Source: an uncultured virus (IMG/VR IMGVR_UViG_3300034375_009390) | Lineage: Duplodnaviria; Heunggongvirae; Uroviricota; Caudoviricetes | Virus record (IMG/VR): IMGVR_UViG_3300034375_009390 | DNA: 64,000 nt | Direction: 5' to 3' (one strand) | In this document: positions 1-64,000 of the stretch, in pieces | Layout of the letters: each line of letters starts with the position of its first letter | How positions within the stretch are numbered: position 1 is the stretch's first letter | Notes under the pieces: generated by a model | What the model was told of the DNA's origin: nothing | What the model saw: the letters and a program-made list of their open reading frames with translations, nothing else | The model's database searches: none | Program-made: the position numbers and the translations under genes

Positions 1-5
1 TCCTC

Positions 6-1901
6 ATGCAAGTCCGTTACATCCAAACCGCCGAGCAGTTCAACAAAGCACTTCCGGAGCTGGAAAAAATCCCAAAGATGTGTTTGGACTGCGAGACGAC
101 CGGACTGCAGGCAACAATCGCGAAAATCCGCCTACTTCAGCTCTGTGACGCCACGCCGGAAATCGACGATCGGATTGTGTACGTTATCGATTTGTTCAAG
201 ATCGAAGCGAGTCAAGAGCTCAAGCAGTTAATCGAATCCCGATCGATGCTGTTGGCGCACAACATGAACTTCGACTTCCAGTTCCTTCTGTCGATTGGAA
301 TCGATTTCAAAAACAAGATCTTCGACACCTACGTAGCTGAACGCGTCCTCCGAGCAGGGTTTAAGGAGAAGCGCATCAGTCCTAAGGCTCAGAATGCGTA
401 CTTCACAGACGTAAGTTGCAGCTTGAAAGCTGTGGCGGAACGTCGTCTGGAGCTCGACATTAGTAAGGATCAGCAGAAATCAGACTGGGGAGCAGAGGAA
501 CTCGACCTAGAGCAGATCGAGTACGCAGCGAAGGACGTCGATATCCTGCCACGCATCGCTGCACTGCAACTCGCTGAACTGAAGGAAGAGAACCTGCTTT
601 CTGTCTATGGGCTCGAATCCAGGTGTATCCGCCCTGTAGCCCTCATGTGCTACAAAGGATTTTGTGTTGATTTAGAGAAGTTAAACAAACTCAAGGTCGA
701 CATCCAGGAGGAACTTGAGCAGAAAACCGAACAGTTCGTCACGTCATTGGACGATAGACTCCCAGAGGACATGAAACTTCCTCGCGGAATTGACGGAAAG
801 ATTTCAGTCGGCAAGCGTCCGAAGAAGGATTTTAATCCTGGATCAACGACGCAGGTTATCAATGCCTTTAGTGCTTGCGATATCGAGCTGCCTAGAGACG
901 CCAAGACGGAGAAGAAAACGCTCAACCAAATCGCACTGGCCGAGTTTGATAGCGACGATCCCACGCTGCGTCTCTACCGACAACGAGCCAAAGTCGAAAC
1001 CAAACTAGAGCACGTCAACAAACTGCTGGAAAATGTAAATCCGGTAACGCTTCGAATCCATTCTGGCTACAACCAGATGGGAGCTAACTCCGGACGCTTC
1101 ACAAGCAGCGGAGCGCCGAAGATCGGCAAACGAGAGAAAAAGACTGTCTTCGCCGTCAACATCCAACAAGTTCCCAGAGGTAAAGAGTTTCGGGAGTGCT
1201 TCATCGCAGAACCGGGATTCAAACTGGTTATCTGCGACTGGGCTCAGATAGAACTCCGCTTAGGTGCGGAGCTTATCAACATCCCTCAGATGCAGACAGC
1301 GTTCAAGGACAACATCGACTTACACACGATGACAGCAAGTCTTATCTATAAGAAGGACTTGCACGAAGTGTCTAAAGACGAGAGACAAGACGGTAAGACT
1401 CTAAACTTCGCTTTGTTATACGGAATGGGCTACAGAAAATACAAGACCTACGCTGCACAGAGTGGTAAGATCTTATCGCTGTCAGAGGCTAAGGTTGCCC
1501 ACGCTGCGTTCCACGCTGCGTACCCCCGACTGCGAATGTGGCACAGGGAACGAGCTGCATTGGTAGAAGATGGCTGGGCTTATACCCGCACCGCCTGTGG
1601 GCGTCGACGTCTGCTTAGTTATGACGATGCAACCATGATGTGCTCCGCGAATACTCTGATCCAGGGCAGCGGAGCTGACATTTTGAAAATCGCTATCGCG
1701 GATCTAGGTGAACATTTAACAGATAATGTACGTATGGTTGCCTGCGTGCACGACGAAATCGTGCTAGAGGTTAAAGCGGATCTGGCTAATAAGTACAAAG
1801 AGGTGCTAGAAACCGCCATGATCCACGCGGCTGAAAAGGTGTTAACATCTGTTCCAGCATCAGCAGATGCGAATGTTGGTGATTCTTGGGCAGCTAAATG
1901 A
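6..1901 (+). CDS. polA: Family A DNA polymerase (3'-5' exonuclease + polymerase)
   Basis: ExoI LDCETTG, ExoIII YAAKD, motif A DWAQIELR, motif B RQDGKTLNFALLYG, motif C VHDE. Confidence 0.96.
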   Translation: MQVRYIQTAEQFNKALPELEKIPKMCLDCETTGLQATIAKIRLLQLCDATPEIDDRIVYVIDLFKIEASQELKQLIESRSMLLAHNMNFDFQFLLSIGIDFKNKIFDTYVAERVLRAGFKEKRISPKAQNAYFTDVSCSLKAVAERRLELDISKDQQKSDWGAEELDLEQIEYAAKDVDILPRIAALQLAELKEENLLSVYGLESRCIRPVALMCYKGFCVDLEKLNKLKVDIQEELEQKTEQFVTSLDDRLPEDMKLPRGIDGKISVGKRPKKDFNPGSTTQVINAFSACDIELPRDAKTEKKTLNQIALAEFDSDDPTLRLYRQRAKVETKLEHVNKLLENVNPVTLRIHSGYNQMGANSGRFTSSGAPKIGKREKKTVFAVNIQQVPRGKEFRECFIAEPGFKLVICDWAQIELRLGAELINIPQMQTAFKDNIDLHTMTASLIYKKDLHEVSKDERQDGKTLNFALLYGMGYRKYKTYAAQSGKILSLSEAKVAHAAFHAAYPRLRMWHRERAALVEDGWAYTRTACGRRRLLSYDDATMMCSANTLIQGSGADILKIAIADLGEHLTDNVRMVACVHDEIVLEVKADLANKYKEVLETAMIHAAEKVLTSVPASADANVGDSWAAK

Positions 1902-2398
1902 GTGAGCTAGTTAAAATCGAAAAGACTACGGAGAAAGAAGTCTTTGCTATTAAGTTAGATAAAAGTTACATCGCTGTAGTTAATGCAGATGACGGTCTTT
2001 ACTTTCTCCCGGGTCTTTACAAATCTCCGTTAGTAGCCTGCAACGCGGCCAGATCAGAAAAGCGGAAAAACAGCATCAAGCTGAAGGTTAAGAAAAAAGT
2101 AAATGGTGCGCAATCTAAGAAAAGCTCTAAGATAGCGAGGGTAAATTCCCTCTACACCGAGGAGGAGATGTCCTCGCGCCCGCATTTAAAGTTCCGTGAG
2201 GTCTGGGTGATCTTAAGCCCACGGGGGGAGTTCGTCGAAAAGGCGATCGAGGATTCGACTCTGGTCCAGTACCAATCCGACCGTAAGAAAGCGGAGATAT
2301 TTAAAAGCTATGAAGACGCTCTGTTCAAGTTAAAAACATTAGATATGGTCGTTAGGAAAGGGCACTACCTGCGAAGATTTTTTGAGGAAGTTAATTAA
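1898..2398 (+). CDS. Hypothetical protein
   Basis: 166-aa ORF overlapping the polymerase stop. Confidence 0.7.
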   Translation: MSELVKIEKTTEKEVFAIKLDKSYIAVVNADDGLYFLPGLYKSPLVACNAARSEKRKNSIKLKVKKKVNGAQSKKSSKIARVNSLYTEEEMSSRPHLKFREVWVILSPRGEFVEKAIEDSTLVQYQSDRKKAEIFKSYEDALFKLKTLDMVVRKGHYLRRFFEEVN

Positions 2399-2458
2399 AC
2401 CCTAGGAGATAGGGCATTCGAAACCTTGCTATGATCACAGAAGATAGGTTGTACTTCT

Positions 2459-3664
2459 GTGGCAGCTCGGCGGCGTCCTTCATACGGTTTTGATTTAGCC
2501 GGAACTGCTTTTGGCGTAAAGCCGGAAGTAGGTGTGTCCAGGGGTATGCTGTCGCAATTGTTCCCTGAAATAGGGATTAAAACAACCGCAACAGATACAG
2601 AACCGGAAGAGGTTGATAAGCCAGAAGAATCGTCGACAGGAGCTCGGCCGACCACAAGTGTGGGGGTCGGGGCAGATGAAGATACGCTTCCTGGGTCCAC
2701 TCTCGAAAAAATCAGTCTCAAGGGGTCCTTTTCGCTCCCAATAGGATTTAATTTTGGGGCTAGTTTTGCAGGTCCTTCAGGTCCACAGGGTAGGGGCGGA
2801 AGTCGATTAGGTTATTCCGGAAGTGTTTTAGAAGGTAAAAGTATCGAGCCAAGCAATATAAGAACTCAAGACGCTTCATATCAACCTGTAGAAGAACAAA
2901 CTAAAGCGGACAGACTATTAAGTAGTTTTATAGGAGAAATGGGGACCAGCGGAGTGGTCGGAGCAACAGCACTGGGCGGAGCCTTCGAGTACGGATACAC
3001 CCCAGAGCAGGTACTCAATAAGGCCAAGCAGGAAAATCTTACATTCGGTGAGCAAGCAGCAAAAACACTCGGGTTGAGCGAATTAACACAGTATCAAGGA
3101 CCTTTAGCCCAAGGAAAAACCATCGGCTTGGAAGCGTTAGATAAAGCTAGGTCCTCCGGTATGAGCGACACTTTAATTAAACAACTAGCTAAGCAGCAGG
3201 GTGTTGGGTTCGGTGAAAAAGCCGCAAGTCAGTTAGGTGTGGCGAAAGTAACCGATCTAGGTCAATATATTGGAGGCGTAGGTAGTAACCAGGGAACACT
3301 AGGACTTGAAGCAGTTAAGAGGGCTCGTCAAGCCGGTCTGTCTGATAGCCAGATACGCGACCTAGCAAGTCAACAGGGACTTTCCTTTGGTTCTGGGGCG
3401 GCCACGCAGCTAGGAGTTCAGTCTGCGGGGCAAAAGGCATCAGCCCAGAGGAGTTCAACGAGTGGGGGTAGTTCGTCGAAAGATCGTAGCTCCACCAACC
3501 TCAGTAAGTTTATTGGAGGTGCCGGAAGCAATCAAGGAACATTGGGACTCGAAGCAGTTAAAAGAGCGCGTCAGTCCGGGCTTTCAGATTCTCAAATTCG
3601 ACAGATGGCATCGCAACAAGGTTTAGGTTTCGGTTCAGCCGCACGTTCTGCTTTAGGGGTGTAG
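2459..3664 (+). CDS. Protein with four C-terminal ~55-aa repeats
   Basis: Repeated FIGG-GSNQGTLGLEAVKRARQ-GLSDSQIR-ASQQGL-FG unit. Confidence 0.75.
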   Translation: MAARRRPSYGFDLAGTAFGVKPEVGVSRGMLSQLFPEIGIKTTATDTEPEEVDKPEESSTGARPTTSVGVGADEDTLPGSTLEKISLKGSFSLPIGFNFGASFAGPSGPQGRGGSRLGYSGSVLEGKSIEPSNIRTQDASYQPVEEQTKADRLLSSFIGEMGTSGVVGATALGGAFEYGYTPEQVLNKAKQENLTFGEQAAKTLGLSELTQYQGPLAQGKTIGLEALDKARSSGMSDTLIKQLAKQQGVGFGEKAASQLGVAKVTDLGQYIGGVGSNQGTLGLEAVKRARQAGLSDSQIRDLASQQGLSFGSGAATQLGVQSAGQKASAQRSSTSGGSSSKDRSSTNLSKFIGGAGSNQGTLGLEAVKRARQSGLSDSQIRQMASQQGLGFGSAARSALGV

Positions 3665-3690
3665 AGTACAGACGCCTTACTTATTACAAC

Positions 3691-3879
3691 ATGGCCTCCG
3701 TAAAAACCCTTACAGCTTTTATTGGTAACAATGGCAACGAAGGCACTATCGGTTACGAAGCCCTTCTCCGCGCTCGAAAGGCTGGACTGACAGACGAGCA
3801 GATCAAACAGCAGATCCAAGCAGAGGGTCTGCACGTCGGCGAAAAAGCCAGGCACGCGCTCGGCGGTTTCGCTGCTTGA
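3691..3879 (+). CDS. Small protein consisting of one copy of the upstream repeat
   Basis: FIGNNGNEGTIGYEALLRARKAGLTDEQIKQQ...GEKARHALG aligns to the repeats of 2459..3664. Confidence 0.75.
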   Translation: MASVKTLTAFIGNNGNEGTIGYEALLRARKAGLTDEQIKQQIQAEGLHVGEKARHALGGFAA

Positions 3880-3967
3880 CACCCCTTAATGGGTTCCTGA
3901 GGGGACTTCACAACTAAATTACGAAGTTTAATCCAGAGTACAGTTAACACTGTGCTCTTTTTAATGA

Positions 3968-4507
3968 GTGTCTATGAACAAATATTCGTTACAGCTAGAA
4001 AGAGAGTCTAAAAAAATAATTCTTTCACTGCAGTCAAATGATACAGCTCACGTACAAGCACAAGCTGTGGACATTTGTAGAGCAGTTGATGCGAATAATT
4101 ATAGTATAAACTATGGGGAAGTAAATGAATCGTTACTTGCAAAGCTGTTTAAAGACCTAGCATTTAATAATTTCAACTACACACAATGCAGAGAATGGAT
4201 AGGCCCCATAACAAATAATCAACCGTGCACATATGTGCTTGGAAAACGAGTGTATATTCGAAACGCAATCCTAAAATACCTAGATATCCCAAAAGACAAC
4301 TATTATCCTAAGCCACGCTGCGGAAACGCGAAGTGTGTAAACCCACTACACTTCGAGTACAAAACAGCAAAAAGTAGTAAACTATCCCCCGGAGATATTG
4401 AAATTTTAAAAGTTCAGAAACGCGAAGGAGCAAGTGTCGAGCAAATCGCCCAAATTTTAAAAGTACACAGAGCGACAATATACAGGCACTTACAACAAGT
4501 GGCTTAA
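3968..4507 (+). CDS. Degenerate HNH/His-Cys Zn-loop protein with C-terminal HTH
   Basis: CREWIG, CGNAKCVNPLH; C-terminal SVEQIAQILKVHRATIYRHL. Confidence 0.65.
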   Translation: MSMNKYSLQLERESKKIILSLQSNDTAHVQAQAVDICRAVDANNYSINYGEVNESLLAKLFKDLAFNNFNYTQCREWIGPITNNQPCTYVLGKRVYIRNAILKYLDIPKDNYYPKPRCGNAKCVNPLHFEYKTAKSSKLSPGDIEILKVQKREGASVEQIAQILKVHRATIYRHLQQVA

Positions 4508-4583
4508 TTTAAGCCCGAGCCTGCTCTGGGCTGATACCATAGTGCAGCTCGGCTCGCGTCGGGCGCCCAACCAAACCGGAACC

Positions 4584-5228
4584 ATGAACGTTTTTGTCTT
4601 AGGACTTCGAGTCACAGCAACCGCTGCTGAAGACGACGGAACTGTAAATGTCTTAACTGAGTCTCTGCCGTCAAACGAAAAGCGTGTCGCGACTAAAGTT
4701 CAACTGATTCAAAAAGCCGATCACTACGTCGGAAAACTCCTTCAAAAGCTTGAAGAGGATCAGACCGTACTCGCAGTGGGTCCCACGCGGCCAACTCCTG
4801 ACGGTGTACTTCAGATGCAGCCTATGCTGATCGTTACGCAGGAGAACTTCGACGATCTCCTGGCTATCAACCTTTTCGTCGCTGCAGGTGGCCTCGGTCC
4901 TAAAGCTGACGAAATCGAGATTGGCGATACGACCGTAACTAATCGGTCGCTGGCTTGGCAAACCGAAAACCAGGAAACGGCGTGGTTTAAATTAGCCGGT
5001 TGGGGCGAGCTGTCAACACAATTGTCCGAGCTCGCTCCCGGAACTCCTACGATCGCTGTCGGCAAAGTCTCGACCTCAGAGAAGGACGACAAGCTTTACC
5101 TCAACTACAATCTGGACAAGGTTCTTTACCTGCCTAAGGCTTCGCGTAAAGCTCCTGTGAAAGCAGCCGACCCCGAAAAAGGGAAGGTTGCCGCTGCTGC
5201 TCTCGGTTCAATCGATTTTTCCCTCTGA
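4584..5228 (+). CDS. Single-stranded DNA-binding (OB-fold) protein
   Basis: ETAWFKLAGWGEL...GTPTIAVGKV resembles the SSB core; start placed at ATG 4584. Confidence 0.65.
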   Translation: MNVFVLGLRVTATAAEDDGTVNVLTESLPSNEKRVATKVQLIQKADHYVGKLLQKLEEDQTVLAVGPTRPTPDGVLQMQPMLIVTQENFDDLLAINLFVAAGGLGPKADEIEIGDTTVTNRSLAWQTENQETAWFKLAGWGELSTQLSELAPGTPTIAVGKVSTSEKDDKLYLNYNLDKVLYLPKASRKAPVKAADPEKGKVAAAALGSIDFSL

Positions 5229-5240
5229 TTTCTGCTGACC

Positions 5241-6029
5241 ATGTTTATCGCTGGTGACTTTTCGGAATCCGAAATTCTCTGCAACATTCCGCCTCACACG
5301 CTGCGTATCGATCTTCAAGCTCGCCGCTGGAAGTCTGACGTTGATCCTGATAACGCCATTGTCGACCGCAACGACAACGGTATCCCCATTGAGTTCATCC
5401 TCATTGGATTCACACCATACTTCGGAAACCTCGGTATGCGAAACCAGGAGGAGTTCCTCCGTATCGCGTACATCGGTGTGTCTCCTAACCACAGGCTGCT
5501 TCCGCCCCGGTGCGTGACGACCTCGATGATCTCGGGTAAGTCCAGTCAGAAGAACTTCATCTCGTACTTCCAAACGCTGTACAACAACCGAATCAACTGT
5601 GCGTCGGTCATCACCTCGACCAAGTTCGTGACTCGATCCTTTAACGAGCGTGATCCGATGACCGGTGCTGACGGAGCGAAGATCAACTTCAACTGCTTGG
5701 ACTTCAGCGACCGACCAGCCCAGAACGAAGATGAGGAAAAACTCCTCAAGGACGTGGCCGAATGGCTGGGTAGCGATGGAACCAAGATGGCTGCCAACGC
5801 ACTGAAGAGCAGCATCCCGGGTGCCGATTTGATCGAACTCCCTCTTGGTAGTGATCATGCTGCACTCAAAGCTGAGTTTGCAGCCACGCGGGGTCAAGCT
5901 GCTGAACGTACGTTCGCGGCACCGGCACCTGATCCCAAAGCGCTGGCAGCAGCGGAACCGCCGTCAGCAAAACCAAAGAAGGTCGAGCTTACCGAAGCGC
6001 AAGCCAAAGCACTCGGAATCGATTTTTAA
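5241..6029 (+). CDS. Hypothetical replication/recombination protein
   Basis: 262-aa ORF in the replication cluster; C-terminus (ALGIDF) resembles that of the SSB-like neighbour (ALGSIDFSL). Confidence 0.7.
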   Translation: MFIAGDFSESEILCNIPPHTLRIDLQARRWKSDVDPDNAIVDRNDNGIPIEFILIGFTPYFGNLGMRNQEEFLRIAYIGVSPNHRLLPPRCVTTSMISGKSSQKNFISYFQTLYNNRINCASVITSTKFVTRSFNERDPMTGADGAKINFNCLDFSDRPAQNEDEEKLLKDVAEWLGSDGTKMAANALKSSIPGADLIELPLGSDHAALKAEFAATRGQAAERTFAAPAPDPKALAAAEPPSAKPKKVELTEAQAKALGIDF

Positions 6030-6054
6030 GCTAACCTGAAAACGAAGCCAAGGC

Positions 6055-6084
6055 AGCGGTCTTCTTCGGAAGGCCGCTTTTATT
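6055..6084 (+). terminator. Intrinsic terminator
   Basis: AGCGGTCTTC-TTCG-GAAGGCCGCT followed by TTTATT. Confidence 0.8.
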
Positions 6085-6486
6085 ATGTCCAAACGCTGTG
6101 TGACTACGAGATTAAGACATAAAGGTGAATGGATCAGCCTCTACGTAGAGGACATCGGGTTCGCCTACAGCGTGGGTCTCACGATACACAAATCGAGACG
6201 AGCGGCTAACGATTGGTACTGGAACCGAAAGAACAAACGCTGCCGCTCCGTACTGAACCAGCAGAAGACGCGACCTTCTGGAACGTTGCTGCGAGCAATG
6301 AGGATGCTTGAAGCTCACATCCAAACCACGCGGGACAAGCCTTACTTCATCATGCCGCGCACGGATAAAACTGCAGCTTTAGCTAAATACCTGAAGCGAA
6401 TTGGATTTACTGAGTATCAGTCGGATGGACAACTTCTTTACTTACTAGTAACTCATCGAGAGGAGGGAGCATCACCTGATTTCTAG
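6085..6486 (+). CDS. Hypothetical basic protein
   Basis: 133-aa ATG ORF. Confidence 0.5.
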   Translation: MSKRCVTTRLRHKGEWISLYVEDIGFAYSVGLTIHKSRRAANDWYWNRKNKRCRSVLNQQKTRPSGTLLRAMRMLEAHIQTTRDKPYFIMPRTDKTAALAKYLKRIGFTEYQSDGQLLYLLVTHREEGASPDF

Positions 6487-6649
6487 CGCACCACGTTGAC
6501 AGCGACGAGAACAGACGCTTGTTGATCAAGGATTGCTTATGAACCATTTCCAGAATTTGAAGTAGCCCATCCTTGTCGAGCTTCTTCGCATCCATCATGA
6601 CTCGGTTATGTAAGAACTCTTGCTCTTGGCTCATCCAATCGAGTTGCAT
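6407..6649 (-). CDS. Hypothetical protein
   Basis: 80-aa ATG ORF with protein-like composition. Confidence 0.6.
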   Translation of the reverse strand: MQLDWMSQEQEFLHNRVMMDAKKLDKDGLLQILEMVHKQSLINKRLFSSLSTWCARNQVMLPPLDELLVSKEVVHPTDTQ

Positions 6650-6738
6650 ACCGAGCTAGCTGCTCCCTCAACGTTAATCACAAAATTGGTCAGAGACCAA
6701 CCCACTTGCTAAGATCCACACATTCTTCCGTTTTACGC

Positions 6739-7293
6739 ATGGCTTCGTTTTATACAATCCCCGAGGGTGTAACACACCAGCTGATCAAGCACAGTTACAT
6801 CCAAGGCTCAGTCTTAGTCCCATACGATCCGAACGATATCCTCAGCGACCAACTGCGAGCCCATAACTTTACAGTTACAACTAACAAGGACAGCGACAAC
6901 CTAGTAAACCCGATCTGGTGGACAACCGTACGGGACAAACAATACGACTGGGTGATCGCCAACACGACAGGACTTAATGAATATAGTGAGTACATACTCG
7001 ACTATGGAATCCAAGTTGCACGAGAGGGTATCGCTGTCCTGGACCGCTTGTCCTTTATTGAGCCAGTAGCAAAGCGTAGGAACTTCCTGCTCGCGAACAA
7101 ACTCTCGAACATGATCGTCTTATCACCACGCCCCCGGTTCAGCTCAGTCAGCACGTCCCGGGACTCCGTTACCAGCTGTTGGTTCGTTTTCCAGCGACCC
7201 GACAAGTGGATGGATGGCACTCACGTGGCATACGCTGTAAATTGGGATGCAGCTCAAACGCTCCCTCCTCTCGATGACATCGCAATCAAGTAA
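6739..7293 (+). CDS. DNA adenine methyltransferase-like protein with degenerate catalytic motif
   Basis: YDWVIANTTG where DWIxxNPPY is expected; downstream DRLSFIEP..KR and CWFVF resemble phage MTases. Confidence 0.6.
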   Translation: MASFYTIPEGVTHQLIKHSYIQGSVLVPYDPNDILSDQLRAHNFTVTTNKDSDNLVNPIWWTTVRDKQYDWVIANTTGLNEYSEYILDYGIQVAREGIAVLDRLSFIEPVAKRRNFLLANKLSNMIVLSPRPRFSSVSTSRDSVTSCWFVFQRPDKWMDGTHVAYAVNWDAAQTLPPLDDIAIK

Positions 7294-7630
7294 ACTTGAG
7301 AAGTTCCAACGCGCTGTGTGCGATAGGTTAGACAAGACCAATGCAAAACTCGATCAAGTTATTGCCTTACTGGTATCAGCACAGCTCTTGGAAGAGTGCA
7401 TCTCCCCCGAAGGAGAAATCCGTGATGCCCAGCAGTGCGCGGAGATTGTTGTCGAGAGTTATTCTGCAGGTCTTTGCCTCTCCGACGAACTGACAAGCCG
7501 CACTCAAGACATTGAGTACCAAAAGTCAGAGTTTTTCGTAGACGAAGATGAGGATGAGAAAGATGAAGATGATGATAGTGATGACGATGACGGCCCCGAA
7601 GAACCTCGACTCTTTTCGATGGCGTTTTAA
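7274..7630 (+). CDS. Hypothetical protein with acidic tail
   Basis: C-terminal D/E run. Confidence 0.65.
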   Translation: MTSQSSKLEKFQRAVCDRLDKTNAKLDQVIALLVSAQLLEECISPEGEIRDAQQCAEIVVESYSAGLCLSDELTSRTQDIEYQKSEFFVDEDEDEKDEDDDSDDDDGPEEPRLFSMAF

Positions 7631-7634
7631 TAAG

Positions 7635-8228
7635 ATGAAAACACAAAATATTTTAGTAGACCAAGAAATCCTCAACTGCTTAGAAGTAGACGAGAATTTC
7701 CCAAGTGGATTAAAATGGAGTAAAAACTACAAACGGCATAAAAAAGATAGTATGTGTGGATATAAAACTAGCGACAAAAGATACTGGAGACAGAAGATAA
7801 ATGGAGTACAGTACGCTGTACATACTTTAATATGGTTGAAATTAAATAAAGAGCTAGAACCAGGTAAAACCGTAGATCACAAAGACAACAACGGGTTAAA
7901 CAATAGAATAGATAATTTAAGGTTAGCTTCAAGACTGAACCAACTACACAATAGAAAGTCTTGGAGCAGATCTAAATACAAAGGAGTAAATAAAGTAAAT
8001 AACTCTTACAGTGCTTACATTATGTATCCTGGTAAAGGTCGTATTCACTTAGGTTATTTTAATACAGCTGAACATGCGGCAATCGCACATGACATAGCTG
8101 CAAAACATATATTTCCAGAAAACCCTTTCTATAAATTAAACTTTAACCGTGGTTTTTGGTTACACGAGAGCACTATTATAAGTGAAAAAGTAATAGGTAA
8201 ACTAGAAGGTTTTTTCTCGATCCAGTAA
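7635..8228 (+). CDS. HNH-AP2 homing endonuclease
   Basis: VDHKDNNGLNNRIDNLR; SKYKGV..HLGYF.TAEHAAIAHD; AT-rich. Confidence 0.88.
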   Translation: MKTQNILVDQEILNCLEVDENFPSGLKWSKNYKRHKKDSMCGYKTSDKRYWRQKINGVQYAVHTLIWLKLNKELEPGKTVDHKDNNGLNNRIDNLRLASRLNQLHNRKSWSRSKYKGVNKVNNSYSAYIMYPGKGRIHLGYFNTAEHAAIAHDIAAKHIFPENPFYKLNFNRGFWLHESTIISEKVIGKLEGFFSIQ

Positions 8229-8257
8229 TGTAGTATGGGTTAGAAAAATTTAAGGCT

Positions 8258-9034
8258 GTGACTAAAACACGACTAACATTAAACGGACTACGACACTACA
8301 GGTGCGATGGTGTCGATATCCCTCTTCCATCCGTAACAAGCGTTCTGTCTGCCACGCAAACAGAAGAAACTCGTAAGAAACTGGCTCATTGGAACCTGGC
8401 TAACCCTGGTGCCGCCGACATGGCAGCAGAGAGGGGTTCCTTTATCCATAACAGCGTCGAGAATCACATCAGGGGGTTGGCTGTAAGTCCGCCCCCTCAA
8501 TACGCCCCGTATTGGAAGGACGTACCTGAGAAAGTAGATGAGCTGCTGGAAGGTGGTCGTGTTCTGTGGAGCGAAAAACCATACAACAAGCCTGAGTGGC
8601 ATAAGTACGTAGGTGAAGATGGCGTCGGTCGTCTCCACTTTTACGATCCGATCAAAGCTCAGGGATACGCCGGCTGCCCGGACATCATCTACGAAGACGG
8701 GAACGGCGAACTTATCCTGGGTGACTTCAAGACGAGTAACGGTCCGTACAGCTATAAGTTCCCCAGCTCGAAAGTCCAGATGGAGGACAAACTCCGGAAG
8801 GCACTCGTGTCTGGAGTTTTTAAATTGAAGAAAACTAAGCTTCAGTTAGCTGCTTATACAATCGCAGCCGAGGCTTGCTTAGGTATCAAAATCAACAAGA
8901 CACAGATAATCGTAAGTACCGCAGTTCCTGAATTCTCTGTTCAGGTATTTACTTTCGGTCCAGACGATTTGAAAAAGGACAAACAAATGTGGTTCGAAGT
9001 CTTACGTAAGTTTTATGAGACTCGCCTTGAATAG
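8258..9034 (+). CDS. PD-(D/E)XK exonuclease
   Basis: PSVTSVL, RGSFIH, YAGCPD, DFKTS, QLAAY. Confidence 0.85.
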   Translation: MTKTRLTLNGLRHYRCDGVDIPLPSVTSVLSATQTEETRKKLAHWNLANPGAADMAAERGSFIHNSVENHIRGLAVSPPPQYAPYWKDVPEKVDELLEGGRVLWSEKPYNKPEWHKYVGEDGVGRLHFYDPIKAQGYAGCPDIIYEDGNGELILGDFKTSNGPYSYKFPSSKVQMEDKLRKALVSGVFKLKKTKLQLAAYTIAAEACLGIKINKTQIIVSTAVPEFSVQVFTFGPDDLKKDKQMWFEVLRKFYETRLE

Positions 9035-9106
9035 GCTCGGGTTTTTTTGTTTAGACTCCGCACCCACGCGGGGATCCGTGTCACAATGGCTCTGCGCAGG
9101 GGAACC

Positions 9107-11860
9107 ATGCTCTTCTTTTACTCCAAAAATCAAAAAGTTCGTCAATTTGTAAACCCCAAAACTGGAAAGATAAATCCAGGTGGAAACTTCAGATCATTCA
9201 ATGAAAACTGGGAAGCTTCAGAAGCAGACGCCGAGACGATCGCTGGCGCCACGGCAGCTGGCGATGGGTTATGCGCGTGGCATCTGGTCAACGGTAAGAG
9301 AGTAAAAGATTCGACCGGAACAATTAAAGCTGGTCTCGTGATTATCGACATTGATAATCAAGCAGATCACAAAGATGAGAACGGAAACAAAGTTCAAAAA
9401 CAAGAGCTGACTGTAAAGGAAGCGTTAGAGCTCGACGTATGTAAAAAGTACCTGAGCTTCGCGTATTACTCACCGAGCACGACGCCAGAGTGGCCTCGCT
9501 TCCGTCTCGTTTTTGGACTCGAAAGACCCATTGTCGACCCTGACTTCTACCAGTGGTTTGTCAGGGAAATCGCCGAACAGATCCCGGGCTCAGATCGACG
9601 GGCAACTCAGGCAGTCAACCTGTTCTATGGCGGTAAGTCCCCTAACGATCTGATCTGCTGGTCACACAAGTACATACCAGTATCCAAGATCAACGAGGCG
9701 ATGCAGGCGTACAGCCTCGTGCCGAAGGAGATCAAGCGGGAGGATGATCCCGTGGAGGCGTTGGAGATCGACACCACGCCGGACGGGATCGACGTCAGTG
9801 GTCTGCTCAGCTCCTCCGTACGATCGATGCTGGACGGGGCTCCGGTGGAGGATCGATCCTTCAGCATGACGGTCGCTTTGAAGGAGCTGATCGGTTGGTC
9901 TAACTGGTTGGGAGCCAACGAGATCCCGGTCAAACAGCGCCCCCTTGACATGGCGCACCAAATATTCGAGAATATCTACGAGTACGACCCGGCCCTCGAT
10001 GGCAAGTTCAACCGGATCCTCGGGAGCATCTCGGATGCGTCCACGCTGCTTCCCGCTGTCGCCATGGCTTCAGAGGAAGGCCAGTCCGCGCCCTGGAAAA
10101 AGATAAAATATGTAGACAGGGCACTGTTCGACAGCGCATGTCCTGAAGCCATTAAAGAACAAATCAAAGTAAACAAGCCTAAACCAAGTAACTCGATTCT
10201 CAGCATCGAAGATTTCGAGCTTACAGCACCTTCAGAATCAACATCAACAATCACAGAAGACCCCCCGGAAATGCCAGACACGCCGCAGACACCCGCCCAG
10301 CTGGTTCAGATTCAAAACAACAACAGACAGTTCTCCGAGAACGATATTGCAGAGATCATCGTAAGTAATTATGGTGACAGCTTCTTATTTGATTCTAGTC
10401 TAGATGAGTTCTTCACCTACGACGACGATGAAGGTATTTGGTATCTAAACGACGAACAGCACATCAAACGGCGAATTGTCAGCACACTAGATACATTTAT
10501 TCAAGCGGGCGTTTTGCCACGCTACAACTCTGCAACCGTTAATTCGGTGTTCCAGCTGCTAAAAGCCAAGCTCCTTCGGTCTGTGCGTGGCGGTCGTTCA
10601 TCGATCTGGCAGACCAACCGGGGTCGAGTTGCTTTCGAGAACGGTGTGCTCGATACCAAGACTCTCGAATTCAAACCTGGGAATCATAAAGACATGTATT
10701 TCCAGACCAAGCTGGCGTTCCCGTATGGCGAGGATCCCAACTGTCCAAAGTTCATCAGCTGGCTTGAGTGGGCAGTCGGCGCCGACAAGGTTGTGATCAT
10801 CCAGGCATTCTGCCGGGCTGTGCTGACGGGATACACAACGGGTGAAAAGTTCCTGCACTTGATTGGTGCCGGCGGCTCGGGTAAGTCCACGCTGCAGCAG
10901 ATTCTGATTGCTCTGGCTGGCTTCACCGGCACCCATACATCTGACCTAGAAACGATTGAGACAAATCGCTTTGAAGCTCACAGCCTGATCGGTAAGCGTT
11001 TGCTGCTGCTGACGGACGAAGCTTCGTTCAGCAAGCGACTCGACACACTGAAGAAACTGACGTCTGCCTCCGATACGCTCCGGGCTGAGCGCAAGTACGG
11101 AACTCAGATCATCAACTTCAAGCCCGAGCTCCTGGTCTCGATTGCCAGTAACGAGCACATCAGCTCTTCTGACATCAGCAGCGGCCTAGAGCGTCGTCGT
11201 CTCACGATCGTAATGGACAACGTTGTGTCGCCTTCGAAGCGCCGCAACCTGATCAGTGTCTTTCCGGATCGCGTGGAAGGTGAGTTCGCCGACGAACTGC
11301 CGAACATCGCAGCGTGGTGTCTGTCAATGACATTCGATCAGATGCGTGACACACTGGCTAACCCGGTGAAGTACTGCCCAGACCTCAACACGACCAACAT
11401 CGAAGCTCTGATCTTCAACAACCCGATTGTGGCCTGGTTGTCCGAGTGCACTTTGTATGCACCCAATAGTCAGACACCGCTGGGTGGAGGTGCTTTCCGT
11501 CCGACAATCGACGAGCAAGAACGCGGTCTGTACGTCAAAAATGCGAACTCAGAAATATATGCGTCCTACGCTAACTTCGCTAAATCGAATGGTTACAAGG
11601 CTGCGGCAAAGCCACGCTTCGTCGATCGTTTGAAAGAAACGGTAAACAATGTGCTGAAGCTTCAGGGTATCGAACCGAAGTTCATCAACGGCAAGGCTGT
11701 AATCAAAGGTCTACGGATCAAACCTTACGATCCTTCAACCGACCGAGCTGCCTCGGGTGACAACAGGCTGCCATCCCCGGTAGAATTTGTCGCGAATCCC
11801 TCTGTATGGGATGCAGCATTTCAAGCTCACGACCCGAAACCCGAACAGGAATCCAAATGA
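9107..11860 (+). CDS. Primase-helicase (D5/P4-family SF3 helicase)
   Basis: N-terminal IIDID and SPS..RFRLVF; FENGVLD; Walker A GAGGSGKS; Walker B LLLLTDE; start uncertain. Confidence 0.9.
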   Translation: MLFFYSKNQKVRQFVNPKTGKINPGGNFRSFNENWEASEADAETIAGATAAGDGLCAWHLVNGKRVKDSTGTIKAGLVIIDIDNQADHKDENGNKVQKQELTVKEALELDVCKKYLSFAYYSPSTTPEWPRFRLVFGLERPIVDPDFYQWFVREIAEQIPGSDRRATQAVNLFYGGKSPNDLICWSHKYIPVSKINEAMQAYSLVPKEIKREDDPVEALEIDTTPDGIDVSGLLSSSVRSMLDGAPVEDRSFSMTVALKELIGWSNWLGANEIPVKQRPLDMAHQIFENIYEYDPALDGKFNRILGSISDASTLLPAVAMASEEGQSAPWKKIKYVDRALFDSACPEAIKEQIKVNKPKPSNSILSIEDFELTAPSESTSTITEDPPEMPDTPQTPAQLVQIQNNNRQFSENDIAEIIVSNYGDSFLFDSSLDEFFTYDDDEGIWYLNDEQHIKRRIVSTLDTFIQAGVLPRYNSATVNSVFQLLKAKLLRSVRGGRSSIWQTNRGRVAFENGVLDTKTLEFKPGNHKDMYFQTKLAFPYGEDPNCPKFISWLEWAVGADKVVIIQAFCRAVLTGYTTGEKFLHLIGAGGSGKSTLQQILIALAGFTGTHTSDLETIETNRFEAHSLIGKRLLLLTDEASFSKRLDTLKKLTSASDTLRAERKYGTQIINFKPELLVSIASNEHISSSDISSGLERRRLTIVMDNVVSPSKRRNLISVFPDRVEGEFADELPNIAAWCLSMTFDQMRDTLANPVKYCPDLNTTNIEALIFNNPIVAWLSECTLYAPNSQTPLGGGAFRPTIDEQERGLYVKNANSEIYASYANFAKSNGYKAAAKPRFVDRLKETVNNVLKLQGIEPKFINGKAVIKGLRIKPYDPSTDRAASGDNRLPSPVEFVANPSVWDAAFQAHDPKPEQESK

Positions 11861-12444
11861 AAATCGGTAACCTCGTAGCCGCCTTAGTTGGTCTCGGATG
11901 TGCTGCCACGGGGGCAGCCATCTACCCTCCCGCAACCGCTGTCGCCATGGCCGGGTTTGGGGGCGGCCTTTGTGGCGCAGCAGTCCTCACCGATCGAGGA
12001 CGGCGAAAGGAAGAAGAGGAAAAGATTGAATCCGCCCGTGTGGCAAAAGTTTTCTCGTTCCTATACGAGAACAACCGAGGTTTGATCAACCCTCAGCAAC
12101 TGGCGTTCAACGCGGACATCACACCAGAACGGGCTGATGTGTTCTTGGAAGCTTTGAGTAAAGATCAAAACGGGCAAGCTATCCAGACACAAAATGGTAA
12201 AGTCTACAATTTCCCACACCCGTCAAATGCTCTGGATGAGCTGACGCGGAATGCAACCGCTTGGGCAGATGCGAAATGCGAACCGCTTTTGAATGAGATC
12301 GCGAGCCTCAATCAGAAAATGACGCTGCTCCAGGCACGTGTGGCAATCAACAGGAATACCGAAGCGGAACAAGCAGCTCAGACGTTCGCATCCAATAACA
12401 ATCCACCTCAGACTTCCAACGACCCTTGGAATAATTTGCTATAG
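11857..12444 (+). CDS. Membrane protein
   Basis: Two N-terminal hydrophobic segments; ATGA overlap with the primase stop. Confidence 0.7.
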   Translation: MKIGNLVAALVGLGCAATGAAIYPPATAVAMAGFGGGLCGAAVLTDRGRRKEEEEKIESARVAKVFSFLYENNRGLINPQQLAFNADITPERADVFLEALSKDQNGQAIQTQNGKVYNFPHPSNALDELTRNATAWADAKCEPLLNEIASLNQKMTLLQARVAINRNTEAEQAAQTFASNNNPPQTSNDPWNNLL

Positions 12445-12469
12445 TTAAAAATACGCGCGTAAGGCGAAC

Positions 12470-12503
12470 AAAAAGCCGGGGCCTAATTCAAGCCCCGGTT
12501 TCG
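12470..12503. terminator. Bidirectional terminator between convergent genes
   Basis: AAAAGCCGGGGC-loop-GCCCCGGTTT. Confidence 0.7.
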
Positions 12504-12515
12504 CTGTATCTGGAG

Positions 12516-12815
12516 TCAGTCGTCGGAGCCGGAATCCTCCAAGAGCTTAAGCCCGTATTCAACAGCGACTTTTCGCATGATCTCGGGTTTTCGGTACTCG
12601 TCAAACGCGAGCTGACAACCCGCCCGCATGATCATCTCTTCAGAGAATCCTTCGTAGGCGAGAATGTTCGCAAATAAAGCGAGCCACGCGTGAACCGAGC
12701 TGTCGATCATGTCCGCCTCAAACGTAAAAGTGTGGTCAGGAGGACTATCGAGCGTGTAAGCGGGGTTCTTGTGCTCAATTGTGATTTTTAAATTCACAGC
12801 AGCGGATTCAGACAT
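12516..12815 (-). CDS. Hypothetical protein
   Basis: 99-aa ORF preceded by AAGGAG. Confidence 0.7.
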   Translation of the reverse strand: MSESAAVNLKITIEHKNPAYTLDSPPDHTFTFEADMIDSSVHAWLALFANILAYEGFSEEMIMRAGCQLAFDEYRKPEIMRKVAVEYGLKLLEDSGSDD

Positions 12816-12836
12816 TGGGTCTCCTTAAAATGTTCA

Positions 12837-13544
12837 TCATACGGACAACCAGCCTTCCAGGCCGCTGATGTTGGCCGAGGATTCCACGAGTGCTTCGTGG
12901 ATGACCGGCACACAGTCTGCTAGATGCTCACCGATTTGTTTGGCGATCAGACGGTGTTCAAGCTGTGTGTCAGGACGCGCACGCAAACCAACGTAGAAAA
13001 TCCAATCGCGTAAAGTTCCTTGCATGTGCAGCCGGGTCGGCGAACACATCGGAAGGATATTTCGAGCGCATTCCTTAGCCACGCCGCTTTGCAGCATCGC
13101 CTCGTATATCTCCTGAATATCCGCGTAGATTTCGTGGATGCGTTCCTTCAGTGAATCTTTAACTTCCCCGTCAGGGAAAGGCAGACTGTTTTGCCGATTT
13201 TTAAAATCTTGAGCTCGGATATCGAAATCCCAGCACTTATCAGTCAGTGTAGTCAGGATATCTGTAGGATCACTGTACCTTTGGGACAGCTCTTGATAAT
13301 GGAAGGACCTGTGTCGAATTATCTGTGCACTGATAGCACGAGATGTGCAAATACTAAAAGATGCGCAAACCTGTTCGTAAACAGACCAGTGTCCGTGCGC
13401 AATGCAATACTTTAAAAGTTTTTTATACTCCTCACGCTTCGGGTCTTTCGTGCTAACACGAGCGTGCTCAGCAACCACGGCTTCAGCGTGGGGAGTAATC
13501 CAATCGAGCGATGCGAAATGAAGCTCAGTTATCGGAGTCGACAC
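12837..13544 (-). CDS. thyX: Flavin-dependent thymidylate synthase
   Basis: HWSVYE; RHRSFHYQELSQRY signature; AKECARNILP. Confidence 0.95.
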   Translation of the reverse strand: MSTPITELHFASLDWITPHAEAVVAEHARVSTKDPKREEYKKLLKYCIAHGHWSVYEQVCASFSICTSRAISAQIIRHRSFHYQELSQRYSDPTDILTTLTDKCWDFDIRAQDFKNRQNSLPFPDGEVKDSLKERIHEIYADIQEIYEAMLQSGVAKECARNILPMCSPTRLHMQGTLRDWIFYVGLRARPDTQLEHRLIAKQIGEHLADCVPVIHEALVESSANISGLEGWLSV

Positions 13545-13701
13545 TGGTGGGCTGCTCTGATGCGTTCGTGTGCATCATAATGCCAGCAGCGATCTGGTCC
13601 GCGAGCCCTGGATTCTCTTTAACAACCTGACCAGCAAACCGATCGGTCAGGTACTCCATCTCATTCGGATTGATTCCAATCTGAGGTCCGGCGAATCGCA
13701 C
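13525..13701 (-). CDS. 58-aa protein (not in ORF track)
   Basis: Hand-translated MRFAGPQIG...DRFAGQVV...SDN; fills the gap between neighbours. Confidence 0.55.
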   Translation of the reverse strand: MRFAGPQIGINPNEMEYLTDRFAGQVVKENPGLADQIAAGIMMHTNASEQPTSVDSDN

Positions 13702-13702
13702 G

Positions 13703-13837
13703 TTATGTACGGGGGAAAGTCTGCTGGTATCTTAACCGGGCTGTCACTTCGCTAGGAGTTGTACGGGCAAGCCTTTGAGCGTCCAGACCAAAGCGCTGTC
13801 CCGCCATTCGAACGGGAAAGTCGTTGTCGACCATCAT
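13703..13837 (-). CDS. 44-aa protein with capsid-like N-terminus (not in ORF track)
   Basis: Hand-translated MMVDNDFPVRMAGQRFG...FPRT; ATGA coupling to the upstream gene. Confidence 0.6.
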   Translation of the reverse strand: MMVDNDFPVRMAGQRFGLDAQRLARTTPSEVTARLRYQQTFPRT

Positions 13838-14334
13838 TTCTGCTTACCCTGCAGTTTCTGCTTAGATAAAGCTAACAGATTGTTCATCATATTGTGCGTG
13901 AGCACAGGGTAATCCTGTTGTAAAAGCTTGGTGTTAAGGAAGTTCTGGCTAGGATTCTGGACCACTTTCTGCATCATCATGCGACTCTGTGGGGTCGCCT
14001 GTTGAAGACTCATCATGTACTCCGCCTGACTCATGTCATCAGCACTGTCAGGAAGCGGAATATTACGCTGGTTATATCCTGCGGGACCCGTTAGTGCCGT
14101 AGATTTTTTAATGTTACCTTCTGAGTACTCAACAGGACCGACAGCAGGACGCGCATACAGTCCCCGATCTCGGGCGAATTGCGTGGCGATACGAGAACCG
14201 TTGTCGAGCTGCATTACTCGACGAACACCCAGTCCGGGTTCCTGGTTAAGACCCACGCCTCCCGGCGGCATGGCGAGTCCACCCATCGCTTCAGGCTCTT
14301 TGCCTGTTTGACTGGAGCCGGGGAGGATAGCCAT
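13834..14334 (-). CDS. Hypothetical protein
   Basis: 166-aa ORF, translationally coupled. Confidence 0.7.
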   Translation of the reverse strand: MAILPGSSQTGKEPEAMGGLAMPPGGVGLNQEPGLGVRRVMQLDNGSRIATQFARDRGLYARPAVGPVEYSEGNIKKSTALTGPAGYNQRNIPLPDSADDMSQAEYMMSLQQATPQSRMMMQKVVQNPSQNFLNTKLLQQDYPVLTHNMMNNLLALSKQKLQGKQK

Positions 14335-14555
14335 TACTTGTCGCCTCGATTAGCGCTTCGGTCTCGTACTCTTATGTTACTCGAAGAATTATTTAGAGGG
14401 TTCTTATCCTTGTGGTCGACGTCCTTCCCGTCACCTTTCTGAACCCTACCATTACGTTCCATATACCTTCTTGCTTTATTTCTAGCGGCCCTCCGTTTTT
14501 TTTGTTTTTCAGTTCCCTGATATTCGCGATACTCTTTCTTGTAATCCCTAGTCAT
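14334..14555 (-). CDS. Small HNH endonuclease
   Basis: RDYKKEY...GDGKDVDHKDKNPLNN..SNIRV...NR. Confidence 0.8.
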   Translation of the reverse strand: MTRDYKKEYREYQGTEKQKKRRAARNKARRYMERNGRVQKGDGKDVDHKDKNPLNNSSSNIRVRDRSANRGDK

Positions 14556-14811
14556 CTTGGATGACAGCTTTAGACTCCAGTTTACCGCAGTTGATCTTAT
14601 GAACGATGGCCTCGACAAACGATTGATCTTCGTTCAAATTGTCGCGGACAATCTCCGCTAGATCTTGTTGAAACTGCTGCCAGAGACCGGTGTACAAACC
14701 GTTGTTACGCTCATACAACCAGTAAAGCCAATCGATAAAATCGGCACGGCGTTGCTCATCAATTACGCTCCAGTTATCCAGAAGCGTTTTGTAATCGACC
14801 GCCGACGGCAT
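14548..14811 (-). CDS. Hypothetical protein
   Basis: 87-aa ORF. Confidence 0.6.
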   Translation of the reverse strand: MPSAVDYKTLLDNWSVIDEQRRADFIDWLYWLYERNNGLYTGLWQQFQQDLAEIVRDNLNEDQSFVEAIVHKINCGKLESKAVIQDD

Positions 14812-14851
14812 GAGTAAAAAGTGGGGGTACCTAATCTACCGCCCACGCGGG

Positions 14852-15136
14852 TCAATCGTCGTAAATCAAGTCGATCTTAATCTTTCGGATCGGTCGCTCA
14901 AGATATTCATCGACTTCACAGGGGAGTTCGCGAACAATATCCATCAGGACGTTGGTGTACAGGTTTTCGCGATACTCCATCATCAGCGCCATTTCGCGAG
15001 TTTGTAAATCGCCTAACGGGCTGCACTCTTCGTCCCAATTAAACGTGCGCTCGCTCGCCCGCTCATTAGCGCAACGGGCGATGTTTGCCCAATCGACAAC
15101 TGACATAAAGATAAAACTCTGTAAACTTGGTGGCAA
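14852..15136 (-). CDS. Hypothetical protein (start uncertain)
   Basis: ORF track. Confidence 0.5.
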   Translation of the reverse strand: MPPSLQSFIFMSVVDWANIARCANERASERTFNWDEECSPLGDLQTREMALMMEYRENLYTNVLMDIVRELPCEVDEYLERPIRKIKIDLIYDD

Positions 15137-15160
15137 CGGCCACGCTCACTATAGCGTCAT

Positions 15161-15175
15161 TAGCCGGGGACACTA
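15161..15175. repeat. TAG-N9-CTA site downstream of a fibre module
   Basis: Minus strand atcgTAGtgtccccggCTAatga; same flanks as the array sites. Confidence 0.6.
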
Positions 15176-15184
15176 CGATGGCGG

Positions 15185-16045
15185 CTAGAAGATGCTGTAG
15201 TGCGCGTTGATGTCGGCTTCGATGGTGGCGCGGTTGGCGGATTGATCAGACTGATAAAGAAGAAGTTCTGCATAGCGCCCGTTTAAGAATGAGAATTGAT
15301 TTAGATCGCCTCTAGCCCCTATCCTCGCAGTCGTGCCAGCGGCACCAATTAACCCTGGATTGGCCACAGAAGAAACATTGCTCCCATTGAGCCAGTAGCT
15401 GTTAGATGACGAGTCAAACCAATTTGAGGCCAGACTTAATGTCGTTGGCGCTGCGTTAAATCGAGTTGCAAGAGCACCACCCTGCCAGCTAGTGCTCTTC
15501 ATGTGAAAGTCGCTAGTACCACTTTCACGCATAATCTGGAATGAATAAATGCCAGCTAAAACATCAAAGAACCTAGTATTGATGGACCCCCCCGAATAAG
15601 CTAGATCGCTAAAAACAGAAAAAGCGAACAGTTGAGTATTGCTAGAAAGCGTTGGAAGGTCAAGAACATCATCGCTGCCGTCAAAAGACATGCTTGCTCT
15701 TGTTCCGCTCAGTACAACTGAGCCAGCATTAACGATGCTGGGTTGACTTGTTGTGGTTGCTTGAACGGCGTGTCTCCCATTTCCGCTTTGGTCATACCAC
15801 GTCCGCACGAAGCCGTTATTCCCCGCGCCCACCCACGCGGCCAGCGTGCCGTTACTAACTTGGGTGGCGGTGAAGTCCTGTTCGGCATCGTCGTTATCGC
15901 GGCGAACGCGGACGACATTGGTCACGCCAGTGCGCAGTTGACGCAGGCTGTATGCAGCGGCAGCGCCGGGATAATCGTCAAGCAGTAGCGCTGGAGCAGC
16001 CGCCAAGCCGCCGAGGAACGCCGGGTCAAACAGTCCAAGGGTCAT
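15185..16045 (-). CDS. Concanavalin/LamG-like receptor-binding protein
   Basis: AAAYSLRQL, WYDQSGNGRHAVQ, FDGSDDVL, LNGRYAELLLY. Confidence 0.7.
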   Translation of the reverse strand: MTLGLFDPAFLGGLAAAPALLLDDYPGAAAAYSLRQLRTGVTNVVRVRRDNDDAEQDFTATQVSNGTLAAWVGAGNNGFVRTWYDQSGNGRHAVQATTTSQPSIVNAGSVVLSGTRASMSFDGSDDVLDLPTLSSNTQLFAFSVFSDLAYSGGSINTRFFDVLAGIYSFQIMRESGTSDFHMKSTSWQGGALATRFNAAPTTLSLASNWFDSSSNSYWLNGSNVSSVANPGLIGAAGTTARIGARGDLNQFSFLNGRYAELLLYQSDQSANRATIEADINAHYSIF

Positions 16046-16605
16046 ACCAACTCCTCCTCTGTGCCACCGAGCGCGGCAACAAACTGCTCAGGCAGGTCAT
16101 GCGCCACAGCCAGTGCCTGGATCCCGGCGATCAACTCAGGGCTGATCAAGCCAGCGCCACTGGCCACACGCCAAGCATTCAAGAAGATCCTGCTGTCACC
16201 ATCGGCAGCCTTGCCCAGGCCGATACCCAGCGCCAGCGCTAAGCGGGGACTCACCTGCTCGGCAGCCACCAGGAGCTGATCTACCTCCGGCGGCAAGGCA
16301 TCGTTGAACTCAATCCAGCGGGGCGGGTGCGTCGCCCGGTAGTACGCCTGTTTCTCAGCCTCGGTCAGTTCAACGATCTCCCACTGCTGCAGCCACTGGC
16401 CGTCTTGCTCGACAGGCTGCGCTTCAATCACCTTGTGTGTGGCCGGATCGAACTCAGGGCGATCCTGCTCGATCACGCGGAACACGTCGTAGTGCGCCAG
16501 TTCGGCGTCACTCGGCGCCCAGGAAAACGAACGGCTCGGTTCATCCTGGCGAAGCTGGCTCAGCGAATAAGGCCAGCGGAGAGGGTTCAGTCGAATCAGG
16601 CTCAT
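16042..16605 (-). CDS. Tail-fibre assembly-like protein
   Basis: WPYSLSQLRQDEP..SF, WLQQWEIV; lies between fibre genes. Confidence 0.6.
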   Translation of the reverse strand: MSLIRLNPLRWPYSLSQLRQDEPSRSFSWAPSDAELAHYDVFRVIEQDRPEFDPATHKVIEAQPVEQDGQWLQQWEIVELTEAEKQAYYRATHPPRWIEFNDALPPEVDQLLVAAEQVSPRLALALGIGLGKAADGDSRIFLNAWRVASGAGLISPELIAGIQALAVAHDLPEQFVAALGGTEEELV

Positions 16606-17519
16606 GGCTGCACTCCGTAGGCCGCAACGCAGTCGGTGTCAGCCGTCCCGAAGAACGTCAGGCTCAGCACCGCTGTCTTGTTGGCGGCAAGCGTGGCTGG
16701 CTTGGTGCTCACAAACACCCAATCAGCCGGGAAGGTGAGCGTTCGCTCTGATGCACCTGGAAGCAATCGAATCACCACAGTGCGACCAGCGGCGCGGTTG
16801 CTGGTGGTGAAGGTGATGTTGCCGGTCAGCGTGATCGTGCGGTATTGACCATCTAACGCAGCAAGATCCAGATCAACCGTTGCGCCATACGTGATGGCTG
16901 CAAATGACAACGCAGGCTGTAGTCCATTGGCCGACGTTGTGCGGGTCGCCAGCGTCTCCCAATCGGCGTCGTAGTCAGTGCCACTACTTTTCTGGAGTAC
17001 CTGACCAGTAGTGCCGCCAGTGGGCAAGCCGCGATCACCGGTAGCCACAGTGCTGCTCGTTGTGCCGGTGTCCAGCGTGGCGCTGTCGCCGAGCCCTAAC
17101 GTCGTGCGCTGTGCTGCCGCGTCTGCATCATCCAGCAGTGCCCGACCCGCTGCTGTACAAGTAATTTCTTCAACAGACCCTGCACCGGCAGTGCTTCGAC
17201 CAAGTAACTTATCGGTAGCGCTTACGTCCTGAATTTTTGCGTAAGTGACCGCTTTGTTATCGATTGTCCACGTCAGACCACCGCCAGAGACGGTGATGTC
17301 ACCCTTATCCCCGTCACCGACACTGGCTGAACCAATTAACGTGGCCAGCAAACCGACAGTAACTTTCTTTGGTTGCTCACCCGCCTGAACAGCGTTTACG
17401 TTCAGAATAGGGATAAGATCATCTGTTGATAAATCAGCAGATTTAGCAGCTGTAAGATAAGTTAAGTTAGATAATGTGCGACCGAAATCTCGGGCAGCTA
17501 TCCAGTTCCTACGCATCAC
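16602..17519 (-). CDS. Tail fibre protein
   Basis: GDGDKGDITVS, VTYAKIQ, AAAQRTTLGLG, GGTTGQVL. Confidence 0.75.
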   Translation of the reverse strand: MMRRNWIAARDFGRTLSNLTYLTAAKSADLSTDDLIPILNVNAVQAGEQPKKVTVGLLATLIGSASVGDGDKGDITVSGGGLTWTIDNKAVTYAKIQDVSATDKLLGRSTAGAGSVEEITCTAAGRALLDDADAAAQRTTLGLGDSATLDTGTTSSTVATGDRGLPTGGTTGQVLQKSSGTDYDADWETLATRTTSANGLQPALSFAAITYGATVDLDLAALDGQYRTITLTGNITFTTSNRAAGRTVVIRLLPGASERTLTFPADWVFVSTKPATLAANKTAVLSLTFFGTADTDCVAAYGVQP

Positions 17520-17578
17520 CCGAAACTCGCTTTACAGCACGACATGATCTTATCTTATTTTAAGTCAGGACCAGGAAT

Positions 17579-18808
17579 TCAGGATTTAATATACCAGCCC
17601 GAAGAAGGAGACTCAACTAACCATCTCGGACCAAGATTCTTCTTAGAATACTTTAGTTTAGCACCGTTAGTTTTAATATAACCTCCGTTGACTAAATCTA
17701 GTTCACCGAACGGGTCGTTGACATAAACACTCTTACCGTCTGCAGTGCGACCAATAATCACCAACCAGTGACCACCTCCGGTGGGATTGGTAACAGGTCC
17801 CTTGTGAAGAATACCGATAGGGATGGGGATACCGCGATCCAGAAGTTCATCGATGTCGTCCCACGAGCCGTTCTGTCGGAACGAAGCGGCTAAACCGTAA
17901 TCTTGTAGCGCTTCAAGCTGAGCAGAAGGATTCGTTGTATCACCGTGCTTAAAGACAGTATTGATGTACTGATCATCTGAAGAAATGCTGCTCGGTTTTA
18001 AATACTTCAACAACATCGCACACGAACTAGAAAAGCACGTGCGCATGGGATCTTTCTGATTGTCCCGCTGACTGTAGTACGGTACGTTTAAAATCAGATC
18101 TTTAGGTTTCTCAGGTTGAGTCTCATTTGGGATTGGGTCGTTAATGATTTTGAAGTGCGGCGGATAGATCCACCAATTCCGGTCGGGTTGAGCAGTCAGA
18201 TTTACCCGGTAGTGAACCTCACCAGGCAGCATCGAGATCTGGTCCCACTCATGAGCAGACCCCTTAGGGACGAAAAGCTTTTCCTCAGCGGAAAGCTCCG
18301 AACTCTGAATCGGACGACGTTTCAACCACGTGTCCTGTTTCGCAAGGATGGAGTGGCCCAAGAGGGGGTGTGGCGCCTTGGACAAAAATAGCGCTTTTTC
18401 AGCGTTCCGCCGCTTTGTTAAGCCTTCCAACACTCTTCCACCAGCTTTGTTCCAGCGCAGGAACTGCGACGCAACGACCGTACGGTCAGCGTTGTCGTTT
18501 AGCAAACGTAAAAGCGTGGATCCTCGAAATGCTCCTAGACCGACATTGAACGCAAATGATACGAGTGCGTCAAACTCAGGTTGTGTCAGACCAACTTTAA
18601 CGTTGGCTGCCACGCCGGACGCAAACCGTTCAACATCCTGAGCAAGAATAACGTCGGCTTGCGCCTGTGTGATCTTTAAGCCGGGGTTTACATTAGGACC
18701 TGTATGGCCGTAGCCGATCGTCCAGATGCCTACAGCATCCTGATACGCCTCCAATCTGCATCCCTCGAACCTTTTGATAAGGTCGAGCCCGGCTTGGGAG
18801 ATCTTCAT
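17579..18808 (-). CDS. Endolysin: GH24 lysozyme + C39-like peptidase
   Basis: IKRFEG..YQDAVGIWTIGYGHT, GLTKRRNAE; VPYYSQRDN..CFSSSCAM, GHW, VNDP. Confidence 0.9.
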   Translation of the reverse strand: MKISQAGLDLIKRFEGCRLEAYQDAVGIWTIGYGHTGPNVNPGLKITQAQADVILAQDVERFASGVAANVKVGLTQPEFDALVSFAFNVGLGAFRGSTLLRLLNDNADRTVVASQFLRWNKAGGRVLEGLTKRRNAEKALFLSKAPHPLLGHSILAKQDTWLKRRPIQSSELSAEEKLFVPKGSAHEWDQISMLPGEVHYRVNLTAQPDRNWWIYPPHFKIINDPIPNETQPEKPKDLILNVPYYSQRDNQKDPMRTCFSSSCAMLLKYLKPSSISSDDQYINTVFKHGDTTNPSAQLEALQDYGLAASFRQNGSWDDIDELLDRGIPIPIGILHKGPVTNPTGGGHWLVIIGRTADGKSVYVNDPFGELDLVNGGYIKTNGAKLKYSKKNLGPRWLVESPSSGWYIKS

Positions 18809-19242
18809 CGAACCTGAACGTCAATCCCGATGCGGTATTCAGAACCAGTACGACCCTTCAACTGGATGTAAGCGGCGTACGAACCGGAAGCGGCGATTCG
18901 CTGCTGAGTCACCGTCGAGTTCCTTCGGCTGTACTTGGAAGGGCTGGCGACCATAACCTCGGAACCAGCGGAGTCAAGGATAATAACGTCGCCGCATTCC
19001 CGCTGATCGCGGATATCAACTTGGAGGATTCCGGTAGCGTTAACGGTCAGAGGGTAGTAATCAGAAATACCGTAAAGACCATCAGCGATATATTCACGTG
19101 CCGAGGCGCTGGTGATCACCACGCCGCTTGCGTCGAGAGTGCGGCGCTGGTCAAAATGCGTCGAGATGGAGCGCTGGCTGGAGCTGGAAACCCCACTAGC
19201 CAGAGTGGGGTCGAGCTCTAAATTTTTCGAAAATTGAGTCAT
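18805..19242 (-). CDS. Hypothetical beta-rich protein
   Basis: 145-aa ORF coupled to the endolysin. Confidence 0.65.
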   Translation of the reverse strand: MTQFSKNLELDPTLASGVSSSSQRSISTHFDQRRTLDASGVVITSASAREYIADGLYGISDYYPLTVNATGILQVDIRDQRECGDVIILDSAGSEVMVASPSKYSRRNSTVTQQRIAASGSYAAYIQLKGRTGSEYRIGIDVQVR

Positions 19243-19333
19243 CTTTCGACCCTACGATACTTAAATTATAAACGTTTAATACCGGTGTCTCTAACGTCAA
19301 TGTCCTAAACTTTAAGGGAGGCGAAACGACACC

Positions 19334-19597
19334 GTGGAAGCTATTGTTGCTGCAGTTGGCGTATTCGCCGCTCTGGTCACGTGGAGTCACGAACAACGAC
19401 AGCGTGTCGTTAATGACCGGTTTGAGTCGATTAAGACTCGCATAACAACGGCAGAGAAACAGTTAAAAGAGCTACCAGAAAAGTACGTTCTTAAGTCAGA
19501 TTTAAACGCTGAACTAGACGATATTAGAGTCTGGTTGAGATCAATCAACGACAAGTTAGATCGTTTGATTATCGGTAAAGTAAATGAAAAGTTCTAA
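19334..19597 (+). CDS. Membrane-anchored coiled-coil protein (lysis-associated?)
   Basis: N-terminal TM, YVLKSDL, DKLDRL. Confidence 0.6.
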   Translation: MEAIVAAVGVFAALVTWSHEQRQRVVNDRFESIKTRITTAEKQLKELPEKYVLKSDLNAELDDIRVWLRSINDKLDRLIIGKVNEKF

Positions 19598-19898
19598 CTA
19601 CAACATTTGGTTAGCTTTGTGCTATGAACTACTGATTAAGTTAGGTGAACACTATAAACGCCTGAAGACTAATCACTGGGTCAAACTGGCGCTTCGGTAT
19701 TGCCACGAGGATTGGGTTCTCTGGAAAGTCGAGAACACGCTGAAGTCCGTCGACCGCGATATCGAAAAAATCGTTGAGGAGTGGGATAAACAAGCGAAGC
19801 CGCCACACGAGTACATCGAGCATGAGCCCGACGGATCGAAGGCTCAAAGTTTGTTAGGAGGGGCGATGGAAATTAAATCAACGTGGCGGCGAGATTGA
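19584..19898 (+). CDS. Hypothetical protein
   Basis: 104-aa ORF. Confidence 0.65.
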   Translation: MKSSNYNIWLALCYELLIKLGEHYKRLKTNHWVKLALRYCHEDWVLWKVENTLKSVDRDIEKIVEEWDKQAKPPHEYIEHEPDGSKAQSLLGGAMEIKSTWRRD

Positions 19899-19936
19899 CT
19901 AAGTAGTTTTATAATAGTAGTAACCGCAGAAATACA

Positions 19937-20125
19937 ATGACTGCCGCTATCGCTTTTATTCTCGCTCACTGGGTGGACATCATCGCTATTGGTGCTGCAG
20001 CGCACGCTTTAGCTCTGGTTATCGTAAATACTACTCCGTCAAAACGGGACGATATTATCTACGACCGCCTATATAAAGTAATTGAAGTTATTGCAGGGAT
20101 TATCACGAAGACTGCGAAGAAATAA
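19937..20125 (+). CDS. Holin-like small membrane protein
   Basis: Hydrophobic helices, TPSKRDD loop, basic C-terminus. Confidence 0.65.
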   Translation: MTAAIAFILAHWVDIIAIGAAAHALALVIVNTTPSKRDDIIYDRLYKVIEVIAGIITKTAKK

Positions 20126-20767
20126 CTCCGATAATTTTTACACCTGTAACGCCGAAAAAGGGGTCTTCATGGCCCCTTCTTATTCTCATGTATACAGAAT
20201 GATACTTACGATCTATAAGGGTACATAGTGTTCTCAAAGGATACTTAATTCCTTCGTACTCACACCATAGAGTGTTAGTTTTGTTTCGAGCTTGTTCATC
20301 TTTTGATGCCCATCGGCAGTTATCTGGCCAGTAACCCTTATAAGTATCAATACGTTCGAGTGTAAACTTGGGATCCGGCTTATCCCCCATATCATCATAA
20401 AAAGCTTCAAAACTATTAAGCCAACGTGGATCAGCATCGAGCTTTAAGACATTTACATAATGGTTGTATGACTTATGATTTTTATCTAAAAGTCTTCTTT
20501 TCATTTCGTACCAAGAATTCCATTCACTTGATCTAACTTTACCGTGCTTATAAGAGTGACTATTCGTACCTAAACGATAAGAATTCCCGAGGCACCCACA
20601 ATGGTCTTTGCTTCTTTTTTTAGGTTAGCGTACTCGCCTCGGGTTACAGAACCACATATACAACATTCCCAAACGTATTTATTCCTTCCATTTACGACAA
20701 CGATGTCAATAATTTTTCTGTTGTTTAAAATGTCACCTACGCGATCTGAGGGACGGAGCCTGGCCAT
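20103..20767 (-). pseudogene. HNH-type endonuclease split by a -1 frameshift
   Basis: ORFs 20570..20767 and 20103..20504 join in the -1 frame at the A7 run, giving LKKRSKDHCGC...WYEMKRR...TLERID...NCRWA. Confidence 0.75.
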
Positions 20768-20826
20768 GAGGTCGATGAAACAGGCTTCATGTTACTCTAC
20801 TCAACACCAAAAGATGATAAAAGACC

Positions 20827-21222
20827 TTAGTCCTCATCCCCCGCTGGGAGCTGTAAAGGCTCCTCACAGGCTTTTTTGTACGCCACGGCGGATTCGGATT
20901 GATTCGGATCCGACGCCATCCACTCCAAAATTTTAAGTTCCCTTTCGGGGGACCAAAACGTTTGCGATCTGAACCATAGCATATGATCCGTATCTGACTT
21001 CTGTAGATTGCAATCAGCACAGGCTGCTACCAAGTTATTTCTAGTTGTTTTACCTCCTCTGGCTTTTGGTATTATGTGATCAAGCGTAGATGGATTCTCA
21101 CGCCCGCAATAAGCGCAACCATCCCAGGAATCCAAGATATCCCTACGGAAACGCTTCCTCGCAGTTCTCCTTTGCAGACACTGAAGGGAGAACAGGAGAT
21201 CGTTTTCTGACATCCGGCTCAC
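20827..21222 (-). CDS. HNH endonuclease (McrA-like)
   Basis: CAYCG, TLDHIIPKARGG, NLVAACADCN. Confidence 0.88.
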   Translation of the reverse strand: MSRMSENDLLFSLQCLQRRTARKRFRRDILDSWDGCAYCGRENPSTLDHIIPKARGGKTTRNNLVAACADCNLQKSDTDHMLWFRSQTFWSPERELKILEWMASDPNQSESAVAYKKACEEPLQLPAGDED

Positions 21223-21343
21223 TCAAAGAGTGGCTTTTGATCAGTTTAGGGAATTTAACTAGTCAAATGTTTAAGACACTGTGTAGTCGTAAAAACATTC
21301 GTAAGGGCTAAACTTTATAAGTACCAAACGGGGAGAATGAACC

Positions 21344-22099
21344 GTGGCTGAAGTCAATTTTCTGGTTAAAAAAGGGCTGACTGTGCCCAAAGGCAGCGCA
21401 TCCACGCCTGCGATTATTTTCGACGCGTCCGACCCAAATACTGGTATTTATTCCCCTGCCGCAGACCAGTTAGCCATCTCGACTAATGGCACTGGGCGGT
21501 TGTTTGTTGCAAGTGATGGTAAGGTCGGTGTAGGAGGTGCTCCCAGTAACACTCTTCACGTTCAAGGTGATGTATCTGGGGGAGACTTAGTTTATTTAAA
21601 CAATACAAGCGCTGTCACTTCGGACGTACTGAGGTTAAATACTGCAGGTGCGGGAACAGGTACTTATATTATTGACGCACAATCTACAGGAACATCAAGA
21701 TTTGTTGTCAATGGCGCTGGACGGGTTGGCATAGGCACGGCAACACCGAACGCGCCTTTGTCAGTGTCTGATGGAACAACTGAAGTAATTACAAGTCCAT
21801 TCAGTAGTGTTGGTAGCTTTGGTACTAGGACCAATCATCCGTTGGCCTTAATCTCAAGCAATGTCGAACGCCTCCGCATCACATCGGACGGTAAACTAGG
21901 TCTGGGGACTAGTAGCCCTAACGCGAGTGCACTTTTAGACGTAACTAGTACCACGCTTGGATTCCTTCCTCCTCGGATGACGGAAGTACAACGAGACGCT
22001 ATTAGCTCTCCGGCTGCTGGTCTTATGATCTACAACACGACAACGAACAAACTTAACTTCTACAACGGCACTGCTTGGGAGGCAGTAACTTCTGCGTAA
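21344..22099 (+). CDS. Tail fibre protein (modular)
   Basis: VGIGT/LGLGT repeats, ERLRITSDG, GFLPPRMT..RDAI..PAAGLMIYNTT. Confidence 0.8.
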   Translation: MAEVNFLVKKGLTVPKGSASTPAIIFDASDPNTGIYSPAADQLAISTNGTGRLFVASDGKVGVGGAPSNTLHVQGDVSGGDLVYLNNTSAVTSDVLRLNTAGAGTGTYIIDAQSTGTSRFVVNGAGRVGIGTATPNAPLSVSDGTTEVITSPFSSVGSFGTRTNHPLALISSNVERLRITSDGKLGLGTSSPNASALLDVTSTTLGFLPPRMTEVQRDAISSPAAGLMIYNTTTNKLNFYNGTAWEAVTSA

Positions 22100-22138
22100 T
22101 AAATGATCTAAACTAGGACAGACAAGTCTTTCTGACTA

Positions 22139-22468
22139 ATGGCTGATACGTTTACTTGGGGCATCGCCAACTTAGAGCGTCACGTAGCTGACGGTGTGGT
22201 TTACACTTCGCACTGGACTGTAAACGCTGAGCGTACCACGGCGGGTGGTGACGTCTTCACTGCAGGCGCTTACGGTTCCGTGGGTTTTGGTGCTCCTGAG
22301 CCCGAAAAGTTCATCCCTTACGATGAACTGACTCCCGAAATTGTGATCGGTTGGACCAAGAATGCTCTGGGTGGCGACGAAAAAGTGGCAGAGATCGAAG
22401 CCGCTTTAACCGCACAACTCGATGAGCAAGAGACCCCGACCAACGAGTCAGGTCTGCCCTGGTCTTGA
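22139..22468 (+). CDS. Tail-fibre-associated chaperone-like protein
   Basis: FTWGIANLER..DGVVYT.HW, FIPYDELT, GLPW. Confidence 0.7.
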   Translation: MADTFTWGIANLERHVADGVVYTSHWTVNAERTTAGGDVFTAGAYGSVGFGAPEPEKFIPYDELTPEIVIGWTKNALGGDEKVAEIEAALTAQLDEQETPTNESGLPWS

Positions 22469-22542
22469 TTTAGAAGTGCGGTTTACTGCCTGTCGCAAAC
22501 CACGCGGTGGGCAGTAAACTGACACAGAGTTTTTCGATTCAA

Positions 22543-22713
22543 ATGGCCTGCAAAAAGAGCGAGCTTGTCGCCGCTGTAAATTCTTACGCGAGTGCCCGGA
22601 TGACTGGTGATGCTCCGCTGGTGAAGATGGCAGCCGAAGCTTTGCAGAACATTGTCGATACGCTGGACTTCGCACCCGAAGAGGAAGTCGAAGCGGCTGA
22701 AACCGAAGAGTGA
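22543..22713 (+). CDS. Small hypothetical protein
   Basis: ATG 22543, MACKKSEL...; TAAACT upstream. Confidence 0.6.
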   Translation: MACKKSELVAAVNSYASARMTGDAPLVKMAAEALQNIVDTLDFAPEEEVEAAETEE

Positions 22714-22763
22714 TTTAACACACAGTCAGCTAGACTTTATAAAGGTCTAGCGTTGAGGTCGAG

Positions 22764-23306
22764 ATGCCGACTGGCTTAGTTAGAAGTAAAAACTTAGCGG
22801 ATCTGCCCAACAGGGACGAAGCGCTACGTAACCTCGGCATTTCGATCGAAGACGTTGAGCGCATTCGTGGTGCTGCGTTCCCATACGGTGTGCAGCCCAC
22901 GGATGTCCAGCGCATTGTGGCGTCCAGTGGCAACTTCCAAACGCAACTGGACACTTTAAATTCAACAATTAATACCCTAAACAACCCGATCGTATCCGGC
23001 GCGTACGTCCTAAAAGCCGGCGACACGATCTCGGGCACCTGGACAAACACAGGTGGTTACATCCAGGCAAGTGGGATTTATCAAAACGGCGTTCAAGTCA
23101 CACCGTCAACCGACGCATTATTTACCCACGCGGCGGACGGCACATTCCAACTGACGACATCCGTCCTTCGTTGTGCATCCGGTTTAACAGTTGAGCGAAT
23201 CTCGGATCACGACAACATCATCATGAGCGGCACACTAACACCCAATTTGTTATATCCGATTGCAATTAACGGTGTTGCGTATCATATCGAAGCCGCAAGG
23301 CTCTAA
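22764..23306 (+). CDS. Virion/tail protein
   Basis: KNLADL..ALRNLG N-terminal fibre motif; SG-rich. Confidence 0.65.
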   Translation: MPTGLVRSKNLADLPNRDEALRNLGISIEDVERIRGAAFPYGVQPTDVQRIVASSGNFQTQLDTLNSTINTLNNPIVSGAYVLKAGDTISGTWTNTGGYIQASGIYQNGVQVTPSTDALFTHAADGTFQLTTSVLRCASGLTVERISDHDNIIMSGTLTPNLLYPIAINGVAYHIEAARL

Positions 23307-23331
23307 ACTAAACATAAGGGGCTGAATTACT

Positions 23332-23841
23332 GTGGCTAATCGGAACATCTTCGCCCGTAGTTTTCAGAGTTTTAACTCTGGCGGCACCGATGTATGGGTG
23401 CTGGACGGCGAGGGTGTTTCGCTTACACTGCCCGCCGCACAGAGTTATACAGCCGGCGAGACGTTAATTCAAGGTGATTTCGTTTACGTCAGCGGCACAC
23501 AAGTTTTCAAAGCATCTGCAATTAGCGGCGTTGCTTCCTTTAACTACGGTGTAATTGGAGCTACGACAGAAGCTGCTCCCACGGGCTCTGGCGTCGCAGT
23601 CAGCACCGACGGGATCGTATCCATCGGCAATGAAAACTTAACCGCCGATGTGTCGCTGGTTCCCGGAAACTACTACTACTTATCCAAATTTTCCGGTCAA
23701 ATTACCCGCTACAGCACGGCGTCTGGCACGGTCAGCGCATCTGGGACCGATCAATATCAAGTTGCTGTTCCGGTCGGATATGCCGTGAGCAACAGTGAAC
23801 TTGATGTTGAGATTCAACCTCCGATTATTCTTTATAGCTGA
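23332..23841 (+). CDS. Virion structural protein
   Basis: AGETL..GDFVY, LVPGNYYYLS, VGYAVS; similar to 36297..36770. Confidence 0.65.
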   Translation: MANRNIFARSFQSFNSGGTDVWVLDGEGVSLTLPAAQSYTAGETLIQGDFVYVSGTQVFKASAISGVASFNYGVIGATTEAAPTGSGVAVSTDGIVSIGNENLTADVSLVPGNYYYLSKFSGQITRYSTASGTVSASGTDQYQVAVPVGYAVSNSELDVEIQPPIILYS

Positions 23842-23872
23842 TCGGCTATTATGTTAGAGAGGGATTGACGCT

Positions 23873-24481
23873 ATGGCTTCTTACCGTCCGCTAGTTTTAG
23901 TCAGTGGTGTCATCAACCAACTGCCGCCCGGTGATGGGGTTATCGGTGGTGAACTGACTGCAGGCAGCGGTTTGTCTGGCGGCGGTGTTGTCGAAGCTGG
24001 CTCTCGAATTGACATCAATCTCGCCGCGAGTCCCAGCGGTCTTATTTTTGTAAACGGGGCGCTTGGTATTGATGGCCACGCTCAGGCTTCGGGTAACGCA
24101 GCGCTGAGTCTCGCGAATCTTGCTTATCAATACGCAGTTAACTCCCCGTTTCCCTCAACTGAGGGTTCGGTTGGTTTCCTGGATGTCAAAACGAGCCTGT
24201 CGACTGCTGGGCTTCAGTTAGATACATTCCCCAGCGGCGATTACAGCACTGTGGTTTATTCGGTGCAAGCCAAACGCGGCAACGAAGTGCATTCCAGTGA
24301 AGTCAAGCTGGTGCAAAACGGAGCCACTGTCTATACGTCTGAGTACGGTACGGTGTACAGCAGCGGTTTACTTGCGACTTACAGCGGCGCGATCACTGGT
24401 GGGCAGATCGAGTTCAACGCATTCGCGAACACAGGCACAAACACGTCATTCCGTGTAATTCGGTACGCTCAAGCTTTCTAA
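23873..24481 (+). CDS. Virion structural protein
   Basis: C-terminal LDTF..Y....YSVQ...VHSSE...YTSEYG domain. Confidence 0.65.
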   Translation: MASYRPLVLVSGVINQLPPGDGVIGGELTAGSGLSGGGVVEAGSRIDINLAASPSGLIFVNGALGIDGHAQASGNAALSLANLAYQYAVNSPFPSTEGSVGFLDVKTSLSTAGLQLDTFPSGDYSTVVYSVQAKRGNEVHSSEVKLVQNGATVYTSEYGTVYSSGLLATYSGAITGGQIEFNAFANTGTNTSFRVIRYAQAF

Positions 24482-24494
24482 ACTGGGTGCGTGC

Positions 24495-24581
24495 TCAGTC
24501 ATCAGTGCGAGGATTAATCGCAACGAGACAGTAGGCTAAGAAGAAGCCTGCTAACCAGGAACCGACGATCAGAGCTGCCAC
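24495..24581 (-). CDS. 28-aa transmembrane peptide (not in track)
   Basis: MAALIVGSWLAGFFLAYCLVAINPRTDD. Confidence 0.4.
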   Translation of the reverse strand: MAALIVGSWLAGFFLAYCLVAINPRTDD

Positions 24582-24665
24582 GCGTGCAAAAGGGTCTTAC
24601 TAAGTGCGGCCCAACTCTAGCAACTTCAAACTTGAATCAAATTAGAAGTTGGTTAGTTGATCTCA

Positions 24666-24875
24666 CTACTGGGCTTCGCCGGAGAGGTCAGAGGATTCAA
24701 GCGGGAAGTTAAACAACTTTTCAATACGTTTGATTTCCAGTTCAAACTGGCTGACCATCTCGAACGTAAAGCAGTCGTCGTAATCTGCTGCTAGATAGCC
24801 AAGTTCAACGCGGCTGATTTCCTTAAGCTTTTCAAGGATGAAGCGACGCAAGGCTTGTTTAGTTTTGTATTTCAT
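24666..24875 (-). CDS. Cassette ORF, hypothetical
   Basis: Starts at CTA-ATG of one site, stops at TAG of the next. Confidence 0.7.
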   Translation of the reverse strand: MKYKTKQALRRFILEKLKEISRVELGYLAADYDDCFTFEMVSQFELEIKRIEKLFNFPLESSDLSGEAQ

Positions 24876-24887
24876 TAGTGATGATGA

Positions 24888-25103
24888 CTACTGGGCTTCA
24901 AGCTCGTCGGCGAGGGTGAGGAGTTCACCCATTGCGGCTTCCCACCCATCGCCGAATAGTTCGGGCACAAACGGACCAGGGTTTAATTGAGCAGCAGCTC
25001 TCAGAGCGGCGGCAAGCTTCTCGCCGTAGTCAACAAAGACACCGGCTTCATCCTCGTTGAAGGCTTCCCAGATGGTTTGCGCTTGTGGTGAAAGTTCAGG
25101 CAT
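24888..25103 (-). CDS. Cassette ORF (LSPxAQ family)
   Basis: MPELSPQAQTIW..LAAALRAAA..LADELE; paralogue of 26203..26451. Confidence 0.7.
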   Translation of the reverse strand: MPELSPQAQTIWEAFNEDEAGVFVDYGEKLAAALRAAAQLNPGPFVPELFGDGWEAAMGELLTLADELEAQ

Positions 25104-25150
25104 TGAAGTCAGATTCACTAAGAGAGGCGGAGAATGTTTTGCGGCTTTGG

Positions 25151-25315
25151 TTATTTGATCATTTTCTTTTTGATCCTGCCGCATACGGTGCAACGAAGAG
25201 TATACCGAGTGTAGGGGCCACCCCAGAAATCACCTTGATAGTGGCCTTCAATTTCGTCGATAATCTCCCAGTTATGGACATGACCTACAAGTAGACGCTG
25301 AAGAAAATCAAGCAT
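25151..25315 (-). CDS. Cassette ORF, 54-aa putative Zn-binding protein (not in track)
   Basis: MLDFLQRLLVGHVHNW...RCTVCGRIKK. Confidence 0.6.
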   Translation of the reverse strand: MLDFLQRLLVGHVHNWEIIDEIEGHYQGDFWGGPYTRYTLRCTVCGRIKKKMIK

Positions 25316-25357
25316 GATGAGGGTGATCAGTGAAGGTAACTACGAGGTCTAGCTGGA

Positions 25358-25627
25358 TTAACTGAGCCGTCCATACGGTTTGTCATCGCTGAGTTCATCA
25401 GCGTCAACAGTCTCGATGTCTCGCCATTCGCCTCCGCGCTGGGACCAGCCTTGTGTCCAGGTGAAGTATCCCTGTAGCTTTAGATGAGTCTGTCCGTCTT
25501 CGGTATGAAATCGGACTAAGCGATAGGCGTCAGGAATCCCTTTGGCGATCTTGGCGGCGGCAATAGTGAGGGCGGGAAGATCAGTTGGAACCACGAGGAT
25601 CGGCTGATTGCTTGTGTTTTCGGTCAT
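25358..25627 (-). CDS. Cassette ORF, hypothetical
   Basis: 89 aa between sites. Confidence 0.7.
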   Translation of the reverse strand: MTENTSNQPILVVPTDLPALTIAAAKIAKGIPDAYRLVRFHTEDGQTHLKLQGYFTWTQGWSQRGGEWRDIETVDADELSDDKPYGRLS

Positions 25628-25647
25628 GGCTTGATTAGAGGAAGCGA

Positions 25648-25920
25648 CTACTTGTCCTCTGTTAGTGGCGCTGTGTTTGCAATTTCGATGAGATCTTCGC
25701 GGGTGAAGTGTCCATCGAGTGTGATCTCTCCGAAGTCTTCCACTATGTAGTTTCCCGCATGTTTGGGCATGTTGTTACAGTCCTGAACGGTGAGACTCGG
25801 CTCGGGCTGAGCGAGGAGAGCCTCAGCCCTGTCAATCAGCAGACCTCCGCCGTTAGGCGCCAAGCTCTTTATGGTCGCCAGCAGATCGGCGATCAGCTCT
25901 CGGGTGGTTGGATCAGTCAT
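25648..25920 (-). CDS. Cassette ORF, hypothetical
   Basis: 90 aa; ALLAQPEP shared with its neighbour. Confidence 0.7.
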   Translation of the reverse strand: MTDPTTRELIADLLATIKSLAPNGGGLLIDRAEALLAQPEPSLTVQDCNNMPKHAGNYIVEDFGEITLDGHFTREDLIEIANTAPLTEDK

Positions 25921-25940
25921 GAGGTGATTAGAGGTAATGA

Positions 25941-26195
25941 CTACTTGCCCCAGCGGGCGAGGACGGCGCGAAGACCCCTGAGCGTTACCTCGTCGGTATC
26001 GCCTCCTTCAGCCAGTGATGCTTCGTAGAACGCAAACAGCAGCTCCTCATCCGTCGGCACCTCCGGCTCGGGCTGGGCCAGGGCGGCATCTGCCTTCATG
26101 TAGGCGCAGATCAGATGGCGGTTGATGATGTGCTCCTTGCAGTTTGATTCGATAGCAGTGACTAATTGACGGCAGAGTGTTTTCCAGCCAGTCAT
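25941..26195 (-). CDS. Cassette ORF, hypothetical
   Basis: MTGWKTLC..ALAQPEPEVPTDEEL..RAVLARWG. Confidence 0.7.
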   Translation of the reverse strand: MTGWKTLCRQLVTAIESNCKEHIINRHLICAYMKADAALAQPEPEVPTDEELLFAFYEASLAEGGDTDEVTLRGLRAVLARWGK

Positions 26196-26202
26196 GGTGT
26201 GA

Positions 26203-26451
26203 TTAGTGGGTTCCACTACTGGGCTGGTCTTCACCACGCAGCTCGGCGGCAATGGCGAGTATTTCAGAGCGGATCTGTTCGCATTGGGTGATGCAGCAAT
26301 CGTTTCCACACGGATCAGCCGGCACTACCTGATCTGCCAGCGCCTCAATGGAGGCGGCAAGGGCTGGGAGATCCGCAGGGGTTTCGTTTATCTTTGAGTG
26401 GTCAAGATATGCAACCCAAATAGCTTGAGCAGCGGGCGATAGATCAGTCAT
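26203..26451 (-). CDS. Cassette ORF (LSPxAQ family)
   Basis: MTDLSPAAQAIW..ALADQVVP..ILAIAAEL. Confidence 0.7.
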   Translation of the reverse strand: MTDLSPAAQAIWVAYLDHSKINETPADLPALAASIEALADQVVPADPCGNDCCITQCEQIRSEILAIAAELRGEDQPSSGTH

Positions 26452-26705
26452 TAGGGTTCCTCACTACTGGGTGCTGAGTGCTTAGCCATTAAGGCCAGCA
26501 CTTGAGTCCGAAGATCAAGAAGCCTGCTTGAACATCGGTCAAAGTTCTCTGCTGCTCTTTCGGCAGCGTCAGCAATTTCTGCCTTAGTGGTGTAGCCGTC
26601 AGATAAAAGCTGGTCAAAATCATTTTGAACGTACCCCTTAAGACCATCAACATCAAGGGAAAGGCTTTTGATTGCGTCGAAGATTTCTTTTTGTTGGTCA
26701 GCCAT
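26451..26705 (-). CDS. Cassette ORF, coiled-coil
   Basis: 84 aa between sites. Confidence 0.7.
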   Translation of the reverse strand: MADQQKEIFDAIKSLSLDVDGLKGYVQNDFDQLLSDGYTTKAEIADAAERAAENFDRCSSRLLDLRTQVLALMAKHSAPSSEEP

Positions 26706-26719
26706 TGAAGTCGGAATCT

Positions 26720-27097
26720 CTACGAGGGGTCGGGAAGTTGTTCAAGGGCGCGGCGGATGGTGTCGTACTTGGCGCGAACAGCGGCATTCGTGTCCACGCC
26801 ATTGATGATGCAGGGTTCAATCTGGATCTCGCGCATCACTTCCAGCGCCTGCTCCTTCAAGCTCAGCGGCTTCGGGCGGCGGGCGGCGCGGAGCCTACCC
26901 GGCATAAGCCACCCATCTCCTCGATCTGAGCGGTTGTTGGGTACGTGCAGCCACTCACAGCACGCCTTCAGCTCAGTGTCTGCACCCCATTGAGCGGCGA
27001 GCGTAATGATTTGCTCGATACTCCAGCCAATCTTCTCTAACTGGAGCCAGTTGTGGATTTTGTCCGGCGGTGGGGCGATGGGATGTTGTTGTGTCAT
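26720..27097 (-). CDS. Cassette ORF, hypothetical
   Basis: MTQQHPIAPPP..AAQWGAD.EL.ACCEW..SLKEQAL. Confidence 0.7.
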   Translation of the reverse strand: MTQQHPIAPPPDKIHNWLQLEKIGWSIEQIITLAAQWGADTELKACCEWLHVPNNRSDRGDGWLMPGRLRAARRPKPLSLKEQALEVMREIQIEPCIINGVDTNAAVRAKYDTIRRALEQLPDPS

Positions 27098-27120
27098 TGG
27101 AAGGTGATTAGAGCAAGTCA

Positions 27121-27315
27121 CTAAGCGGTGTGCTGTTTTAGAAACTCAAGCATCAACCGATGCGCTTCGCCAGCATCAGCGATGAACTCGCCTTTGTAGT
27201 GAAAGCCTGCTTTGTCAATGCGTATGACTTCTTCCGTCTGTTCTCGCAGGACGATGCAGCTACCTGCGTTTGGATCCTCGACCCTAGTGATCTGGGGCGT
27301 GTAATCTTTTGTCAT
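27121..27315 (-). CDS. First cassette ORF, hypothetical
   Basis: 64 aa; GGAGG upstream. Confidence 0.7.
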   Translation of the reverse strand: MTKDYTPQITRVEDPNAGSCIVLREQTEEVIRIDKAGFHYKGEFIADAGEAHRLMLEFLKQHTA

Positions 27316-27380
27316 CGTCGATCCTCCAATCGGCGGTCATGGGGCAGGAGCCGGAAACTCGCTGCCCTCCAACACTACCA
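27316..27380 (-). promoter_or_regulatory. Putative promoter and two-hairpin leader of the cassette array
   Basis: Extended -10-like TGgTAGTGT (27372-27380), then GGGCAG-c-GAGT-loop-GCTC-CTGCCC and CGAT-tggagg-ATCG. Confidence 0.5.
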
Positions 27381-27410
27381 CGCGGGTCAAGGAATTCGCC
27401 TAAGCGCACC

Positions 27411-27433
27411 AAAGCCCCCGGTTTCCCAGGGGC
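27411..27433 (-). terminator. Terminator after the tail fibre gene
   Basis: GCCCCTGG-GAAA-CCGGGGGC-TTT. Confidence 0.6.
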
Positions 27434-27481
27434 GGTGACGCTGAGCTAGGCAGACCAGTGAGTAGGTCTTATCGCCTTGGC

Positions 27482-28681
27482 TTAGGTGTAAACGATCTTC
27501 AGGTCACCAGTGGAGGTGCGGTACACATCTCCATCAACAAGGCCGCCAGTTTTTGCGGCAGCGTTATCAGCATAGACGGGAGCGTTAGAGAAATTGATTA
27601 CCCGCGTATTCTTGATACGCATCGCTTCGGTTGGTGATGACGCCCCATCCGCAGTAACGGAGAACACTAGGCGTCCTGGGTAGTCACCGGATCCCGGCGT
27701 AGAATCAGCATAGGCTTCGATGCGTGCATAATCTCCACCGTCTTTATCTGTAAACAGAAAAGCTCCTATTTTGTCGGCATTTGACATAGAAGTGGATGAT
27801 TCACCTCTTTTAAGGGCAAATATTCCCTCGTTTGTGGGAACAGTAGCGTACCCTTGAACTTGCAAAAGCGCGTATTGCGCTGTGCTTGTGCTAGCGCTCG
27901 TAGACGTGCCAACTAAGAGCCTGCCGGAGCTGTCGATGCGGGCGCGTTCATTAGAAGCAGTGCTAAAAACGATCTTGCCTCCGCCTCTACTGGCATTAAT
28001 GGCTATTCCATTTGCTGTAGACGCCTCATTTGTTGTACCTATTGTTCCGGCACCGTTTCCATCCGATGAGAGTAGATCAACCGCAGTACCTGCACTAGCC
28101 TCTGCAATTGTTAAGCGCCCACCAGGACTCGTAGTGCCTATACCTACATTGCCTGAGGAGTCAATCCTCATTCTTTCACTGTTCGTAGTGGCATTATTTG
28201 TATAGAAACCTAAATAACCATCTACGCCAGCAACATCAGGTCGAGCACCAACAATTGACGCACTTGCAACAGAAGATCCATTTGGAATAAAATCAATAGC
28301 TGGTCCGTCGTCCGCAACCGTTCCCGCTGCCACAAGGGTGAGAACAGTTGTTTTACCGGAGACTGTACTTTCTGCAATATGGAGTTTTGAACCAGGATTA
28401 CTAGTCCCCAGACCTAGACGTCCGCTGGAATCAATACGCAGCCGCTCACTACCGCCGGTCGCAAACGCCAGAGTATTAGTTGTCGGTCTGAATAAACCAA
28501 CATCCGTATCATTCAGGAAGCGGACTGCGGGGGTTCCTGCCGATCCGTCCGGAATAAGAAACAGATTTTGCTGTTGAATCTTCTTATTCGGCGTTGTCGG
28601 GTCGCTTACATCGACCAGTACAAAAGTATCGTTCGAGGCCACGCCGGTCCCGATATCACTCAGAGCACTGATCTTTGTCAT
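27482..28681 (-). CDS. Tail fibre protein (modular)
   Basis: MTKISAL N-domain; three ER.RIDSSG repeats; YPGRLVFS..ADG..SPTEAMRI. Confidence 0.85.
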   Translation of the reverse strand: MTKISALSDIGTGVASNDTFVLVDVSDPTTPNKKIQQQNLFLIPDGSAGTPAVRFLNDTDVGLFRPTTNTLAFATGGSERLRIDSSGRLGLGTSNPGSKLHIAESTVSGKTTVLTLVAAGTVADDGPAIDFIPNGSSVASASIVGARPDVAGVDGYLGFYTNNATTNSERMRIDSSGNVGIGTTSPGGRLTIAEASAGTAVDLLSSDGNGAGTIGTTNEASTANGIAINASRGGGKIVFSTASNERARIDSSGRLLVGTSTSASTSTAQYALLQVQGYATVPTNEGIFALKRGESSTSMSNADKIGAFLFTDKDGGDYARIEAYADSTPGSGDYPGRLVFSVTADGASSPTEAMRIKNTRVINFSNAPVYADNAAAKTGGLVDGDVYRTSTGDLKIVYT

Positions 28682-28684
28682 GGC

Positions 28685-29995
28685 TTAGCCGAACACGAAG
28701 GCGTTGTCGTTTTCGTCCTGGATATCACCGCCGAGCTCAAGTTCTAAAGTTTGAGTCCTCGAAGGGTCGTAAACGAAATCAAAACGCCAGGCGAAGTACT
28801 CCTCTATAGTAGCCAACTCTTGGTCAGTTAAGATACGGTCGAAAATACAAATAGCGTAGAGATCACCGGTAAATGTACCAGCCGTTGTAGCACTACGACC
28901 AACAATAAATTCCCCAGTCGAGTCGTATGTAAACCCAGAACCGGGTTCATAATCGATAGCGTAGCTATTTAATCGAAACTCGATACCGAATTCTTGACTA
29001 ATACGAATACTGCTGTAGTAATTGCCGACAGCAGGTGAGTCTATAGGAAAATTAAACTCTACATTACTTGTAAAAAGACCTAGATTACCTCGTCCATCAG
29101 TATCACGCCAACGGTTAGAGACACTATTAAAGGTGCCAAGGATATTGTACGAAGTGTCTGCAACTTTAAAAATAGTTACGACAGTGGCAGCCGAAGGTAC
29201 CAGCGAGTGAATCTCAGGGCTAGTAAGACTCTGGTTGCCGGAAAAAACCACGCCGGGTTTGCCGTTGAGCCTATTAGTCGTGTAAGTCGGTTGAGCGCCA
29301 GAATCCGTTTGGCTTAGTGTGCCGCGATTTTCGACATCAATCCACTCCGAGACCTTATTCGACCCATCAACTGTAAAATTGCTGTATTCGCTATCAAACC
29401 ACAACACATTACTGAGAAGTGCCGTGGGCGGCGCTAAATACGTAGGGATGTACTGCGGGGTAGTACCATCCTCAGTCTTCAGAACAAGATACTGTTTGTA
29501 CAGTACGTTTTGTGCTCTCCAATCAACAGCAGAATTCCCCGTATAATCTAAACCCCCTGTAGTAAACGTATCTGCTTTAACAGGACCCAATTTGTACTGA
29601 CCGCCCTGTGTGTAAACACCAGACGAGTTAGTCGTCGAAAAGTAGGAGCCGCTTGAAGTTGCGTAAATACTGTTGCCTAAATCGACATACCCTCGATCCG
29701 AATTAATCGCGTCCGCGTAGATAGAACCTACGGACGAATCACCGGAATTGGAAACATATAAATTCTGGGTATTGATTAAACCAGAACCGCGATTTAGTAA
29801 ATTTACAACTTGCTGCTCAAGATGAAACTTGAGACCCGAAATGTTAGCATAGTCGGCGCCAACAACACCAGACGCACCTGTATTTACTAAAATATACAGA
29901 TCTTCAAGCTCAAAACCCAGCTGTTTTAAAGCTACATTGTTGTCTTCAATATCAGATAAATTATTATTTACACCTAAACCATATTGCTGAGTCAT
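28685..29995 (-). CDS. Tail protein with LamG-like domain
   Basis: NNLSD N-terminus; LWFDS..VSEWID..QPTY..NGKPGVVF; FTGDL..IFDRILT. Confidence 0.75.
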   Translation of the reverse strand: MTQQYGLGVNNNLSDIEDNNVALKQLGFELEDLYILVNTGASGVVGADYANISGLKFHLEQQVVNLLNRGSGLINTQNLYVSNSGDSSVGSIYADAINSDRGYVDLGNSIYATSSGSYFSTTNSSGVYTQGGQYKLGPVKADTFTTGGLDYTGNSAVDWRAQNVLYKQYLVLKTEDGTTPQYIPTYLAPPTALLSNVLWFDSEYSNFTVDGSNKVSEWIDVENRGTLSQTDSGAQPTYTTNRLNGKPGVVFSGNQSLTSPEIHSLVPSAATVVTIFKVADTSYNILGTFNSVSNRWRDTDGRGNLGLFTSNVEFNFPIDSPAVGNYYSSIRISQEFGIEFRLNSYAIDYEPGSGFTYDSTGEFIVGRSATTAGTFTGDLYAICIFDRILTDQELATIEEYFAWRFDFVYDPSRTQTLELELGGDIQDENDNAFVFG

Positions 29996-29997
29996 TT

Positions 29998-30552
29998 TTA
30001 AACCGGTTGGGTCCGTATGTACAGTATAAGATCCCCGTACTCTACCGGTACACCTTTAATTCCAGAGGCAATAGTCCCGGAGCCAAACGTATCTGCACCA
30101 CGCAGATCCGACGTTAATTGAATGTGGCTCATATCGATCGAACTAACAGCGTTCGTACCAACAAATGGAGAGCCCCCAATCGAACCGATATCTACTCCAT
30201 TTGTTTGAACGTTAACACCACTCAAAGTCCCTGGATTTAGGACATAAATACCGCTAGAAACGGGGTTGTGCTTCAGCAGACGGGATCCGTCAGTAGCAAC
30301 TCCGCTGGAAACAAGCGATTGCCCGGCATTGAGCCGAGGTTGAACCGGTGAAGTTATTCCTCGAAGTTGAAAAAAGTCCTCATTATTAACGAAATGAGCG
30401 CCACTGATCTGGATGATATCTTCACCAGTTACATCAATGGTGTAAGCAGTACCGCTAACGGTAAAAGTTACATTATTACCTAAGTTATCCCAAGTTTTAT
30501 CTACACTCTGTACGTCGCTAAGATTGTTAGAAGCAATTAATCCGTCGGACAT
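29998..30552 (-). CDS. Virion/tail protein
   Basis: GLIASNNLSDV..WDNLG; related to 22764..23306. Confidence 0.65.
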   Translation of the reverse strand: MSDGLIASNNLSDVQSVDKTWDNLGNNVTFTVSGTAYTIDVTGEDIIQISGAHFVNNEDFFQLRGITSPVQPRLNAGQSLVSSGVATDGSRLLKHNPVSSGIYVLNPGTLSGVNVQTNGVDIGSIGGSPFVGTNAVSSIDMSHIQLTSDLRGADTFGSGTIASGIKGVPVEYGDLILYIRTQPV

Positions 30553-32906
30553 TACTGTTGCTCCTCCCAATCAAGGGTAGCGGTGATGTAACCGGAGCCA
30601 TTACGAGCTGAAGCTGTGATGTACAAAGCTCCAGTAGTCTCGACAGTCCCAGGACGACCTCCTACAAACATCTTACCTTGACCAAACAGTGGATTTAAAT
30701 CGTACTGAACAGCTTCTCCACTTTGAACAAAGTAAGTGCCAAGTCGATTCGGCGAGCTCAAAACTTTGTAACCTTTTTGGTCAACCACAGCAGCCGATAC
30801 AGGGCTGTGAGGTGAATCTTTAAACTCAGCTGCAACATACGTAATCCCGCCAGCTGTCGTTGAGGACTGAGTAACACCGCTCGCTGTCCAAACTGTTACG
30901 GCATTTGTGGTGCCGCTGCCTGGGATCGGGATGTTCGCGACAGTATCGGTCGTGTAGACAACATCCGTAATCGAAGCGTCGTCCTGCAGTTCGGCAACAA
31001 TACGAAGCGGATAAGGATCCAGACCAGAAACAGTGATGCTGGTAGGTCCAGCGGTCAACGTCGTATTAGTCGACCCTGTAGCAACAACAAAATCAGCACG
31101 ATAATAGGGTTCAAACGGATACGCACTTTCGCCTTTAATCAGACCTTTTGAGTTGTAATCCAGAGCTGGGTATTTAGAGGCGAACCAGCAAACCTGTTCA
31201 GTATCAGGGTCCCAAGTACCGGAAACAGACTGGGGAATCAAACCGAGGCGCCAGTAGCCTCCGCCAGTGCGAAAGTACACACTACCTTTGTCGACACCAC
31301 TGGGGATTACGCCGCTGCTAACCGCCCACGCGTCAAACCGAGCGAGTCGGATGGATGTAACACTCGCCGGTAGTTCACGATCGACGGTAATTTGCGTGAG
31401 ATCTTCGTTGACGTTAATAACGTGCGTGCTGTAAATACCGTTACCGACAACTTTTACAGGACGTCCGTCTAAGTAGTTAGCGCTCTGGATATACTCGCCG
31501 GAGATATTCGGGAAAGACCCACTCAGAACGACGTCGCTGAGTTTAGTTACAGGAATTGCGGAGCTCTGACCTCGGCTTAAATTCGTACCGAAGCCGGGAG
31601 TGTAATTAATATCTACATCGTAGTACTGGAGAGATGCAGTGACTTTGGCATCTACATCACTGCGCAATCCAAGACTGATGGGGTAGAGCTTCTGAAGATT
31701 TGTTACGCCATTAATCCGGGGCTTTAACTGCAACCCAAGAATTGTACGATCCGTAGAATCGATAAGCTTTGGTGTATCTAGAGTAGCGCTACCTGTCGTA
31801 AGAGTGCCGTCATCACCGCCATCAATGTATACGCTACTTCCGTAAAGATTAATGAACGCCGGTTGTGTCGTACCTGCTGTAGAAACAGCTTCGACGAACA
31901 TATTCATAAACGGTGAGCGTAGGCTCGGGACGGCGTATTCGTCAGACGCAGTAATACCGTGAAGAAGAACCCATCGGGAATCACGATAGCTGATCGGCAC
32001 GTAGGCGTAAAAACGCGCCCCGATTGCACCGTACCAACCAAACTCAACGCCAAACATCGTGACCTTGCTCAGGTCTAAGTTCCATTGTGTTCGACTTTCG
32101 GGACCGATAGTTACAGGATCTCCGTTCCAATCATCACGAGCAACTTTTAAAGTCCCTAGATCGGGAGACGTGCGGACAATGTAAAGATCTGTGCCTCGCT
32201 CTAACTGGAAGTAATATCCATCTCCCACGGGGTTCCGAACACCCCAGGAAATAACTTCACCTGTGTGCTGGCTGTTCGTCGACATACGAACGCCCATGGT
32301 GACGCCCGTAATGCGGCCCGGCTGATACCGAAACGCCTGTTTCGATTGCCAGTACTGGCGCATCCGACCGTCGGTGTAATCCCCGGGGAAGCGACCAGTC
32401 CCGTCGTCTACAGGGAAAGCGAAGCTGCGTGCTGGAGGATAAACGTACGCTTGCAGTGCACTTTCAGTCTTAATTTCTCGCTCGTAGTATCCAAAGTCTC
32501 CGTCAAATGTGTACTCGACTGGATCCTCCCAGTACGTGTATTCGTCACGCGGACTGATATTTCCGTGCCAATACTGAGGGTTTACGCCATAGGTATTAAC
32601 CACGGCGAATAGACCTAGCTTTCGCTCATCCTTAGGTACGCCGAGCAGAGAAAATGAAATTTCAGACGCGTTTTCGTTCCCCTGCTGTACAGGAGTGACG
32701 GAAGAAACGACTTCGGGGAATGCTCCCGGGTAAGCGGTACCTGAAGAAACAACGAGTGTATCTAAATTGGCGGTGAGGGGTACATCAGTCCCTGACGCAT
32801 ACAGAAGCTGACCATCAAGAAAGTTAACTAAGGTCGTTTCAACACGAGTCTGCCCGGCGGCGGCAGCGTCGTCAGGAAGCTGATAATACCCACTTAAAAC
32901 GGTCAT
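30552..32906 (-). CDS. Large tail/baseplate-like protein
   Basis: Paralogue of 33613..35373 (FRYQPGR, WYGAIG, YIDGGD). Confidence 0.7.
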   Translation of the reverse strand: MTVLSGYYQLPDDAAAAGQTRVETTLVNFLDGQLLYASGTDVPLTANLDTLVVSSGTAYPGAFPEVVSSVTPVQQGNENASEISFSLLGVPKDERKLGLFAVVNTYGVNPQYWHGNISPRDEYTYWEDPVEYTFDGDFGYYEREIKTESALQAYVYPPARSFAFPVDDGTGRFPGDYTDGRMRQYWQSKQAFRYQPGRITGVTMGVRMSTNSQHTGEVISWGVRNPVGDGYYFQLERGTDLYIVRTSPDLGTLKVARDDWNGDPVTIGPESRTQWNLDLSKVTMFGVEFGWYGAIGARFYAYVPISYRDSRWVLLHGITASDEYAVPSLRSPFMNMFVEAVSTAGTTQPAFINLYGSSVYIDGGDDGTLTTGSATLDTPKLIDSTDRTILGLQLKPRINGVTNLQKLYPISLGLRSDVDAKVTASLQYYDVDINYTPGFGTNLSRGQSSAIPVTKLSDVVLSGSFPNISGEYIQSANYLDGRPVKVVGNGIYSTHVINVNEDLTQITVDRELPASVTSIRLARFDAWAVSSGVIPSGVDKGSVYFRTGGGYWRLGLIPQSVSGTWDPDTEQVCWFASKYPALDYNSKGLIKGESAYPFEPYYRADFVVATGSTNTTLTAGPTSITVSGLDPYPLRIVAELQDDASITDVVYTTDTVANIPIPGSGTTNAVTVWTASGVTQSSTTAGGITYVAAEFKDSPHSPVSAAVVDQKGYKVLSSPNRLGTYFVQSGEAVQYDLNPLFGQGKMFVGGRPGTVETTGALYITASARNGSGYITATLDWEEQQ

Positions 32907-32933
32907 AGACTGCGCCCCTTCCTTTGATTCTAC

Positions 32934-33545
32934 CTAAAAACGATGCGGTGCACAGTGGAAGCAGTCACAGTCTAGTTTATCCAAATCTGGCAATTCTCGT
33001 CCTAATTTGTCCCAACCAAGTTCAATCCATTTACCTCGAACAGTGCGGGCGGCTTCGATTTTGCAGACATAACAACCTAAATATTCCAGTCTGCCTTTAT
33101 GCCCAACCCCCGCCTGCCATTTTTCTACTTTTTTGTTCCAAATAACACCCGTTACGCCGCTAACGCTAGATCGAAACACTGATCTGTTTACACTTTGAAT
33201 ACTGCCATCTATGTCTAATCTTAAGTTGGACGCGTTGTTATCCAACCAATTTCTATTTATATGATCGATCTGACCATCGGAGGGATCTACACCAAAAGTC
33301 ATATAATAAATTAATCGAGATGCGGCGTACTTAACGCCATCAACTTTAACCATCCAGTCGCCCCTATCAGGTGTGCGATGAGAGAAAAGCTTATATCCCG
33401 CCACGCTGGCGGCTTTGGCTCCTCCTTTACGATCTACTTTCCAAACTAAACCCGACCACTGTCCGTACTTATCTGGTGGAATTTCAACGACTTCCAGCAG
33501 CTCATTCAACCGCTCAAGCGGCGGCAGGGGCTTATACTTAGGCAT
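32934..33545 (-). CDS. HNH-AP2-like homing endonuclease
   Basis: IDHINRNWLDNNASNLR; SGVTGVIW; YLGCY..KIEAA. Confidence 0.85.
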   Translation of the reverse strand: MPKYKPLPPLERLNELLEVVEIPPDKYGQWSGLVWKVDRKGGAKAASVAGYKLFSHRTPDRGDWMVKVDGVKYAASRLIYYMTFGVDPSDGQIDHINRNWLDNNASNLRLDIDGSIQSVNRSVFRSSVSGVTGVIWNKKVEKWQAGVGHKGRLEYLGCYVCKIEAARTVRGKWIELGWDKLGRELPDLDKLDCDCFHCAPHRF

Positions 33546-33612
33546 CGGCCTGGTTGTGCAGGTTGATCGCGCCTCGGGGTGTTGTCGCACCGCCGAGGCT
33601 TCAAACTATAGC

Positions 33613-35373
33613 TTACACTTGCTCATTCCACGTGAGCGCAGTACTGATATCCATGGAGCCAGCGGCACTCTGTGCCACTACATATAACGCATCGCCAGAA
33701 ACAGCAGTGAGAGGATAGGATAAGTAATCTTTATTATAAGAGAAGTAGGGAGACAAGTCGATGTCCGTGCCGCCGGCACCGACGAAGAAAGTCGCTACGG
33801 TGACGCCGCCGCTAACGATCGGTACAGTTCCGGAAGCGATGTCAGCGTATTCGATCGGGCTCAGATCACCGGCACTGACGAAGGAGGGGACACCCGAAAC
33901 GTAAACCGGGTTCTTAACCAGCTTGACTGTGCCACGTGCGCCAGCACCGACACCCAGACGGGTCGGGTAAACCTGCATCCGGTTACGGACGTCGTTAACC
34001 TCGTTCTTCACACGGAGGGCCAGGATGGCTTCACCTGCGGTGTCGACACCCCGATCAAGGGAATTGCTTTGCGAACGGGCCGTAACTGTGCCAGTGTCGC
34101 CGCCATCGATGTAATAGGAGGCGCCGTATTTGTAAACAGCGCACTCATTTGAGCTGTTGTACTTCTGCGCGACGTAAGTAATTGGCAGAGTCGGGTTCGA
34201 CAGACTCGGGCTGACGAGCTGGTTCGAGGTACGAATGTCATGGACCCGAACCCACGAGGCGTTGCCCGTAGTGGTCGAATCGGGAACGTAAGCGAAGAAT
34301 CGAGCGCCAACTGCCCCGTACCAGGAGTAGTCGACCTTCAGCATGGTGACTTTGGTGAAGTCAAAGTCCCAAACAGAAGTGTCAGTTTGAAGGTTTCCGT
34401 TGTCGTCGGTAACAGCGGTACCGTCGATATAAGAAACTAAAGGAGTATCAGCAGTACCGCTAGCGTGAAGTGTAAAACTACTCTTTCCAGGAGTCCTATC
34501 GGAGTAGAAGAGGGTCGCAGTCTGAGCATCGAGACGGTCCCCAGAAAAGTAACGCCGGGGAACACGATACTCGTAAGTGTATTGGTTGCCGCTAGCAACT
34601 GTTAAGAAACTCGAAGAAACAGTCGTCGTGCCATTCGACGAAGCGTTGCTGCCGATGTTGACGCCGCTCGTAGCATCCCGAAGGCTGCGATCATAAAGGG
34701 CAGCGTGCACATAAGTAAGGCCGCCACGGACGATAACCAGATCGCTGCCAGCGGTACCGACATCGCCATCACCAGCGTCCGGATTGCGGATCCCGGTCGC
34801 GTCAGTTTCAAAAGCGCTACTGCGACGGACACACAGGAAGTTGTAGTTCTTGTTGGTGCGGATGTCGCCGGTAAAGTCCTGGGCGCCCCCTTGGATTTCG
34901 TAGTAATAACCGTCCTTCTCATCAAAAGCGCCGGCTTTTTTGATGTCAGTCGAGTCGGTTGACTCGGAGAAGCGGACGCCAAAGGTAGCGGAGCTGACGC
35001 GGCCAGGCTGGTAGCGGAAGAAGCGCTTGCTGCTCAGGATCTGCGAGGTGCTGCCGCTGGCTGCGGGCAAATAGATCTTGGCGGCGCTTTCGTTAGGAAG
35101 GTGCGTTGTAAGGCCACCGCCCTCACTTTCCCACTCATTGGGATTGACAGCGTAGGTGGTGACGTCGGAGAAGATACCGAGAGCAGTCTCGGTACGAGGG
35201 ATACCGAGCAGGCTCAGGCTAACTTCAGAGATCTGCTGATTCTGAACCGAGACGGGGATAGCCGATTGATCGCTGGCAATAACAACGGGCAGACTATTCT
35301 CCATAGTCTGCTGACCCTTAGGGATCGGAGGAGTCCGACCAATCGTGATTACCGTTGCGTTTACATCAGCCAT
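33613..35373 (-). CDS. Large tail/baseplate-like protein
   Basis: SLPVVIASDQ, FRYQPGR, WYGAVG, YIDGGD. Confidence 0.7.
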   Translation of the reverse strand: MADVNATVITIGRTPPIPKGQQTMENSLPVVIASDQSAIPVSVQNQQISEVSLSLLGIPRTETALGIFSDVTTYAVNPNEWESEGGGLTTHLPNESAAKIYLPAASGSTSQILSSKRFFRYQPGRVSSATFGVRFSESTDSTDIKKAGAFDEKDGYYYEIQGGAQDFTGDIRTNKNYNFLCVRRSSAFETDATGIRNPDAGDGDVGTAGSDLVIVRGGLTYVHAALYDRSLRDATSGVNIGSNASSNGTTTVSSSFLTVASGNQYTYEYRVPRRYFSGDRLDAQTATLFYSDRTPGKSSFTLHASGTADTPLVSYIDGTAVTDDNGNLQTDTSVWDFDFTKVTMLKVDYSWYGAVGARFFAYVPDSTTTGNASWVRVHDIRTSNQLVSPSLSNPTLPITYVAQKYNSSNECAVYKYGASYYIDGGDTGTVTARSQSNSLDRGVDTAGEAILALRVKNEVNDVRNRMQVYPTRLGVGAGARGTVKLVKNPVYVSGVPSFVSAGDLSPIEYADIASGTVPIVSGGVTVATFFVGAGGTDIDLSPYFSYNKDYLSYPLTAVSGDALYVVAQSAAGSMDISTALTWNEQV

Positions 35374-35388
35374 GCTTTAAACCTTCCG

Positions 35389-36291
35389 TCAGGGGAGAGT
35401 GACGAACACGATTCCTCTCACCATTGTATCGACTCTACGCGAATAAAGAGCGATACCAGTCGCATATACGCCAGTTGCTTCAACATTCGTACCCGAAGTT
35501 GAAAGCTCAGGAATAGCGAACTGATACGGAACCGAAGATGTGATCAGGTTCAGTTGGTTCTGACCGCTCGAATTCGTCGGATATAAAGTGTCGTAAACGT
35601 TCGCGGGCAGCCCGGACACAGCCACGCCGCTGATGATCACGGAGTCGTAACGGGACAGACCGGGATAGGAAGTCGTTACAACAGCCAGAGTGCCAGAGGC
35701 GCTGTTAACAAATCCGGAGACACCAGCCGCCAACTGATCGGAAGTGCGCTGAACGTCCCAGTAGATCTGCTGACCAGAGGTCGCGGGGAGAAGAGCAGTC
35801 TGAGCGGACGAGGCCCAAACCCGAATATAACCAGAGCCGGGAGTAACAACAGTTGTATTAAGGTCGGTGATGACGTCGTAAGTCGACGTACGTGCGTAGG
35901 AGTTTACAGTGGAGTCAGAAAGGTCAGCAGGAGAACCATCAGCCTCCTGTAAATACATGTAAAAGCCGTCCCAGGTATCTCCGCGAATCAAATTGAGGTT
36001 GATCTCAGGGATCGACCTGTTGATCAGCTGGGTGGTGTCCGGAAGCCCAGTAACCGAGGCGCCGTCAACGATGGTAAGGGAACCGCCGCTGGGAACGACA
36101 ATGCCGCTGGCAGTTAGAGTGCCGGTAATCGTGTCGCCGTCAACGTTGACGTAGCGATCATCGAGTACACCAATCTGTACACTTTTATTTTTATTAGCGT
36201 CTAGCGATTCAGATACGTCTACAACGGGAAAATAATCGCCGCTGGCAACGGTCGTAAGACTACTAAACTGAGAAATCTTTTCTGAAGCCAC
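35389..36291 (-). CDS. Tail fibre/baseplate adaptor protein
   Basis: EKISQF N-domain; YVNVDGDTITGTL; BppU-like IRGDTW..YWDVQ. Confidence 0.65.
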   Translation of the reverse strand: MASEKISQFSSLTTVASGDYFPVVDVSESLDANKNKSVQIGVLDDRYVNVDGDTITGTLTASGIVVPSGGSLTIVDGASVTGLPDTTQLINRSIPEINLNLIRGDTWDGFYMYLQEADGSPADLSDSTVNSYARTSTYDVITDLNTTVVTPGSGYIRVWASSAQTALLPATSGQQIYWDVQRTSDQLAAGVSGFVNSASGTLAVVTTSYPGLSRYDSVIISGVAVSGLPANVYDTLYPTNSSGQNQLNLITSSVPYQFAIPELSTSGTNVEATGVYATGIALYSRRVDTMVRGIVFVTLP

Positions 36292-36296
36292 GTTGC

Positions 36297-36770
36297 TCAG
36301 CCCTCTTGTTCAATTATATCGCCAGCTTCAGTAAGAATCGTGTAAATTCCTTCGACAGGGCTATCTTCAGTGACGATGTAGGGAGTTGATACGTCCGCTA
36401 ACACTGAGATCGAGGGCTGCAGAACAACACCTGAACTTGAGGTAGCTCTAGCAAACGCAGCGATGTTTGCAGAACCGTAAAGAGTGTCGTTAAGACCCGA
36501 TACCATCGGGTAGTAGCTGGTGTAGTAACCCCCCGGCGAGTTACTTAGATATAAGTAGTCACCGGGAGTGAGTCCCGAAAACGTATGAACTTCGCCGTCG
36601 ACGACAACCTGAACCGGTGCATGTAACGAACCAGAACTAATGGCTACACCGACGGCTTTGAAACGGGTGGCGTCACCAACAACGGCTTTGCGAGCCACGC
36701 TGTTCGAGGTAACTGCGACGATATCGCCGACGTCGATACTCTCCCCAGCCCTAAAAATTGATAACGCCAC
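36297..36770 (-). CDS. Virion structural protein
   Basis: AGESIDVGD, GLTPGDYLYLS; C-terminal ILTEAGDIIEQE. Confidence 0.65.
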   Translation of the reverse strand: MALSIFRAGESIDVGDIVAVTSNSVARKAVVGDATRFKAVGVAISSGSLHAPVQVVVDGEVHTFSGLTPGDYLYLSNSPGGYYTSYYPMVSGLNDTLYGSANIAAFARATSSSGVVLQPSISVLADVSTPYIVTEDSPVEGIYTILTEAGDIIEQEG

Positions 36771-36797
36771 TTTTCAGAACTATTTTATCTAAGTCTA

Positions 36798-36920
36798 TTA
36801 CCTACCCTGCCCGCGATACCGTTTCTTTCCGCGCCGTTTTGGACGGGATAAAACGCTGTGACCGATAGAAGTTGTTTTGGGCTTGGTTTGGATCAGAGCT
36901 TGACCTTTAGGCTTTGCCAT
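36798..36920 (-). CDS. 40-aa basic protein (not in track)
   Basis: MAKPKG...KPKTTSIG...KKRYRGQGR. Confidence 0.65.
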   Translation of the reverse strand: MAKPKGQALIQTKPKTTSIGHSVLSRPKRRGKKRYRGQGR

Positions 36921-36946
36921 GTGAAGTCATGTCAGACCGGAGCAGT

Positions 36947-37735
36947 CTACACCGAAATCCAATCTGTGCCGTCCCAAACCTTGAGCACAGACTCATCAGT
37001 TGAGTACCAGAGCTCGCCTTCCTTCTCTGGAATCGGGGCGCCAGTCGAATATGAGGCACCTTTATCCCCTGCTGAAGTCTCATACCATCCGCTGGTAACA
37101 GCATCGTAAATGAACAAAGTACCAATTTGGGTGTTATACCAAAGAAGGCCGTCTCTGGTGGGGGCGTTAAGACCTGTACCGGATGGGGCATACGCTCCTT
37201 TAATCGCAAACGCATCCGCATTGGTTTGTAGCCAATCCCCAGAAGCGTATACAAATAGACGCCCTTGGTTGGTGTCGTACCAAAGCGTACCTTCGACGCC
37301 AAGAGGTGCGGTATTTTGTACGTTCACAGCCACGGCGGCCCCGCTCAGGGTCGCCGAAGTATTGATGACCGTCTGACCAGGGATGTAGGTGAAGGCGACG
37401 TTGTTACCAGCGCTTAAACCGCCGGATGTAATTACGCCATAGTCCGCGTTAACGACGGAAACTCCGCCGCTTTCAGTGATGTAAATTCCCGAGCCGCCGA
37501 CGACGCCAGGAGCGATGCCGCTGATCGATGCGTTTAGATCTTCTAAAGCACGAACTAAGCCATTAAAACTAGCTTCGTATCCGTAGGGACATTTGGTGTA
37601 ACTTATGGTGCCCACGCCGGAAACACTGTCGATAATTTCTACGATAGCGTCTACCGCTCCGCGGAAGTTTTCAGGGTGGAGTGCACGCGGGAAACTGCCG
37701 TGTACATAACATGGCGGATTGTTTAGCTCCGGCAT
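36947..37735 (-). CDS. Tail fibre-like protein
   Basis: Three AP...GxLWYxT...LxxY/W repeats. Confidence 0.7.
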   Translation of the reverse strand: MPELNNPPCYVHGSFPRALHPENFRGAVDAIVEIIDSVSGVGTISYTKCPYGYEASFNGLVRALEDLNASISGIAPGVVGGSGIYITESGGVSVVNADYGVITSGGLSAGNNVAFTYIPGQTVINTSATLSGAAVAVNVQNTAPLGVEGTLWYDTNQGRLFVYASGDWLQTNADAFAIKGAYAPSGTGLNAPTRDGLLWYNTQIGTLFIYDAVTSGWYETSAGDKGASYSTGAPIPEKEGELWYSTDESVLKVWDGTDWISV

Positions 37736-37899
37736 CAGAAGTGAAACCCCGCCTCCTTACTTTCCACTCTAGCTGAAACACCCTATTTTACGTCCGGTAG
37801 CTTACAAAGCTAGAAAGATCCCGTGCTAAATTTCGACAATTAAAAGCCCCAGCGGTGCGGCAACACCCCAGGGCACGATCAACCTGTAGCACCAGGCCG

Positions 37900-38487
37900 A
37901 TGACTAAGCATAATCCTTTGCCGCCTCTTGAGCGGTTAAACGAACTGTTCGAAGTTGTATCAATCCATCCTTCTCAGTTTGGAATTCAATCCGGCTTGAT
38001 ACGAAAAATAAGTCGAGGTGGTCAGAAAGTAGGAAGTATAGGAGGGCACTTGGGTACACACTCTGTAGCAAAAAACAGGTTAGATTGGTCAATAAAAATA
38101 GACGGAAAACTCTACTACGTCTCGCGAATAATATATTACATGGTAAATAAAATAGATCCAGCAGAGATTGAGGTAGATCATCAGGATCAAAACTCTTTAA
38201 ACAATAATGCAGACAATCTTCAGCTGGGAACTAGACTAGCGCAGTGCACAAATAGAGGAATATTTTCAAGTAATAGTAGCGGACTTATTGGCGTTAGTTG
38301 GTATAAGAGAACTAAAAAATGGAGAGTTAATCTTATGCACAAAGGAGTTAACGTTTTAAATAGTTACTTTACTTGCAAACTTGAAGCAGCTAATACATAT
38401 AATAATAAAGTAATAGAATTAGGTCTAGATAAAATGGGTAAAACTTTAAACAACTTAAATGATATAAAATGCGATTGCTGTAAGTAA
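37900..38487 (+). CDS. HNH-AP2-like homing endonuclease
   Basis: VDHQDQNSLNNNADNL; SGLIGVSW; paralogue of 32934..33545. Confidence 0.85.
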   Translation: MTKHNPLPPLERLNELFEVVSIHPSQFGIQSGLIRKISRGGQKVGSIGGHLGTHSVAKNRLDWSIKIDGKLYYVSRIIYYMVNKIDPAEIEVDHQDQNSLNNNADNLQLGTRLAQCTNRGIFSSNSSGLIGVSWYKRTKKWRVNLMHKGVNVLNSYFTCKLEAANTYNNKVIELGLDKMGKTLNNLNDIKCDCCK

Positions 38488-38505
38488 TTCAGTAAAATAA
38501 AAGAC

Positions 38506-38856
38506 TTAACTTTCCTTAACTTTTAAGCGTTTTGTTCTTTTGGCGCTTATTCTTTTTACAGAATCAATCGAGATATTTAAAAGCTTAGCGATCTGAGGAC
38601 AGGAGCTACCCTGATCTAAAAGGTTCTCGACCTCCTTCGTCCGCCACGAGTTGTCGCGACGCATATCGATCAATCGCTTGAGTTCCTTAAATTCCTCAGT
38701 CGTCGCTCCTTTGTGCAGTACTTGGCGGACGCGTTCCCGAGTAATGCCTTCTCGATCTGCAATCTGTTGGTAGGTCAGCCCGTCACAATAGAGTTCGTAA
38801 AAGCGCAAGAACCGTTCGCGGCGGGTCTCGGCGCCCTTCCGACGCATGTTGTACAT
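38506..38856 (-). CDS. Double-HTH protein (sigma region 4-like)
   Basis: TYQQIADREGITRERVRQ; SCPQIAKLLNISIDSVKR. Confidence 0.75.
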   Translation of the reverse strand: MYNMRRKGAETRRERFLRFYELYCDGLTYQQIADREGITRERVRQVLHKGATTEEFKELKRLIDMRRDNSWRTKEVENLLDQGSSCPQIAKLLNISIDSVKRISAKRTKRLKVKES

Positions 38857-38882
38857 GATTTTGATTTGGATGCCCCGAGAGC

Positions 38883-39086
38883 TTACCGGGGGCGGCGCAT
38901 AGTGTCAACCTCTTCGTGCGTAAAACCTTCTTCTGCCAGCAACCAGGCCGGTACATTAGATAGAAATGCCCGTTCTTTACACTGCTCCCAGAAGTCGGTA
39001 GGGGGTGCTTTCGGGACCCTAGTTTCCCAGGAGACTTGTAAAGTCATGGGATTCCTAGCAAGTTTTGGATATCCAGATCGTAACAC
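38883..39086 (-). CDS. Hypothetical protein (start uncertain)
   Basis: ORF track. Confidence 0.5.
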   Translation of the reverse strand: MLRSGYPKLARNPMTLQVSWETRVPKAPPTDFWEQCKERAFLSNVPAWLLAEEGFTHEEVDTMRRPR

Positions 39087-39102
39087 AGGGTTTTACCTAT
39101 AG

Positions 39103-39406
39103 TTGTCGTAATTACCCCCACGGTTTGCAAAAGTGAACGCGTTTGACAAAAACTTTCTCTGAGTGCCGTTTACTTAACGTGAATTGCACTCAAATCGTCT
39201 TAGATATCTAATTAAAAAAATCGTATTAGATAAACTACGTCCGACCGCAATTAGCACGATTTACACCGCAATTTAAATGCAGAATTTTAAATACTGTCAA
39301 TTTGGGGAAATTTACGTTAAGTGGAGCCTTTAATAGAAAAACTTCTTTTTAGAAGGGCACCCGACACGCTATGCTTGTGTGAGCTCCATAGCACTAGGTA
39401 CACCTC
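39103..39406. promoter_or_regulatory. AT-rich divergent intergenic region with inverted and direct repeats
   Basis: 14-bp IR 39172/39309, 12-bp palindrome 39200, ACCGCAATT x2. Confidence 0.55.
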
Positions 39407-40066
39407 ATGTCTCTCAGCACGCTGATCTCGGTCTTCGGACTCCTAGTCCCAATCGACCCAGGTGAGCCTCAAGGTGAGATCCTCCAAGCCGAGACACTCG
39501 ACCATTTCCGCGTCGACACGTACGACAACGCCAAGGTGCTGACCTGCAAGTGCCGCAGGTTTAACCAGATTTGCCTGCATCCTGAGGACTTTAAAAAAAT
39601 CAGACCGGTCTCAGGTCTCTTCGCTTGCCCGATCTGTGTAACTGAGCTGAAGACGGCTCGGTCTGACTCCGACAGGATCGCAGCGTGGTTCGCCCAGAAC
39701 CGGCACGAGATCACTAAGGATGCCCATCTCTACCTCCCCAACACGTTCAGCCGTCTCGTCGACTCGCACGACAAGATCCTGATGAGGCCACGCCGATTCG
39801 TGTTCGCTAAATTTTACGGTGTTGAATTATCGCGCAAGGACAAGATTTTAACGACCTGCGGTGACCCTGAGTGCATCAATCCGTACCATATGATGCAGGC
39901 TAAGAGTCCGGCTGCTAAAGTCACGCCTGAGATCAGGCTCGACGTCCTTACGTGGACTCAAAAAAACCTACCCAATCAGATGATCAAGGATTTAATCGAG
40001 ATCAAGCACAACAAGTCGTTATCGCTACGAACGATTTCCACAATAAAGAACTCCGCGCCTGCGTAA
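39407..40066 (+). CDS. Zn-finger + degenerate HNH loop + HTH protein
   Basis: CKC..CPIC; CGDPECINPYH; LSLRTISTI. Confidence 0.6.
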   Translation: MSLSTLISVFGLLVPIDPGEPQGEILQAETLDHFRVDTYDNAKVLTCKCRRFNQICLHPEDFKKIRPVSGLFACPICVTELKTARSDSDRIAAWFAQNRHEITKDAHLYLPNTFSRLVDSHDKILMRPRRFVFAKFYGVELSRKDKILTTCGDPECINPYHMMQAKSPAAKVTPEIRLDVLTWTQKNLPNQMIKDLIEIKHNKSLSLRTISTIKNSAPA

Positions 40067-40284
40067 AGTTCTATGCGGAAATTCTGCATCTGCTACTATA
40101 TGCCCAACCGTTGTCAGCAAAAGAACTAACAGCTGGGCTAAGAACATCCAAAGATCATGTTTTTAAAAAGCTGAAGCGTCTCAAGAGATACGGTCTGGTA
40201 AAGCAGATTGAATTTGAGTCGCATGTTCTGTACTGTATTGACGGTAGGTTTAACCCTTTAATTCACTCAGTTTTAAACGAATGA
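39952..40284 (+). CDS. Winged-HTH protein (start uncertain)
   Basis: LSAKELTAGL.TSKDHVFKKLKRL..YGLV. Confidence 0.6.
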   Translation: MDSKKPTQSDDQGFNRDQAQQVVIATNDFHNKELRACVKFYAEILHLLLYAQPLSAKELTAGLRTSKDHVFKKLKRLKRYGLVKQIEFESHVLYCIDGRFNPLIHSVLNE

Positions 40285-40700
40285 GTTTTACTGCTCCCGT
40301 AAAGCCCTGTCTCTGGGAAGAGCGTTACGTTATCGATAATCTTCCGACGTGGATCTACACAGATAACAAACAACCCACGGCGATCGAAGAGTGTCGGGCC
40401 AAACTCTCGTCGATCGAATACACGATTCGAGACATCGATCTACAGATCGAAATCCGCGAACTTGAACTTAAAACAGGTAGCTCTAGGCACTCCAGTAGCT
40501 TCGATTACGAGAAGTGGAAAGGACAGGCTCTAAGGGCTAAACAGACGCATCTGTATTTACTGAATGCTTATAAGTACTGGTTGATCTTGAACGAACGGGA
40601 TGCCAACCCAATCAAGCTTGAAAACAAACTTACCAATCTCATTCGTCTCTTAATTGACGATCCTCAAGACTTCACGGCACAACTGGAAGACCTCCTGTAA
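40281..40700 (+). CDS. Hypothetical coiled-coil protein
   Basis: 139-aa ORF. Confidence 0.7.
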   Translation: MSFTAPVKPCLWEERYVIDNLPTWIYTDNKQPTAIEECRAKLSSIEYTIRDIDLQIEIRELELKTGSSRHSSSFDYEKWKGQALRAKQTHLYLLNAYKYWLILNERDANPIKLENKLTNLIRLLIDDPQDFTAQLEDLL

Positions 40701-40838
40701 AGTAAGACCACCAGACCAGTAAGAAAGGCCAGCGTCTGGTACCCTGAGGGTGTTCTCCGATTTTTGCCTTTTCTCGGAGACGGTAACTGACCACCGCTGC
40801 CTAGTACTGGGTGGCGGTGCAGCCCTCTTTAAAACAAC

Positions 40839-41168
40839 ATGGCACAACAATCTGATTTTTTAGAAATTCTCAAGGTGTTGAATAATATCGACACCTCACT
40901 TCAAATGATCGCAAACTCCAAAACTGGGAAGATCACCACGGCGTTTATTTCGAAGAAAGCTTTAGCGGTGCGTCTTGGTGTACCGAGCGTACGGATCGAT
41001 AAACTCATTCATCAAGGTATCGTTTCAGGTGGTTCGTCCGGGCTAGTTGAAGGACGTCACTACTGCAAATTGGATCCTTCGGAAAACAACCCCTCGAATT
41101 ACCTGTACGATTCGACTAAAGTTATGAGCGACGCCTGGAACAACTTCACAAATTACGACAATGAGTAA
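40839..41168 (+). CDS. Putative DNA-binding protein
   Basis: ISKKALAVRLGV, LVEGRHY. Confidence 0.55.
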   Translation: MAQQSDFLEILKVLNNIDTSLQMIANSKTGKITTAFISKKALAVRLGVPSVRIDKLIHQGIVSGGSSGLVEGRHYCKLDPSENNPSNYLYDSTKVMSDAWNNFTNYDNE

Positions 41169-41583
41169 GTTCCGTGAGATTGGTGAGCAGCTTAAAAATA
41201 TGCTGTTCGGTAAAAGCGAGGTTAAGAATCGTATCTCAGAGAATGCAGTACGGATGATTCTCGGCGATGTGACCACGCTGTACGCCGAATTCCGTAAAGC
41301 TCAGGGTGCGGGTGCTCTCTTCTTCAATCCTTCAAACTCGGAAGCGAGTCAGTACATGACTGTTTCCGAGATTGCGAAGGATCGGGCTCTTGCTGAAGAA
41401 ATGCTGAATGAGCCCTTGGCCGACTGCCTGTCTCAACTGATTAACGTGATCGAAAAAGAGAAAGAGACGGACGCCCCTGTTGTCGTGATGGTAGCCCCCT
41501 TTGGTTTGTCCGTACACGTGATTGACTTAGATAAAGTGAACAAGCTCATTAAGGAATACTCAGAAGATGCCTTGCGTCGTTGA
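41161..41583 (+). CDS. Hypothetical protein
   Basis: 140-aa ORF. Confidence 0.7.
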   Translation: MSKFREIGEQLKNMLFGKSEVKNRISENAVRMILGDVTTLYAEFRKAQGAGALFFNPSNSEASQYMTVSEIAKDRALAEEMLNEPLADCLSQLINVIEKEKETDAPVVVMVAPFGLSVHVIDLDKVNKLIKEYSEDALRR

Positions 41584-42145
41584 GGATTACATATCCCCAG
41601 TCGATGTTCTGGCAACGACGACGGCTTTTTTTGACGGATCTATAGAACTAGATCCAGCTTCCAATGAAAACGCAAATACATATGTAGGCGCTCAAAAATA
41701 CTTTTCTCCGCGTGAGAACGGGTTAAAACAGTCGTGGAAGTCAAAAAACGTCTACCTCTACCCTCCTAAGAGTGTTCTGTACTCCAATGAACAACCTCCG
41801 GAATACAAACTGTATGTAAAACGACGGAGGTTTGTAAAATCCGCTCAAAGGATATGGATGGAGGAAATGCTTCGTCGATACCGGCACTCTGAGTTCGATG
41901 AAGGCATTCTTTTCTTAACTTCAACTGAAGTCGCTCTGATAACCACGCAGCGGATTGGGTTAGACCTTCCTGTCTGCATCATGAAGGATCATCCGAAAAT
42001 CCTTACAGACACGGAAGATTTTAAAAGAGTCAATACTAACAAGTGCTTTGGTTTTATATTTTACTTTCCTAGTTTGTTAAACACAGAGAAACGCGTTTAT
42101 GAGTTTATCGAGGCGTATAGTCCTCTGGGCCGCGTATACTATTGA
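41567..42145 (+). CDS. Phage N6-adenine methyltransferase-like protein with degenerate motif IV
   Basis: IELDPAS..AN, NGLKQSW, VYLYPPK where VxxNPPY is expected. Confidence 0.65.
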   Translation: MPCVVEDYISPVDVLATTTAFFDGSIELDPASNENANTYVGAQKYFSPRENGLKQSWKSKNVYLYPPKSVLYSNEQPPEYKLYVKRRRFVKSAQRIWMEEMLRRYRHSEFDEGILFLTSTEVALITTQRIGLDLPVCIMKDHPKILTDTEDFKRVNTNKCFGFIFYFPSLLNTEKRVYEFIEAYSPLGRVYY

Positions 42146-42404
42146 GTGACGTCACACTGTCGTAAGAATTGTCAGGGCCATAGTTATCACGATCAGCGAA
42201 GCCTAGACCAACGGGCGTCTGTTTCATTCGATCACGTTGACGTTCTTTCTGAAGCCTACGCGTATGTTCATCTTGGGATTCAGACCAGATACTTCCGGCC
42301 ATTCGAATTACATCCCTGCTTCGAAAACGATAGTCGTGTTTGGCGAAGGGAGCTTCGGCATGAAACTCCACTCGGCGTTCGTGTTTCGAAGCAGGGATAC
42401 GCAT
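42105..42404 (-). CDS. Hypothetical protein
   Basis: 99 aa, coupled to the upstream gene. Confidence 0.6.
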   Translation of the reverse strand: MRIPASKHERRVEFHAEAPFAKHDYRFRSRDVIRMAGSIWSESQDEHTRRLQKERQRDRMKQTPVGLGFADRDNYGPDNSYDSVTSLNSIRGPEDYTPR

Positions 42405-42946
42405 TAGATATTGTAGGTATACAGAGGCTTCATGGAGCCCACATCAGATCGAATAGTTTGCGGTCTAGTAGCCATCATCATCGACATGGGGTCTAACTGC
42501 AGATTTGTTGCTGCACTACCAGCTAACTTTTCAAACTGCTTCTGCGGTTCATCTAACGTTTTATAAAGACGTCCGCTGACTTCACCAGCAACTCCGCTGA
42601 CACCTTGCGCATACTGTTGAGCACTCTGCATCAGAGAGTTACGCAAGTTCTGTTCTGAAGTAGAACCGATTAAACCTGGCTGGAAATTACTAAGCATATC
42701 TTGATACTTCTGCTGCGTAGCTTCAATAGTCGGGATATTACCGAACTGAGATTGAACAGCAGAAATGTAGTCAGGAAGTTTAGTTCCTGCAGCAGCTTCG
42801 AGTGTCTCTAATTGACTTAAAGCTGTTTGCTCCCTCTCCTCAGCTTTACTTTCAATTTGTTTAGCTAATTTTCGCTGCATCCTCATAGCCTTGGAAACAG
42901 CTTTATTAGCATCGTCCCTAGCTTTCTGTGCAGGAGAGGCGCCCAT
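42404..42946 (-). CDS. Hypothetical helical protein (internal virion?)
   Basis: A/Q-rich, 180 aa. Confidence 0.65.
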   Translation of the reverse strand: MGASPAQKARDDANKAVSKAMRMQRKLAKQIESKAEEREQTALSQLETLEAAAGTKLPDYISAVQSQFGNIPTIEATQQKYQDMLSNFQPGLIGSTSEQNLRNSLMQSAQQYAQGVSGVAGEVSGRLYKTLDEPQKQFEKLAGSAATNLQLDPMSMMMATRPQTIRSDVGSMKPLYTYNI

Positions 42947-42977
42947 GATTACTACAGCTCTAGATCAAGTATAACAA

Positions 42978-44132
42978 TTAGCCAAGCAGTTTTCTAAGCT
43001 GTTCAGTCACACGAACTTTACCTCCGGGTACAGCAAAATGGACGTGTTCGTGATGGCCCCCCACGGGGTCGTAACCCGGGTGAAAAACCTCAGCCCCCGG
43101 CACTGCGGCTTTAAGCGCGGCGCCAAGCTGTTTAGTTCGAGTCTTCCAGTCTCCCTCTCCCCAATCCGTGATGTCTAATGCGTGGCCGGCATAATGATGG
43201 GACTTAGGAGCGTGCTGCCCGACTTCACCAAATGCTGGGTGCTCACCAATCCGAAACCCCTTCTCCTGCAACCGTTTTCCGAGATCAACAATGCTCATCA
43301 ACTCTTCAGCGTTTTGAGTCAAAGGAGTGGATGTCTCAGTCGTAGGGGCGGTCTGGTTGTACTCACTCTCTCGACGCTTAAGGTCCAGAACATCTTTAAG
43401 CACACCGTACGCACTTGTAGCTAGTCCATCATCATTTAACATGGATTGAAGAGCTCGGTTCTCGTAATCCTCTAAAACACTCGAATCCCCGGCATCAATA
43501 TCAGAAGCCACGGCGAGGTATCGCTGCACTTCAGGAGTGAACTCAGAAGACTGAGGACCTAACGTCTTTACCGCAAAGTTTTCGAGAACGTTTTTGAGTG
43601 CTTCCTGGAAGTTGAACTTAGGTCGAGTTTGAGTGCCGGTTGGGGATGTTTCAGGCTGTCCTGCCGGCACGGCTTGACTGGGTGTTGAACCTAAAAATTT
43701 CTGCAGTTCCTGGAAAGACTTTACAGGCTGACCGTAGTAACTCTTACCTTCAATAGTAGGTAAGGAAGCCCACTCAGGAGCGAGTTTGGCGACTGTTTGG
43801 GGTGTAGGTTTATCGACGTAGGGATTTACGCCACGGCGTTCAATTAGTTCCAGAGCCGCTTTATCTTGAGCACTAGGGCTGAAATCTTTAAGACCTAGTT
43901 GTTTCGCTACGCTGGCATACGTACCAGGCATGAACTGATAACGCCCAGCAGCGGCACTACCCCTCGGGAAAGTGGGAGTAGTAATTACACGATCGGGGTG
44001 ACGACTAAAATCGGTAAACTTCCCTCCGCCGAACAGAACGTCGTATCCTCCACCCTTTCGAGCGCGATCAGTACCTTCTGCATAAGCAATAAGGTCTAAC
44101 CACTGACGCGCTACAGGGTTGGAGACAGACAT
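42978..44132 (-). CDS. Lambda-lysozyme-like muramidase fused to a His-rich M15-like peptidase domain
   Basis: IAYAEGT, FSRHP, AAGRYQF, FSP..QD, EWASLP; SHHYAGHALDI, HHEHVH. Confidence 0.8.
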   Translation of the reverse strand: MSVSNPVARQWLDLIAYAEGTDRARKGGGYDVLFGGGKFTDFSRHPDRVITTPTFPRGSAAAGRYQFMPGTYASVAKQLGLKDFSPSAQDKAALELIERRGVNPYVDKPTPQTVAKLAPEWASLPTIEGKSYYGQPVKSFQELQKFLGSTPSQAVPAGQPETSPTGTQTRPKFNFQEALKNVLENFAVKTLGPQSSEFTPEVQRYLAVASDIDAGDSSVLEDYENRALQSMLNDDGLATSAYGVLKDVLDLKRRESEYNQTAPTTETSTPLTQNAEELMSIVDLGKRLQEKGFRIGEHPAFGEVGQHAPKSHHYAGHALDITDWGEGDWKTRTKQLGAALKAAVPGAEVFHPGYDPVGGHHEHVHFAVPGGKVRVTEQLRKLLG

Positions 44133-44169
44133 CTTCTTACGTTCCGTACTTCAATTTTACCGGTTCTAC

Positions 44170-44424
44170 CTATTCGTTAACAGATAAATCTTCATCATCA
44201 AAAAGGTCGACGTTGGTATCTACTGAAACACCAATCTGATCCATGACGGTCTTATAAGCCCGTTCCTTACAAATCATTTTGATGACGATTGTCCAAAAGA
44301 ACTGATCCCGCTCCGCACTGCTTTTGATGGATTTGGCTCGATTGCGGATGCGGGTGAGGGTGAACTCGTCTTCAACGTGTAGTCCGCAGGACAGCTCTGT
44401 CCTGCCGTTGCGATGCTTACCCAC
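44170..44424 (-). CDS. Hypothetical protein
   Basis: 84-aa ORF. Confidence 0.6.
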   Translation of the reverse strand: MGKHRNGRTELSCGLHVEDEFTLTRIRNRAKSIKSSAERDQFFWTIVIKMICKERAYKTVMDQIGVSVDTNVDLFDDEDLSVNE

Positions 44425-44488
44425 GGTCGGAATCTCGGCTTTTCTAATGCTAGCCCAGATTAACCGTCAGTATTAAAGTGCACAGAGC

Positions 44489-44758
44489 TCACCAATTTTT
44501 ACACGACCAATAACCTGCTGTTAACTTACTCTTCTTTTCGTCACAGCTATGACGTGATCTGAAAGCTTTCCTACGCGCAGGATCGTCACTACGATTCTTC
44601 ATGTTCGGGTCGCCAAACCGAACGAGACGGACTTTACCGCCCTCTTTAGCTGCCACGGCGTATTCCTTACCTCCTTGAACATCCTTTTTCGGTTGGTTAT
44701 ATCCTTTAAAAACTTCTCCGGCGAGTCGGATCACGGCGGGTCTCGTCACTAGACTCAC
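44489..44758 (-). CDS. Conserved small basic phage protein
   Basis: LVRFGDPNM..RRKAFRSRHSC..AGYWSC. Confidence 0.7.
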   Translation of the reverse strand: MSLVTRPAVIRLAGEVFKGYNQPKKDVQGGKEYAVAAKEGGKVRLVRFGDPNMKNRSDDPARRKAFRSRHSCDEKKSKLTAGYWSCKNW

Positions 44759-44861
44759 TATACTTACAAAAAGCTTAAGTCGCTGTTACAAAACCAGAAG
44801 ACCCAGCAACACAGCGCGAATGGTGGTACCATAACTCAGTAACTTTTCTTCCGCATACACA

Positions 44862-45122
44862 ATGTCGGACGGTAAAACCTTGCTCACCATTGCTGAAACG
44901 GCTGAACTTCTGAACTGCAGCTCCGGTTTTGTCCGTAAGCGCATTGCTTTATCTGAAGCGAACCAACCCGGTGGCTGGCCCACCTCCGTGTACGTGAATC
45001 TGCAGCCTAACGGCGCAAAATCTCTGTACCGCATCAAGAAAGACGCACTCGAAGAGTATCTGCAGGGTACTTCTGCAGCTAAAGTGGAAACTGTTGAAAC
45101 CGAAATGGCTATCGCAGCCTGA
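44862..45122 (+). CDS. Excisionase-like HTH protein
   Basis: LLTIAETAELLNCS..YRIKKDALEEYL. Confidence 0.75.
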   Translation: MSDGKTLLTIAETAELLNCSSGFVRKRIALSEANQPGGWPTSVYVNLQPNGAKSLYRIKKDALEEYLQGTSAAKVETVETEMAIAA

Positions 45123-45127
45123 AGCAA

Positions 45128-45667
45128 ATGACATTCTCTGGTTCTTTTGAATCCACGCCGGCTTCTGAGCTTGTTCCCTCGGAAACAACCGTCGTTGTTC
45201 AAGAACTGGAGGAGCGGAGGGTCACGTTGGAGGATCTGTTGATTCAACTCGTGGCCCTTTCGTCACATTTACACCAGATCTACACCCAAGCACACTTAAT
45301 TCACTTAAATATCGAAGGTCCTCTCTTCCTTCCACTGCATAAATTCCTCAAAAAACAGTACTTCGCGCACATTGATCAGTTTGATCAGGTAACTGAGTTC
45401 GTCCGCACGATGGACACACTCATGCCGATGTGCGAAAAGGGTCTTCTAGGTGCTTATAAGGGCTTTAAACACGTAAAATCATATGAAGCTCGCGAAATGC
45501 TGATCACTTACCTGCAAAACCTGGAGAAAATTGGTATGCAGGCTAAGGAAATCGGTGAACTGGCCCGAGAAATCAAAGCTCCGGACGTAGAAAACTACAT
45601 GGCGGAGATTGTAGGTCAGATGTTTAAAGCCTCCTGGAAGATTAAAGCTTCCCTGAGGTCCTCTTAA
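45128..45667 (+). CDS. dps: Dps/ferritin-like protein
   Basis: HLIHLNIEGPLFLPLHKFL..QY...IDQFDQVTE. Confidence 0.8.
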   Translation: MTFSGSFESTPASELVPSETTVVVQELEERRVTLEDLLIQLVALSSHLHQIYTQAHLIHLNIEGPLFLPLHKFLKKQYFAHIDQFDQVTEFVRTMDTLMPMCEKGLLGAYKGFKHVKSYEAREMLITYLQNLEKIGMQAKEIGELAREIKAPDVENYMAEIVGQMFKASWKIKASLRSS

Positions 45668-46112
45668 ATTTTTGTCCGGGGATTACCTTTTGCATAACAG
45701 CGTCATAATGAGACCAACCCAGATTTAAACGTCGAGAAATAGTAGTGTGACTGATACCAATTTCTAAAGACCATTCTTTAATTGTTTGACACTTACCGTT
45801 AATAGTTAAATAAACACACATTGATCGATTTCTATTTTGCTCCGTACGCGTTGCCCATTTGCAATTCTCTGGACAATAATTTCCATTAATATCAATCCGC
45901 TCTATAGAGTACTCTTTACCAGGACGTTCTCCCATATCCATTAAAAAATTTTCAAACGTATTCCATCGATCACAAACCCGGATACCTCTTGCCCCGTAAT
46001 TAGAGTAACCGTTTGCTTTCGGGTTGTTACAACGAGATCTCATATTATGCCAACTAGAGTGAGTTAAAGAACGAACTCCATTGATCGAATGTCCGTGACG
46101 TTTTAAAACCAC
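45642..46112 (-). CDS. HNH-type homing endonuclease
   Basis: WHNMRSRC, YGARGI.VC.RW, SIERID.NGNYCPENCKWAT; GTG start inferred; TGcTATACT upstream. Confidence 0.85.
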   Translation of the reverse strand: MVLKRHGHSINGVRSLTHSSWHNMRSRCNNPKANGYSNYGARGIRVCDRWNTFENFLMDMGERPGKEYSIERIDINGNYCPENCKWATRTEQNRNRSMCVYLTINGKCQTIKEWSLEIGISHTTISRRLNLGWSHYDAVMQKVIPGQKFKRTSGKL

Positions 46113-46158
46113 TGTTAACGTTGTAGGAGTAACCAGTATAGCAGGCCACACTTCGCGG

Positions 46159-46743
46159 CTAAACCTGAGCCCATCCGGCAGCTGTGTAAATATAAAGTCC
46201 ACTAGGAGCTGCTGTTTGATAAAACAGTGTCCCCTGTTGAGCGGATCCCGGCAAGGCTGCGTCAATAGCCGCGACGGGGATACCCGTGGCGATTACCGTG
46301 CCACTCGAAAGCAAACTACCCGAGGACAGGATCGCGGTCGAAGAAGTCTGAGCGAAAGTACCGCTCGCGAAGATAGCGCCGGACGCGAGTAGAGCCGTAC
46401 TCGCTTGAGTCGCAAACGCGGCAGAATCAGCGTAACCGGCTCCGATTTTTACCCACGCTGAACCGGTCCAGACGTTTAAGTAAGAATTGGGGCTGCTGCT
46501 ATCCGTCCAAAGCTCGCCAACAGAGTTGCCGGGAATACCTGCAGGGGTCGAGTTTGGTGCAGTTGTGCCGTAATGCGCAGGTCCAATCTTTCGGATATTG
46601 CCTGCTGTGTCTTCAAAGTACAGACCCGGATCAACAGCACCCCGAGAGATTGCAAGTTCTCCGCCTTGTACAACAACACCGCTGGGTCGGTCAGACGACA
46701 GGCCGGAGCGCTTGAGAAGTAAAATAGAAGGAGTAGATGTCAT
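46159..46743 (-). CDS. Tail fibre-like protein
   Basis: ILLLKRSG..RP..GELAI N-domain; GELWTD. Confidence 0.65.
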   Translation of the reverse strand: MTSTPSILLLKRSGLSSDRPSGVVVQGGELAISRGAVDPGLYFEDTAGNIRKIGPAHYGTTAPNSTPAGIPGNSVGELWTDSSSPNSYLNVWTGSAWVKIGAGYADSAAFATQASTALLASGAIFASGTFAQTSSTAILSSGSLLSSGTVIATGIPVAAIDAALPGSAQQGTLFYQTAAPSGLYIYTAAGWAQV

Positions 46744-48278
46744 CAGTAAGTTCCGCCGTTCACGAGAGACGGGAAGCCAGTTGGTGGTATTAGAACACCG
46801 TTGGCGTACTCGCCTCCATCCAGTATATTAGTCGGCTGTTCGACTAGAACACCGTTTTCGTAGGTACCGCCGTCGTAGGTTGTCAGATCATCAAAATTGA
46901 TCGGAGCAAACGGATCGAACTCGTCGACCGTAAACATCTCAAAATATCCCTTATTAATCGTAGACGGTCCTGATAAATCCCCGTAATTAAGTGTCTTAGA
47001 CATCATATTATACATATCAGGATATGTCATATGCGTCGGCATGTCGTCTTTTGTCGGTGAATACCGCTGCCACCAACGAAGATCTTTTTCCCGACGAAGA
47101 AAATCCGACTGCTTTTTAAGATCTCGGTCAAACTTCTCTCGGTAGTATTCGTTCATCGGCTCGTCCGTCGGCTGCGGTAGCCACGGTGCCGTCATGTTCT
47201 CTTGACCGTACTTTCGCTGCAGATCCCACATCGCAGCGTAAATATGTTTACACCATTTAGGTTGGTAGTAGAAAAAATTAGGGTCGGAGTAAACCGGTTG
47301 TGTGTAACTTGGTATGTTATAGATCTCGTTAGTGTAAATAAAACCAAACGTTCTGGCAAAACCAGGGTTGTCTAAAGAGTTAGAGATTCTGTTTGTTTGG
47401 TCTACACCCGCGTCGTAATAACCGGGTGCCGTATTTAACACGCCTGTGTACGGGTACTTTCGCTTGATTGAAGCTTGGTAGAGATCGAAACCTTCTCTAC
47501 CTAGGAAATCAGGACAAGTACATTGAGTACGCATCTCCGTTGTCAAGTACTCACCAACAGCAGGTGGCCCGGACGCTGGAATCGTCATCGTATTTTCGTC
47601 AACGACAGACCAACTATTAGTAGCCGCGAAAGAGAGGAACAGCGTGTTAAAGATCGGCGCGTAGGAGGGTGTAACAGGTACACCGTTTATTCCCACGGCG
47701 GTGACGGTGTAGTTGTTAAACCCAAATCTTTTATCCGTACCGTCAGCGTTAAAACGGTTAGAAACAACCTCACCAGTGAAGAAGGAAATCGGCGCTCCGA
47801 AGTTGCTACTAAGCCGAACGGCGTAAGTTGTGTCGTTATAAGTTGTTACAGATTGAACAGCGTAATCGAAGTCAATAAACCGAAAGGAATCACGCGGACG
47901 GACCCCGACCATCCACATCTTCATGTCGGACCGCGTGGTCGGATACATAAAGCAGAGACCGGGAAGGAAAACACCAACCCCCGGTGTACCTGACACAAAG
48001 TACTTAAAACTGTACGTCAGTCCGCCGTACGCCTCTTGTGCGTACATCGACAGCTCGTAGCCACGCCTCCAACGAGACCAAAGCGAGGCGTAGTCGTAGT
48101 CACTTAAGACGCTGAAATCCTTGGTTCCGACAGCGGGCCGGAATCGACGCTCAAAAGGAAGGGGTCGCAAAAGCGCCCCCTGATTATCAGATCCTTTGAC
48201 TGACGGTACTTTGTTTATACCGTTGTTTGCTTTAAACGAGTTGAAGTTAAAACTATCTGATCCCCTTCGGCGTGCCAT
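46743..48278 (-). CDS. Large virion protein with split SWIM-like Zn motif
   Basis: CTCPDF ... WCKHI; C-terminal (D/N)GG(T/E)Y x3. Confidence 0.65.
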   Translation of the reverse strand: MARRRGSDSFNFNSFKANNGINKVPSVKGSDNQGALLRPLPFERRFRPAVGTKDFSVLSDYDYASLWSRWRRGYELSMYAQEAYGGLTYSFKYFVSGTPGVGVFLPGLCFMYPTTRSDMKMWMVGVRPRDSFRFIDFDYAVQSVTTYNDTTYAVRLSSNFGAPISFFTGEVVSNRFNADGTDKRFGFNNYTVTAVGINGVPVTPSYAPIFNTLFLSFAATNSWSVVDENTMTIPASGPPAVGEYLTTEMRTQCTCPDFLGREGFDLYQASIKRKYPYTGVLNTAPGYYDAGVDQTNRISNSLDNPGFARTFGFIYTNEIYNIPSYTQPVYSDPNFFYYQPKWCKHIYAAMWDLQRKYGQENMTAPWLPQPTDEPMNEYYREKFDRDLKKQSDFLRREKDLRWWQRYSPTKDDMPTHMTYPDMYNMMSKTLNYGDLSGPSTINKGYFEMFTVDEFDPFAPINFDDLTTYDGGTYENGVLVEQPTNILDGGEYANGVLIPPTGFPSLVNGGTY

Positions 48279-48281
48279 GGA

Positions 48282-48836
48282 TCAATAGAATCCACCTTGC
48301 GCTAACACAGTAATACCGGAAGGACTTAAACCACCAGAAACCGCTGCGTTCCCTTCGCCGAGATAACCGGCACAAAGGATGTAACCTTTTTCGAGGTACA
48401 GCCCTTCCGACTTACCAATCTCGATCGGCGCAGCGAGAGCTACATTACCGACCTGAGGTGTGGGTGCGTTGGTAGCCAAAAGCTGGATACTCTGAGGATA
48501 ACCAACAGTCGAGCCGCTAAGACCAACTTCGACACGAGCGACCATCAACGCAGCCGACGTTGAAGGCGCCGCCTGATTAGGCATATAGACGTAGAGGCCG
48601 ATATCGGCGGTACGCATACCGCTGTTATCGGGGTAATCCTCGTTAGAAACAATCGCAATGTCTTCGACTAACGCAGCGTCCTCAGAAGGAAGATCGCCCA
48701 CGCGGACAAGCTGAACCAGATCCGTCAGATTCGGGTTCGTGGGATCTGCGACAGGAGTGGAGCTGGTAATGCGTGCGCCTCGTAGAAATGGACGATCTAC
48801 AAGGCATGGCTGCTTGTTGGTGCTAGTAGATGCCAT
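48282..48836 (-). CDS. Virion structural protein
   Basis: 184 aa, beta-rich, in the structural operon. Confidence 0.6.
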   Translation of the reverse strand: MASTSTNKQPCLVDRPFLRGARITSSTPVADPTNPNLTDLVQLVRVGDLPSEDAALVEDIAIVSNEDYPDNSGMRTADIGLYVYMPNQAAPSTSAALMVARVEVGLSGSTVGYPQSIQLLATNAPTPQVGNVALAAPIEIGKSEGLYLEKGYILCAGYLGEGNAAVSGGLSPSGITVLAQGGFY

Positions 48837-48864
48837 GTGTGCGCTCTAGGTTAATTTGTACAGA

Positions 48865-49260
48865 TCACGCAGCGGGCTGCGTTTCGCGTTCGTAAGAAGG
48901 TTCGCGTTCCTTACGAGCAAACTTGGATTGGGTATCGGCAAAGATACGGTCCAAGATTTTTTCGAGAGTGGTGTCTTGTTTCTGACCGAAGTAATCGCTA
49001 AGAGCCCGCGTGGCCATACCCGGAGGAGCGGGATCCATACCCCTCAGACTACGAACAACATTTCCGATCCCCTCAGCAATCGAACCAATTCCGAGAGCAG
49101 TCTCACCAAAGGAACGCCCAGGCTGTTGCGGGCTGGGAGCCATAACCTGCCCCCCGTAAGAGGGGACATTGGGGATAGAAGGGATATTGAATCCAAGGTC
49201 TAAGTTTGGAGTCTGCGTAAAAACGTCAGAACCGAATGGGTTGAGGTAGCTGTTAGTCAT
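48865..49260 (-). CDS. Hypothetical protein
   Basis: 131 aa, co-oriented. Confidence 0.6.
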   Translation of the reverse strand: MTNSYLNPFGSDVFTQTPNLDLGFNIPSIPNVPSYGGQVMAPSPQQPGRSFGETALGIGSIAEGIGNVVRSLRGMDPAPPGMATRALSDYFGQKQDTTLEKILDRIFADTQSKFARKEREPSYERETQPAA

Positions 49261-49265
49261 CGGAA

Positions 49266-50933
49266 TCAGCGGTACATGTTGACAGGAGGCTGCCCGATGT
49301 AAGCAGCAGATCGAGGAGCCATAAACTGACGAAGATCAGCGCTGCCTTGGAAGTTACCCATGGGATCTTCCACCCCCATCTTCATCGAACCTTCTACAAG
49401 TTTATTAACGTTCGAACCGGCCTCGGATGTAATTTCGGTCTGCTTCATAACCGGCATTTGTTGGCTAGGCATTGTCCGCCTCTGCTCCATCAGGCGGTAG
49501 GCCAGCACGGGATTAGCCTTAGCCCAGCGCTCAAAAGCGACATCGCTTTCGATGCCTACGGAGCCGGGTGCCCCAGTACCACGTAGACCGGCTAAGGTCT
49601 GCTCGATCTGACCAGGCGATGTAGCAGCGGCGCGTTCCACTGCGTACATGCCACGGGCTCCGGAACCTAATCGACCGGCACCTTGTGCTTGAGCGTTAGC
49701 GGCAGCCTGACGGTAGTTCGACTCCCCGTCATTAGTCCGGATGACTACTTGACCGCCGCCGACCATGCCGGGTTGAGGCATAGAACGCATAGCGGGCTCC
49801 AGAGCTTCAGGAGCCGGAGGATTGGCGGTATTCGGGAGATCGGGAGTAGCGAGAGGAGTGGGGAGCTGAGCAGCGGGGTCGCCACCAGTAACAGCGGGAA
49901 TCTTCGCGCCGGCTTCAGGACTAGCCGTGGTCGGACCTAGGGGAGATTCAGCCGTAAGCTGAGATTCCTCCTGTCCAAGCATATTAAGGGCTGCTCCAAG
50001 ACCACCAATACCGGCTAAACCGGCAGCAGCTTTATAGAGATTGGAGAGATCCGCTTGACGGGTGCCTCCCACGGCGTTCCGAGAACCCATCGCTGTAACC
50101 GCGTCACTACCCATAAGAGGACGACTTGCGAGAGAGGATAAAGCGGACTCCTGAGTTGGAGTCATCGCACCGCCCCGGGTGATATCTTCGATTCGGACCC
50201 GTTCGATGATCGGGTCGGTCACCTCACCGCCAGGGGAACGAGTCATTGAACCGGGGACTTCTCCGCCCATACGAGCAAGAGCACCGGGGCGACCGCTAGA
50301 CCCACCCTTAGTCATTGCGGAAGAACCCTGACGGACCAGTGCACCCGGTTCGCCGTATTCCAAAGCCCGTAAGTAATCGATGCCCCGAGGGCCGACAAGA
50401 TTGTCAAAAATCTCAGATGTAGGAATTCCGTAAGCGTCGCTAGCTTTATTGGAGATGTCCAGAATCGAACGGTAGGTCCCTGGGTCTGTCTCCAAAAGGC
50501 GTTGAGCTGCTTCTGACTGAGGTACCCACGCAGGAACAGGAGCCTCAGGAGAACTGGTAGCTAAAGCACCTGAACGACCGGTAATGGTGGTGCCGGGAGT
50601 GGAAAGAGCTTCCCGGATGGGAAGAGGCATCTGACCGGGAGCCTGGGGAACACCCGGCCCACGGCGAGGGCCAACCGGAGTTACTTCCGGAGCCTGAGGG
50701 TATTGCGAACGACGAGGAACAGAGCCTGCAGGAACTTCGCGGGGGCCGGGAAGCTGCCGTTGAAAACGCCCGGTGACAGGATTCGGGGGAACATTAATGC
50801 GGGGTTGGACGGGAGTCGGACCACCTTTTTTCACAAAAGATTCAAAAAAGGCGCGGACCACGGGTTCAAGCGTTTGCAACTCGCGCACGCCTTGACGCCC
50901 GGCCCCTACTAGTTCTCCTAAAAGCCCAGCCAT
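49266..50933 (-). CDS. P/G/A-rich low-complexity protein (internal virion?)
   Basis: 555 aa, largely disorder-like. Confidence 0.7.
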   Translation of the reverse strand: MAGLLGELVGAGRQGVRELQTLEPVVRAFFESFVKKGGPTPVQPRINVPPNPVTGRFQRQLPGPREVPAGSVPRRSQYPQAPEVTPVGPRRGPGVPQAPGQMPLPIREALSTPGTTITGRSGALATSSPEAPVPAWVPQSEAAQRLLETDPGTYRSILDISNKASDAYGIPTSEIFDNLVGPRGIDYLRALEYGEPGALVRQGSSAMTKGGSSGRPGALARMGGEVPGSMTRSPGGEVTDPIIERVRIEDITRGGAMTPTQESALSSLASRPLMGSDAVTAMGSRNAVGGTRQADLSNLYKAAAGLAGIGGLGAALNMLGQEESQLTAESPLGPTTASPEAGAKIPAVTGGDPAAQLPTPLATPDLPNTANPPAPEALEPAMRSMPQPGMVGGGQVVIRTNDGESNYRQAAANAQAQGAGRLGSGARGMYAVERAAATSPGQIEQTLAGLRGTGAPGSVGIESDVAFERWAKANPVLAYRLMEQRRTMPSQQMPVMKQTEITSEAGSNVNKLVEGSMKMGVEDPMGNFQGSADLRQFMAPRSAAYIGQPPVNMYR

Positions 50934-50958
50934 TAGAGTGCTCTACTTTATGTGTATG

Positions 50959-51579
50959 TTAGCGCCAATTTGCGTAGAAAAACAGGCGATCAGCTCGTGA
51001 CACATCAGGAGGACCAGGAATAGCTTGGATGAATTCCCCTCCACTACGTTCAAATCTGTACCGAGCGGCTACGGGGTCTCGATAGTTAGGCACATAAAGC
51101 ATCTGTGCTAACCTTTCAGTTTCGTAGAGATAATTTTCTTTCCAAATACGTGCAGTTTCTCGTTTGTCTTGGATGTTAATAGAACGACTAACGTCGCCTA
51201 AAATTGTTTCCTGACGACTTGTAGCACGCCCAGTAGCTAACTCAGTTAGACGCTCAGCTTCCTCACAACGTTCGACAGCTTGAATAATTTTATCGTAATA
51301 GTATTCACTAGGAATACTGTTACAAGCTTCCATAAGACGAGCATAGTCACCCGCAGGAACTGTAGCAATATTGTACCCCAAGTGATACGCTACACGACTA
51401 AAATTAAAATCATCAAGTCTGTAACCGAAGACCTGCGGGGGATTACGTGTTAGCTGATTAACAGCAGCGTAAATTACTTGACGCTTAGTAGCGTCAGTAG
51501 TGTCAGGTTGAAATACTACACCCTGCTGAGCTAAATAACTTTGTAACTGCTCAAGCTCTTGCTGAGTAAATTGAGCCAT
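50959..51579 (-). CDS. Putative head-tail connector
   Basis: Helical 206 aa downstream of the capsid genes; call is by position only. Confidence 0.45.
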   Translation of the reverse strand: MAQFTQQELEQLQSYLAQQGVVFQPDTTDATKRQVIYAAVNQLTRNPPQVFGYRLDDFNFSRVAYHLGYNIATVPAGDYARLMEACNSIPSEYYYDKIIQAVERCEEAERLTELATGRATSRQETILGDVSRSINIQDKRETARIWKENYLYETERLAQMLYVPNYRDPVAARYRFERSGGEFIQAIPGPPDVSRADRLFFYANWR

Positions 51580-51641
51580 TCTTAAACCAACCGGTCATAT
51601 ATCTAATCTTACCGAACTTACGTTATTTAGATCGAATTAAC

Positions 51642-52079
51642 TCACTCGACGTAAATCGAATCGTCAGCCAGAACCTCGTCCCAATCGACGCGCTTAATTG
51701 AACGAAGCTGATCAAGTTTCGTAAAGCGCTCACCAGGCAGCGACTGTTTAAGCTCGTAAATCTCGGTCGCTGTCTTCAGACCAACGCCTTTAAGAATTTG
51801 AGTCAGCATCTGAGGCGTGGCGTTGTTTAAGTTAATTCGGTTCAACGCCGGTACTTCTGAGCGAACAATTTGCCGACCACGCCGTTGCTTAACAGATTTT
51901 GCAGGCGTCTCTGGTTCCTTAACAGACTCAGTGATCTGCTCTCTGTATGCGAAAAATACCTTACCTGTAGTTTGAGACCTGACCATAAGATACTCACCGT
52001 CGTCGTGAGTACTCAAAAGGTCTACTTTGACGCCGCTTGGCTTGTAGGTGTACTCCTTCATTTGAGTGGCAGTCATCAT
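51642..52079 (-). CDS. Helix-hairpin-helix (ComEA-like) protein
   Basis: RINLNNAT..L..ILKGVGLKTA..I...RFTKLDQL. Confidence 0.8.
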   Translation of the reverse strand: MMTATQMKEYTYKPSGVKVDLLSTHDDGEYLMVRSQTTGKVFFAYREQITESVKEPETPAKSVKQRRGRQIVRSEVPALNRINLNNATPQMLTQILKGVGLKTATEIYELKQSLPGERFTKLDQLRSIKRVDWDEVLADDSIYVE

Positions 52080-52140
52080 GTAGCCATAATCTAAGACAGT
52101 TTACCCAAGATAGACTGAAAAAACCAATAGTGCTCTCCAG

Positions 52141-52566
52141 ATGCCAAACCCTAAAGGACTTCGTACAGCAGGGCAAGCTATCCCGGTCGTAAACACTGTC
52201 CTAGATGCTGCGAATGTGGGGTACGAAATTGTAAATCCAAATGAACCTAGTAGAGCACAGCGTTTACTAAACGCGTTAATTGTAGGTGGAGGTAACGTAG
52301 CTGCCGGTTTAGCAACGGGAGGAGCTGACGTTATCCCTCAACTGCTGGGAGCTTTCGGAGTCAAATCACCAGTTCAAAATGTAAATCCGGATGCTCAGCT
52401 GAGGCGACTGGCTTATCGGCTAGGCCAAGGAAAAGAAATTGGTCTCCACGCGGAGGAGCAAGACGAAGCCATCCGCAGGTTTGCCGCACAGAAAAAACGG
52501 GAAGCGACGTACACCCCTGAACAAATTCGGCAAATTTACAGCCGTGGCTTGGGTGGAATGTTCTGA
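52141..52566 (+). CDS. Hypothetical protein
   Basis: 141 aa; TAGACT upstream. Confidence 0.6.
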   Translation: MPNPKGLRTAGQAIPVVNTVLDAANVGYEIVNPNEPSRAQRLLNALIVGGGNVAAGLATGGADVIPQLLGAFGVKSPVQNVNPDAQLRRLAYRLGQGKEIGLHAEEQDEAIRRFAAQKKREATYTPEQIRQIYSRGLGGMF

Positions 52567-52567
52567 C

Positions 52568-52595
52568 AATAAAAAGCCCCTCCCGAAGGAGGGGC
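52568..52595 (-). terminator. Terminator of the capsid operon
   Basis: GCCCCTCC-TTCG-GGAGGGGC-TTTTTATT. Confidence 0.85.
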
Positions 52596-52617
52596 GTTCA
52601 CTTCCTTCCTGAATTTA

Positions 52618-53496
52618 TCAGGAGGGGACAGTCGAGGTGAAGACACTAGATTCCACCACGCCGCCAGGCTGGAGAGCCAGGTCGTCGCGCTTGGGAGCAG
52701 CATCAGGCACGATCCAGCACACTTCGCACACGGCGAGTGCTTTGTCCTTGCCCTTCAGGCTGCCCACACCGGCACGGGGGTCGAAGGTACCCGAAGCCAG
52801 AGCGAGACCAGAAGCAACAACGCCACCGAGGTTCTGAGTGGCGAACAACTTCCAGGTAGTCTCAGCCGACAGAGCGGAGAGGCTGTTGGAGTTGATGATG
52901 TTCACCGAGGCATTGCTGCCGTTCTCGATGCGGCTGCTGGAACCAGTCACGGATACACCGAACTGACCAGACACAACGGTGCCGTCGCTGCGCAGACCTT
53001 GACCCACTGCGGGAACCAGGCTGAGCTGAGGAGTAGCGGAACCGCCGCCCACACCGCTGCTGATCACATCGCCGCCATCCACACGGAGGGAGGCACGATA
53101 CACATAAGCGCCAGCAGGCACTTTAATACCGTCGGTGATATCCGAACGGATGTCCTTGTGGAAATCCGGGGAGGGGATGATCACATTGGCGCTGCTGAAG
53201 GCTTGGTTAGAGCCGTTCAGACCGGAACCATAGGGTTGGGTGTAGTAATCCAGCTGGTTGTTGGTGCCGAGAGCCTGATAAGACAGGTCCACGTAACCGA
53301 TTGCCTGTTGGGCAATCCAACCGGGACGGAACACCACGCCGACAGGACCGCCAACCGGTTGGTTGGTCAGAGTTTCGGAGGTTCCGTTTTCGTTGTTATA
53401 AACAACGGACTTTTCTTCGTGCCAGTAACGAAGAACGTTGGTGTAGTTGCCGGGATAGATCTTGGCAACTTGAAGCTGGTTGGAGTTAATCGCCAT
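52618..53496 (-). CDS. Capsid-associated structural protein
   Basis: Directly after the MCP, with GGAGG RBS. Confidence 0.65.
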   Translation of the reverse strand: MAINSNQLQVAKIYPGNYTNVLRYWHEEKSVVYNNENGTSETLTNQPVGGPVGVVFRPGWIAQQAIGYVDLSYQALGTNNQLDYYTQPYGSGLNGSNQAFSSANVIIPSPDFHKDIRSDITDGIKVPAGAYVYRASLRVDGGDVISSGVGGGSATPQLSLVPAVGQGLRSDGTVVSGQFGVSVTGSSSRIENGSNASVNIINSNSLSALSAETTWKLFATQNLGGVVASGLALASGTFDPRAGVGSLKGKDKALAVCEVCWIVPDAAPKRDDLALQPGGVVESSVFTSTVPS

Positions 53497-53510
53497 CGTT
53501 AGTTACCTCC

Positions 53511-54626
53511 TCAAGCGTTAAAGGAGTACGCGATGGTGGCGAAGTCAGCGTTCAGGAGTTCGAAACCTGCGTACAGGCTCCAAATCATCATGATGAAACG
53601 GCTGAAGTCGTCATTGTTGTTCAGCAGAACCTGAGCGTTGTTGCCGCCGATACCGACGCCCACGCTCTGGGGACCGAAGAACATACCAATAGCACTCTCA
53701 TAAGAAGCAGAGGTGCCGCCGATGGTGGCAGTCTGATTCTGAGAAGGCATGTTGGTGGATTCGAAGAAGCGGACTCCCTCGAACACGAAGCCGGTGGGCA
53801 TGATGGGCTCACCAGCCACGAAGGTGGCTTGACCAAAGCCCTGACCCATGTACAGCGCAGCGTTGGGCTGCATCGCCGACATGAGAGGGTTGATCTGACC
53901 GTTGCCAGGATAACGAGCGACCTCGCGGAAATCGCTGTTCTGACGCAGGTGCATCAGGAAGGTGGGATCGCAAACGCAGCGATAGAAACCGTCCTGGTAG
54001 GTGGGGACGTTCCGCTTACGCATGGACTTAACCACGCGGAGCAGGTCATCCTTAACGTCGAACTTAGCCTGTTCGGCGTTGCTGTAGGTCAGGGAACCAA
54101 CAGCAAGATCACCAGGGTAGTAGTAACCACCTTGGGTGTCAGAAGCCTGACCCTTAGAAACAGCTTTCAGGAGTTCATTGATGAACACCCGATCGCGCCA
54201 ACGACGGTAGTCGTCGAGCAGAGTCAGCGAACCGATCGACTGGTGGAAAGCGGTCAGATTGCCGGTATCCAGCAGCAGACGCTGAGCGGTGATCAGGGTC
54301 TCGCGAGCAATCTTGAAGGTGCTCGGTTGAGTAGGATCACTCGGGTCAGCAGGACCGGTGTACTCGCGAAGAGTCACGAGCACTTTGTCCTTCACAATGT
54401 TGCGGCTGTTAGCAGTACCGATGGTCTGCTCAGCAGTACGCTCACGTGATTCTTTGCTTCCCGGATTGCCCCAGAACCTGTAGCGGTCTAACTGCACAGT
54501 CTGGCCTGGCTGCTTACTGAAGTCATGAACGACCACAGGCTCTGCTGCCATTTCTACAACGTACGCGGGGTGCGGACGGTAGAGCTCGGCGCCGAGAAGC
54601 TTCGGGAAATCATTATCGACAAACAC
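53511..54626 (-). CDS. Major capsid protein
   Basis: 371 aa after portal/scaffold; GQTVQL, YRCVCDP, FEGVRFFEST, WSLYAGF. Confidence 0.8.
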   Translation of the reverse strand: MFVDNDFPKLLGAELYRPHPAYVVEMAAEPVVVHDFSKQPGQTVQLDRYRFWGNPGSKESRERTAEQTIGTANSRNIVKDKVLVTLREYTGPADPSDPTQPSTFKIARETLITAQRLLLDTGNLTAFHQSIGSLTLLDDYRRWRDRVFINELLKAVSKGQASDTQGGYYYPGDLAVGSLTYSNAEQAKFDVKDDLLRVVKSMRKRNVPTYQDGFYRCVCDPTFLMHLRQNSDFREVARYPGNGQINPLMSAMQPNAALYMGQGFGQATFVAGEPIMPTGFVFEGVRFFESTNMPSQNQTATIGGTSASYESAIGMFFGPQSVGVGIGGNNAQVLLNNNDDFSRFIMMIWSLYAGFELLNADFATIAYSFNA

Positions 54627-54706
54627 TGTCGATAGCTCCAGAAACTACAAAACAAGTTTAACCATAAATAACGGTCAAGTTACGAGAAAATGTCGCATTT
54701 TTAGCG

Positions 54707-55456
54707 TTAAAACGATTTTTGATTGCTGCTATTGACGGATGGACTGAAAGTACGTACGAGATTACGTACACTCTCAGAACCTTGAAGATAAATAGAACCG
54801 TAATTTGATACGTATCGTGTCGCACCTCCTCGATAAATATATCTTAAAGCGCTGGACATTAAACCAGGAACGCTAGAACGAACAGTTTCCGTATAAGTTT
54901 TACAGTAAACAGGAGGGTTATAAACCCACTCCGATCTGTTAGCTGTTCCTTGAGAACCGAGACTATTCGTTAAGAGGCCACCTTCGTAACGACCGTGGGT
55001 AACCCCACCTCCCGTCTTCCCTTCAGCCGCAGTATTCCCTTCCGGAGTGTTGTAAGGGGTGTAGTCCTGGTTATCTGGAGCGGCGCCTCCGAAATACGTA
55101 TATTTTCCAGCATCTCTGACCCCAAATTCGGGGCCTAAAGATGTCTGAACCTTGGCGTTGGCGATTGCCGTAACGCTTAACGCTCTGTAACCGTTGTAAA
55201 CACTCAGAACTCCGCTTGCTTGGTAGTCGGAATCTTGAAAATCAGTCCAATATCCCGATATAGCAGGCGGAACTTCTCGCCACGCGGTGGTCGAGTACAC
55301 CCCAGAAGTCATCGGACCGGGTGTAACGATGCCTACATCTGCGCCCGTATCTACGATGCCGGAACTTACGACGATGTAACCCTCAGAGATCGGTCCGCTC
55401 TGCAGTCTGTGTAATCCTGTGTCGTATTTGTAGTTGGATAAAGGAATGTAGCCCAC
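54707..55456 (-). CDS. Virion protein
   Basis: 249 aa, G/S/Y-rich. Confidence 0.6.
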   Translation of the reverse strand: MGYIPLSNYKYDTGLHRLQSGPISEGYIVVSSGIVDTGADVGIVTPGPMTSGVYSTTAWREVPPAISGYWTDFQDSDYQASGVLSVYNGYRALSVTAIANAKVQTSLGPEFGVRDAGKYTYFGGAAPDNQDYTPYNTPEGNTAAEGKTGGGVTHGRYEGGLLTNSLGSQGTANRSEWVYNPPVYCKTYTETVRSSVPGLMSSALRYIYRGGATRYVSNYGSIYLQGSESVRNLVRTFSPSVNSSNQKSF

Positions 55457-55486
55457 TTATTTACACCAACTACATATATTGTAGCC

Positions 55487-55654
55487 TTATTCGGGCGTAG
55501 CAGGCGCGATTTGGTTATTTAAAGTCTGGATGTCGGTGCTAATCAAAGCCATGTCGCGCTCATACGCCGCTTTGAGCTCGGAAAGTTCTTTTTTGAGCGC
55601 TTCTACCTCTGCGCTAGGAGAAGTCCGCTTACGGCGACCGATAGGATTAGCCAT
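55487..55654 (-). CDS. 55-aa coiled-coil protein (not in track)
   Basis: MANPIGRRKR..EVEALKKELSELKAAYERD. Confidence 0.55.
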   Translation of the reverse strand: MANPIGRRKRTSPSAEVEALKKELSELKAAYERDMALISTDIQTLNNQIAPATPE

Positions 55655-55829
55655 TTGAGCTCTGTTTCTTACGTTTAATATACTCGGAAGCTTTTTTCTT
55701 CGCCTTGACGCGTTCGGGAAGCTTACCTTTTGTTTTTTCCTCGTACTCCTTCACCTTCTCCTTCGAAATCTCGCCGCGCTCCTGCATGGCGTAAAATTTA
55801 CGTCTTTGGGCCTCCGATTTGAACGGCAT
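55647..55829 (-). CDS. Small basic protein
   Basis: MPFKSEAQRR..LPERVK. Confidence 0.65.
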   Translation of the reverse strand: MPFKSEAQRRKFYAMQERGEISKEKVKEYEEKTKGKLPERVKAKKKASEYIKRKKQSSNG

Positions 55830-55873
55830 AGCTGTAAAACTGCTGAATTAATCGTAACTTACACTGAGACAAT

Positions 55874-55905
55874 AAAAAACCCCGCTCGCTCCAAGCGGGG
55901 TTTTG
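55874..55905 (-). terminator. Intrinsic terminator
   Basis: AAAACCCCGCT-loop-AGCGGGGTTTTTT. Confidence 0.75.
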
Positions 55906-55929
55906 TCCCCATCACCACTATAGTGTAGC

Positions 55930-56841
55930 TCAGGCGTTGTCCAGGAACAGAAGCTTAGAACGGAAAGCTTCAGGACCCATGTTGGAAAGATAACGCCAAG
56001 CGTTCTCCGGGTTCTGGTTCATCACCTGGCTGAAGTTCTGCCACTGAGAATCAGCATCAGGGGAAGGGGCACCGGCCACGGCGGAAGCGGGCACGGCGGG
56101 AACCTGATCGTACTGAGGGTTGTACTGCTGAGCAGGTTGTTGATCGTCTACAGGATACACTTCAGTGAAGAAACGGTTGGTATAGTCAGCTAAGTGATCA
56201 GGGTCAGTCAGGATAGCTTCCATTGCAGCCCCGCGATTGGAAACGTCCTCTAACACTTGATGCTGCTGAATCAGAGCATCTTCGAGCACGGTGGCGTACT
56301 GGTTGAGAATACCAGGAGCCTCGATACCGAAGTGATTAACGACGGCGGTTGTTTCGGGACTTAGGCTTGGAGCCTGTTGTTCCGTAGAAGTCGGATAAGA
56401 AGTTTGGGTCGTAGACCCGTTGTTGTAGGAGGTCGGCTGAGCCGTAGGGGCTTGGTAAGCCCACGGTTGGGCCTGTGAAAGCTGACTGAGTTGTTGAATA
56501 TCCGCCGCCGTCAGTTGGGGTTGCGCTGACGGTGCTGTCTGGCTGGGCGACGGGGAGAGCCGGGACACGATCCGGTCCAAGCTGCCTAGCGCTGCTTCCC
56601 ACGGGTTGTTCGGGGAGGAGACGGACGGAGACTGGTTGTACTGGTTGTTGGTAGAAGGGGCCGTAGCCTGTTGTGCCTGCGACGGCGCTTGGGGCATAGT
56701 CGCCGAAGGCACCGCCTGGGTACTGGCCACCCATTGCGGGTAGGCGGTTGAACCCTGGTCCGCCGCCGGGGCCGCCGCCTGTGGGGCTGCTACCGCCGGG
56801 GAGACCGGGCTCGGGATCGAAGCTGGGATCTGCTGGCTCAT
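55930..56841 (-). CDS. Putative scaffolding protein
   Basis: P/Q/A/S-rich N-half, helical C-half; between portal and MCP. Confidence 0.6.
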   Translation of the reverse strand: MSQQIPASIPSPVSPAVAAPQAAAPAADQGSTAYPQWVASTQAVPSATMPQAPSQAQQATAPSTNNQYNQSPSVSSPNNPWEAALGSLDRIVSRLSPSPSQTAPSAQPQLTAADIQQLSQLSQAQPWAYQAPTAQPTSYNNGSTTQTSYPTSTEQQAPSLSPETTAVVNHFGIEAPGILNQYATVLEDALIQQHQVLEDVSNRGAAMEAILTDPDHLADYTNRFFTEVYPVDDQQPAQQYNPQYDQVPAVPASAVAGAPSPDADSQWQNFSQVMNQNPENAWRYLSNMGPEAFRSKLLFLDNA

Positions 56842-58573
56842 AGCTGCCCGAGTAAGTCAGTTCTTGCGCGAGGTGGTCAAACGTCCTATAAAGTAAGGGC
56901 GTTAGGTTTAGCCGTGGATCAGCCGCTAATGGCTGATTAGGGGCTAAAGGATGCGGGGCTTGTAGCATCTGGTTCAATAGTAGCAAGAATTGCTGCATTG
57001 CGCCCTGCGTTTGTTGAATCATTCGGAAAGGGAATCCCTTCAACATTTCCGAACGTTCTAGATCGGTTTTATCCGGGAACAAATACTTCAGAGCTTCGAC
57101 ACTATCTACTCCGAGCTCTTGTAAGTTCCGGACTACGATTGACTTTTGGTTGATGTCGTACGCAGTATCTTCGTACACATCGCCTTGGAATCTGTAAGTT
57201 ACGGTTCGGTCACCGTCAGGAGGTAAACCGAAAACACCACGCGGAACTTTGTTATCCGCGAGCGCAGCCTGGATCGCTAAATCAACATTTTCTTCATACT
57301 TCGTAAGTTTGTTTTGGTACTTAAGAAGAGTTTCTTCGGTTTGTTCTTCCGGTTCTTTCGGCGGGGTAAGACCCATAACCGAAATAAAGCTCTCGCGGAA
57401 AATTTGCTCCTGATGGTACAGGATCATTTCCAACAAACGGCAAAAGCCGTACGTCAGAAAACTCTTATTTTTACGAAGGGCAGTCGCTTGAGCACGACCC
57501 ATAAGCCCTTTAATCTCTGTTGCAGTGGCTCCGGCGCTAATTGATATTTCGTCAACGCCGCCCAAGGCTGTTCTGATTTCTTCCCGTAATAAGAGTGCAT
57601 ACCGGTTCATGTCTCCGTTAACGGGGTCTGGAGTCATATAGCCCACGCGGTCGGAGGGCTCTACGTTCGCGATGATCCGAGGAACTCGCAGACCACCTAA
57701 ACCAGACTGCGAACCAAAAGGCTCGGAAACACGAGTTGACGGGGAGTCAATACCAGCAAAACCGCTTTGACTGCTGATCGTCGGACGGAAAGTACGATCA
57801 GCATCCGAAGCTTCGACCAGATCACTACGGGGACGCGAACTGATGAGCGTGGGATTACCAAAGAACTCAATGTTCTTGGAGATGTTCTGCATCATCTGAT
57901 CGTGCAGAACAATCTGTTGCATGAAGGGCTCAAACTCCCCTTCACCTTCAGTACCACTGGCGTTCGGTTTGTTTAAAACCTCGACAGCAGGGATAAACCC
58001 AAGAGTGTTCGGACGGCTATTTTTTGGAGTAATTAAGGAGCCGGGCTCAAGCTCAAAGCTCAGTTCACTATTAGCTTCATATTCTGTGATTTTATCGTTG
58101 GTAATCGAGATTCGAACGTAACGCTTGTTTTGGCCTTGAGTTTCAGCAGGTAGACCAATAGCGCTATTACGAATCTTATAACTGTAAATGATTACAACTT
58201 CTTCGATCTCGCCATTAATGTCGTGATAAACACGATATTGATTTTTGTTAAAGAAGTAAATCTGATATTTCAGTTTTGGATCAGGTCTGAAATAGAACAG
58301 ACCACAGCCGTCGATCAAAAAATTACGAATGATCGAAGGAAATCGGATATCCAGACGATTCAGCTGGATAAGATCTTCTAAAAACTTGGTGCGGGCCTTG
58401 TAAGTATCCTGCTCGCAGTAGAAAAACAGACCTTTTTTCATCATCAGCAGCGTCATTTGCTGCAGATGACTAAGGACAACCATAGTCGCAGATTGTTTGC
58501 TGCGATCCTGAGTTCTAGAAGCTTCTAGAATCTCATTAAACCGCTGCCGTACGCTTAGGTTGTCCGCAGGCAT
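56336..58573 (-). CDS. Putative portal protein with long C-terminal extension
   Basis: 745 aa; NTLGFIPAVE, FFGNP; lies between terminase and capsid. Confidence 0.7.
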   Translation of the reverse strand: MPADNLSVRQRFNEILEASRTQDRSKQSATMVVLSHLQQMTLLMMKKGLFFYCEQDTYKARTKFLEDLIQLNRLDIRFPSIIRNFLIDGCGLFYFRPDPKLKYQIYFFNKNQYRVYHDINGEIEEVVIIYSYKIRNSAIGLPAETQGQNKRYVRISITNDKITEYEANSELSFELEPGSLITPKNSRPNTLGFIPAVEVLNKPNASGTEGEGEFEPFMQQIVLHDQMMQNISKNIEFFGNPTLISSRPRSDLVEASDADRTFRPTISSQSGFAGIDSPSTRVSEPFGSQSGLGGLRVPRIIANVEPSDRVGYMTPDPVNGDMNRYALLLREEIRTALGGVDEISISAGATATEIKGLMGRAQATALRKNKSFLTYGFCRLLEMILYHQEQIFRESFISVMGLTPPKEPEEQTEETLLKYQNKLTKYEENVDLAIQAALADNKVPRGVFGLPPDGDRTVTYRFQGDVYEDTAYDINQKSIVVRNLQELGVDSVEALKYLFPDKTDLERSEMLKGFPFRMIQQTQGAMQQFLLLLNQMLQAPHPLAPNQPLAADPRLNLTPLLYRTFDHLAQELTYSGSYEPADPSFDPEPGLPGGSSPTGGGPGGGPGFNRLPAMGGQYPGGAFGDYAPSAVAGTTGYGPFYQQPVQPVSVRLLPEQPVGSSARQLGPDRVPALPVAQPDSTVSATPTDGGGYSTTQSAFTGPTVGLPSPYGSADLLQQRVYDPNFLSDFYGTTGSKPKSRNNRRR

Positions 58574-58592
58574 CGACGTTTTCCTTTATGAC

Positions 58593-58745
58593 TCAGCGAG
58601 AACCAGCTTCTCGCTCCTTTGTACGCATCATACGAGCTTTCCGTGCTTTACGGACAGCTTCACGACGGACTTCGTTACGCTCAGAACCCTCTTTCTCACC
58701 GCCGCCTTGTTTACCAGCCATCGGCTTTTTGATCTGTTCCGTCAT
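58593..58745 (-). CDS. 50-aa basic protein (not in track)
   Basis: MTEQIKKPMAGK..VRKARKARMMR. Confidence 0.5.
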   Translation of the reverse strand: MTEQIKKPMAGKQGGGEKEGSERNEVRREAVRKARKARMMRTKEREAGSR

Positions 58746-58749
58746 GAGA

Positions 58750-59592
58750 TCAGCCATTGGGAAGTAGATACTCGCGTACTCTTTCTATTTTAAACAGCTC
58801 AGCGGGTAAAAGCTCATGCGGATAGGGTTCCAAAATGTGGTCTTTTCGACCTAATGGATCATTCCCTCCCGCTGTAGCTTTGTACGCATCTAAATAGTCC
58901 AGCATTTCTTGACTGTATGCAGGAGCGTGGGCGTAAGGAATATCGTCATAACAGTGAGAGAACGATGTAAGCTTACGCTTCATCCGAGCTGGGTCTCCCA
59001 TCCAAGAAAAATGCCAACCTGCGTCACAGTCTCCGTAAACGAGATCGTTGGGATTTTTACGAATTTCAGAAAGAGTCTGATCTAAGTGCTCGTGGAGAAC
59101 AACTGTCCCGCAAGTCCAATTAGTAGGTGGTTTGGACGTATCACGCTTGGGGTCAACCACGCGGAGATCGGCACGTCCATAGAACATTGGCATTGATAAC
59201 CGGACGCAACGAGTGGGGTCCTGTTTTGCTAGATCGACTGCAGCTAAAAGGGCGTCTGGCTTAGGAATTTCGTCAACATCGCTGAAGAAAAACACTGAGT
59301 CCGGGGGTGTCATCCGCATACCCACGGCCAGCGCATCGCGTTGTGAATATTCACGAACCCAGGGATTCGGGGCGATGTCCGGAGGAGGTAGTTCTACGTG
59401 AAGAACTTGAATCTTTTCCTCAGGAAGACCCAGTGCACGGATTGTTTCTACGCACGTAAAGTCTTTCTTCTCCCCCTTAAACGTCCTGTCCGCATCCGTA
59501 ATAATAAACCCATCTACAATATCTTTAAGAATATTGACGCGGAGCTCTAAAAGCTCTTTTTCGTCGAAGTACAAAAAGCAGTCAAACAGCAC
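58750..59592 (-). CDS. GT17-like glycosyltransferase
   Basis: DCFLYFDE.ELLELR, TFKGEKK, REYSQRD, SDVDEIP, GWHFSW. Confidence 0.85.
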   Translation of the reverse strand: MLFDCFLYFDEKELLELRVNILKDIVDGFIITDADRTFKGEKKDFTCVETIRALGLPEEKIQVLHVELPPPDIAPNPWVREYSQRDALAVGMRMTPPDSVFFFSDVDEIPKPDALLAAVDLAKQDPTRCVRLSMPMFYGRADLRVVDPKRDTSKPPTNWTCGTVVLHEHLDQTLSEIRKNPNDLVYGDCDAGWHFSWMGDPARMKRKLTSFSHCYDDIPYAHAPAYSQEMLDYLDAYKATAGGNDPLGRKDHILEPYPHELLPAELFKIERVREYLLPNG

Positions 59593-59616
59593 AGCAACAC
59601 TGAAGCTGTCAGTATA

Positions 59617-59946
59617 TTAACGCATACTAGGGGTGACGTTACCGTTACCGGCACGAACAGCTTGAGAAGATTCGGCAGCCCGTCGGTTCGCTCGCGTCTT
59701 CTGCATCAACTCTTGTTTGATGTCTTCCATCGGGTCCCCTGTGGGCTGGAAGCCTTCTTCAAACACACCATAAGGCGCGTTCATAGGGGGTACAGGAGCG
59801 TTATACGCTTGATCCTCTATCTGACTTGTATACTCGTCGCTACGCATACTGGCTCGTTGAGCCTTCATCTGACGACGAGCCGCAACTTCCTGCGCATTAA
59901 AAGCGCGGGTGAACAAATCGCCGGCTTCGAGGAAGGGATCAGCCAT
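59617..59946 (-). CDS. Hypothetical protein
   Basis: Start at MADPF, overlapping the upstream stop. Confidence 0.6.
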   Translation of the reverse strand: MADPFLEAGDLFTRAFNAQEVAARRQMKAQRASMRSDEYTSQIEDQAYNAPVPPMNAPYGVFEEGFQPTGDPMEDIKQELMQKTRANRRAAESSQAVRAGNGNVTPSMR

Positions 59947-60163
59947 CTTTAGAAGTCTTTCTTCTAATGTACTCGGAAGCACGACGCCTTGCTTCGCGTG
60001 CTTTGTCCGTATTGGCGACTTGTGTATTTACAGGTTTGTTACCCGACGTAGCTCGTTTTTTCTTTTCGTCGGTCGCACGACGCTCTTCCGCACTAAGCGA
60101 AGCCCACGCTGCTCGTGGTAGGTACCGCTCGGTTCTTCCTTTCTCGCGTGCTTTATCAGCCAA
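59939..60163 (-). CDS. Basic protein, C-half of a DUF5872-like family
   Basis: ERYLPRAAW.SLS.EE..ATD.KK, VANT.KA. Confidence 0.65.
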   Translation of the reverse strand: MADKAREKGRTERYLPRAAWASLSAEERRATDEKKKRATSGNKPVNTQVANTDKAREARRRASEYIRRKTSKDG

Positions 60164-60359
60164 GGGTCCCCATCATCGCTTTAGCAGCTGCTGCCCGAGC
60201 AAGCATTTCGTTTTTCAGCGGGTTCACCAGACCTTGGGCGATTGCGTCGGTACTAGATTTGCTTTTGATCGCTTTGATCAAATCCTTAGCATCGCCGAGC
60301 ACCCTCTCTCGGAAAGTAGTACCGCCCGACAGGTAATTAACGAGGTCTGAAGCATCCAT
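60156..60359 (-). CDS. Hypothetical protein
   Basis: 67 aa between the two half-genes. Confidence 0.55.
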   Translation of the reverse strand: MDASDLVNYLSGGTTFRERVLGDAKDLIKAIKSKSSTDAIAQGLVNPLKNEMLARAAAAKAMMGTLG

Positions 60360-60361
60360 GA

Positions 60362-60592
60362 TTAGTCTTTTTTAGACTTTTCGTATTCTTCGCGTGTTTG
60401 CCAGTCTTCTTTGGACCAACGGCTCAAACGATTCGAAGAAGACTTTTTACCTTCGTAGGTTCCGCCCGCTTCTTTATAGTACTTGGTTGCAAGCTGCATC
60501 GCTCGCGCAGAGTGGCCTCCTAATTTTTTACGAGCTTTAGCTTTAGCTGCTGCCCACTTCTTAGGATCTCTTTTTTTAGCGATTTCAGCCAT
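60362..60592 (-). CDS. Basic protein, N-half of a DUF5872-like family
   Basis: SARAMQLA...YKEAGG.Y, LSRWSKEDWQT. Confidence 0.65.
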   Translation of the reverse strand: MAEIAKKRDPKKWAAAKAKARKKLGGHSARAMQLATKYYKEAGGTYEGKKSSSNRLSRWSKEDWQTREEYEKSKKD

Positions 60593-60879
60593 CAGTACAG
60601 CACAAATACGCCTTCAACATCACCACTGATTAAAGCGGTACACGAGAGAGGATATAAAACATCCCCCGCTAGGTTGCCCGCCACGGCGATTTGGCCCGGA
60701 GCATCCGAAAGCTCTACGGCAAGGTAACCTTTGCCGGATGAAGAACGTGACTGAATAAAAATCGCGCGACAAGCCGGAAAGTTGATTCGACCGTTACCGG
60801 AAACTACCGCGCCAAAACCACTGGTATAAGGGAGACTGGCTGTCTGCCCGTAGATAGACCCAAACGCCCTTACGTCCAT
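60592..60879 (-). CDS. Small beta-rich virion-like protein
   Basis: 95 aa; CRAIFI; SG-rich. Confidence 0.6.
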   Translation of the reverse strand: MDVRAFGSIYGQTASLPYTSGFGAVVSGNGRINFPACRAIFIQSRSSSGKGYLAVELSDAPGQIAVAGNLAGDVLYPLSCTALISGDVEGVFVLY

Positions 60880-60907
60880 GAGTGATCTGTTTTCCTACAT
60901 TATAGGT

Positions 60908-61189
60908 TCACTGTTCGCTCTCTTCGATCAATCGGTCCAGATACCACCTAGCTTTTTTCAGGTCCTGAACTTTGTTTTTATGCTCTGTTCGCCAAAGGTA
61001 CTTAATGATATTGCCGCGACAGTAACTTTTAAAACCCTCGAAACCTAAAGCGGCTTTAAGAGCCTCGATGCACTCAATACCACCTTGAGTGTAGTGTGCT
61101 GGGTGATTTACAGGATCGTTAAGCTGGGTTGAACCAGTAGATTGTGCCTCGTTCACGTTCAACGAATCGTCGAAGTCGATACGCGTCAT
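60908..61189 (-). CDS. DUF3310 / T7 gp1.7-like protein
   Basis: DPVNHPAHY..GIECIE, GNIIKY.WR, DLKKARWYL. Confidence 0.85.
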   Translation of the reverse strand: MTRIDFDDSLNVNEAQSTGSTQLNDPVNHPAHYTQGGIECIEALKAALGFEGFKSYCRGNIIKYLWRTEHKNKVQDLKKARWYLDRLIEESEQ

Positions 61190-61269
61190 CTCGAAATAAA
61201 GTCTGTTGGTAGTTTTGACCGTTCAGAACATAACACACTGAGACATAGTGTGCACCTCGTTGGGCCATT

Positions 61270-62169
61270 TTACAGAGTAAACATATGTTCACAGTCTATC
61301 AAACTACTGGATTTATCAAGAAGTTTTTCAGTGTACTTAGTGTCATCATGTTTAATCAAGCAAGATTCATGAGGCATATACTTACCATCTTTCTCCACCA
61401 CAGGAATCCAGCGACGATGCTCGTGGCCAGCCGGAATATCCTCGAACGCCAAACCCATCGAGCTTCGGTCCGCTAAAGGCCAATTACGGATGCCGACGAG
61501 CTCATAGCTCTTCATAGGGTCCATACTCTGACTCTTAACGTACTTAACAGCATCTTGTTGATCTAAAATCATAGCTCCGTAATATGGATTGGATACCTGC
61601 GCAAAGAACTTAATCTCCGGATCGACAACAAGCATCTTTTTAACTTCAAAACCGATGTTATGCCAAACGTTCGGCGTCTTTCGTGTCAACGAAAACGTGT
61701 GGTAGTTATCAAAGGGGATTTTGAGGTCCCCGTACTCCTCGTATCGGACAAAACCCGGCTCAAAACCCGCTGCACTTAACCTGTTTTTCCATCTAAACCA
61801 ATATTTTAAATTTTCGTAAGTCAATATCATGTCATTTTCTTGGTAAATGTAAAAATCAGCGGTGTAGTTCATACACGCCAACACCAAATCTGTTTTATGT
61901 GCCCACGTGAGCTCCCAACCGTGAAATTCGGGACCACAAACCTTGATTTCGATATCTAAATTCGATAGATACGGATCTAGAATACTTTTTAACGTCTCTA
62001 CGTCCCCTTCTGATTCATAATCTACGTAAATATTTATTTTTACCTCTAGTTCATACTCTAAATAAGCACGAATAGTGTTAACTAGCGAATTTATACGTTT
62101 TAAAGGCTGGTGAGCCGTTATTGCGACCCAGACACGTGACCCAGCGAGCGTGGAAGTGTGAGTTTTCAT
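61270..62169 (-). CDS. Putative GT-A glycosyltransferase
   Basis: VWVAITAH, LTWAHK, FYIYQENDM (DxD-like), PYYGAMIL. Confidence 0.6.
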   Translation of the reverse strand: MKTHTSTLAGSRVWVAITAHQPLKRINSLVNTIRAYLEYELEVKINIYVDYESEGDVETLKSILDPYLSNLDIEIKVCGPEFHGWELTWAHKTDLVLACMNYTADFYIYQENDMILTYENLKYWFRWKNRLSAAGFEPGFVRYEEYGDLKIPFDNYHTFSLTRKTPNVWHNIGFEVKKMLVVDPEIKFFAQVSNPYYGAMILDQQDAVKYVKSQSMDPMKSYELVGIRNWPLADRSSMGLAFEDIPAGHEHRRWIPVVEKDGKYMPHESCLIKHDDTKYTEKLLDKSSSLIDCEHMFTL

Positions 62170-63689
62170 CAGTACTCGATTGAAAAGTTGCCGCGACGCT
62201 GTAGAAATGTAATCAACCAAGTGTACGCGTCTAACAAATCGTCATGAGCTGTAGCACCAACGTTGATCAACTGGTCAAAGAGGCCATCAAACTTACGATA
62301 TTTGTTAAAAGTCACCTTTTTATTCTCTAACAACCCGAGAGTGCCTCTAAATCTAGCAATTTTATCCCCTCGGAAACCCTTGACTTCGTGAATATGGAGG
62401 TTACTAAGGCCACGCTCGTTCAAAAGTACGCGGCGGAGGTCTGCTGCGAGGGATGCTTGGTAGGCAACAGACTCAACTACAAGCGTAATCGTGGAATATG
62501 TCGGGAAAAATTGCCCATCTTGCTGAGCTAAAATTCCCCACTCCAGCAGCATATCGCACAGCATGTCTATTTTTTCAAGATTTCCGATAGATCGACACTG
62601 ATGTGCATCAATAATGTAGTAATTGTCTTTAAGACGACCACCTAACACAAAAGCTGTGTAATCGCTTGTCTCGTTTTTACTCGCTGAGAGGTCAATACCT
62701 ACCGCCAAACTGTCGAACTCGGTAACAACTTCACCCTTAATAAGTAGATCTGGCGACACAACCAAGTCGGAGGTCATCACGGGCTGTTGTTGATACTGAT
62801 ACGCGAACGCAACAGGGTCAAGCTCCTTCTGACCGAGCAGATAATCGGCGCTCCACTGTTCTGGCCAATAGCTGACAGGTTCGCCACGATCGTCGTACGT
62901 AATGGCTTCCTGCGTTACTTGTTTCCACCCTTTCTCCGGAATGAACATCGTTTTATGGATGTCCAACGGATGGAACCGAGTTCCAAGACAAATTGATCGG
63001 CCACCCTCAAAAATAATCGGCGCGATCACAGAGCTCCAGTTGTTATTCATCTCATCCCTAATAGCAGGGTTTTTAATATCTGCACTCGACTTAATAGGGT
63101 CATCTACGATAACAATATGAGCACGTTTTGACGTAATAGAGCCGCGGAGTCCGGCAGCACGCAACGTAAACTCTTCGTCACCGAGCCTAGGGATACCGGC
63201 ATAGTCAAAGTCGATCGACCAACCGATGTCAGACTGCATACCCGAACGCAGTTTGACACGAGGAAATACTTTACGATACTCAGGAGAATCAATAATTTGC
63301 TTGATAATACGGCTCTTAGGGATAGCTGTAGCAATGTTGTACGAGCAGTAAATAATTTGGAGAGGTCTTTTTGCAGTCGTGTGTCGTCCGATAATCCACG
63401 CGGTGAACAAGTTGAGCACAGTCGATTTCGCTGAACCCCTTGGCGCGAGGATGTCAAGATTTTGTCCAGCGATATCTAGCAAGTATTTGTTGGACTCCCC
63501 GGTAATCAAATGACGGTGCCACTCCAACATATGACGTGCAGGAGTTTTGTCTAAAATAGTACAGAACGTATGGAAATCGTTAGCTGCTCTAGTGTATATG
63601 GTATCTACTGTGCCGTCGTTTTTTTCCGAAGCTTTTTTGGCTTGAAGCTGAGCGCTGCGGCGGTAAGCGAAAGAGGCACGGCTAGGCAT
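62169..63689 (-). CDS. terL: Terminase large subunit
   Basis: Walker A APRGSAKST, Walker B IVIVDD, GTRFH, nuclease GIDLS..DYTA, HDDLLDA. Confidence 0.93.
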   Translation of the reverse strand: MPSRASFAYRRSAQLQAKKASEKNDGTVDTIYTRAANDFHTFCTILDKTPARHMLEWHRHLITGESNKYLLDIAGQNLDILAPRGSAKSTVLNLFTAWIIGRHTTAKRPLQIIYCSYNIATAIPKSRIIKQIIDSPEYRKVFPRVKLRSGMQSDIGWSIDFDYAGIPRLGDEEFTLRAAGLRGSITSKRAHIVIVDDPIKSSADIKNPAIRDEMNNNWSSVIAPIIFEGGRSICLGTRFHPLDIHKTMFIPEKGWKQVTQEAITYDDRGEPVSYWPEQWSADYLLGQKELDPVAFAYQYQQQPVMTSDLVVSPDLLIKGEVVTEFDSLAVGIDLSASKNETSDYTAFVLGGRLKDNYYIIDAHQCRSIGNLEKIDMLCDMLLEWGILAQQDGQFFPTYSTITLVVESVAYQASLAADLRRVLLNERGLSNLHIHEVKGFRGDKIARFRGTLGLLENKKVTFNKYRKFDGLFDQLINVGATAHDDLLDAYTWLITFLQRRGNFSIEY

Positions 63690-63743
63690 ATCAATAAACT
63701 GACAGTACTGCTATATTGATTGTACTAGAAACTCAAACCAAGC

Positions 63744-64000
63744 ATGACGAAAATTCTTTGGTACGGAGATGCTTGCAGTAACACAGGATTCGGTCGTGTA
63801 ACACATAGTGTTCTGGAACATTTAAGTAAAGATTATGAAGTGTGCGTTTTAGGTATTAATTACACGGGGGATCCGCACTCGCATCCCTACAAAATCTACC
63901 CAGCCGGTGCGGGTGGCTCCCAGGATAGGTTTGGAATCAACAGAATCCCGGAGATCCTACAAAAAGAAAAACCCGATGTCGTTATCTGTCTGAACGATAT
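63744..64000 (+). CDS. GT4-like glycosyltransferase (partial)
   Basis: Hand-translated MTKILWYGDACSNTGFGRVTHSVL...EKPDVVICLND; runs off the window. Confidence 0.75.
   Translation, partial: MTKILWYGDACSNTGFGRVTHSVLEHLSKDYEVCVLGINYTGDPHSHPYKIYPAGAGGSQDRFGINRIPEILQKEKPDVVICLND

Follow-up and report, generated by a model that had tools for sequence, protein, structure and literature searches.

In integrons, the attC site is an imperfect inverted repeat of 57-141 bp that folds into a single-strand hairpin and belongs to a system with IntI and attI. Xer/dif-type sites consist of two arms of ~11 bp around a central region of 6-8 bp. Lambdoid boundary sequences are heterogeneous. Susskind and Botstein in 1978 and Clark et al. 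in 2001 reportedly proposed that conserved boundary linkers direct homologous recombination to module junctions.

Closer in shape are three types of short intergenic elements from phages. The PeSLs of T4-type phages are described as conserved intergenic elements reaching from the stop of a small non-essential ORF to the next start (PMC2839356, Arbiol et al. 2010; PMC4122927, Comeau et al. 2014). In the parts of these accounts that deal with the element, PeSLs cluster in a hyperplastic region, mark the limits of segments inserted, deleted or replaced between related phages and serve as exchange point for otherwise unrelated sequences; they include a sigma-70 promoter, a terminator with stem-loop and a Shine-Dalgarno sequence, and mini-circles were shown as well (PMC2839356; PMC4122927). 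The SAS/ESAS motifs of Cluster K mycobacteriophages are portrayed as asymmetric, placed a few nt 5' of starts in one orientation, found with varied gene families, sometimes including the upstream stop, and not occurring in host genomes (PMC3203893, Pope et al. 2011). According to the passages on the motif, SAS contains an AGGAG Shine-Dalgarno core and occurs throughout the non-structural half of the genome; the authors suggested, but did not prove, that it acts in translation initiation (PMC3203893). Stoperators of Cluster A mycobacteriophages are characterized as small asymmetric sites that occupy narrow gaps between genes and point along transcription; they are numerous, genome-wide and bound by the immunity repressor of temperate phages (PMC9283540).

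The stretch of DNA analyzed here (64,000 nucleotides, in the following the window) is that of a siphovirus-like cyanophage from freshwater metagenomes. This freshwater picocyanobacterial siphophage carries, after its tail-fibre genes and on the minus strand, a hyperplastic array of ten small accessory genes. In contrast to the lambdoid linkers, a single defined element recurs in this lineage at more than 90 distinct junctions. Similar to the PeSLs, which are termed 'mobile regulatory cassettes', it separates the small ORFs of a hyperplastic region, and indels and replacements between related phages end at it. Unlike the PeSLs as portrayed in the cited accounts, it is only about 20 nt long, lacks promoter, terminator and Shine-Dalgarno sequence and occurs in a different host group and phage morphotype; in the reading preferred here, the reused signal would be translational instead of a promoter-terminator. 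With SAS it shares asymmetry, proximity to starts, a single orientation and a position before different gene families, but it is depleted in G, lacks AGGAG and is found in one array. A link to gene shuffling is shown for the junction element and is absent from the SAS account as far as this describes the motif (PMC3203893). Like the stoperators, the sites are short, asymmetric, located in short gaps and directed along transcription; in contrast to them, they are restricted to one array, and no integrase or repressor was named in the ORF scans of the window.

Layout of the array and its ten sites

The array adjoins an intergenic region (27316..27481) behind a tail-fibre gene (27482-28681). This region, like all genes and sites described below, is read on the minus strand and lacks the junction motif. 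A promoter suggested upstream of the array could not be reproduced, since a consensus scan of the coding strand from 24000-28000 revealed no sigma-70-like site; on the other strand one was found versus 2.5 expected. Instead, the region holds a very stable hairpin at about 27400-27450 (-44.6 kcal/mol, z -4.3, 0 of 200 shuffles as stable) and a GGAGGA Shine-Dalgarno sequence ~7 nt 5' of the first ATG (about 27322-27327). The leader of this first gene is conserved in one related locus (L018).

P1 (27121..27315, 64 aa) ends with the TAG of site 1 (27109..27123; TAGTGACTTGCTCTA then ATCACCTTCCA-ATG). DNA homologous to P1 in L089, L036, L140 and other loci stops at the stop codon, and homology with F0 leaders of at least 25 loci begins at +12 of the site, at CTAATCAC. 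P2 (26720..27097, 125 aa) belongs to this family F0 (MTQQHPI...AQWGAD.EL.ACCEW...RRPKP.SLKEQAL), which is multi-copy, virus-only and matches phrog_32006. Its AF2 model is all-alpha (pLDDT 81) and gave no PDB fold match at E <= 0.001. The right half GACTTCAATG of site 2 (26708..26722; TAGAGATTCCGACTT-CA-ATG) is common to sites 2 and 8. P3 (26451..26705, 84 aa), for which relatives were sought and none found, passes the TAG out of frame and terminates at the TAA of CTAATG, resulting in a TAATG stop/start overlap at site 3 (26452..26466; TAGTGAGGAACCCTA-ATG). P4 (26203..26451, 82 aa) is a member of family F1 (M.(D/E)LSPAAQA...LAIA.ELE) and uses the TAA of site 4 (26204..26218; TAGTGGAACCCACTA-ATCACACC-ATG) as stop.

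P5 (25941..26195, 84 aa) and P6 (25648..25920, 90 aa) end with the TAG of site 5 (25929..25943; TAGTCATTACCTCTA-ATCACCTC-ATG) and site 6 (25636..25650; TAGTCGCTTCCTCTA-ATCAAGCC-ATG), respectively. P7 (25358..25627, 89 aa) terminates with TAA 16 nt ahead of site 7 (25328..25342; TAGTTACCTTCACTG-ATCACCCTCATC-ATG). In front of this site lies GACCTCGTAG; it is similar to an F0 gene 3' end and may be the remnant of one. P8 (25151..25315, 54 aa), a basic protein (pI 8.7) of unknown function assigned to phrog_8294, stops 31 nt ahead of site 8 (25106..25120; TAGTGAATCTGACTT-CA-ATG). P9 (24888..25103, 71 aa), again of family F1 (MPELSPQAQ...LADELEAQ), has an all-alpha AF2 model (pLDDT 80) without a match in a PDB fold search; at site 9 (24876..24890; TAGTCATCATCACTA-ATG), which provides its TAG, homology with F1 gene 3' ends of relatives continues to +13..+16. 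The last array gene, P10 (24666..24875, 69 aa), ends with the TAG of site 10 (24654..24668; TAGTGAGATCAACTA-ACC). There, no gene follows but a weak hairpin, and the array-terminal segment is conserved in three related loci (L060, L138, L141).

The first-pass annotation had described these ten 15-mers as a palindromic TAG-N9-CTA site with variable spacer and biased flanks that delimits an integron-like array. Coordinates, strand and letters of all ten were confirmed, and so was the enrichment: seven exact copies occur in the 2,662-bp array compared to 0.48 expected (Poisson P = 7e-7). The whole window contains 21 exact copies versus 11.4 +/- 3.0 in shuffles (1 of 100 shuffles reaches 21), and the remaining 14 outside the array correspond to the background rate. 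TAG is indeed the stop codon in six of the ten cases (P1, P2, P5, P6, P9, P10); among the other four, P3 and P4 read through it out of frame to the TAA of CTAA, and P7 and P8 stop 16-31 nt earlier. The flank bias (CCCAG/CAAG/CTCG before the site, ATCA/ATG after it) is real, although part of it (GAAGCCCAGTAG) represents the conserved F1 C-terminus ...ELEAQ*. The spacer is constant in length as claimed, but it does not vary freely: relatives mostly carry the hexamer alleles ATTACC, GCTTCC or ACCTTC, which are also found in the window at site 5 (ATTACC), site 6 (GCTTCC) and, as an ACCTTC-like allele, site 7. The palindrome did not stand, as the symmetry of TAG and CTA is broken by common TAACC and TAGCC variants without compensating change in ACTA; from the alignments it looks coincidental.

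Anatomy of the junction element

A longer junction element, which joins a stop to the next start, has the site at one of its ends. It begins with the upstream stop (mostly TAG, in fewer cases TAA and in none TGA), continues with YC, a C/T-rich hexamer and ACT, and ends with a short leader of one of two classes (AATCACCC or TCT) and the ATG, which lies 17 or 22 nt past the T of the stop codon. Its orientation is always that of the genes. Among 83 non-redundant sites in relatives, TAG is the in-frame stop of the upstream ORF at 65, and a downstream start occurs within 60 nt at 81 (at +17 in 23, at +22 in 35). Conservation in the site alignment is confined to TAGTC and ACT(A) around the hexamer, and the two halves of the site and the hexamer alleles assort freely with one another.

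An alternative anchoring, in which only the right half and the F0 start were used, yielded 119 loci with 96 distinct upstream contexts. In these, the triplet at -12 is TAG in 76, TAA in 13 and TGA in none, and the 12-mer TAGTCATTACCA is present in 52 of 96. Of 33 contexts in which the triplet is out of frame according to the ORF calls, about 26 retain TAG/TAA. The element also follows the last array genes, as at site 10 and at ends of relatives' arrays such as GCCCAGTAGTCACCTTCACTAAAAGG. Within the window the sites are confined to one array, and five near-complete relatives contain 1 to 3 strict copies each.

The leader has a G content of 2.6% (1,621 nt) compared to 24% in the flanking coding sequence. 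On folding the ten window junctions, none was more stable than its shuffles (z from -1.29 to +1.68) and no hairpin was seen. Terminator-like sites in the array scan amounted to 4 versus 4.0 expected, none of them at a junction. A Shine-Dalgarno-like motif precedes two of the ten array genes, and one of these is P1, which has no junction motif.

It is highly improbable that each site serves as promoter for leaderless or very short-leader transcripts made by host RNA polymerase together with a phage factor. In favour of it, the AATCACCC class has ACTAAT 5 nt ahead of the ATG, which is a distance known from leaderless genes, and a 116-aa protein carrying sigma-70 region-4-like HTH motifs is encoded in the window. 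Against this, no -10-like hexamer fits the second class (ACTTCTATG), the conserved left part is located at two different distances from the ATG, and the consensus scan mentioned above gave no promoter on the coding strand.

Somewhat less remote, but still rather unlikely, is the element as an operator that binds a specific phage or host factor, protein or RNA, and controls the accessory genes as a block, with shuffling as a by-product. The factor would act on mRNA, where T4 RegA works as translational repressor, or on DNA as stoperators do. The frequency of the 12-mer, the retention of TAG/TAA in 89 of 96 contexts even out of frame, a conservation far beyond composition, the asymmetric orientation and the copies after terminal genes all fit such a function. 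Small HTH proteins of unknown role are encoded in the window at 38506-38856 and 3968-4507, and the authors describing the start-associated sequence left the same question open in their discussion of it (PMC3203893). However, the restriction to one array and to the few strict copies in the five relatives differs from genome-wide stoperators, no candidate binder is shown to co-occur with the motif, and the palindrome needed by a dimeric DNA binder is not conserved.

Cassette exchange among related phages

Among 94 instances of the junction in related viral contigs, 59 types of upstream flank and 32 types of downstream flank occur in 79 combinations. The F0 start is joined to 24 and the F1 start to 18 upstream types, and one leader alone is found behind 96 different upstream contexts. 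This variety bears on the very unlikely case of a functionless motif inherited with the spacer during tandem duplication of F0- and F1-type genes. F0 (P2, P5) and F1 (P4, P9) are in fact multi-copy families of paralogues, of which a single locus can have as many as five copies, and the F1 C-terminus accounts for part of the flank bias. Nevertheless, the element flanks unrelated genes, it is near invariant while the adjoining proteins diverged to 28-62% identity, where neutral spacers would decay, and its leader is extremely depleted in G.

Near-identical blocks (93 to 98.8%) end at -3..0 or at +13 of a site, for example those shared by L036 and L083 (98.7%) or by L012 and L021 (98.8%). Considering isolated blocks of at least 90% identity (n = 42), 26 of 84 ends fall at a site versus about 5% expected. 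In the breakpoint counts, the peaks at the motif edges are inflated, because a 15-mer of the motif had served to select most of the loci (L030-L149). For loci selected solely through protein homology (28 junctions), the similarity of each of the 32 informative pairs breaks off within -5 to +12 relative to the stop. The window-centred comparison gave a modest enrichment (40 and 41 of 191 HSP ends versus 12% expected by length).

The P5 cassette shares 95.5% DNA identity over 269 nt with the viral contig L061, and the flanks are unrelated on both sides. The common block runs from CTAAT of site 4, at +12, to TAGTCA of site 5, at +5. The boundary in L061 is imprecise, as the left arm is missing and 50 nt of filler are present. 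At site 5, the end of the P5 gene is joined to five different downstream genes (L048, L089, L100, L031 and the window). Assembled contigs of public metagenome runs contain a P2-like gene directly joined to a P9-like gene by a canonical junction, with P3-P8 absent (26730 to 25109), and contigs from four freshwater runs show alternative joins at sites. Since near-identical blocks end at the element and P5 is shared from site to site, exchange of cassettes at the sites is indicated. On the evidence of these comparisons, related phages have evidently swapped genes at the recurring linker. The exchangeable cassettes proposed before are thus borne out, as breakpoints fall within the sites; that breaks occur exactly there holds for many block ends at site edges and fails for some boundaries (L061, P7, P8).

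Similar to an integron, the array is a series of cassettes that point in one direction, apparently lack promoters and have a site behind each of them; relatives differ in the cassettes they carry, and comparison between them places the cassette boundaries in the sites. In contrast to an integron, there is no IntI-type recombinase beside the array, no attC hairpin and no attI, and the position of the element is bound to the stop and start codons. The dissimilarity to attC and dif already pointed out holds: no hairpin is formed, the conserved arms measure just 3 to 5 bp without being kept across sites, and in place of two arms of ~11 bp only TAGTC and ACT(A) are found. Also in agreement with the first-pass annotation, no tyrosine or serine recombinase appeared in 113 ORF scans of the window; neither PF00589 nor an integrase PHROG was found among 57 (PHROGs) and 56 (Pfam) ORFs. 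The expected co-occurrence of a recombinase with the arrays was not seen: PF00589 is present in one of five near-complete relatives, not beside the array, and PF00239 in none of the five. An integron-type mechanism was rejected on the basis of the missing hairpin, the palindrome that is not kept, the few spacer alleles, the lack of a recombinase among the scanned window ORFs, the occurrence of a tyrosine recombinase in just one of five relatives and the imprecise boundaries.

A dedicated recombinase acting on a minimal site, cutting the spacer and exchanging cassettes as an integron does, has accordingly little probability. The enzyme would be encoded elsewhere by the phage, be a host recombinase or nuclease, or be one of six HNH endonucleases, the genes of which are found in the window. 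The unit shared by P5 and L061, from the right part of one site to the left of the next, matches a crossover in the spacer; the free combination of half sites and hexamer alleles and the presence of a 3' site at every cassette including the last, as with attC, point in the same direction. Against it stand the recombinase searches, the short arms without maintained palindrome or hairpin, the filler in L061 and the early ends of P7 and P8. We regard as improbable that the sites are the crossover sites of an unrecognised cassette-exchange system of lytic cyanophages, cut in the 6-9-nt spacer of a ~15-nt site. The enzyme might then be an HNH endonuclease working with repair or a host recombinase. 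If true, whole genes would pass from one co-infecting phage to another as units of leader, ORF and stop, in the manner of a phage 'mini-integron' that has neither attC hairpins nor IntI. Of the integron-like reading, the exchangeable cassettes remain and the palindromic minimal site for a dedicated recombinase does not.

A candidate coupling linker and its implications

We prefer, at about even confidence, to regard the ten sites as copies of a lineage-specific intercistronic junction element that acts both as coupling linker and as homology patch for shuffling. On a polycistronic mRNA, the element would couple the translation of adjacent cistrons: ribosomes ending at UAG would remain on the open, pyrimidine-rich leader devoid of a Shine-Dalgarno sequence and restart at the nearby AUG. 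This role is suggested by the anatomy alone; no RNA run contained the locus. Overlapping ATGA junctions in related arrays could do the equivalent job. Homologues of P6 (57-61% aa identity), P7 (66-68%) and F0 genes occur in other phages in motif-free arrays with ATGA overlaps, including the cultured S-CBS2 (gp064-069) and S-RIP1.

The patch of 14-22 nt is the sole sequence common to otherwise unrelated cassettes and therefore offers micro-homology for recombination. General homologous recombination between co-infecting relatives, phage- or host-encoded, would act at this patch and swap, insert or delete whole genes while leaving them unbroken, and no dedicated recombinase would be needed. The pattern of shuffling at the element is shown; the mechanism is what we infer. 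With only 14-22 nt to act on, homologous recombination has low efficiency if it is not assisted by a single-strand annealing system of the phage; no such system was identified in the PHROGs and Pfam scans of the window ORFs.

Three features count against this reading. TAGTC, ACT and the three hexamer alleles are more conserved than an unstructured leader needs, and this excess conservation of exact sequence hints at a specific binding partner. TAG or TAA is kept even where the ORF calls put the triplet out of frame. Furthermore, the element is found after the last gene, with no further cistron to be translated.

How phages acquire and discard small accessory genes without harming their neighbours is an old question, addressed by the linker idea of modular theory, for which there are few good examples. 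Here, one sharply defined 20-nt element marks more than 90 gene junctions in uncultured freshwater cyanophages, with clean recent breakpoints at its edges. Having such edges and neither promoter, terminator nor Shine-Dalgarno sequence, it provides a compact, testable case of an expression signal being a recombination hotspot, and it looks like such a double-function signal and not like an integron-type site. The element may also show how cyanobacterial ribosomes, which are poor in Shine-Dalgarno use, pass from cistron to cistron. The motif is a marker of hypervariable accessory-gene arrays in cyanophage metagenomes, and the arrays marked by it are a natural place to search for host-takeover or anti-defence genes.

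Sites in the array and in its relatives

All ten 15-mers that the first-pass annotation had placed in the array (24654..27315, minus strand) were found there, each closing a small co-oriented ORF. Their enrichment was confirmed, with seven copies of TAG-N9-CTA in the 2,662 bp of the array versus 0.48 expected (P = 7e-7); the 64-kb window holds 21 versus 11.4 ± 3.0 in shuffled sequence. As claimed, the TAG is the stop codon of the ORF at six sites, with four exceptions: two ORFs cross the TAG out of frame and end at the TAA of CTAA, and two (P7, P8) stop 16 to 31 nt ahead of their own sites. TAG ends 6/10 array genes versus 8/62 of the remaining genes in the window. Ahead of site 7 stand what appear to be the last 10 nt of a gene of F0, the family of small array proteins that includes P2 and P5.

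When P2 (26720-27097) was searched against viral contigs, 29 loci were returned, in which like sites lie at gene junctions in the orientation of the genes. The consensus is sharper there than in the window: (A)GTAGTC is followed by one of three hexamers (ATTACC, GCTTCC or ACCTTC), ACT, and a leader of either AATCACCC-ATG or TCT-ATG. Scanning with one consensus 15-mer gave at least 120 loci, 53 of those listed with junction context. Of 83 non-redundant sites in the relatives listed, 65 have a TAG that closes, in frame, an upstream ORF of 35 codons or more. A start codon lies no more than 60 nt downstream in 81, with +17 as its position at 23 sites and +22 at 35.

Selection for the left half of the site was avoided by anchoring on the right half together with the opening bases of F0, which yielded 119 loci with 96 distinct upstream contexts. 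The 12 nt ahead of CTAAT read TAGTCATTACCA in 52, TAACCATTACCA in 12 and TAGCCATTACCA in 8 of these. At −12, 76 contexts have TAG, 13 have TAA and none has TGA, and in 63/96 this triplet shares its frame with a long upstream ORF. Variants with TAACC or TAGCC disrupt the TAGT/ACTA symmetry without compensation, so that the palindrome proposed for the site is not a conserved feature. The conserved element consists of a stop codon, YC, a C/T-rich hexamer, ACT, a short leader and the ATG of the next gene, and the content of G from stop to start is 2.6% (1,621 nt, 94 junctions) versus 24% in the flanking coding sequence. Each of five near-complete relatives carries one to three strict copies, and a 25-nt F0-type junction pattern had no match among 185,579 prokaryote species, each represented by one genome.

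A weight matrix made from the ten sites gave one further strong match in the window, TAGTCATCCGGACTAATGA at 49728-49753 (minus), which was rejected as a true site since it is read in frame within a 555-aa ORF (...QVVIRTND...). Another junction-like stretch, TAGCCATCTCGACTAATGG at 21465-21490 (plus), lies in a tail-fibre-like gene and is conserved in at least eight relatives; in one frame it would read ..VAISTNG.., an odd resemblance to the former peptide. Both stretches are probably coincidental.

The first gene, P1, is without upstream motif and has instead a very stable hairpin and GGAGGA 7 nt ahead of its ATG. The hairpin (27395-27485, minus; −44.6 kcal/mol, z −4.3) lies in the gap that separates the array from the tail-fibre gene and contains GCCCCUGGGAAACCGGGGGC as part of a longer stem. 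It probably acts as terminator for the structural operon, or else in processing or stability. The promoter suggested upstream of the array did not materialize, as a consensus scan of 24000-28000 left the coding strand without any promoter-like site; the same scan revealed no excess of terminators. Predicted folds of the ten window junctions were in no case more stable than those of shuffled sequence (z from −1.29 to +1.68).

Exchange of cassettes at the junctions

Comparison of the related loci shows an exchange of cassettes at the sites, and the proposed breakpoints there are supported by flank combinations, block ends, a match to P5 and alternative joins. The 94 non-identical junctions of the related loci combine 59 upstream with 32 downstream flank clusters in 79 ways. 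Among them the start of F0 is found behind 24 types of upstream end and that of F1, the family including P4 and P9, behind 18; of the eight largest upstream clusters, seven join two or three different downstream genes. The 28 junctions taken from loci picked by protein homology alone include 32 pairs with the same downstream and different upstream genes, and in every pair the similarity breaks off between −5 and +12 of the stop.

Among the related loci, 42 isolated blocks stand out that are at least 90% identical while their flanks are dissimilar. The block ends fall within −12..+30 of a site in 26/84 cases versus about 5% expected from site density; loci L030-L149 were chosen by the motif 15-mer, which inflates breakpoint peaks at the motif edges. 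In four pairs of loci (L036/L083, L034/L141, L072/L141, L048/L100) identity of the upstream genes is 93.7 to 98.7%, and different downstream genes follow exactly past ACT. In three others (L011/L012, L012/L021, L006/L009) the leader and F0 gene are 95 to 98.8% identical, starting at −3..0 behind differing upstream genes. The clearest case based on the window is the P5 cassette, whose 269 nt are 95.5% identical to locus L061 from the CTAATCACACC-ATG of site 4 to the ...GGCAAG-TAGTCA of site 5, with unrelated flanks on both sides.

Alternative joins were found in contigs from four freshwater runs, where an 18-nt canonical junction connects a P2-like gene straight to a P9-like one, P3-P8 being absent. 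Contigs of these runs also join a P2-like end to the P6/P7 junction and link an F0-F0 tandem by TGA-AGGAGC-CTAATCACCC. In blastn comparisons centred on the window, only 40 and 41 of 191 HSP ends lie at sites versus 12% expected by length, and the majority of HSP ends fall within P2.

Cassette proteins and the phage

F0 and F1 are an expanding multigene family with a conserved Cys pair (ACCEW), present in several copies in the arrays of relatives, with a maximum of five per locus. Four IMG/VR loci (L024, L019, L006, L025) carry four or five copies each, sometimes fused to longer N-terminal parts in products of up to 258 aa. Among PHROGs, the counterpart of F0 is phrog_32006 and that of P8 is phrog_8294, neither of which has an assigned function. 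No Pfam family was found for nine of the ten cassette proteins and no PADLOC family for any; an assignment of P5 as PaaA2 was discarded, the match being below cut-off (E 0.094). The products are small, and all but one of the ten are acidic or near-neutral (pI 4.05-6.8). AlphaFold (AF2) models of F0 (pLDDT 81) and F1 (pLDDT 80) are all-alpha, with no PDB fold match at E <= 0.001. In the protein atlas F0 falls into virus-only hypothetical clusters. Relatives of P2 were absent from 148 candidate stretches of prokaryotes (one genome each, 185,579 species), and none of P3 were found in viral contigs.

PHROG (57 larger ORFs) and Pfam (56) scans describe the window as a tailed-phage genome with terminase large subunit (62169-63689, minus), major head protein (53511-54626), a tail-fibre gene (27482-28681, minus) with further tail and tail-fibre proteins upstream, DNA polymerase, primase/helicase, thymidylate synthase, portal and endolysins. 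No tRNA genes were found in the window and no Rfam families at gathering score. At least six HNH endonucleases are scattered over it (7548-8228, plus; 14334-14618, minus; 20103-20504, minus; 32934-33590, minus; 37855-38487, plus; 45642-46265, minus), three of phrog_99, two of phrog_3377 and one of Pfam HNH_3. Such a load of homing-type nucleases is unusually heavy and consistent with a lineage of intense recombination.

Two small HTH proteins are candidate regulators, one of 116 aa with two HTH units (38506-38856, minus; Sigma70_r4, HTH_23, HTH_7) and one of 179 aa with HTH_38 at its C-terminus (3968-4507, plus). Auxiliary-looking genes encode a ferritin-like protein (45128-45667, plus; PF00210, 1.8e-10), a family-17 glycosyltransferase (58750-59592, minus; 6.7e-15) and a DUF7936 protein (22139-22468, plus; 3.6e-32). 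Within the tail-fibre gene (27679-28400), metagenome contigs show many alternative joints skipping 171 to 229 nt, such as 27679/27900 and 27949/28124, at very high summed depth; either the repeat number of this repetitive, Gly-rich part varies or the part is widely common to co-occurring phages.

DNA matches to cultured phages are limited to 41-50-nt pieces of Synechococcus phages S-CBS2 and S-RIP1, and the nearest record is a 49-kb fragment (G001) without the array region. Public runs with the array locus (23 rows, 15 studies) are all labelled freshwater metagenome, and none is RNA.

Proposed translational coupling and a possible origin of the shuffling

We infer that the element is an intercistronic coupling linker. 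After the stop codon, a G-free, unstructured, pyrimidine-rich leader would deliver ribosomes that terminate there to an AUG 17 or 22 nt off. SD-like sequences precede just 13/62 other genes of the window, so the phage initiates mostly without SD pairing, like its presumed host group. In cyanobacteria, pyrimidine-rich intercistronic leaders and ribosomal protein S1 reportedly drive SD-independent initiation. Recombination between co-infecting relatives would resolve at the element, since it is the sole sequence common to otherwise unrelated cassettes, and would leave the genes undamaged; the comparisons themselves establish the anatomy and the breakpoints, and from these both the coupling and this homology-driven mechanism are deduced.

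The evidence speaks against a dedicated recombination system. As the first-pass annotation had noted, no recombinase is recognizable in the window: both scans agree on the lack of integrase, resolvase or other site-specific recombinase among the 57 and 56 ORFs. PF00589 occurs in 1/5 and PF00239 in 0/5 near-complete relatives. Boundaries are imprecise at P7 and P8, which end before their own sites, and in L061 the left arm is absent, with 50 nt of unrelated filler ahead of CTAAT. Of the integron-like array originally proposed, the exchange at the sites stands and the palindromic site does not. Conservation nevertheless exceeds what composition requires, the stop triplet is retained even out of frame, and copies of the element follow terminal genes. 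These features would suit a specific binding factor acting at the element, which we consider unlikely, and a dedicated activity that cuts and joins there, which appears quite improbable.

By inspection, the NtcA site (GTA-N8-TAC), the cyanobacterial LexA box, the Fur box, boxA/nut and the bipartite site of Type I restriction-modification were dropped as identities of the element, as was TAG readthrough, the next ATG being out of frame and a suppressor tRNA absent. Among the papers searched, the motif strings gave unrelated primer matches only, and cyanophage intergenic motifs nothing relevant.

Elsewhere the element is replaced by short overlaps. Small-gene arrays of the same type contain the homologues of P6 and P7 on more distant contigs and those of F0 in the cultured phages S-CBS2 (gp064-069) and S-RIP1; they are joined by 4-nt ATGA overlaps and lack the motif. 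The ATGA overlap is a classic coupling arrangement. The S-CBS2 locus (L150, 49417-51460) and two related loci (L152, L153) are ATGA-joined arrays of the same small-gene families, most genes starting with MTD, MTE or MTQ. As ATGA-joined arrays are found in cultured and uncultured relatives, small-gene arrays are general in these cyanophages, the junction type alone being lineage-specific.

Among known systems, PeSLs of T4-type phages share the recombination behaviour at junctions, but their signal is a promoter-terminator whereas the one here would be translational (PMC2839356, PMC4122927). Start-associated sequences of Cluster K mycobacteriophages resemble the element, but their SD core is absent here (PMC3203893). 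On this reading, modular shuffling in these phages would be mediated by a regulatory element at gene junctions.

Follow-up and report, generated by a model that had tools for sequence, protein, structure and literature searches.

Codon-locked boxes at the module joints of a cyanophage tail-fibre gene are probable in-frame joints for homologous recombination

Tail fibres decide which cyanobacteria a phage infects. In Mu (Gin/gix), P1 (Cin), p15B (Min) and R64 (Rci/sfx), the C-termini of fibres or pilins are switched by site-specific inversion or shufflons, systems which depend on a recombinase of their own and on inverted sites, with a fixed crossover core, in one genome. Diversity-generating retroelements (DGR) of the BPP-1 Mtd type need a reverse transcriptase and a template/variable repeat pair. 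In T-even phages, recombination between conserved motifs takes place in the distal tail-fibre and adhesin genes, at the gp37 motifs and at the glycine-rich motifs of gp38 (Trojet et al. 2011, PMC3157838, in which Tetart et al. 1998 is cited for this motif recombination); the principle of motif-based fibre exchange is already established for these phages. In the mosaic adhesive trimer (MAT) fibres of Bdellovibrio, proteins that are 75% identical elsewhere have had their C-terminal tips exchanged (Caulton et al. 2024, PMC10769870; PDB 8ond, 8oml, 8ojn).

The stretch of viral DNA analysed here, 64 kb in length and called the window below, carries a tail-fibre gene on its minus strand (Table 1). 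Its best PHROG tail-fibre families are phrog_18345 (E 3.5e-43) and phrog_9942 (E 1.4e-37). The product shares about 33% amino acid identity with tail fibres of Synechococcus podoviruses, and tblastn retrieved 65 records of homologous Synechococcus phage fibres, all below 60% amino acid identity. An N-terminal part is followed by three repeat modules, each starting with ER.RI.S.G....GT, and by a C-terminal part; comparison of the modules with each other gave z=11.1 for M1 vs M2, 6.0 for M1 vs M3 and 3.1 for M2 vs M3. The PDB relatives are the MAT fibres (8ond, E 4.5e-10), and sequence similarity, including the repeated ER.RI.S.G..G.GT motif, places the protein in a cyanophage tail-fibre/MAT-like family. 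It is a modular tail fibre of the cyanophage type, and probably a trimer. The motif was placed at domain starts from the alignment with Bd2133 and the domain limits in PMC10769870. In an alignment of 20 fibre sequences, mean column identity was 24% and the near-invariant columns clustered at aa 245-260 and 335-358. Pfam and NCBIfam gave no family for the fibre or its neighbours, and the nearest record, G001, is without the fibre and leaves the 20-34 kb part of the window uncovered.

Table 1. Coordinates of the two fibre genes, their boxes and the TAG-N9-CTA-like sites in the window.
Feature	Position	Strand	Details
Tail-fibre gene, 399 aa	27482..28681	-	ORF; PHROG tail-fibre families
N-terminal region, aa 1-76	28454..28681	-	85-88% nt identity with two viral contigs, then lost (blastn, codon-level alignment)
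Box B, aa 79-96, holds site 1	28394..28447	-	ERLRIDSSGRLGLGTSNP; short nt matches to relatives
Site 1, TAG-N9-CTA	28402-28416	-	L89 G L G T S94
Box C, aa 169-186, holds site 2	28124..28177	-	ERMRIDSSGNVGIGTTSP; 86-89% nt matches, 31-45 nt, to L007, L016, L017, L008
Site 2, TAG-N9-CTA	28132-28146	-	V179 G I G T T184
Box A, aa 245-260, strongest codon lock, 3' end = site 3	27902..27949	-	ERARIDSSGRLLVGTS; isolated ~50-nt island
Site 3, TAG-N9-CTA	27901-27915	-	L256 V G T S T261
Box D, aa 333-356, holds site 4	27614..27685	-	GDYPGRLVFSVTADGASSPTEAMR; 88-89% nt match to S-H1
Site 4, one-mismatch TAG-N9-TTA	27655-27669	-	L338 V F S V T343
C-terminal shared module, aa 335-399	27485..27679	-	89-94% nt-identical to 7 distinct viral-contig fibres
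Second fibre-like gene, 251 aa	21344..22099	+	PHROG tail fibre E 1.7e-24; 28% aa identity to fibre
N-box of second fibre-like gene	21471-21503	+	
Box B of second fibre-like gene	21865-21919	+	93-95% nt-identical to S-CBP4, L007, L016, L023

An earlier note on this DNA had described one and the same site, TAG-N9-CTA, written in frame into four module junctions of the fibre gene. The sequences and coordinates were right, with three exact copies and one TAG-N9-TTA on the coding strand, and so was the common codon phase: the T of TAG is base 2 of a codon at all four sites, and the spacings of 270, 231 and 246 nt are multiples of 3. In 20,000 synonymous re-spellings of the fibre protein using the codon usage of the window, 0.34 exact sites were expected as against 3 seen (P=0.0037), and 0.46 of the relaxed C/T form as against 4 (P=0.0004), the latter pattern having been picked after the fact. 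Over the whole window TAG-N9-CTA occurs 21 times vs 11.4 +/- 3.0 in shuffles, and 21 was reached in 1 of 100 shuffles. What did not hold is that the site is the same in the four places. Each site forms the 3' part of a conserved box of its own (B, C, A and D for sites 1 to 4), about 48-70 nt long. Relative to sites 1 and 2, site 3 (LVGTST) is shifted by one codon, since LGLGTS and VGIGTT align to LLVGTS, and the motif of site 4, GRLVFSVT, differs from that of sites 1-3. Nor is TAG...CTA a conserved unit: the whole box of ~48 nt is locked instead. Outside the window the full pattern is present in 32 of 55 boxes and missing from the other 23, only 2 of 20 D boxes having it, and the silent letters that form TAG and CTA are no more conserved than the other silent letters of the same boxes. 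We read TAG-N9-CTA as a by-product of a frozen spelling, xTA-Gxx ... xCT-Axx, rather than a recombinase site.

The silent sites of the boxes are conserved. Codon identity, scored at positions of identical amino acid between the window fibre and 21 relatives, was 255/317 (0.80, with 0.28 expected) in box A, 276/429 (0.64) in box D, 101/207 (0.49, with 0.31 expected) in box C and 80/213 (0.38, with 0.27 expected) in box B. Between the boxes it was 0.31-0.36, near the expected 0.30-0.34, and at the conserved residues G306, A319, I321 and T328, which lie there, no more than 2-6 of 19-20 relatives have the same codon. The lock in the window's own boxes B and C is weak. At the Leu/Val codon, NTA is used in 26 of 32 B/C-type boxes and in 24 of 28 A-type boxes, vs a background of 23-28%, and ACT (25/30) and TCT (23/25) dominate at their positions, box instances being homologous and not independent draws. 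With this NTA/ACT/TCT excess and the codon identity of box A, a codon choice exceeding the need of the protein, as had been proposed, is confirmed and is common to the relatives; NTA codons at the sites are not at background frequency. The peptide motif does not force the spelling, because roseophage CRP-7 (NTA at 0 of 4 positions) and cyanomyovirus Sf-CH8 (TTG, ATG, TTG, ATA) encode the same motif differently.

The boxes are shared far beyond close relatives. Megablast of 9 kb returned only patches of 48-57 nt, 88-94% identical, in S-CBP4, S-CBP42 and S-H1, lying exactly at sites 3 and 4. Box A forms an island of 86-98% identity to nearly all relatives. Its exact 36-nt core was found in more than 123 IMG/VR stretches, and in 69 unique contexts the box has sharp limits, 48 nt apart. 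The four codons upstream of the searched core, which lie outside the search pattern, are locked in these contexts, with a third-base frequency (0.80-0.94) equal to the amino acid frequency; one codon beyond the box, conservation is down to ~0.5. In 2330 of 2346 pairs of contexts both flanks were less than 60% identical. The core is also present, 86-97.5% identical, in fibre genes of 9 named phages. Sharing spans podo-, sipho- and larger cyanophages and hundreds of metagenome contigs, and in genomes of cultured phages, too, these boxes stand between unrelated flanks. They are also common to phages of the same waters: in four freshwater metagenome runs, summed contig depth rose sharply, by as much as several hundred-fold, right at the four boxes, with 52-112 in box B (1.6-15 alongside), 458-1513 in box C (3-11), 676-4685 in box A (0-11) and 192-421 in box D (0-43). 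Contigs break at box A; none of the Logan contigs singly spans the box A of the window, and none of those listed covers the whole gene. A hybrid box, with the 5' half of A and the 3' half of B, was present in 4 of 4 runs.

Comparison of relatives confirmed that the fibre is a chain of in-frame modules, whose number and order vary: the box strings of 23 fibres include N-A-D, B-C-A-D and N-B-C-B-C-A-D-A-D. As had also been predicted, identity switches at the boxes that hold the sites, passing inside them from 97-100% to unrelated sequence. Fibres L018 and L023 are 100% identical over 420 nt from the middle of box A onward. L018 and L025 are 99.8% identical over nt 1-474, up to the N-box, and again from box A (97%); the segments in between, of 201 and 705 nt, differ by 504 nt, which is in frame. 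Seven pairs share a flank at 90% or more, 6 of them one flank only, and in these one-sided pairs identity ends 0-1 nt past the box or 3-14 nt upstream of the 36-nt core, that is, within the box or 2 nt beyond. The switch points in three examples lie in the middle of the box, at TAG, and at least 12 nt upstream of TAG, crossover points being resolvable only where the parents differ. These clean breakpoints come from metagenome-assembled contigs, in which mis-joining is possible at a shared 48-nt repeat. Ends of high-identity tracts lie 10 nt or less from a box in 24 of 52 cases vs 18% expected, and further off in the other 28, a count in which conserved boxes attract ends by construction and events are not independent.

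Blastn also gave tracts at the two extremities of the gene. The N-terminal ones (L011, 84.6% over ORF nt 3-229; L015, 88.5% over ORF nt 1-157) stop at aa 76 and 52, outside any box. The C-terminal ones begin at box D, at ORF nt 1006-1016, in the seven contig fibres (L004/5, L006, L007, L009, L013/14, L016 and L017), near the TAG of site 4 at ORF nt 1016, and the upstream modules of the same seven fibres have no nucleotide-level match to the window fibre. Box A haplotypes go together with the modules beside them, as expected of exchange and not of site-by-site selection.

Judging from the sequence comparisons, we consider it likely that the boxes are in-frame joints for homologous recombination in a modular fibre, with a silent spelling shared by the phage pool. 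Each box encodes a motif which would open or close a shaft module, and a large pool of aquatic phages writes each box with the same codons, silent positions included. With one and the same DNA, in one reading phase, at these places of fibre genes that are otherwise unrelated, a crossover inside a box could join modules from two phages in frame. The partners could meet when two phages infect one cell, or one of them could be phage DNA that the host already carries. An internal module would be exchanged by a pair of crossovers, one in each of two boxes, and module number would change where boxes of one type pair out of register; with each joint in turn having its own box type (B, C, A, D), module order would be preserved. 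We infer the homologous nature of the exchange, and likewise its catalyst. The spelling may be kept up by repeated exchange (conversion), by selection for compatibility with the module pool, or by both. Fibre parts appear to be swapped at the boxes, by a known route of host-recognition change and not by a new cassette machine.

Of the systems described above, the T-even one matches this reading. Like gp37/gp38, the fibre has short conserved motifs, conserved as DNA, that part variable in-frame segments of a host-recognition protein, and natural chimeras, here from assembled contigs, with exchange points in or beside the motifs, the gene pool being in both cases a library of interchangeable parts. 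The parallel is functional and not one of membership, as there is no sequence relationship: the fibre has no Pfam or NCBIfam family, and its PHROG families are those of cyanophage fibres. It further differs from T-even genes in that the joints of its shaft modules bear boxes of several types in a fixed order, and in that its boxes are sharply bounded, silent-site-locked and shared across phage types, exchange being read here from sequence comparison. With the MAT fibres it shares the repeated SERMRI-SG-G.GT motif, in MAT within trimeric beta-helix shaft domains; MAT, unlike this fibre, are bacterial surface proteins and not virion parts, and the available text of PMC10769870 makes no mention of a nucleotide-level lock of the motif. 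As in inversion and shufflon systems, in-frame sites lie within a host-recognition gene and alternative C-terminal parts are joined without a reverse transcriptase, but the 64-kb window gave no recombinase, its four fibre sites all point the same way and each has a different sequence, breakpoints vary, and the alternative modules are in other phages instead of the same genome. A DGR likewise diversifies a receptor-binding protein in a targeted manner, by adenine-directed point changes where whole modules are replaced here; neither a reverse transcriptase (PHROGs and Pfam on the window ORFs) nor a template repeat (20-34 kb) was found.

The earlier note had gone further and made the fibre sites continuous with an adjacent array of small genes. 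If TAG-N9-CTA were a single site-specific recombination site of array and fibre, at which a dedicated enzyme moves cassettes, one would understand that a six-letter skeleton with the same 9-nt spacing lies in the array junctions, in three fibre boxes and in box B of the paralogue, that it exceeds synonymous chance in the fibre, that identity switches fall in the boxes which hold it, and that the window has five HNH endonuclease genes. We nevertheless find this very improbable. The motif of the array is TAGT-N8-CTAAT with conserved flanks, found 8 times in the window vs 0.51 expected, always on the minus strand and never in the fibre. A weight matrix built on 9 junctions scored 24-35 bits in the array and at most 8 bits at the fibre sites on either strand, and, scored over the non-core columns, the three exact fibre sites behaved as unrelated chance matches do (-9.8, -20.0 and -23.1, coding strand). 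A repeat finder grouped the junctions in families that include no fibre box. The supposed continued periodicity was not upheld: array spacings (222-760 nt) are small-gene lengths, fibre spacings (231-270 nt) are protein-module lengths, and no link was found. Neither was the spelling tied to the array, as S-CBP4 and S-CBP42, with no copy of the array motif, and S-H1, with one, share it. The sites differ in register and motif, their skeleton is absent from 23 of 55 boxes in relatives, among them 18 of 20 D boxes, and its silent letters are kept no better than others. PHROGs on 61 ORFs of at least 100 aa and Pfam on 62 ORFs revealed no integrase, resolvase catalytic domain, transposase or reverse transcriptase in the 64-kb window, beyond which the genome extends; only HTH domains and HNH endonucleases were found, and the sole recombination protein recognised was a putative exonuclease (8258-9034). 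The claim that no reverse transcriptase is involved agrees with this. As to the cassettes, the swapping of in-frame modules stands on the identity switches, and homologous exchange accounts for it better than insertion or excision at a fixed site would: no site-specific recombinase was found in the 64-kb window, and breakpoint offsets within boxes differ. That the skeleton xTA-G...xCT-A is the recognition core of a phage nuclease, for instance an HNH endonuclease of the window, which would steer recombination to in-frame seams, seems to us similarly far-fetched; if true, a nuclease acting at joints and junctions would amount to a targeted, reverse-transcriptase-free diversification of fibre modules and accessory genes.

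The spelling itself admits other explanations. It might be frozen by some other role of the DNA or RNA, for instance a pause in translation while the trimer folds co-translationally, an mRNA element or a protein-binding site, recombination being passive. Silent-site conservation far above expectation, the presence of the less-used TTA, CTA, GTA and AGG among the locked codons, and the occurrence of xTA-G...xCT-A in all four box types, which recombination alone does not explain, would all suit this idea. We hold it to be quite unlikely, given that a fibre does not need the spelling, since CRP-7, Sf-CH8 and some relatives (L015, L016, L004) write the motif otherwise; that box RNA folds no better than shuffles (z +0.98, -1.87, +0.58, -0.72); that Rfam gave no match, the only hits, at E 0.13-0.91, being well under gathering scores; and that box A haplotypes are linked to neighbouring modules. 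A plainer possibility is that the boxes are nothing special, being the parts that evolve most slowly in genes with a recent common ancestor and a codon bias, next to variable parts that diverged fast. Boxes do encode the most conserved peptide motif, instances are homologous and not independent draws, and a peptide pattern common to B, C and D, [LV][GV]xxT[ST], fixes 5 of the 7 letters concerned. This too is unlikely: conserved residues between boxes have random codons where boxes A and D keep 64-80%, 2330 of 2346 pairs have no alignable sequence around the box they share, gradual divergence cannot make 100% identity give way to unrelated sequence over a few bases, and the box is common to phages of different families.

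If a pool of freshwater and marine cyanophages belonging to different families does keep one set of DNA-identical in-frame joints, host-recognition modules would form a library shared by all members. Shared joints would then explain why the fibre genes of cyanopodoviruses are phylogenetically incongruent (PMC4646655). The boxes offer a testable handle on the speed of host-range shift in natural waters; metagenome assemblies of such fibre genes may break or be mis-joined at them, and should be read with caution. In the literature searched, including the available parts of PMC4646655 and PMC1079782, we found no description of silent-site-locked boxes in cyanophage fibres.

Some lesser candidates were set aside. 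Matches to TAGT-N8-CTAAT in the fetched fibre loci (31 in 267 kb, 0 in the window fibre) were not junction-like; they are box D or C read antisense, or box A followed by an Asn codon. A role of junctions and boxes as promoters or terminators was dropped, counts being equal to those of shuffles. The junction matrix matched at 16.3 bits at 21471, in the N-box of the second fibre-like gene, likely by chance, since shuffles yield 3-5 hits above 8 bits. Box B of that gene holds 24 nt that form an inverted repeat, 92% identical, with 28394-28417, and within 20-34 kb the fibre has no other repeat. An invertase acting on this pair was considered and none was found; the inverted pair in the two fibre genes is explained by box conservation. 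The second gene has TAG-N9-CTA at 21897-21911, within the same 18-19 letters as site 1. Among the box types, the skeleton xTA-G...xCT-A is exact in three and has the TTA form in the fourth, and the linker at small-gene junctions has the same 9-nt spacing.

The window, which encodes among others a DNA polymerase, a primase, a thymidylate synthase, an endolysin, a terminase, a portal, a major head protein and several HNH endonucleases, is a portion of a phage genome. Its tail fibre shares about 33% amino acid identity with proteins annotated as tail fibres in Synechococcus podoviruses (S-CBP1, S-CBP4, S-H1 and others). Sixty-five phage records matched the protein, every one below 60% identity, and no family was found for it in Pfam or NCBIfam; nor does its sequence place it in the gp37/gp38 families. 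By sequence, the closest solved structures belong to Bdellovibrio MAT fibres (8ond, E 4.5e-10), whose trimeric beta-helix domains contain the same SERMRI-SG-G.GT repeat (PMC10769870). Three internal repeats were detected in the fibre (residues 79-168, 169-244 and 245-344; z = 11.1, 6.0 and 3.1), each starting with this motif. The second fibre gene ends in a segment, ...GFLPPRMT...NFYNGTAW, giving a tip unlike that of the main fibre. The five HNH endonuclease genes, dispersed along the genome, possibly encode homing endonucleases; one of them directly adjoins the structural cluster.

Coordinates of the features discussed, with summed contig depth at the fibre boxes
Feature	Position	Strand	Remark
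Tail-fibre ORF, 399 aa	27482-28681	minus	PHROG tail-fibre families, phrog_18345, E 3.5e-43
Second fibre gene	21344-22099	plus	shorter; C-terminal 50 aa match phrog_1325, a PHROG family of unknown function
Array linker	24654-27123; also 15159-15175, 49731-49747	minus	motif matches
Linker variants	24654-24668; about 25328-25342		CTAAC; CTGAT
HNH endonuclease genes	7548-8228, 20103-20504, 32934-33590, 37855-38487, 45642-46265		five genes, two PHROG families
Depth peak, box A	27870-27983		676-4685 vs 0-11 in adjoining bins
Depth peak, box C	28098-28154		458-1513
Depth peak, box D	27642-27698		192-421
Depth peak, box B	28383-28439		52-112

The earlier note had described one TAG-N9-CTA site written four times into this gene, at 28402, 28132, 27901 and 27655 (sites 1 to 4). 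The positions, the single codon phase (xTA-Gxx...xCT-Axx) and the spacings of 270, 231 and 246 nt are all correct; three sites are exact, and the fourth (27655-27669) reads TAG-N9-TTA. When the fibre protein was re-spelled 20,000 times with the codon usage of the window, a mean of 0.34 exact sites was obtained, against 3 observed (P=0.0037), so that the codon choice does go beyond what the protein needs, as had been proposed. The four are, however, not copies of a single site, as register and motif differ. Sites 1 and 2 (LGLGTS, VGIGTT) are homologous to each other, site 3 (LVGTST) stands one codon out of step with both, since the residues aligning with theirs are LLVGTS, and site 4 belongs to a separate motif, GRLVFSVT. 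Sites 1 to 4 lie respectively in short conserved stretches, boxes B (residues 79-96), C (169-186), A (245-260) and D (333-356).

Megablast with the 9 kb around the fibre returned only patches of 48-57 nt and 88-94% identity; all coincide exactly with sites 3 and 4 and belong to fibre genes, those of S-CBP4, S-CBP42 and S-H1. Nearly every codon of ERARIDSSGRLLVGTS is common to four fibres of about 33% protein identity, which keep even the succession of two different serine codon families. Twenty-two viral-contig loci were gathered by protein similarity, and 23 distinct fibre ORFs proved to hold 60 instances of the motif. These sort into types, every one of which has a fixed spelling of its own: RLLVGTS (box A), LGLGTS (B), VGIGTT (C), GRLVFS.TADGASSPTE (D) and ADQVAISTNGTGRLFVD (N-box). 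For Leu/Val, the codon is NTA in 26/32 B or C boxes and 24/28 A boxes, where the background is 23-28%; ACT is used in 25/30 and TCT in 23/25 instances. The remaining box codons are also locked (AGG 21/26, ACG 25/26, GTT 23/27), and for the two silent letters on which TAG and CTA depend, conservation does not exceed that of the other silent letters in the boxes. Outside the window, 32/55 boxes carry the full TAG-N9-CTA; by type it was found in 15/26 A, 6/13 B, 12/16 C and 2/20 D boxes, tallies that use separate patterns and whose totals therefore differ from 55.

Silent sites were compared between the window fibre and 21 relatives (duplicate ORFs L005, L014 and L024 dropped), as the share of positions of identical amino acid that also have the same codon. 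This share was 0.80 in box A (255/317, expected 0.28), 0.64 in box D (276/429, expected 0.31), 0.63 in the C-terminal part (355/567, expected 0.36), 0.49 in box C (101/207, expected 0.31) and 0.38 in box B (80/213, expected 0.27). The three segments between boxes, an internal control, gave 0.31-0.36 for 0.30-0.34 expected, and for near-invariant residues within them (e.g. G306, A319, I321, T328) the codon is retained by just 2-6 of 19-20 relatives. We conclude therefore that the variable modules are homologues of ancient divergence; the boxes, at DNA level, look either young or constrained.

Box A was searched as an exact 36-nt core with two free positions, and more than 123 matches were obtained in IMG/VR. 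Among the matches listed, 69 unique contexts define a box of 48 nt with sharp limits: third-base conservation in the four codons that precede the searched core is 0.80-0.94, equal to that of the amino acids, and one codon beyond the box conservation drops to about 0.5. Box A is also present in the fibre genes of nine named phages (17 records, 86-97.5% identity). In four freshwater metagenome runs holding this phage (X1, X3, X6, X10), the summed depth of contigs at ≥90% likeness peaks at every box (see table), and many contigs match the box alone, diverging on either side. All four runs contain a hybrid box, in which the 5′ half of A (27923-27949) is joined to the 3′ half of B (28402-28416) with 4 other letters between the halves; viral contig L017 carries the same hybrid A/B peptide, ERARIDSSGRLGLGTS.

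The earlier note proposed to see whether identity among relatives switches at the sites; it does switch at the boxes that hold them. The C-terminal 65 residues of the window fibre are 89-94% identical at the nucleotide level to those of seven distinct contig fibres, and the modules before this part do not match at DNA level; the shared tracts start at ORF nt 1006-1016, and the TAG of site 4 lies at ORF nt 1016. At the N-terminus, 52-76 residues are shared at 85-88% identity with two other contigs, divergence beginning upstream of box B, and box A is an isolated island of identity. Among the viral contigs, L018 and L023 are 100% identical over 420 nt from the middle of box A on and unrelated upstream, and L018 and L025 are 99.8% identical over 474 nt up to the N-box and again 97% identical from box A; their intervening segments (201 and 705 nt) differ by 504 nt, in frame, and variants inside the box are linked with the adjoining module in each case. 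Within the 69 box-A contexts, both flanks are below 60% identity in 2330 of 2346 pairs, and 6 of the 7 pairs with one flank at ≥90% share that flank alone (both counts among the matches listed). Identity in the flank-sharing pairs stops either 0-1 nt past the box or upstream of the core by 3-14 nt, the latter being a position inside box A or 2 nt outside its 5′ edge. In a cruder count, 24/52 internal ends of long tracts lay no more than 10 nt from a box, where 18% was expected; the other 28 lie farther away, the ends are not independent, and the patterns missed some boxes. Strings of boxes range from N-A-D to N-B-C-B-C-A-D-A-D. Most of these breakpoints come from assembled contigs, in which mis-joins at such a repeat are possible. 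Logan contigs of the four runs (27300-29000) are broken at box A, with pieces covering 27627-27929 and 27924-28610, and none spans it, leaving linkage across the box of the window unconfirmed by any single contig; mis-joining may be a hazard in assemblies of fibre genes like this one. Genomes of cultured phages nevertheless have the same boxes in unrelated contexts.

Contrary to the earlier claim, the adjacent array does not share its site with the fibre. The array is genuine, a linker at the junctions of small genes, with a motif richer than TAG-N9-CTA: on the minus strand, [C/A]AG-TAG-T...CTAAT, then ATGAC at once or 6-11 bases on. TAGT-N8-CTAAT occurs 8 times in the window, always on the minus strand, for 0.51 expected (0/100 shuffles reach 8), and never in the fibre. 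The linker is read in two frames, TAG being the stop codon of most upstream genes; for genes 26451-26705 and 26203-26451, AGT-AGT encodes Ser-Ser and the stop is the TAA of CTAAT. A weight matrix built from 9 junctions scores them at 24-35 bits, and no fibre site above 8 bits on either strand. On the non-core columns, the junctions score +1 to +16.5 in leave-one-out (single exception, -3.1); fibre sites score -9.8, -20.0 and -23.1, resembling chance TAG-N9-CTA matches elsewhere. A repeat finder grouped the junctions into families, none containing a fibre box. Phages with the same box spelling have 0 (S-CBP4, S-CBP42) or 1 (S-H1) array motif, and the supposed continuation of the array periodicity sets small-gene lengths against protein-module lengths. 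The linker itself also looks like a mosaic boundary, of distinct sequence, because in other IMG/VR contigs it is followed by a different gene (L157, L159) or has unrelated genes on either side (L158). Outside the junctions, the matrix scores highest in the window (16.3 bits) on the N-box (QLAISTNG; 21471-21485, plus) of the second fibre gene, probably by chance, as shuffles yield 3-5 matches above 8 bits.

Swapping of fibre fragments is general knowledge (PMC1079782), and the phylogenetic incongruence of cyanopodovirus fibres is known (PMC4646655). For the present fibre, the best explanation, which we hold to be probable, is in-frame homologous recombination at boxes of identical DNA. The boxes supply identity over about 48 nt, in one and the same reading phase, across otherwise unrelated genes; joints of different box types in succession would keep module order, and boxes of the same type could allow module duplication or loss. 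Breakpoint offsets vary within the boxes, which, at limited resolution, fits homologous exchange better than an enzyme cutting at a fixed point. The TAG...CTA skeleton (xTA-G...xCT-A) is present in box types B, C and A, in A one codon out of register, and D has the TTA form; we regard a nuclease that recognises it as very unlikely. Aligned on this skeleton, the box types have only TAG...CTA in common (TTA in most D boxes), and descent from one duplicated motif with frozen spelling can account for this. The unrelated junction linker has the identical spacing, a coincidence that may be due to chance, since the pattern was found by looking for it. Repeated exchange accounts for the frozen spelling better than a need of the fibre itself, because the spelling is not universal for the motif (0/4 NTA in roseophage CRP-7 and other codons in cyanomyovirus Sf-CH8, with GTA in 3/3 instances in an AT-rich pelagiphage) and because inner-box variants are linked to flanking modules. 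Under repeated exchange, we infer that the spelling is frozen via conversion during exchange, selection for staying compatible with the pool, or both.

The defining parts of an invertase/shufflon system and of a DGR were sought in the window and none was found, and both were rejected. Box B occurs as a 24-nt inverted repeat (92%; 21896-21919 and 28394-28417) in the two opposite-strand fibre genes, with 6.5 kb and the small-gene array between the copies. Recombination between them, should it occur, would flip the segment and exchange the C-terminal parts of the two fibres in frame.
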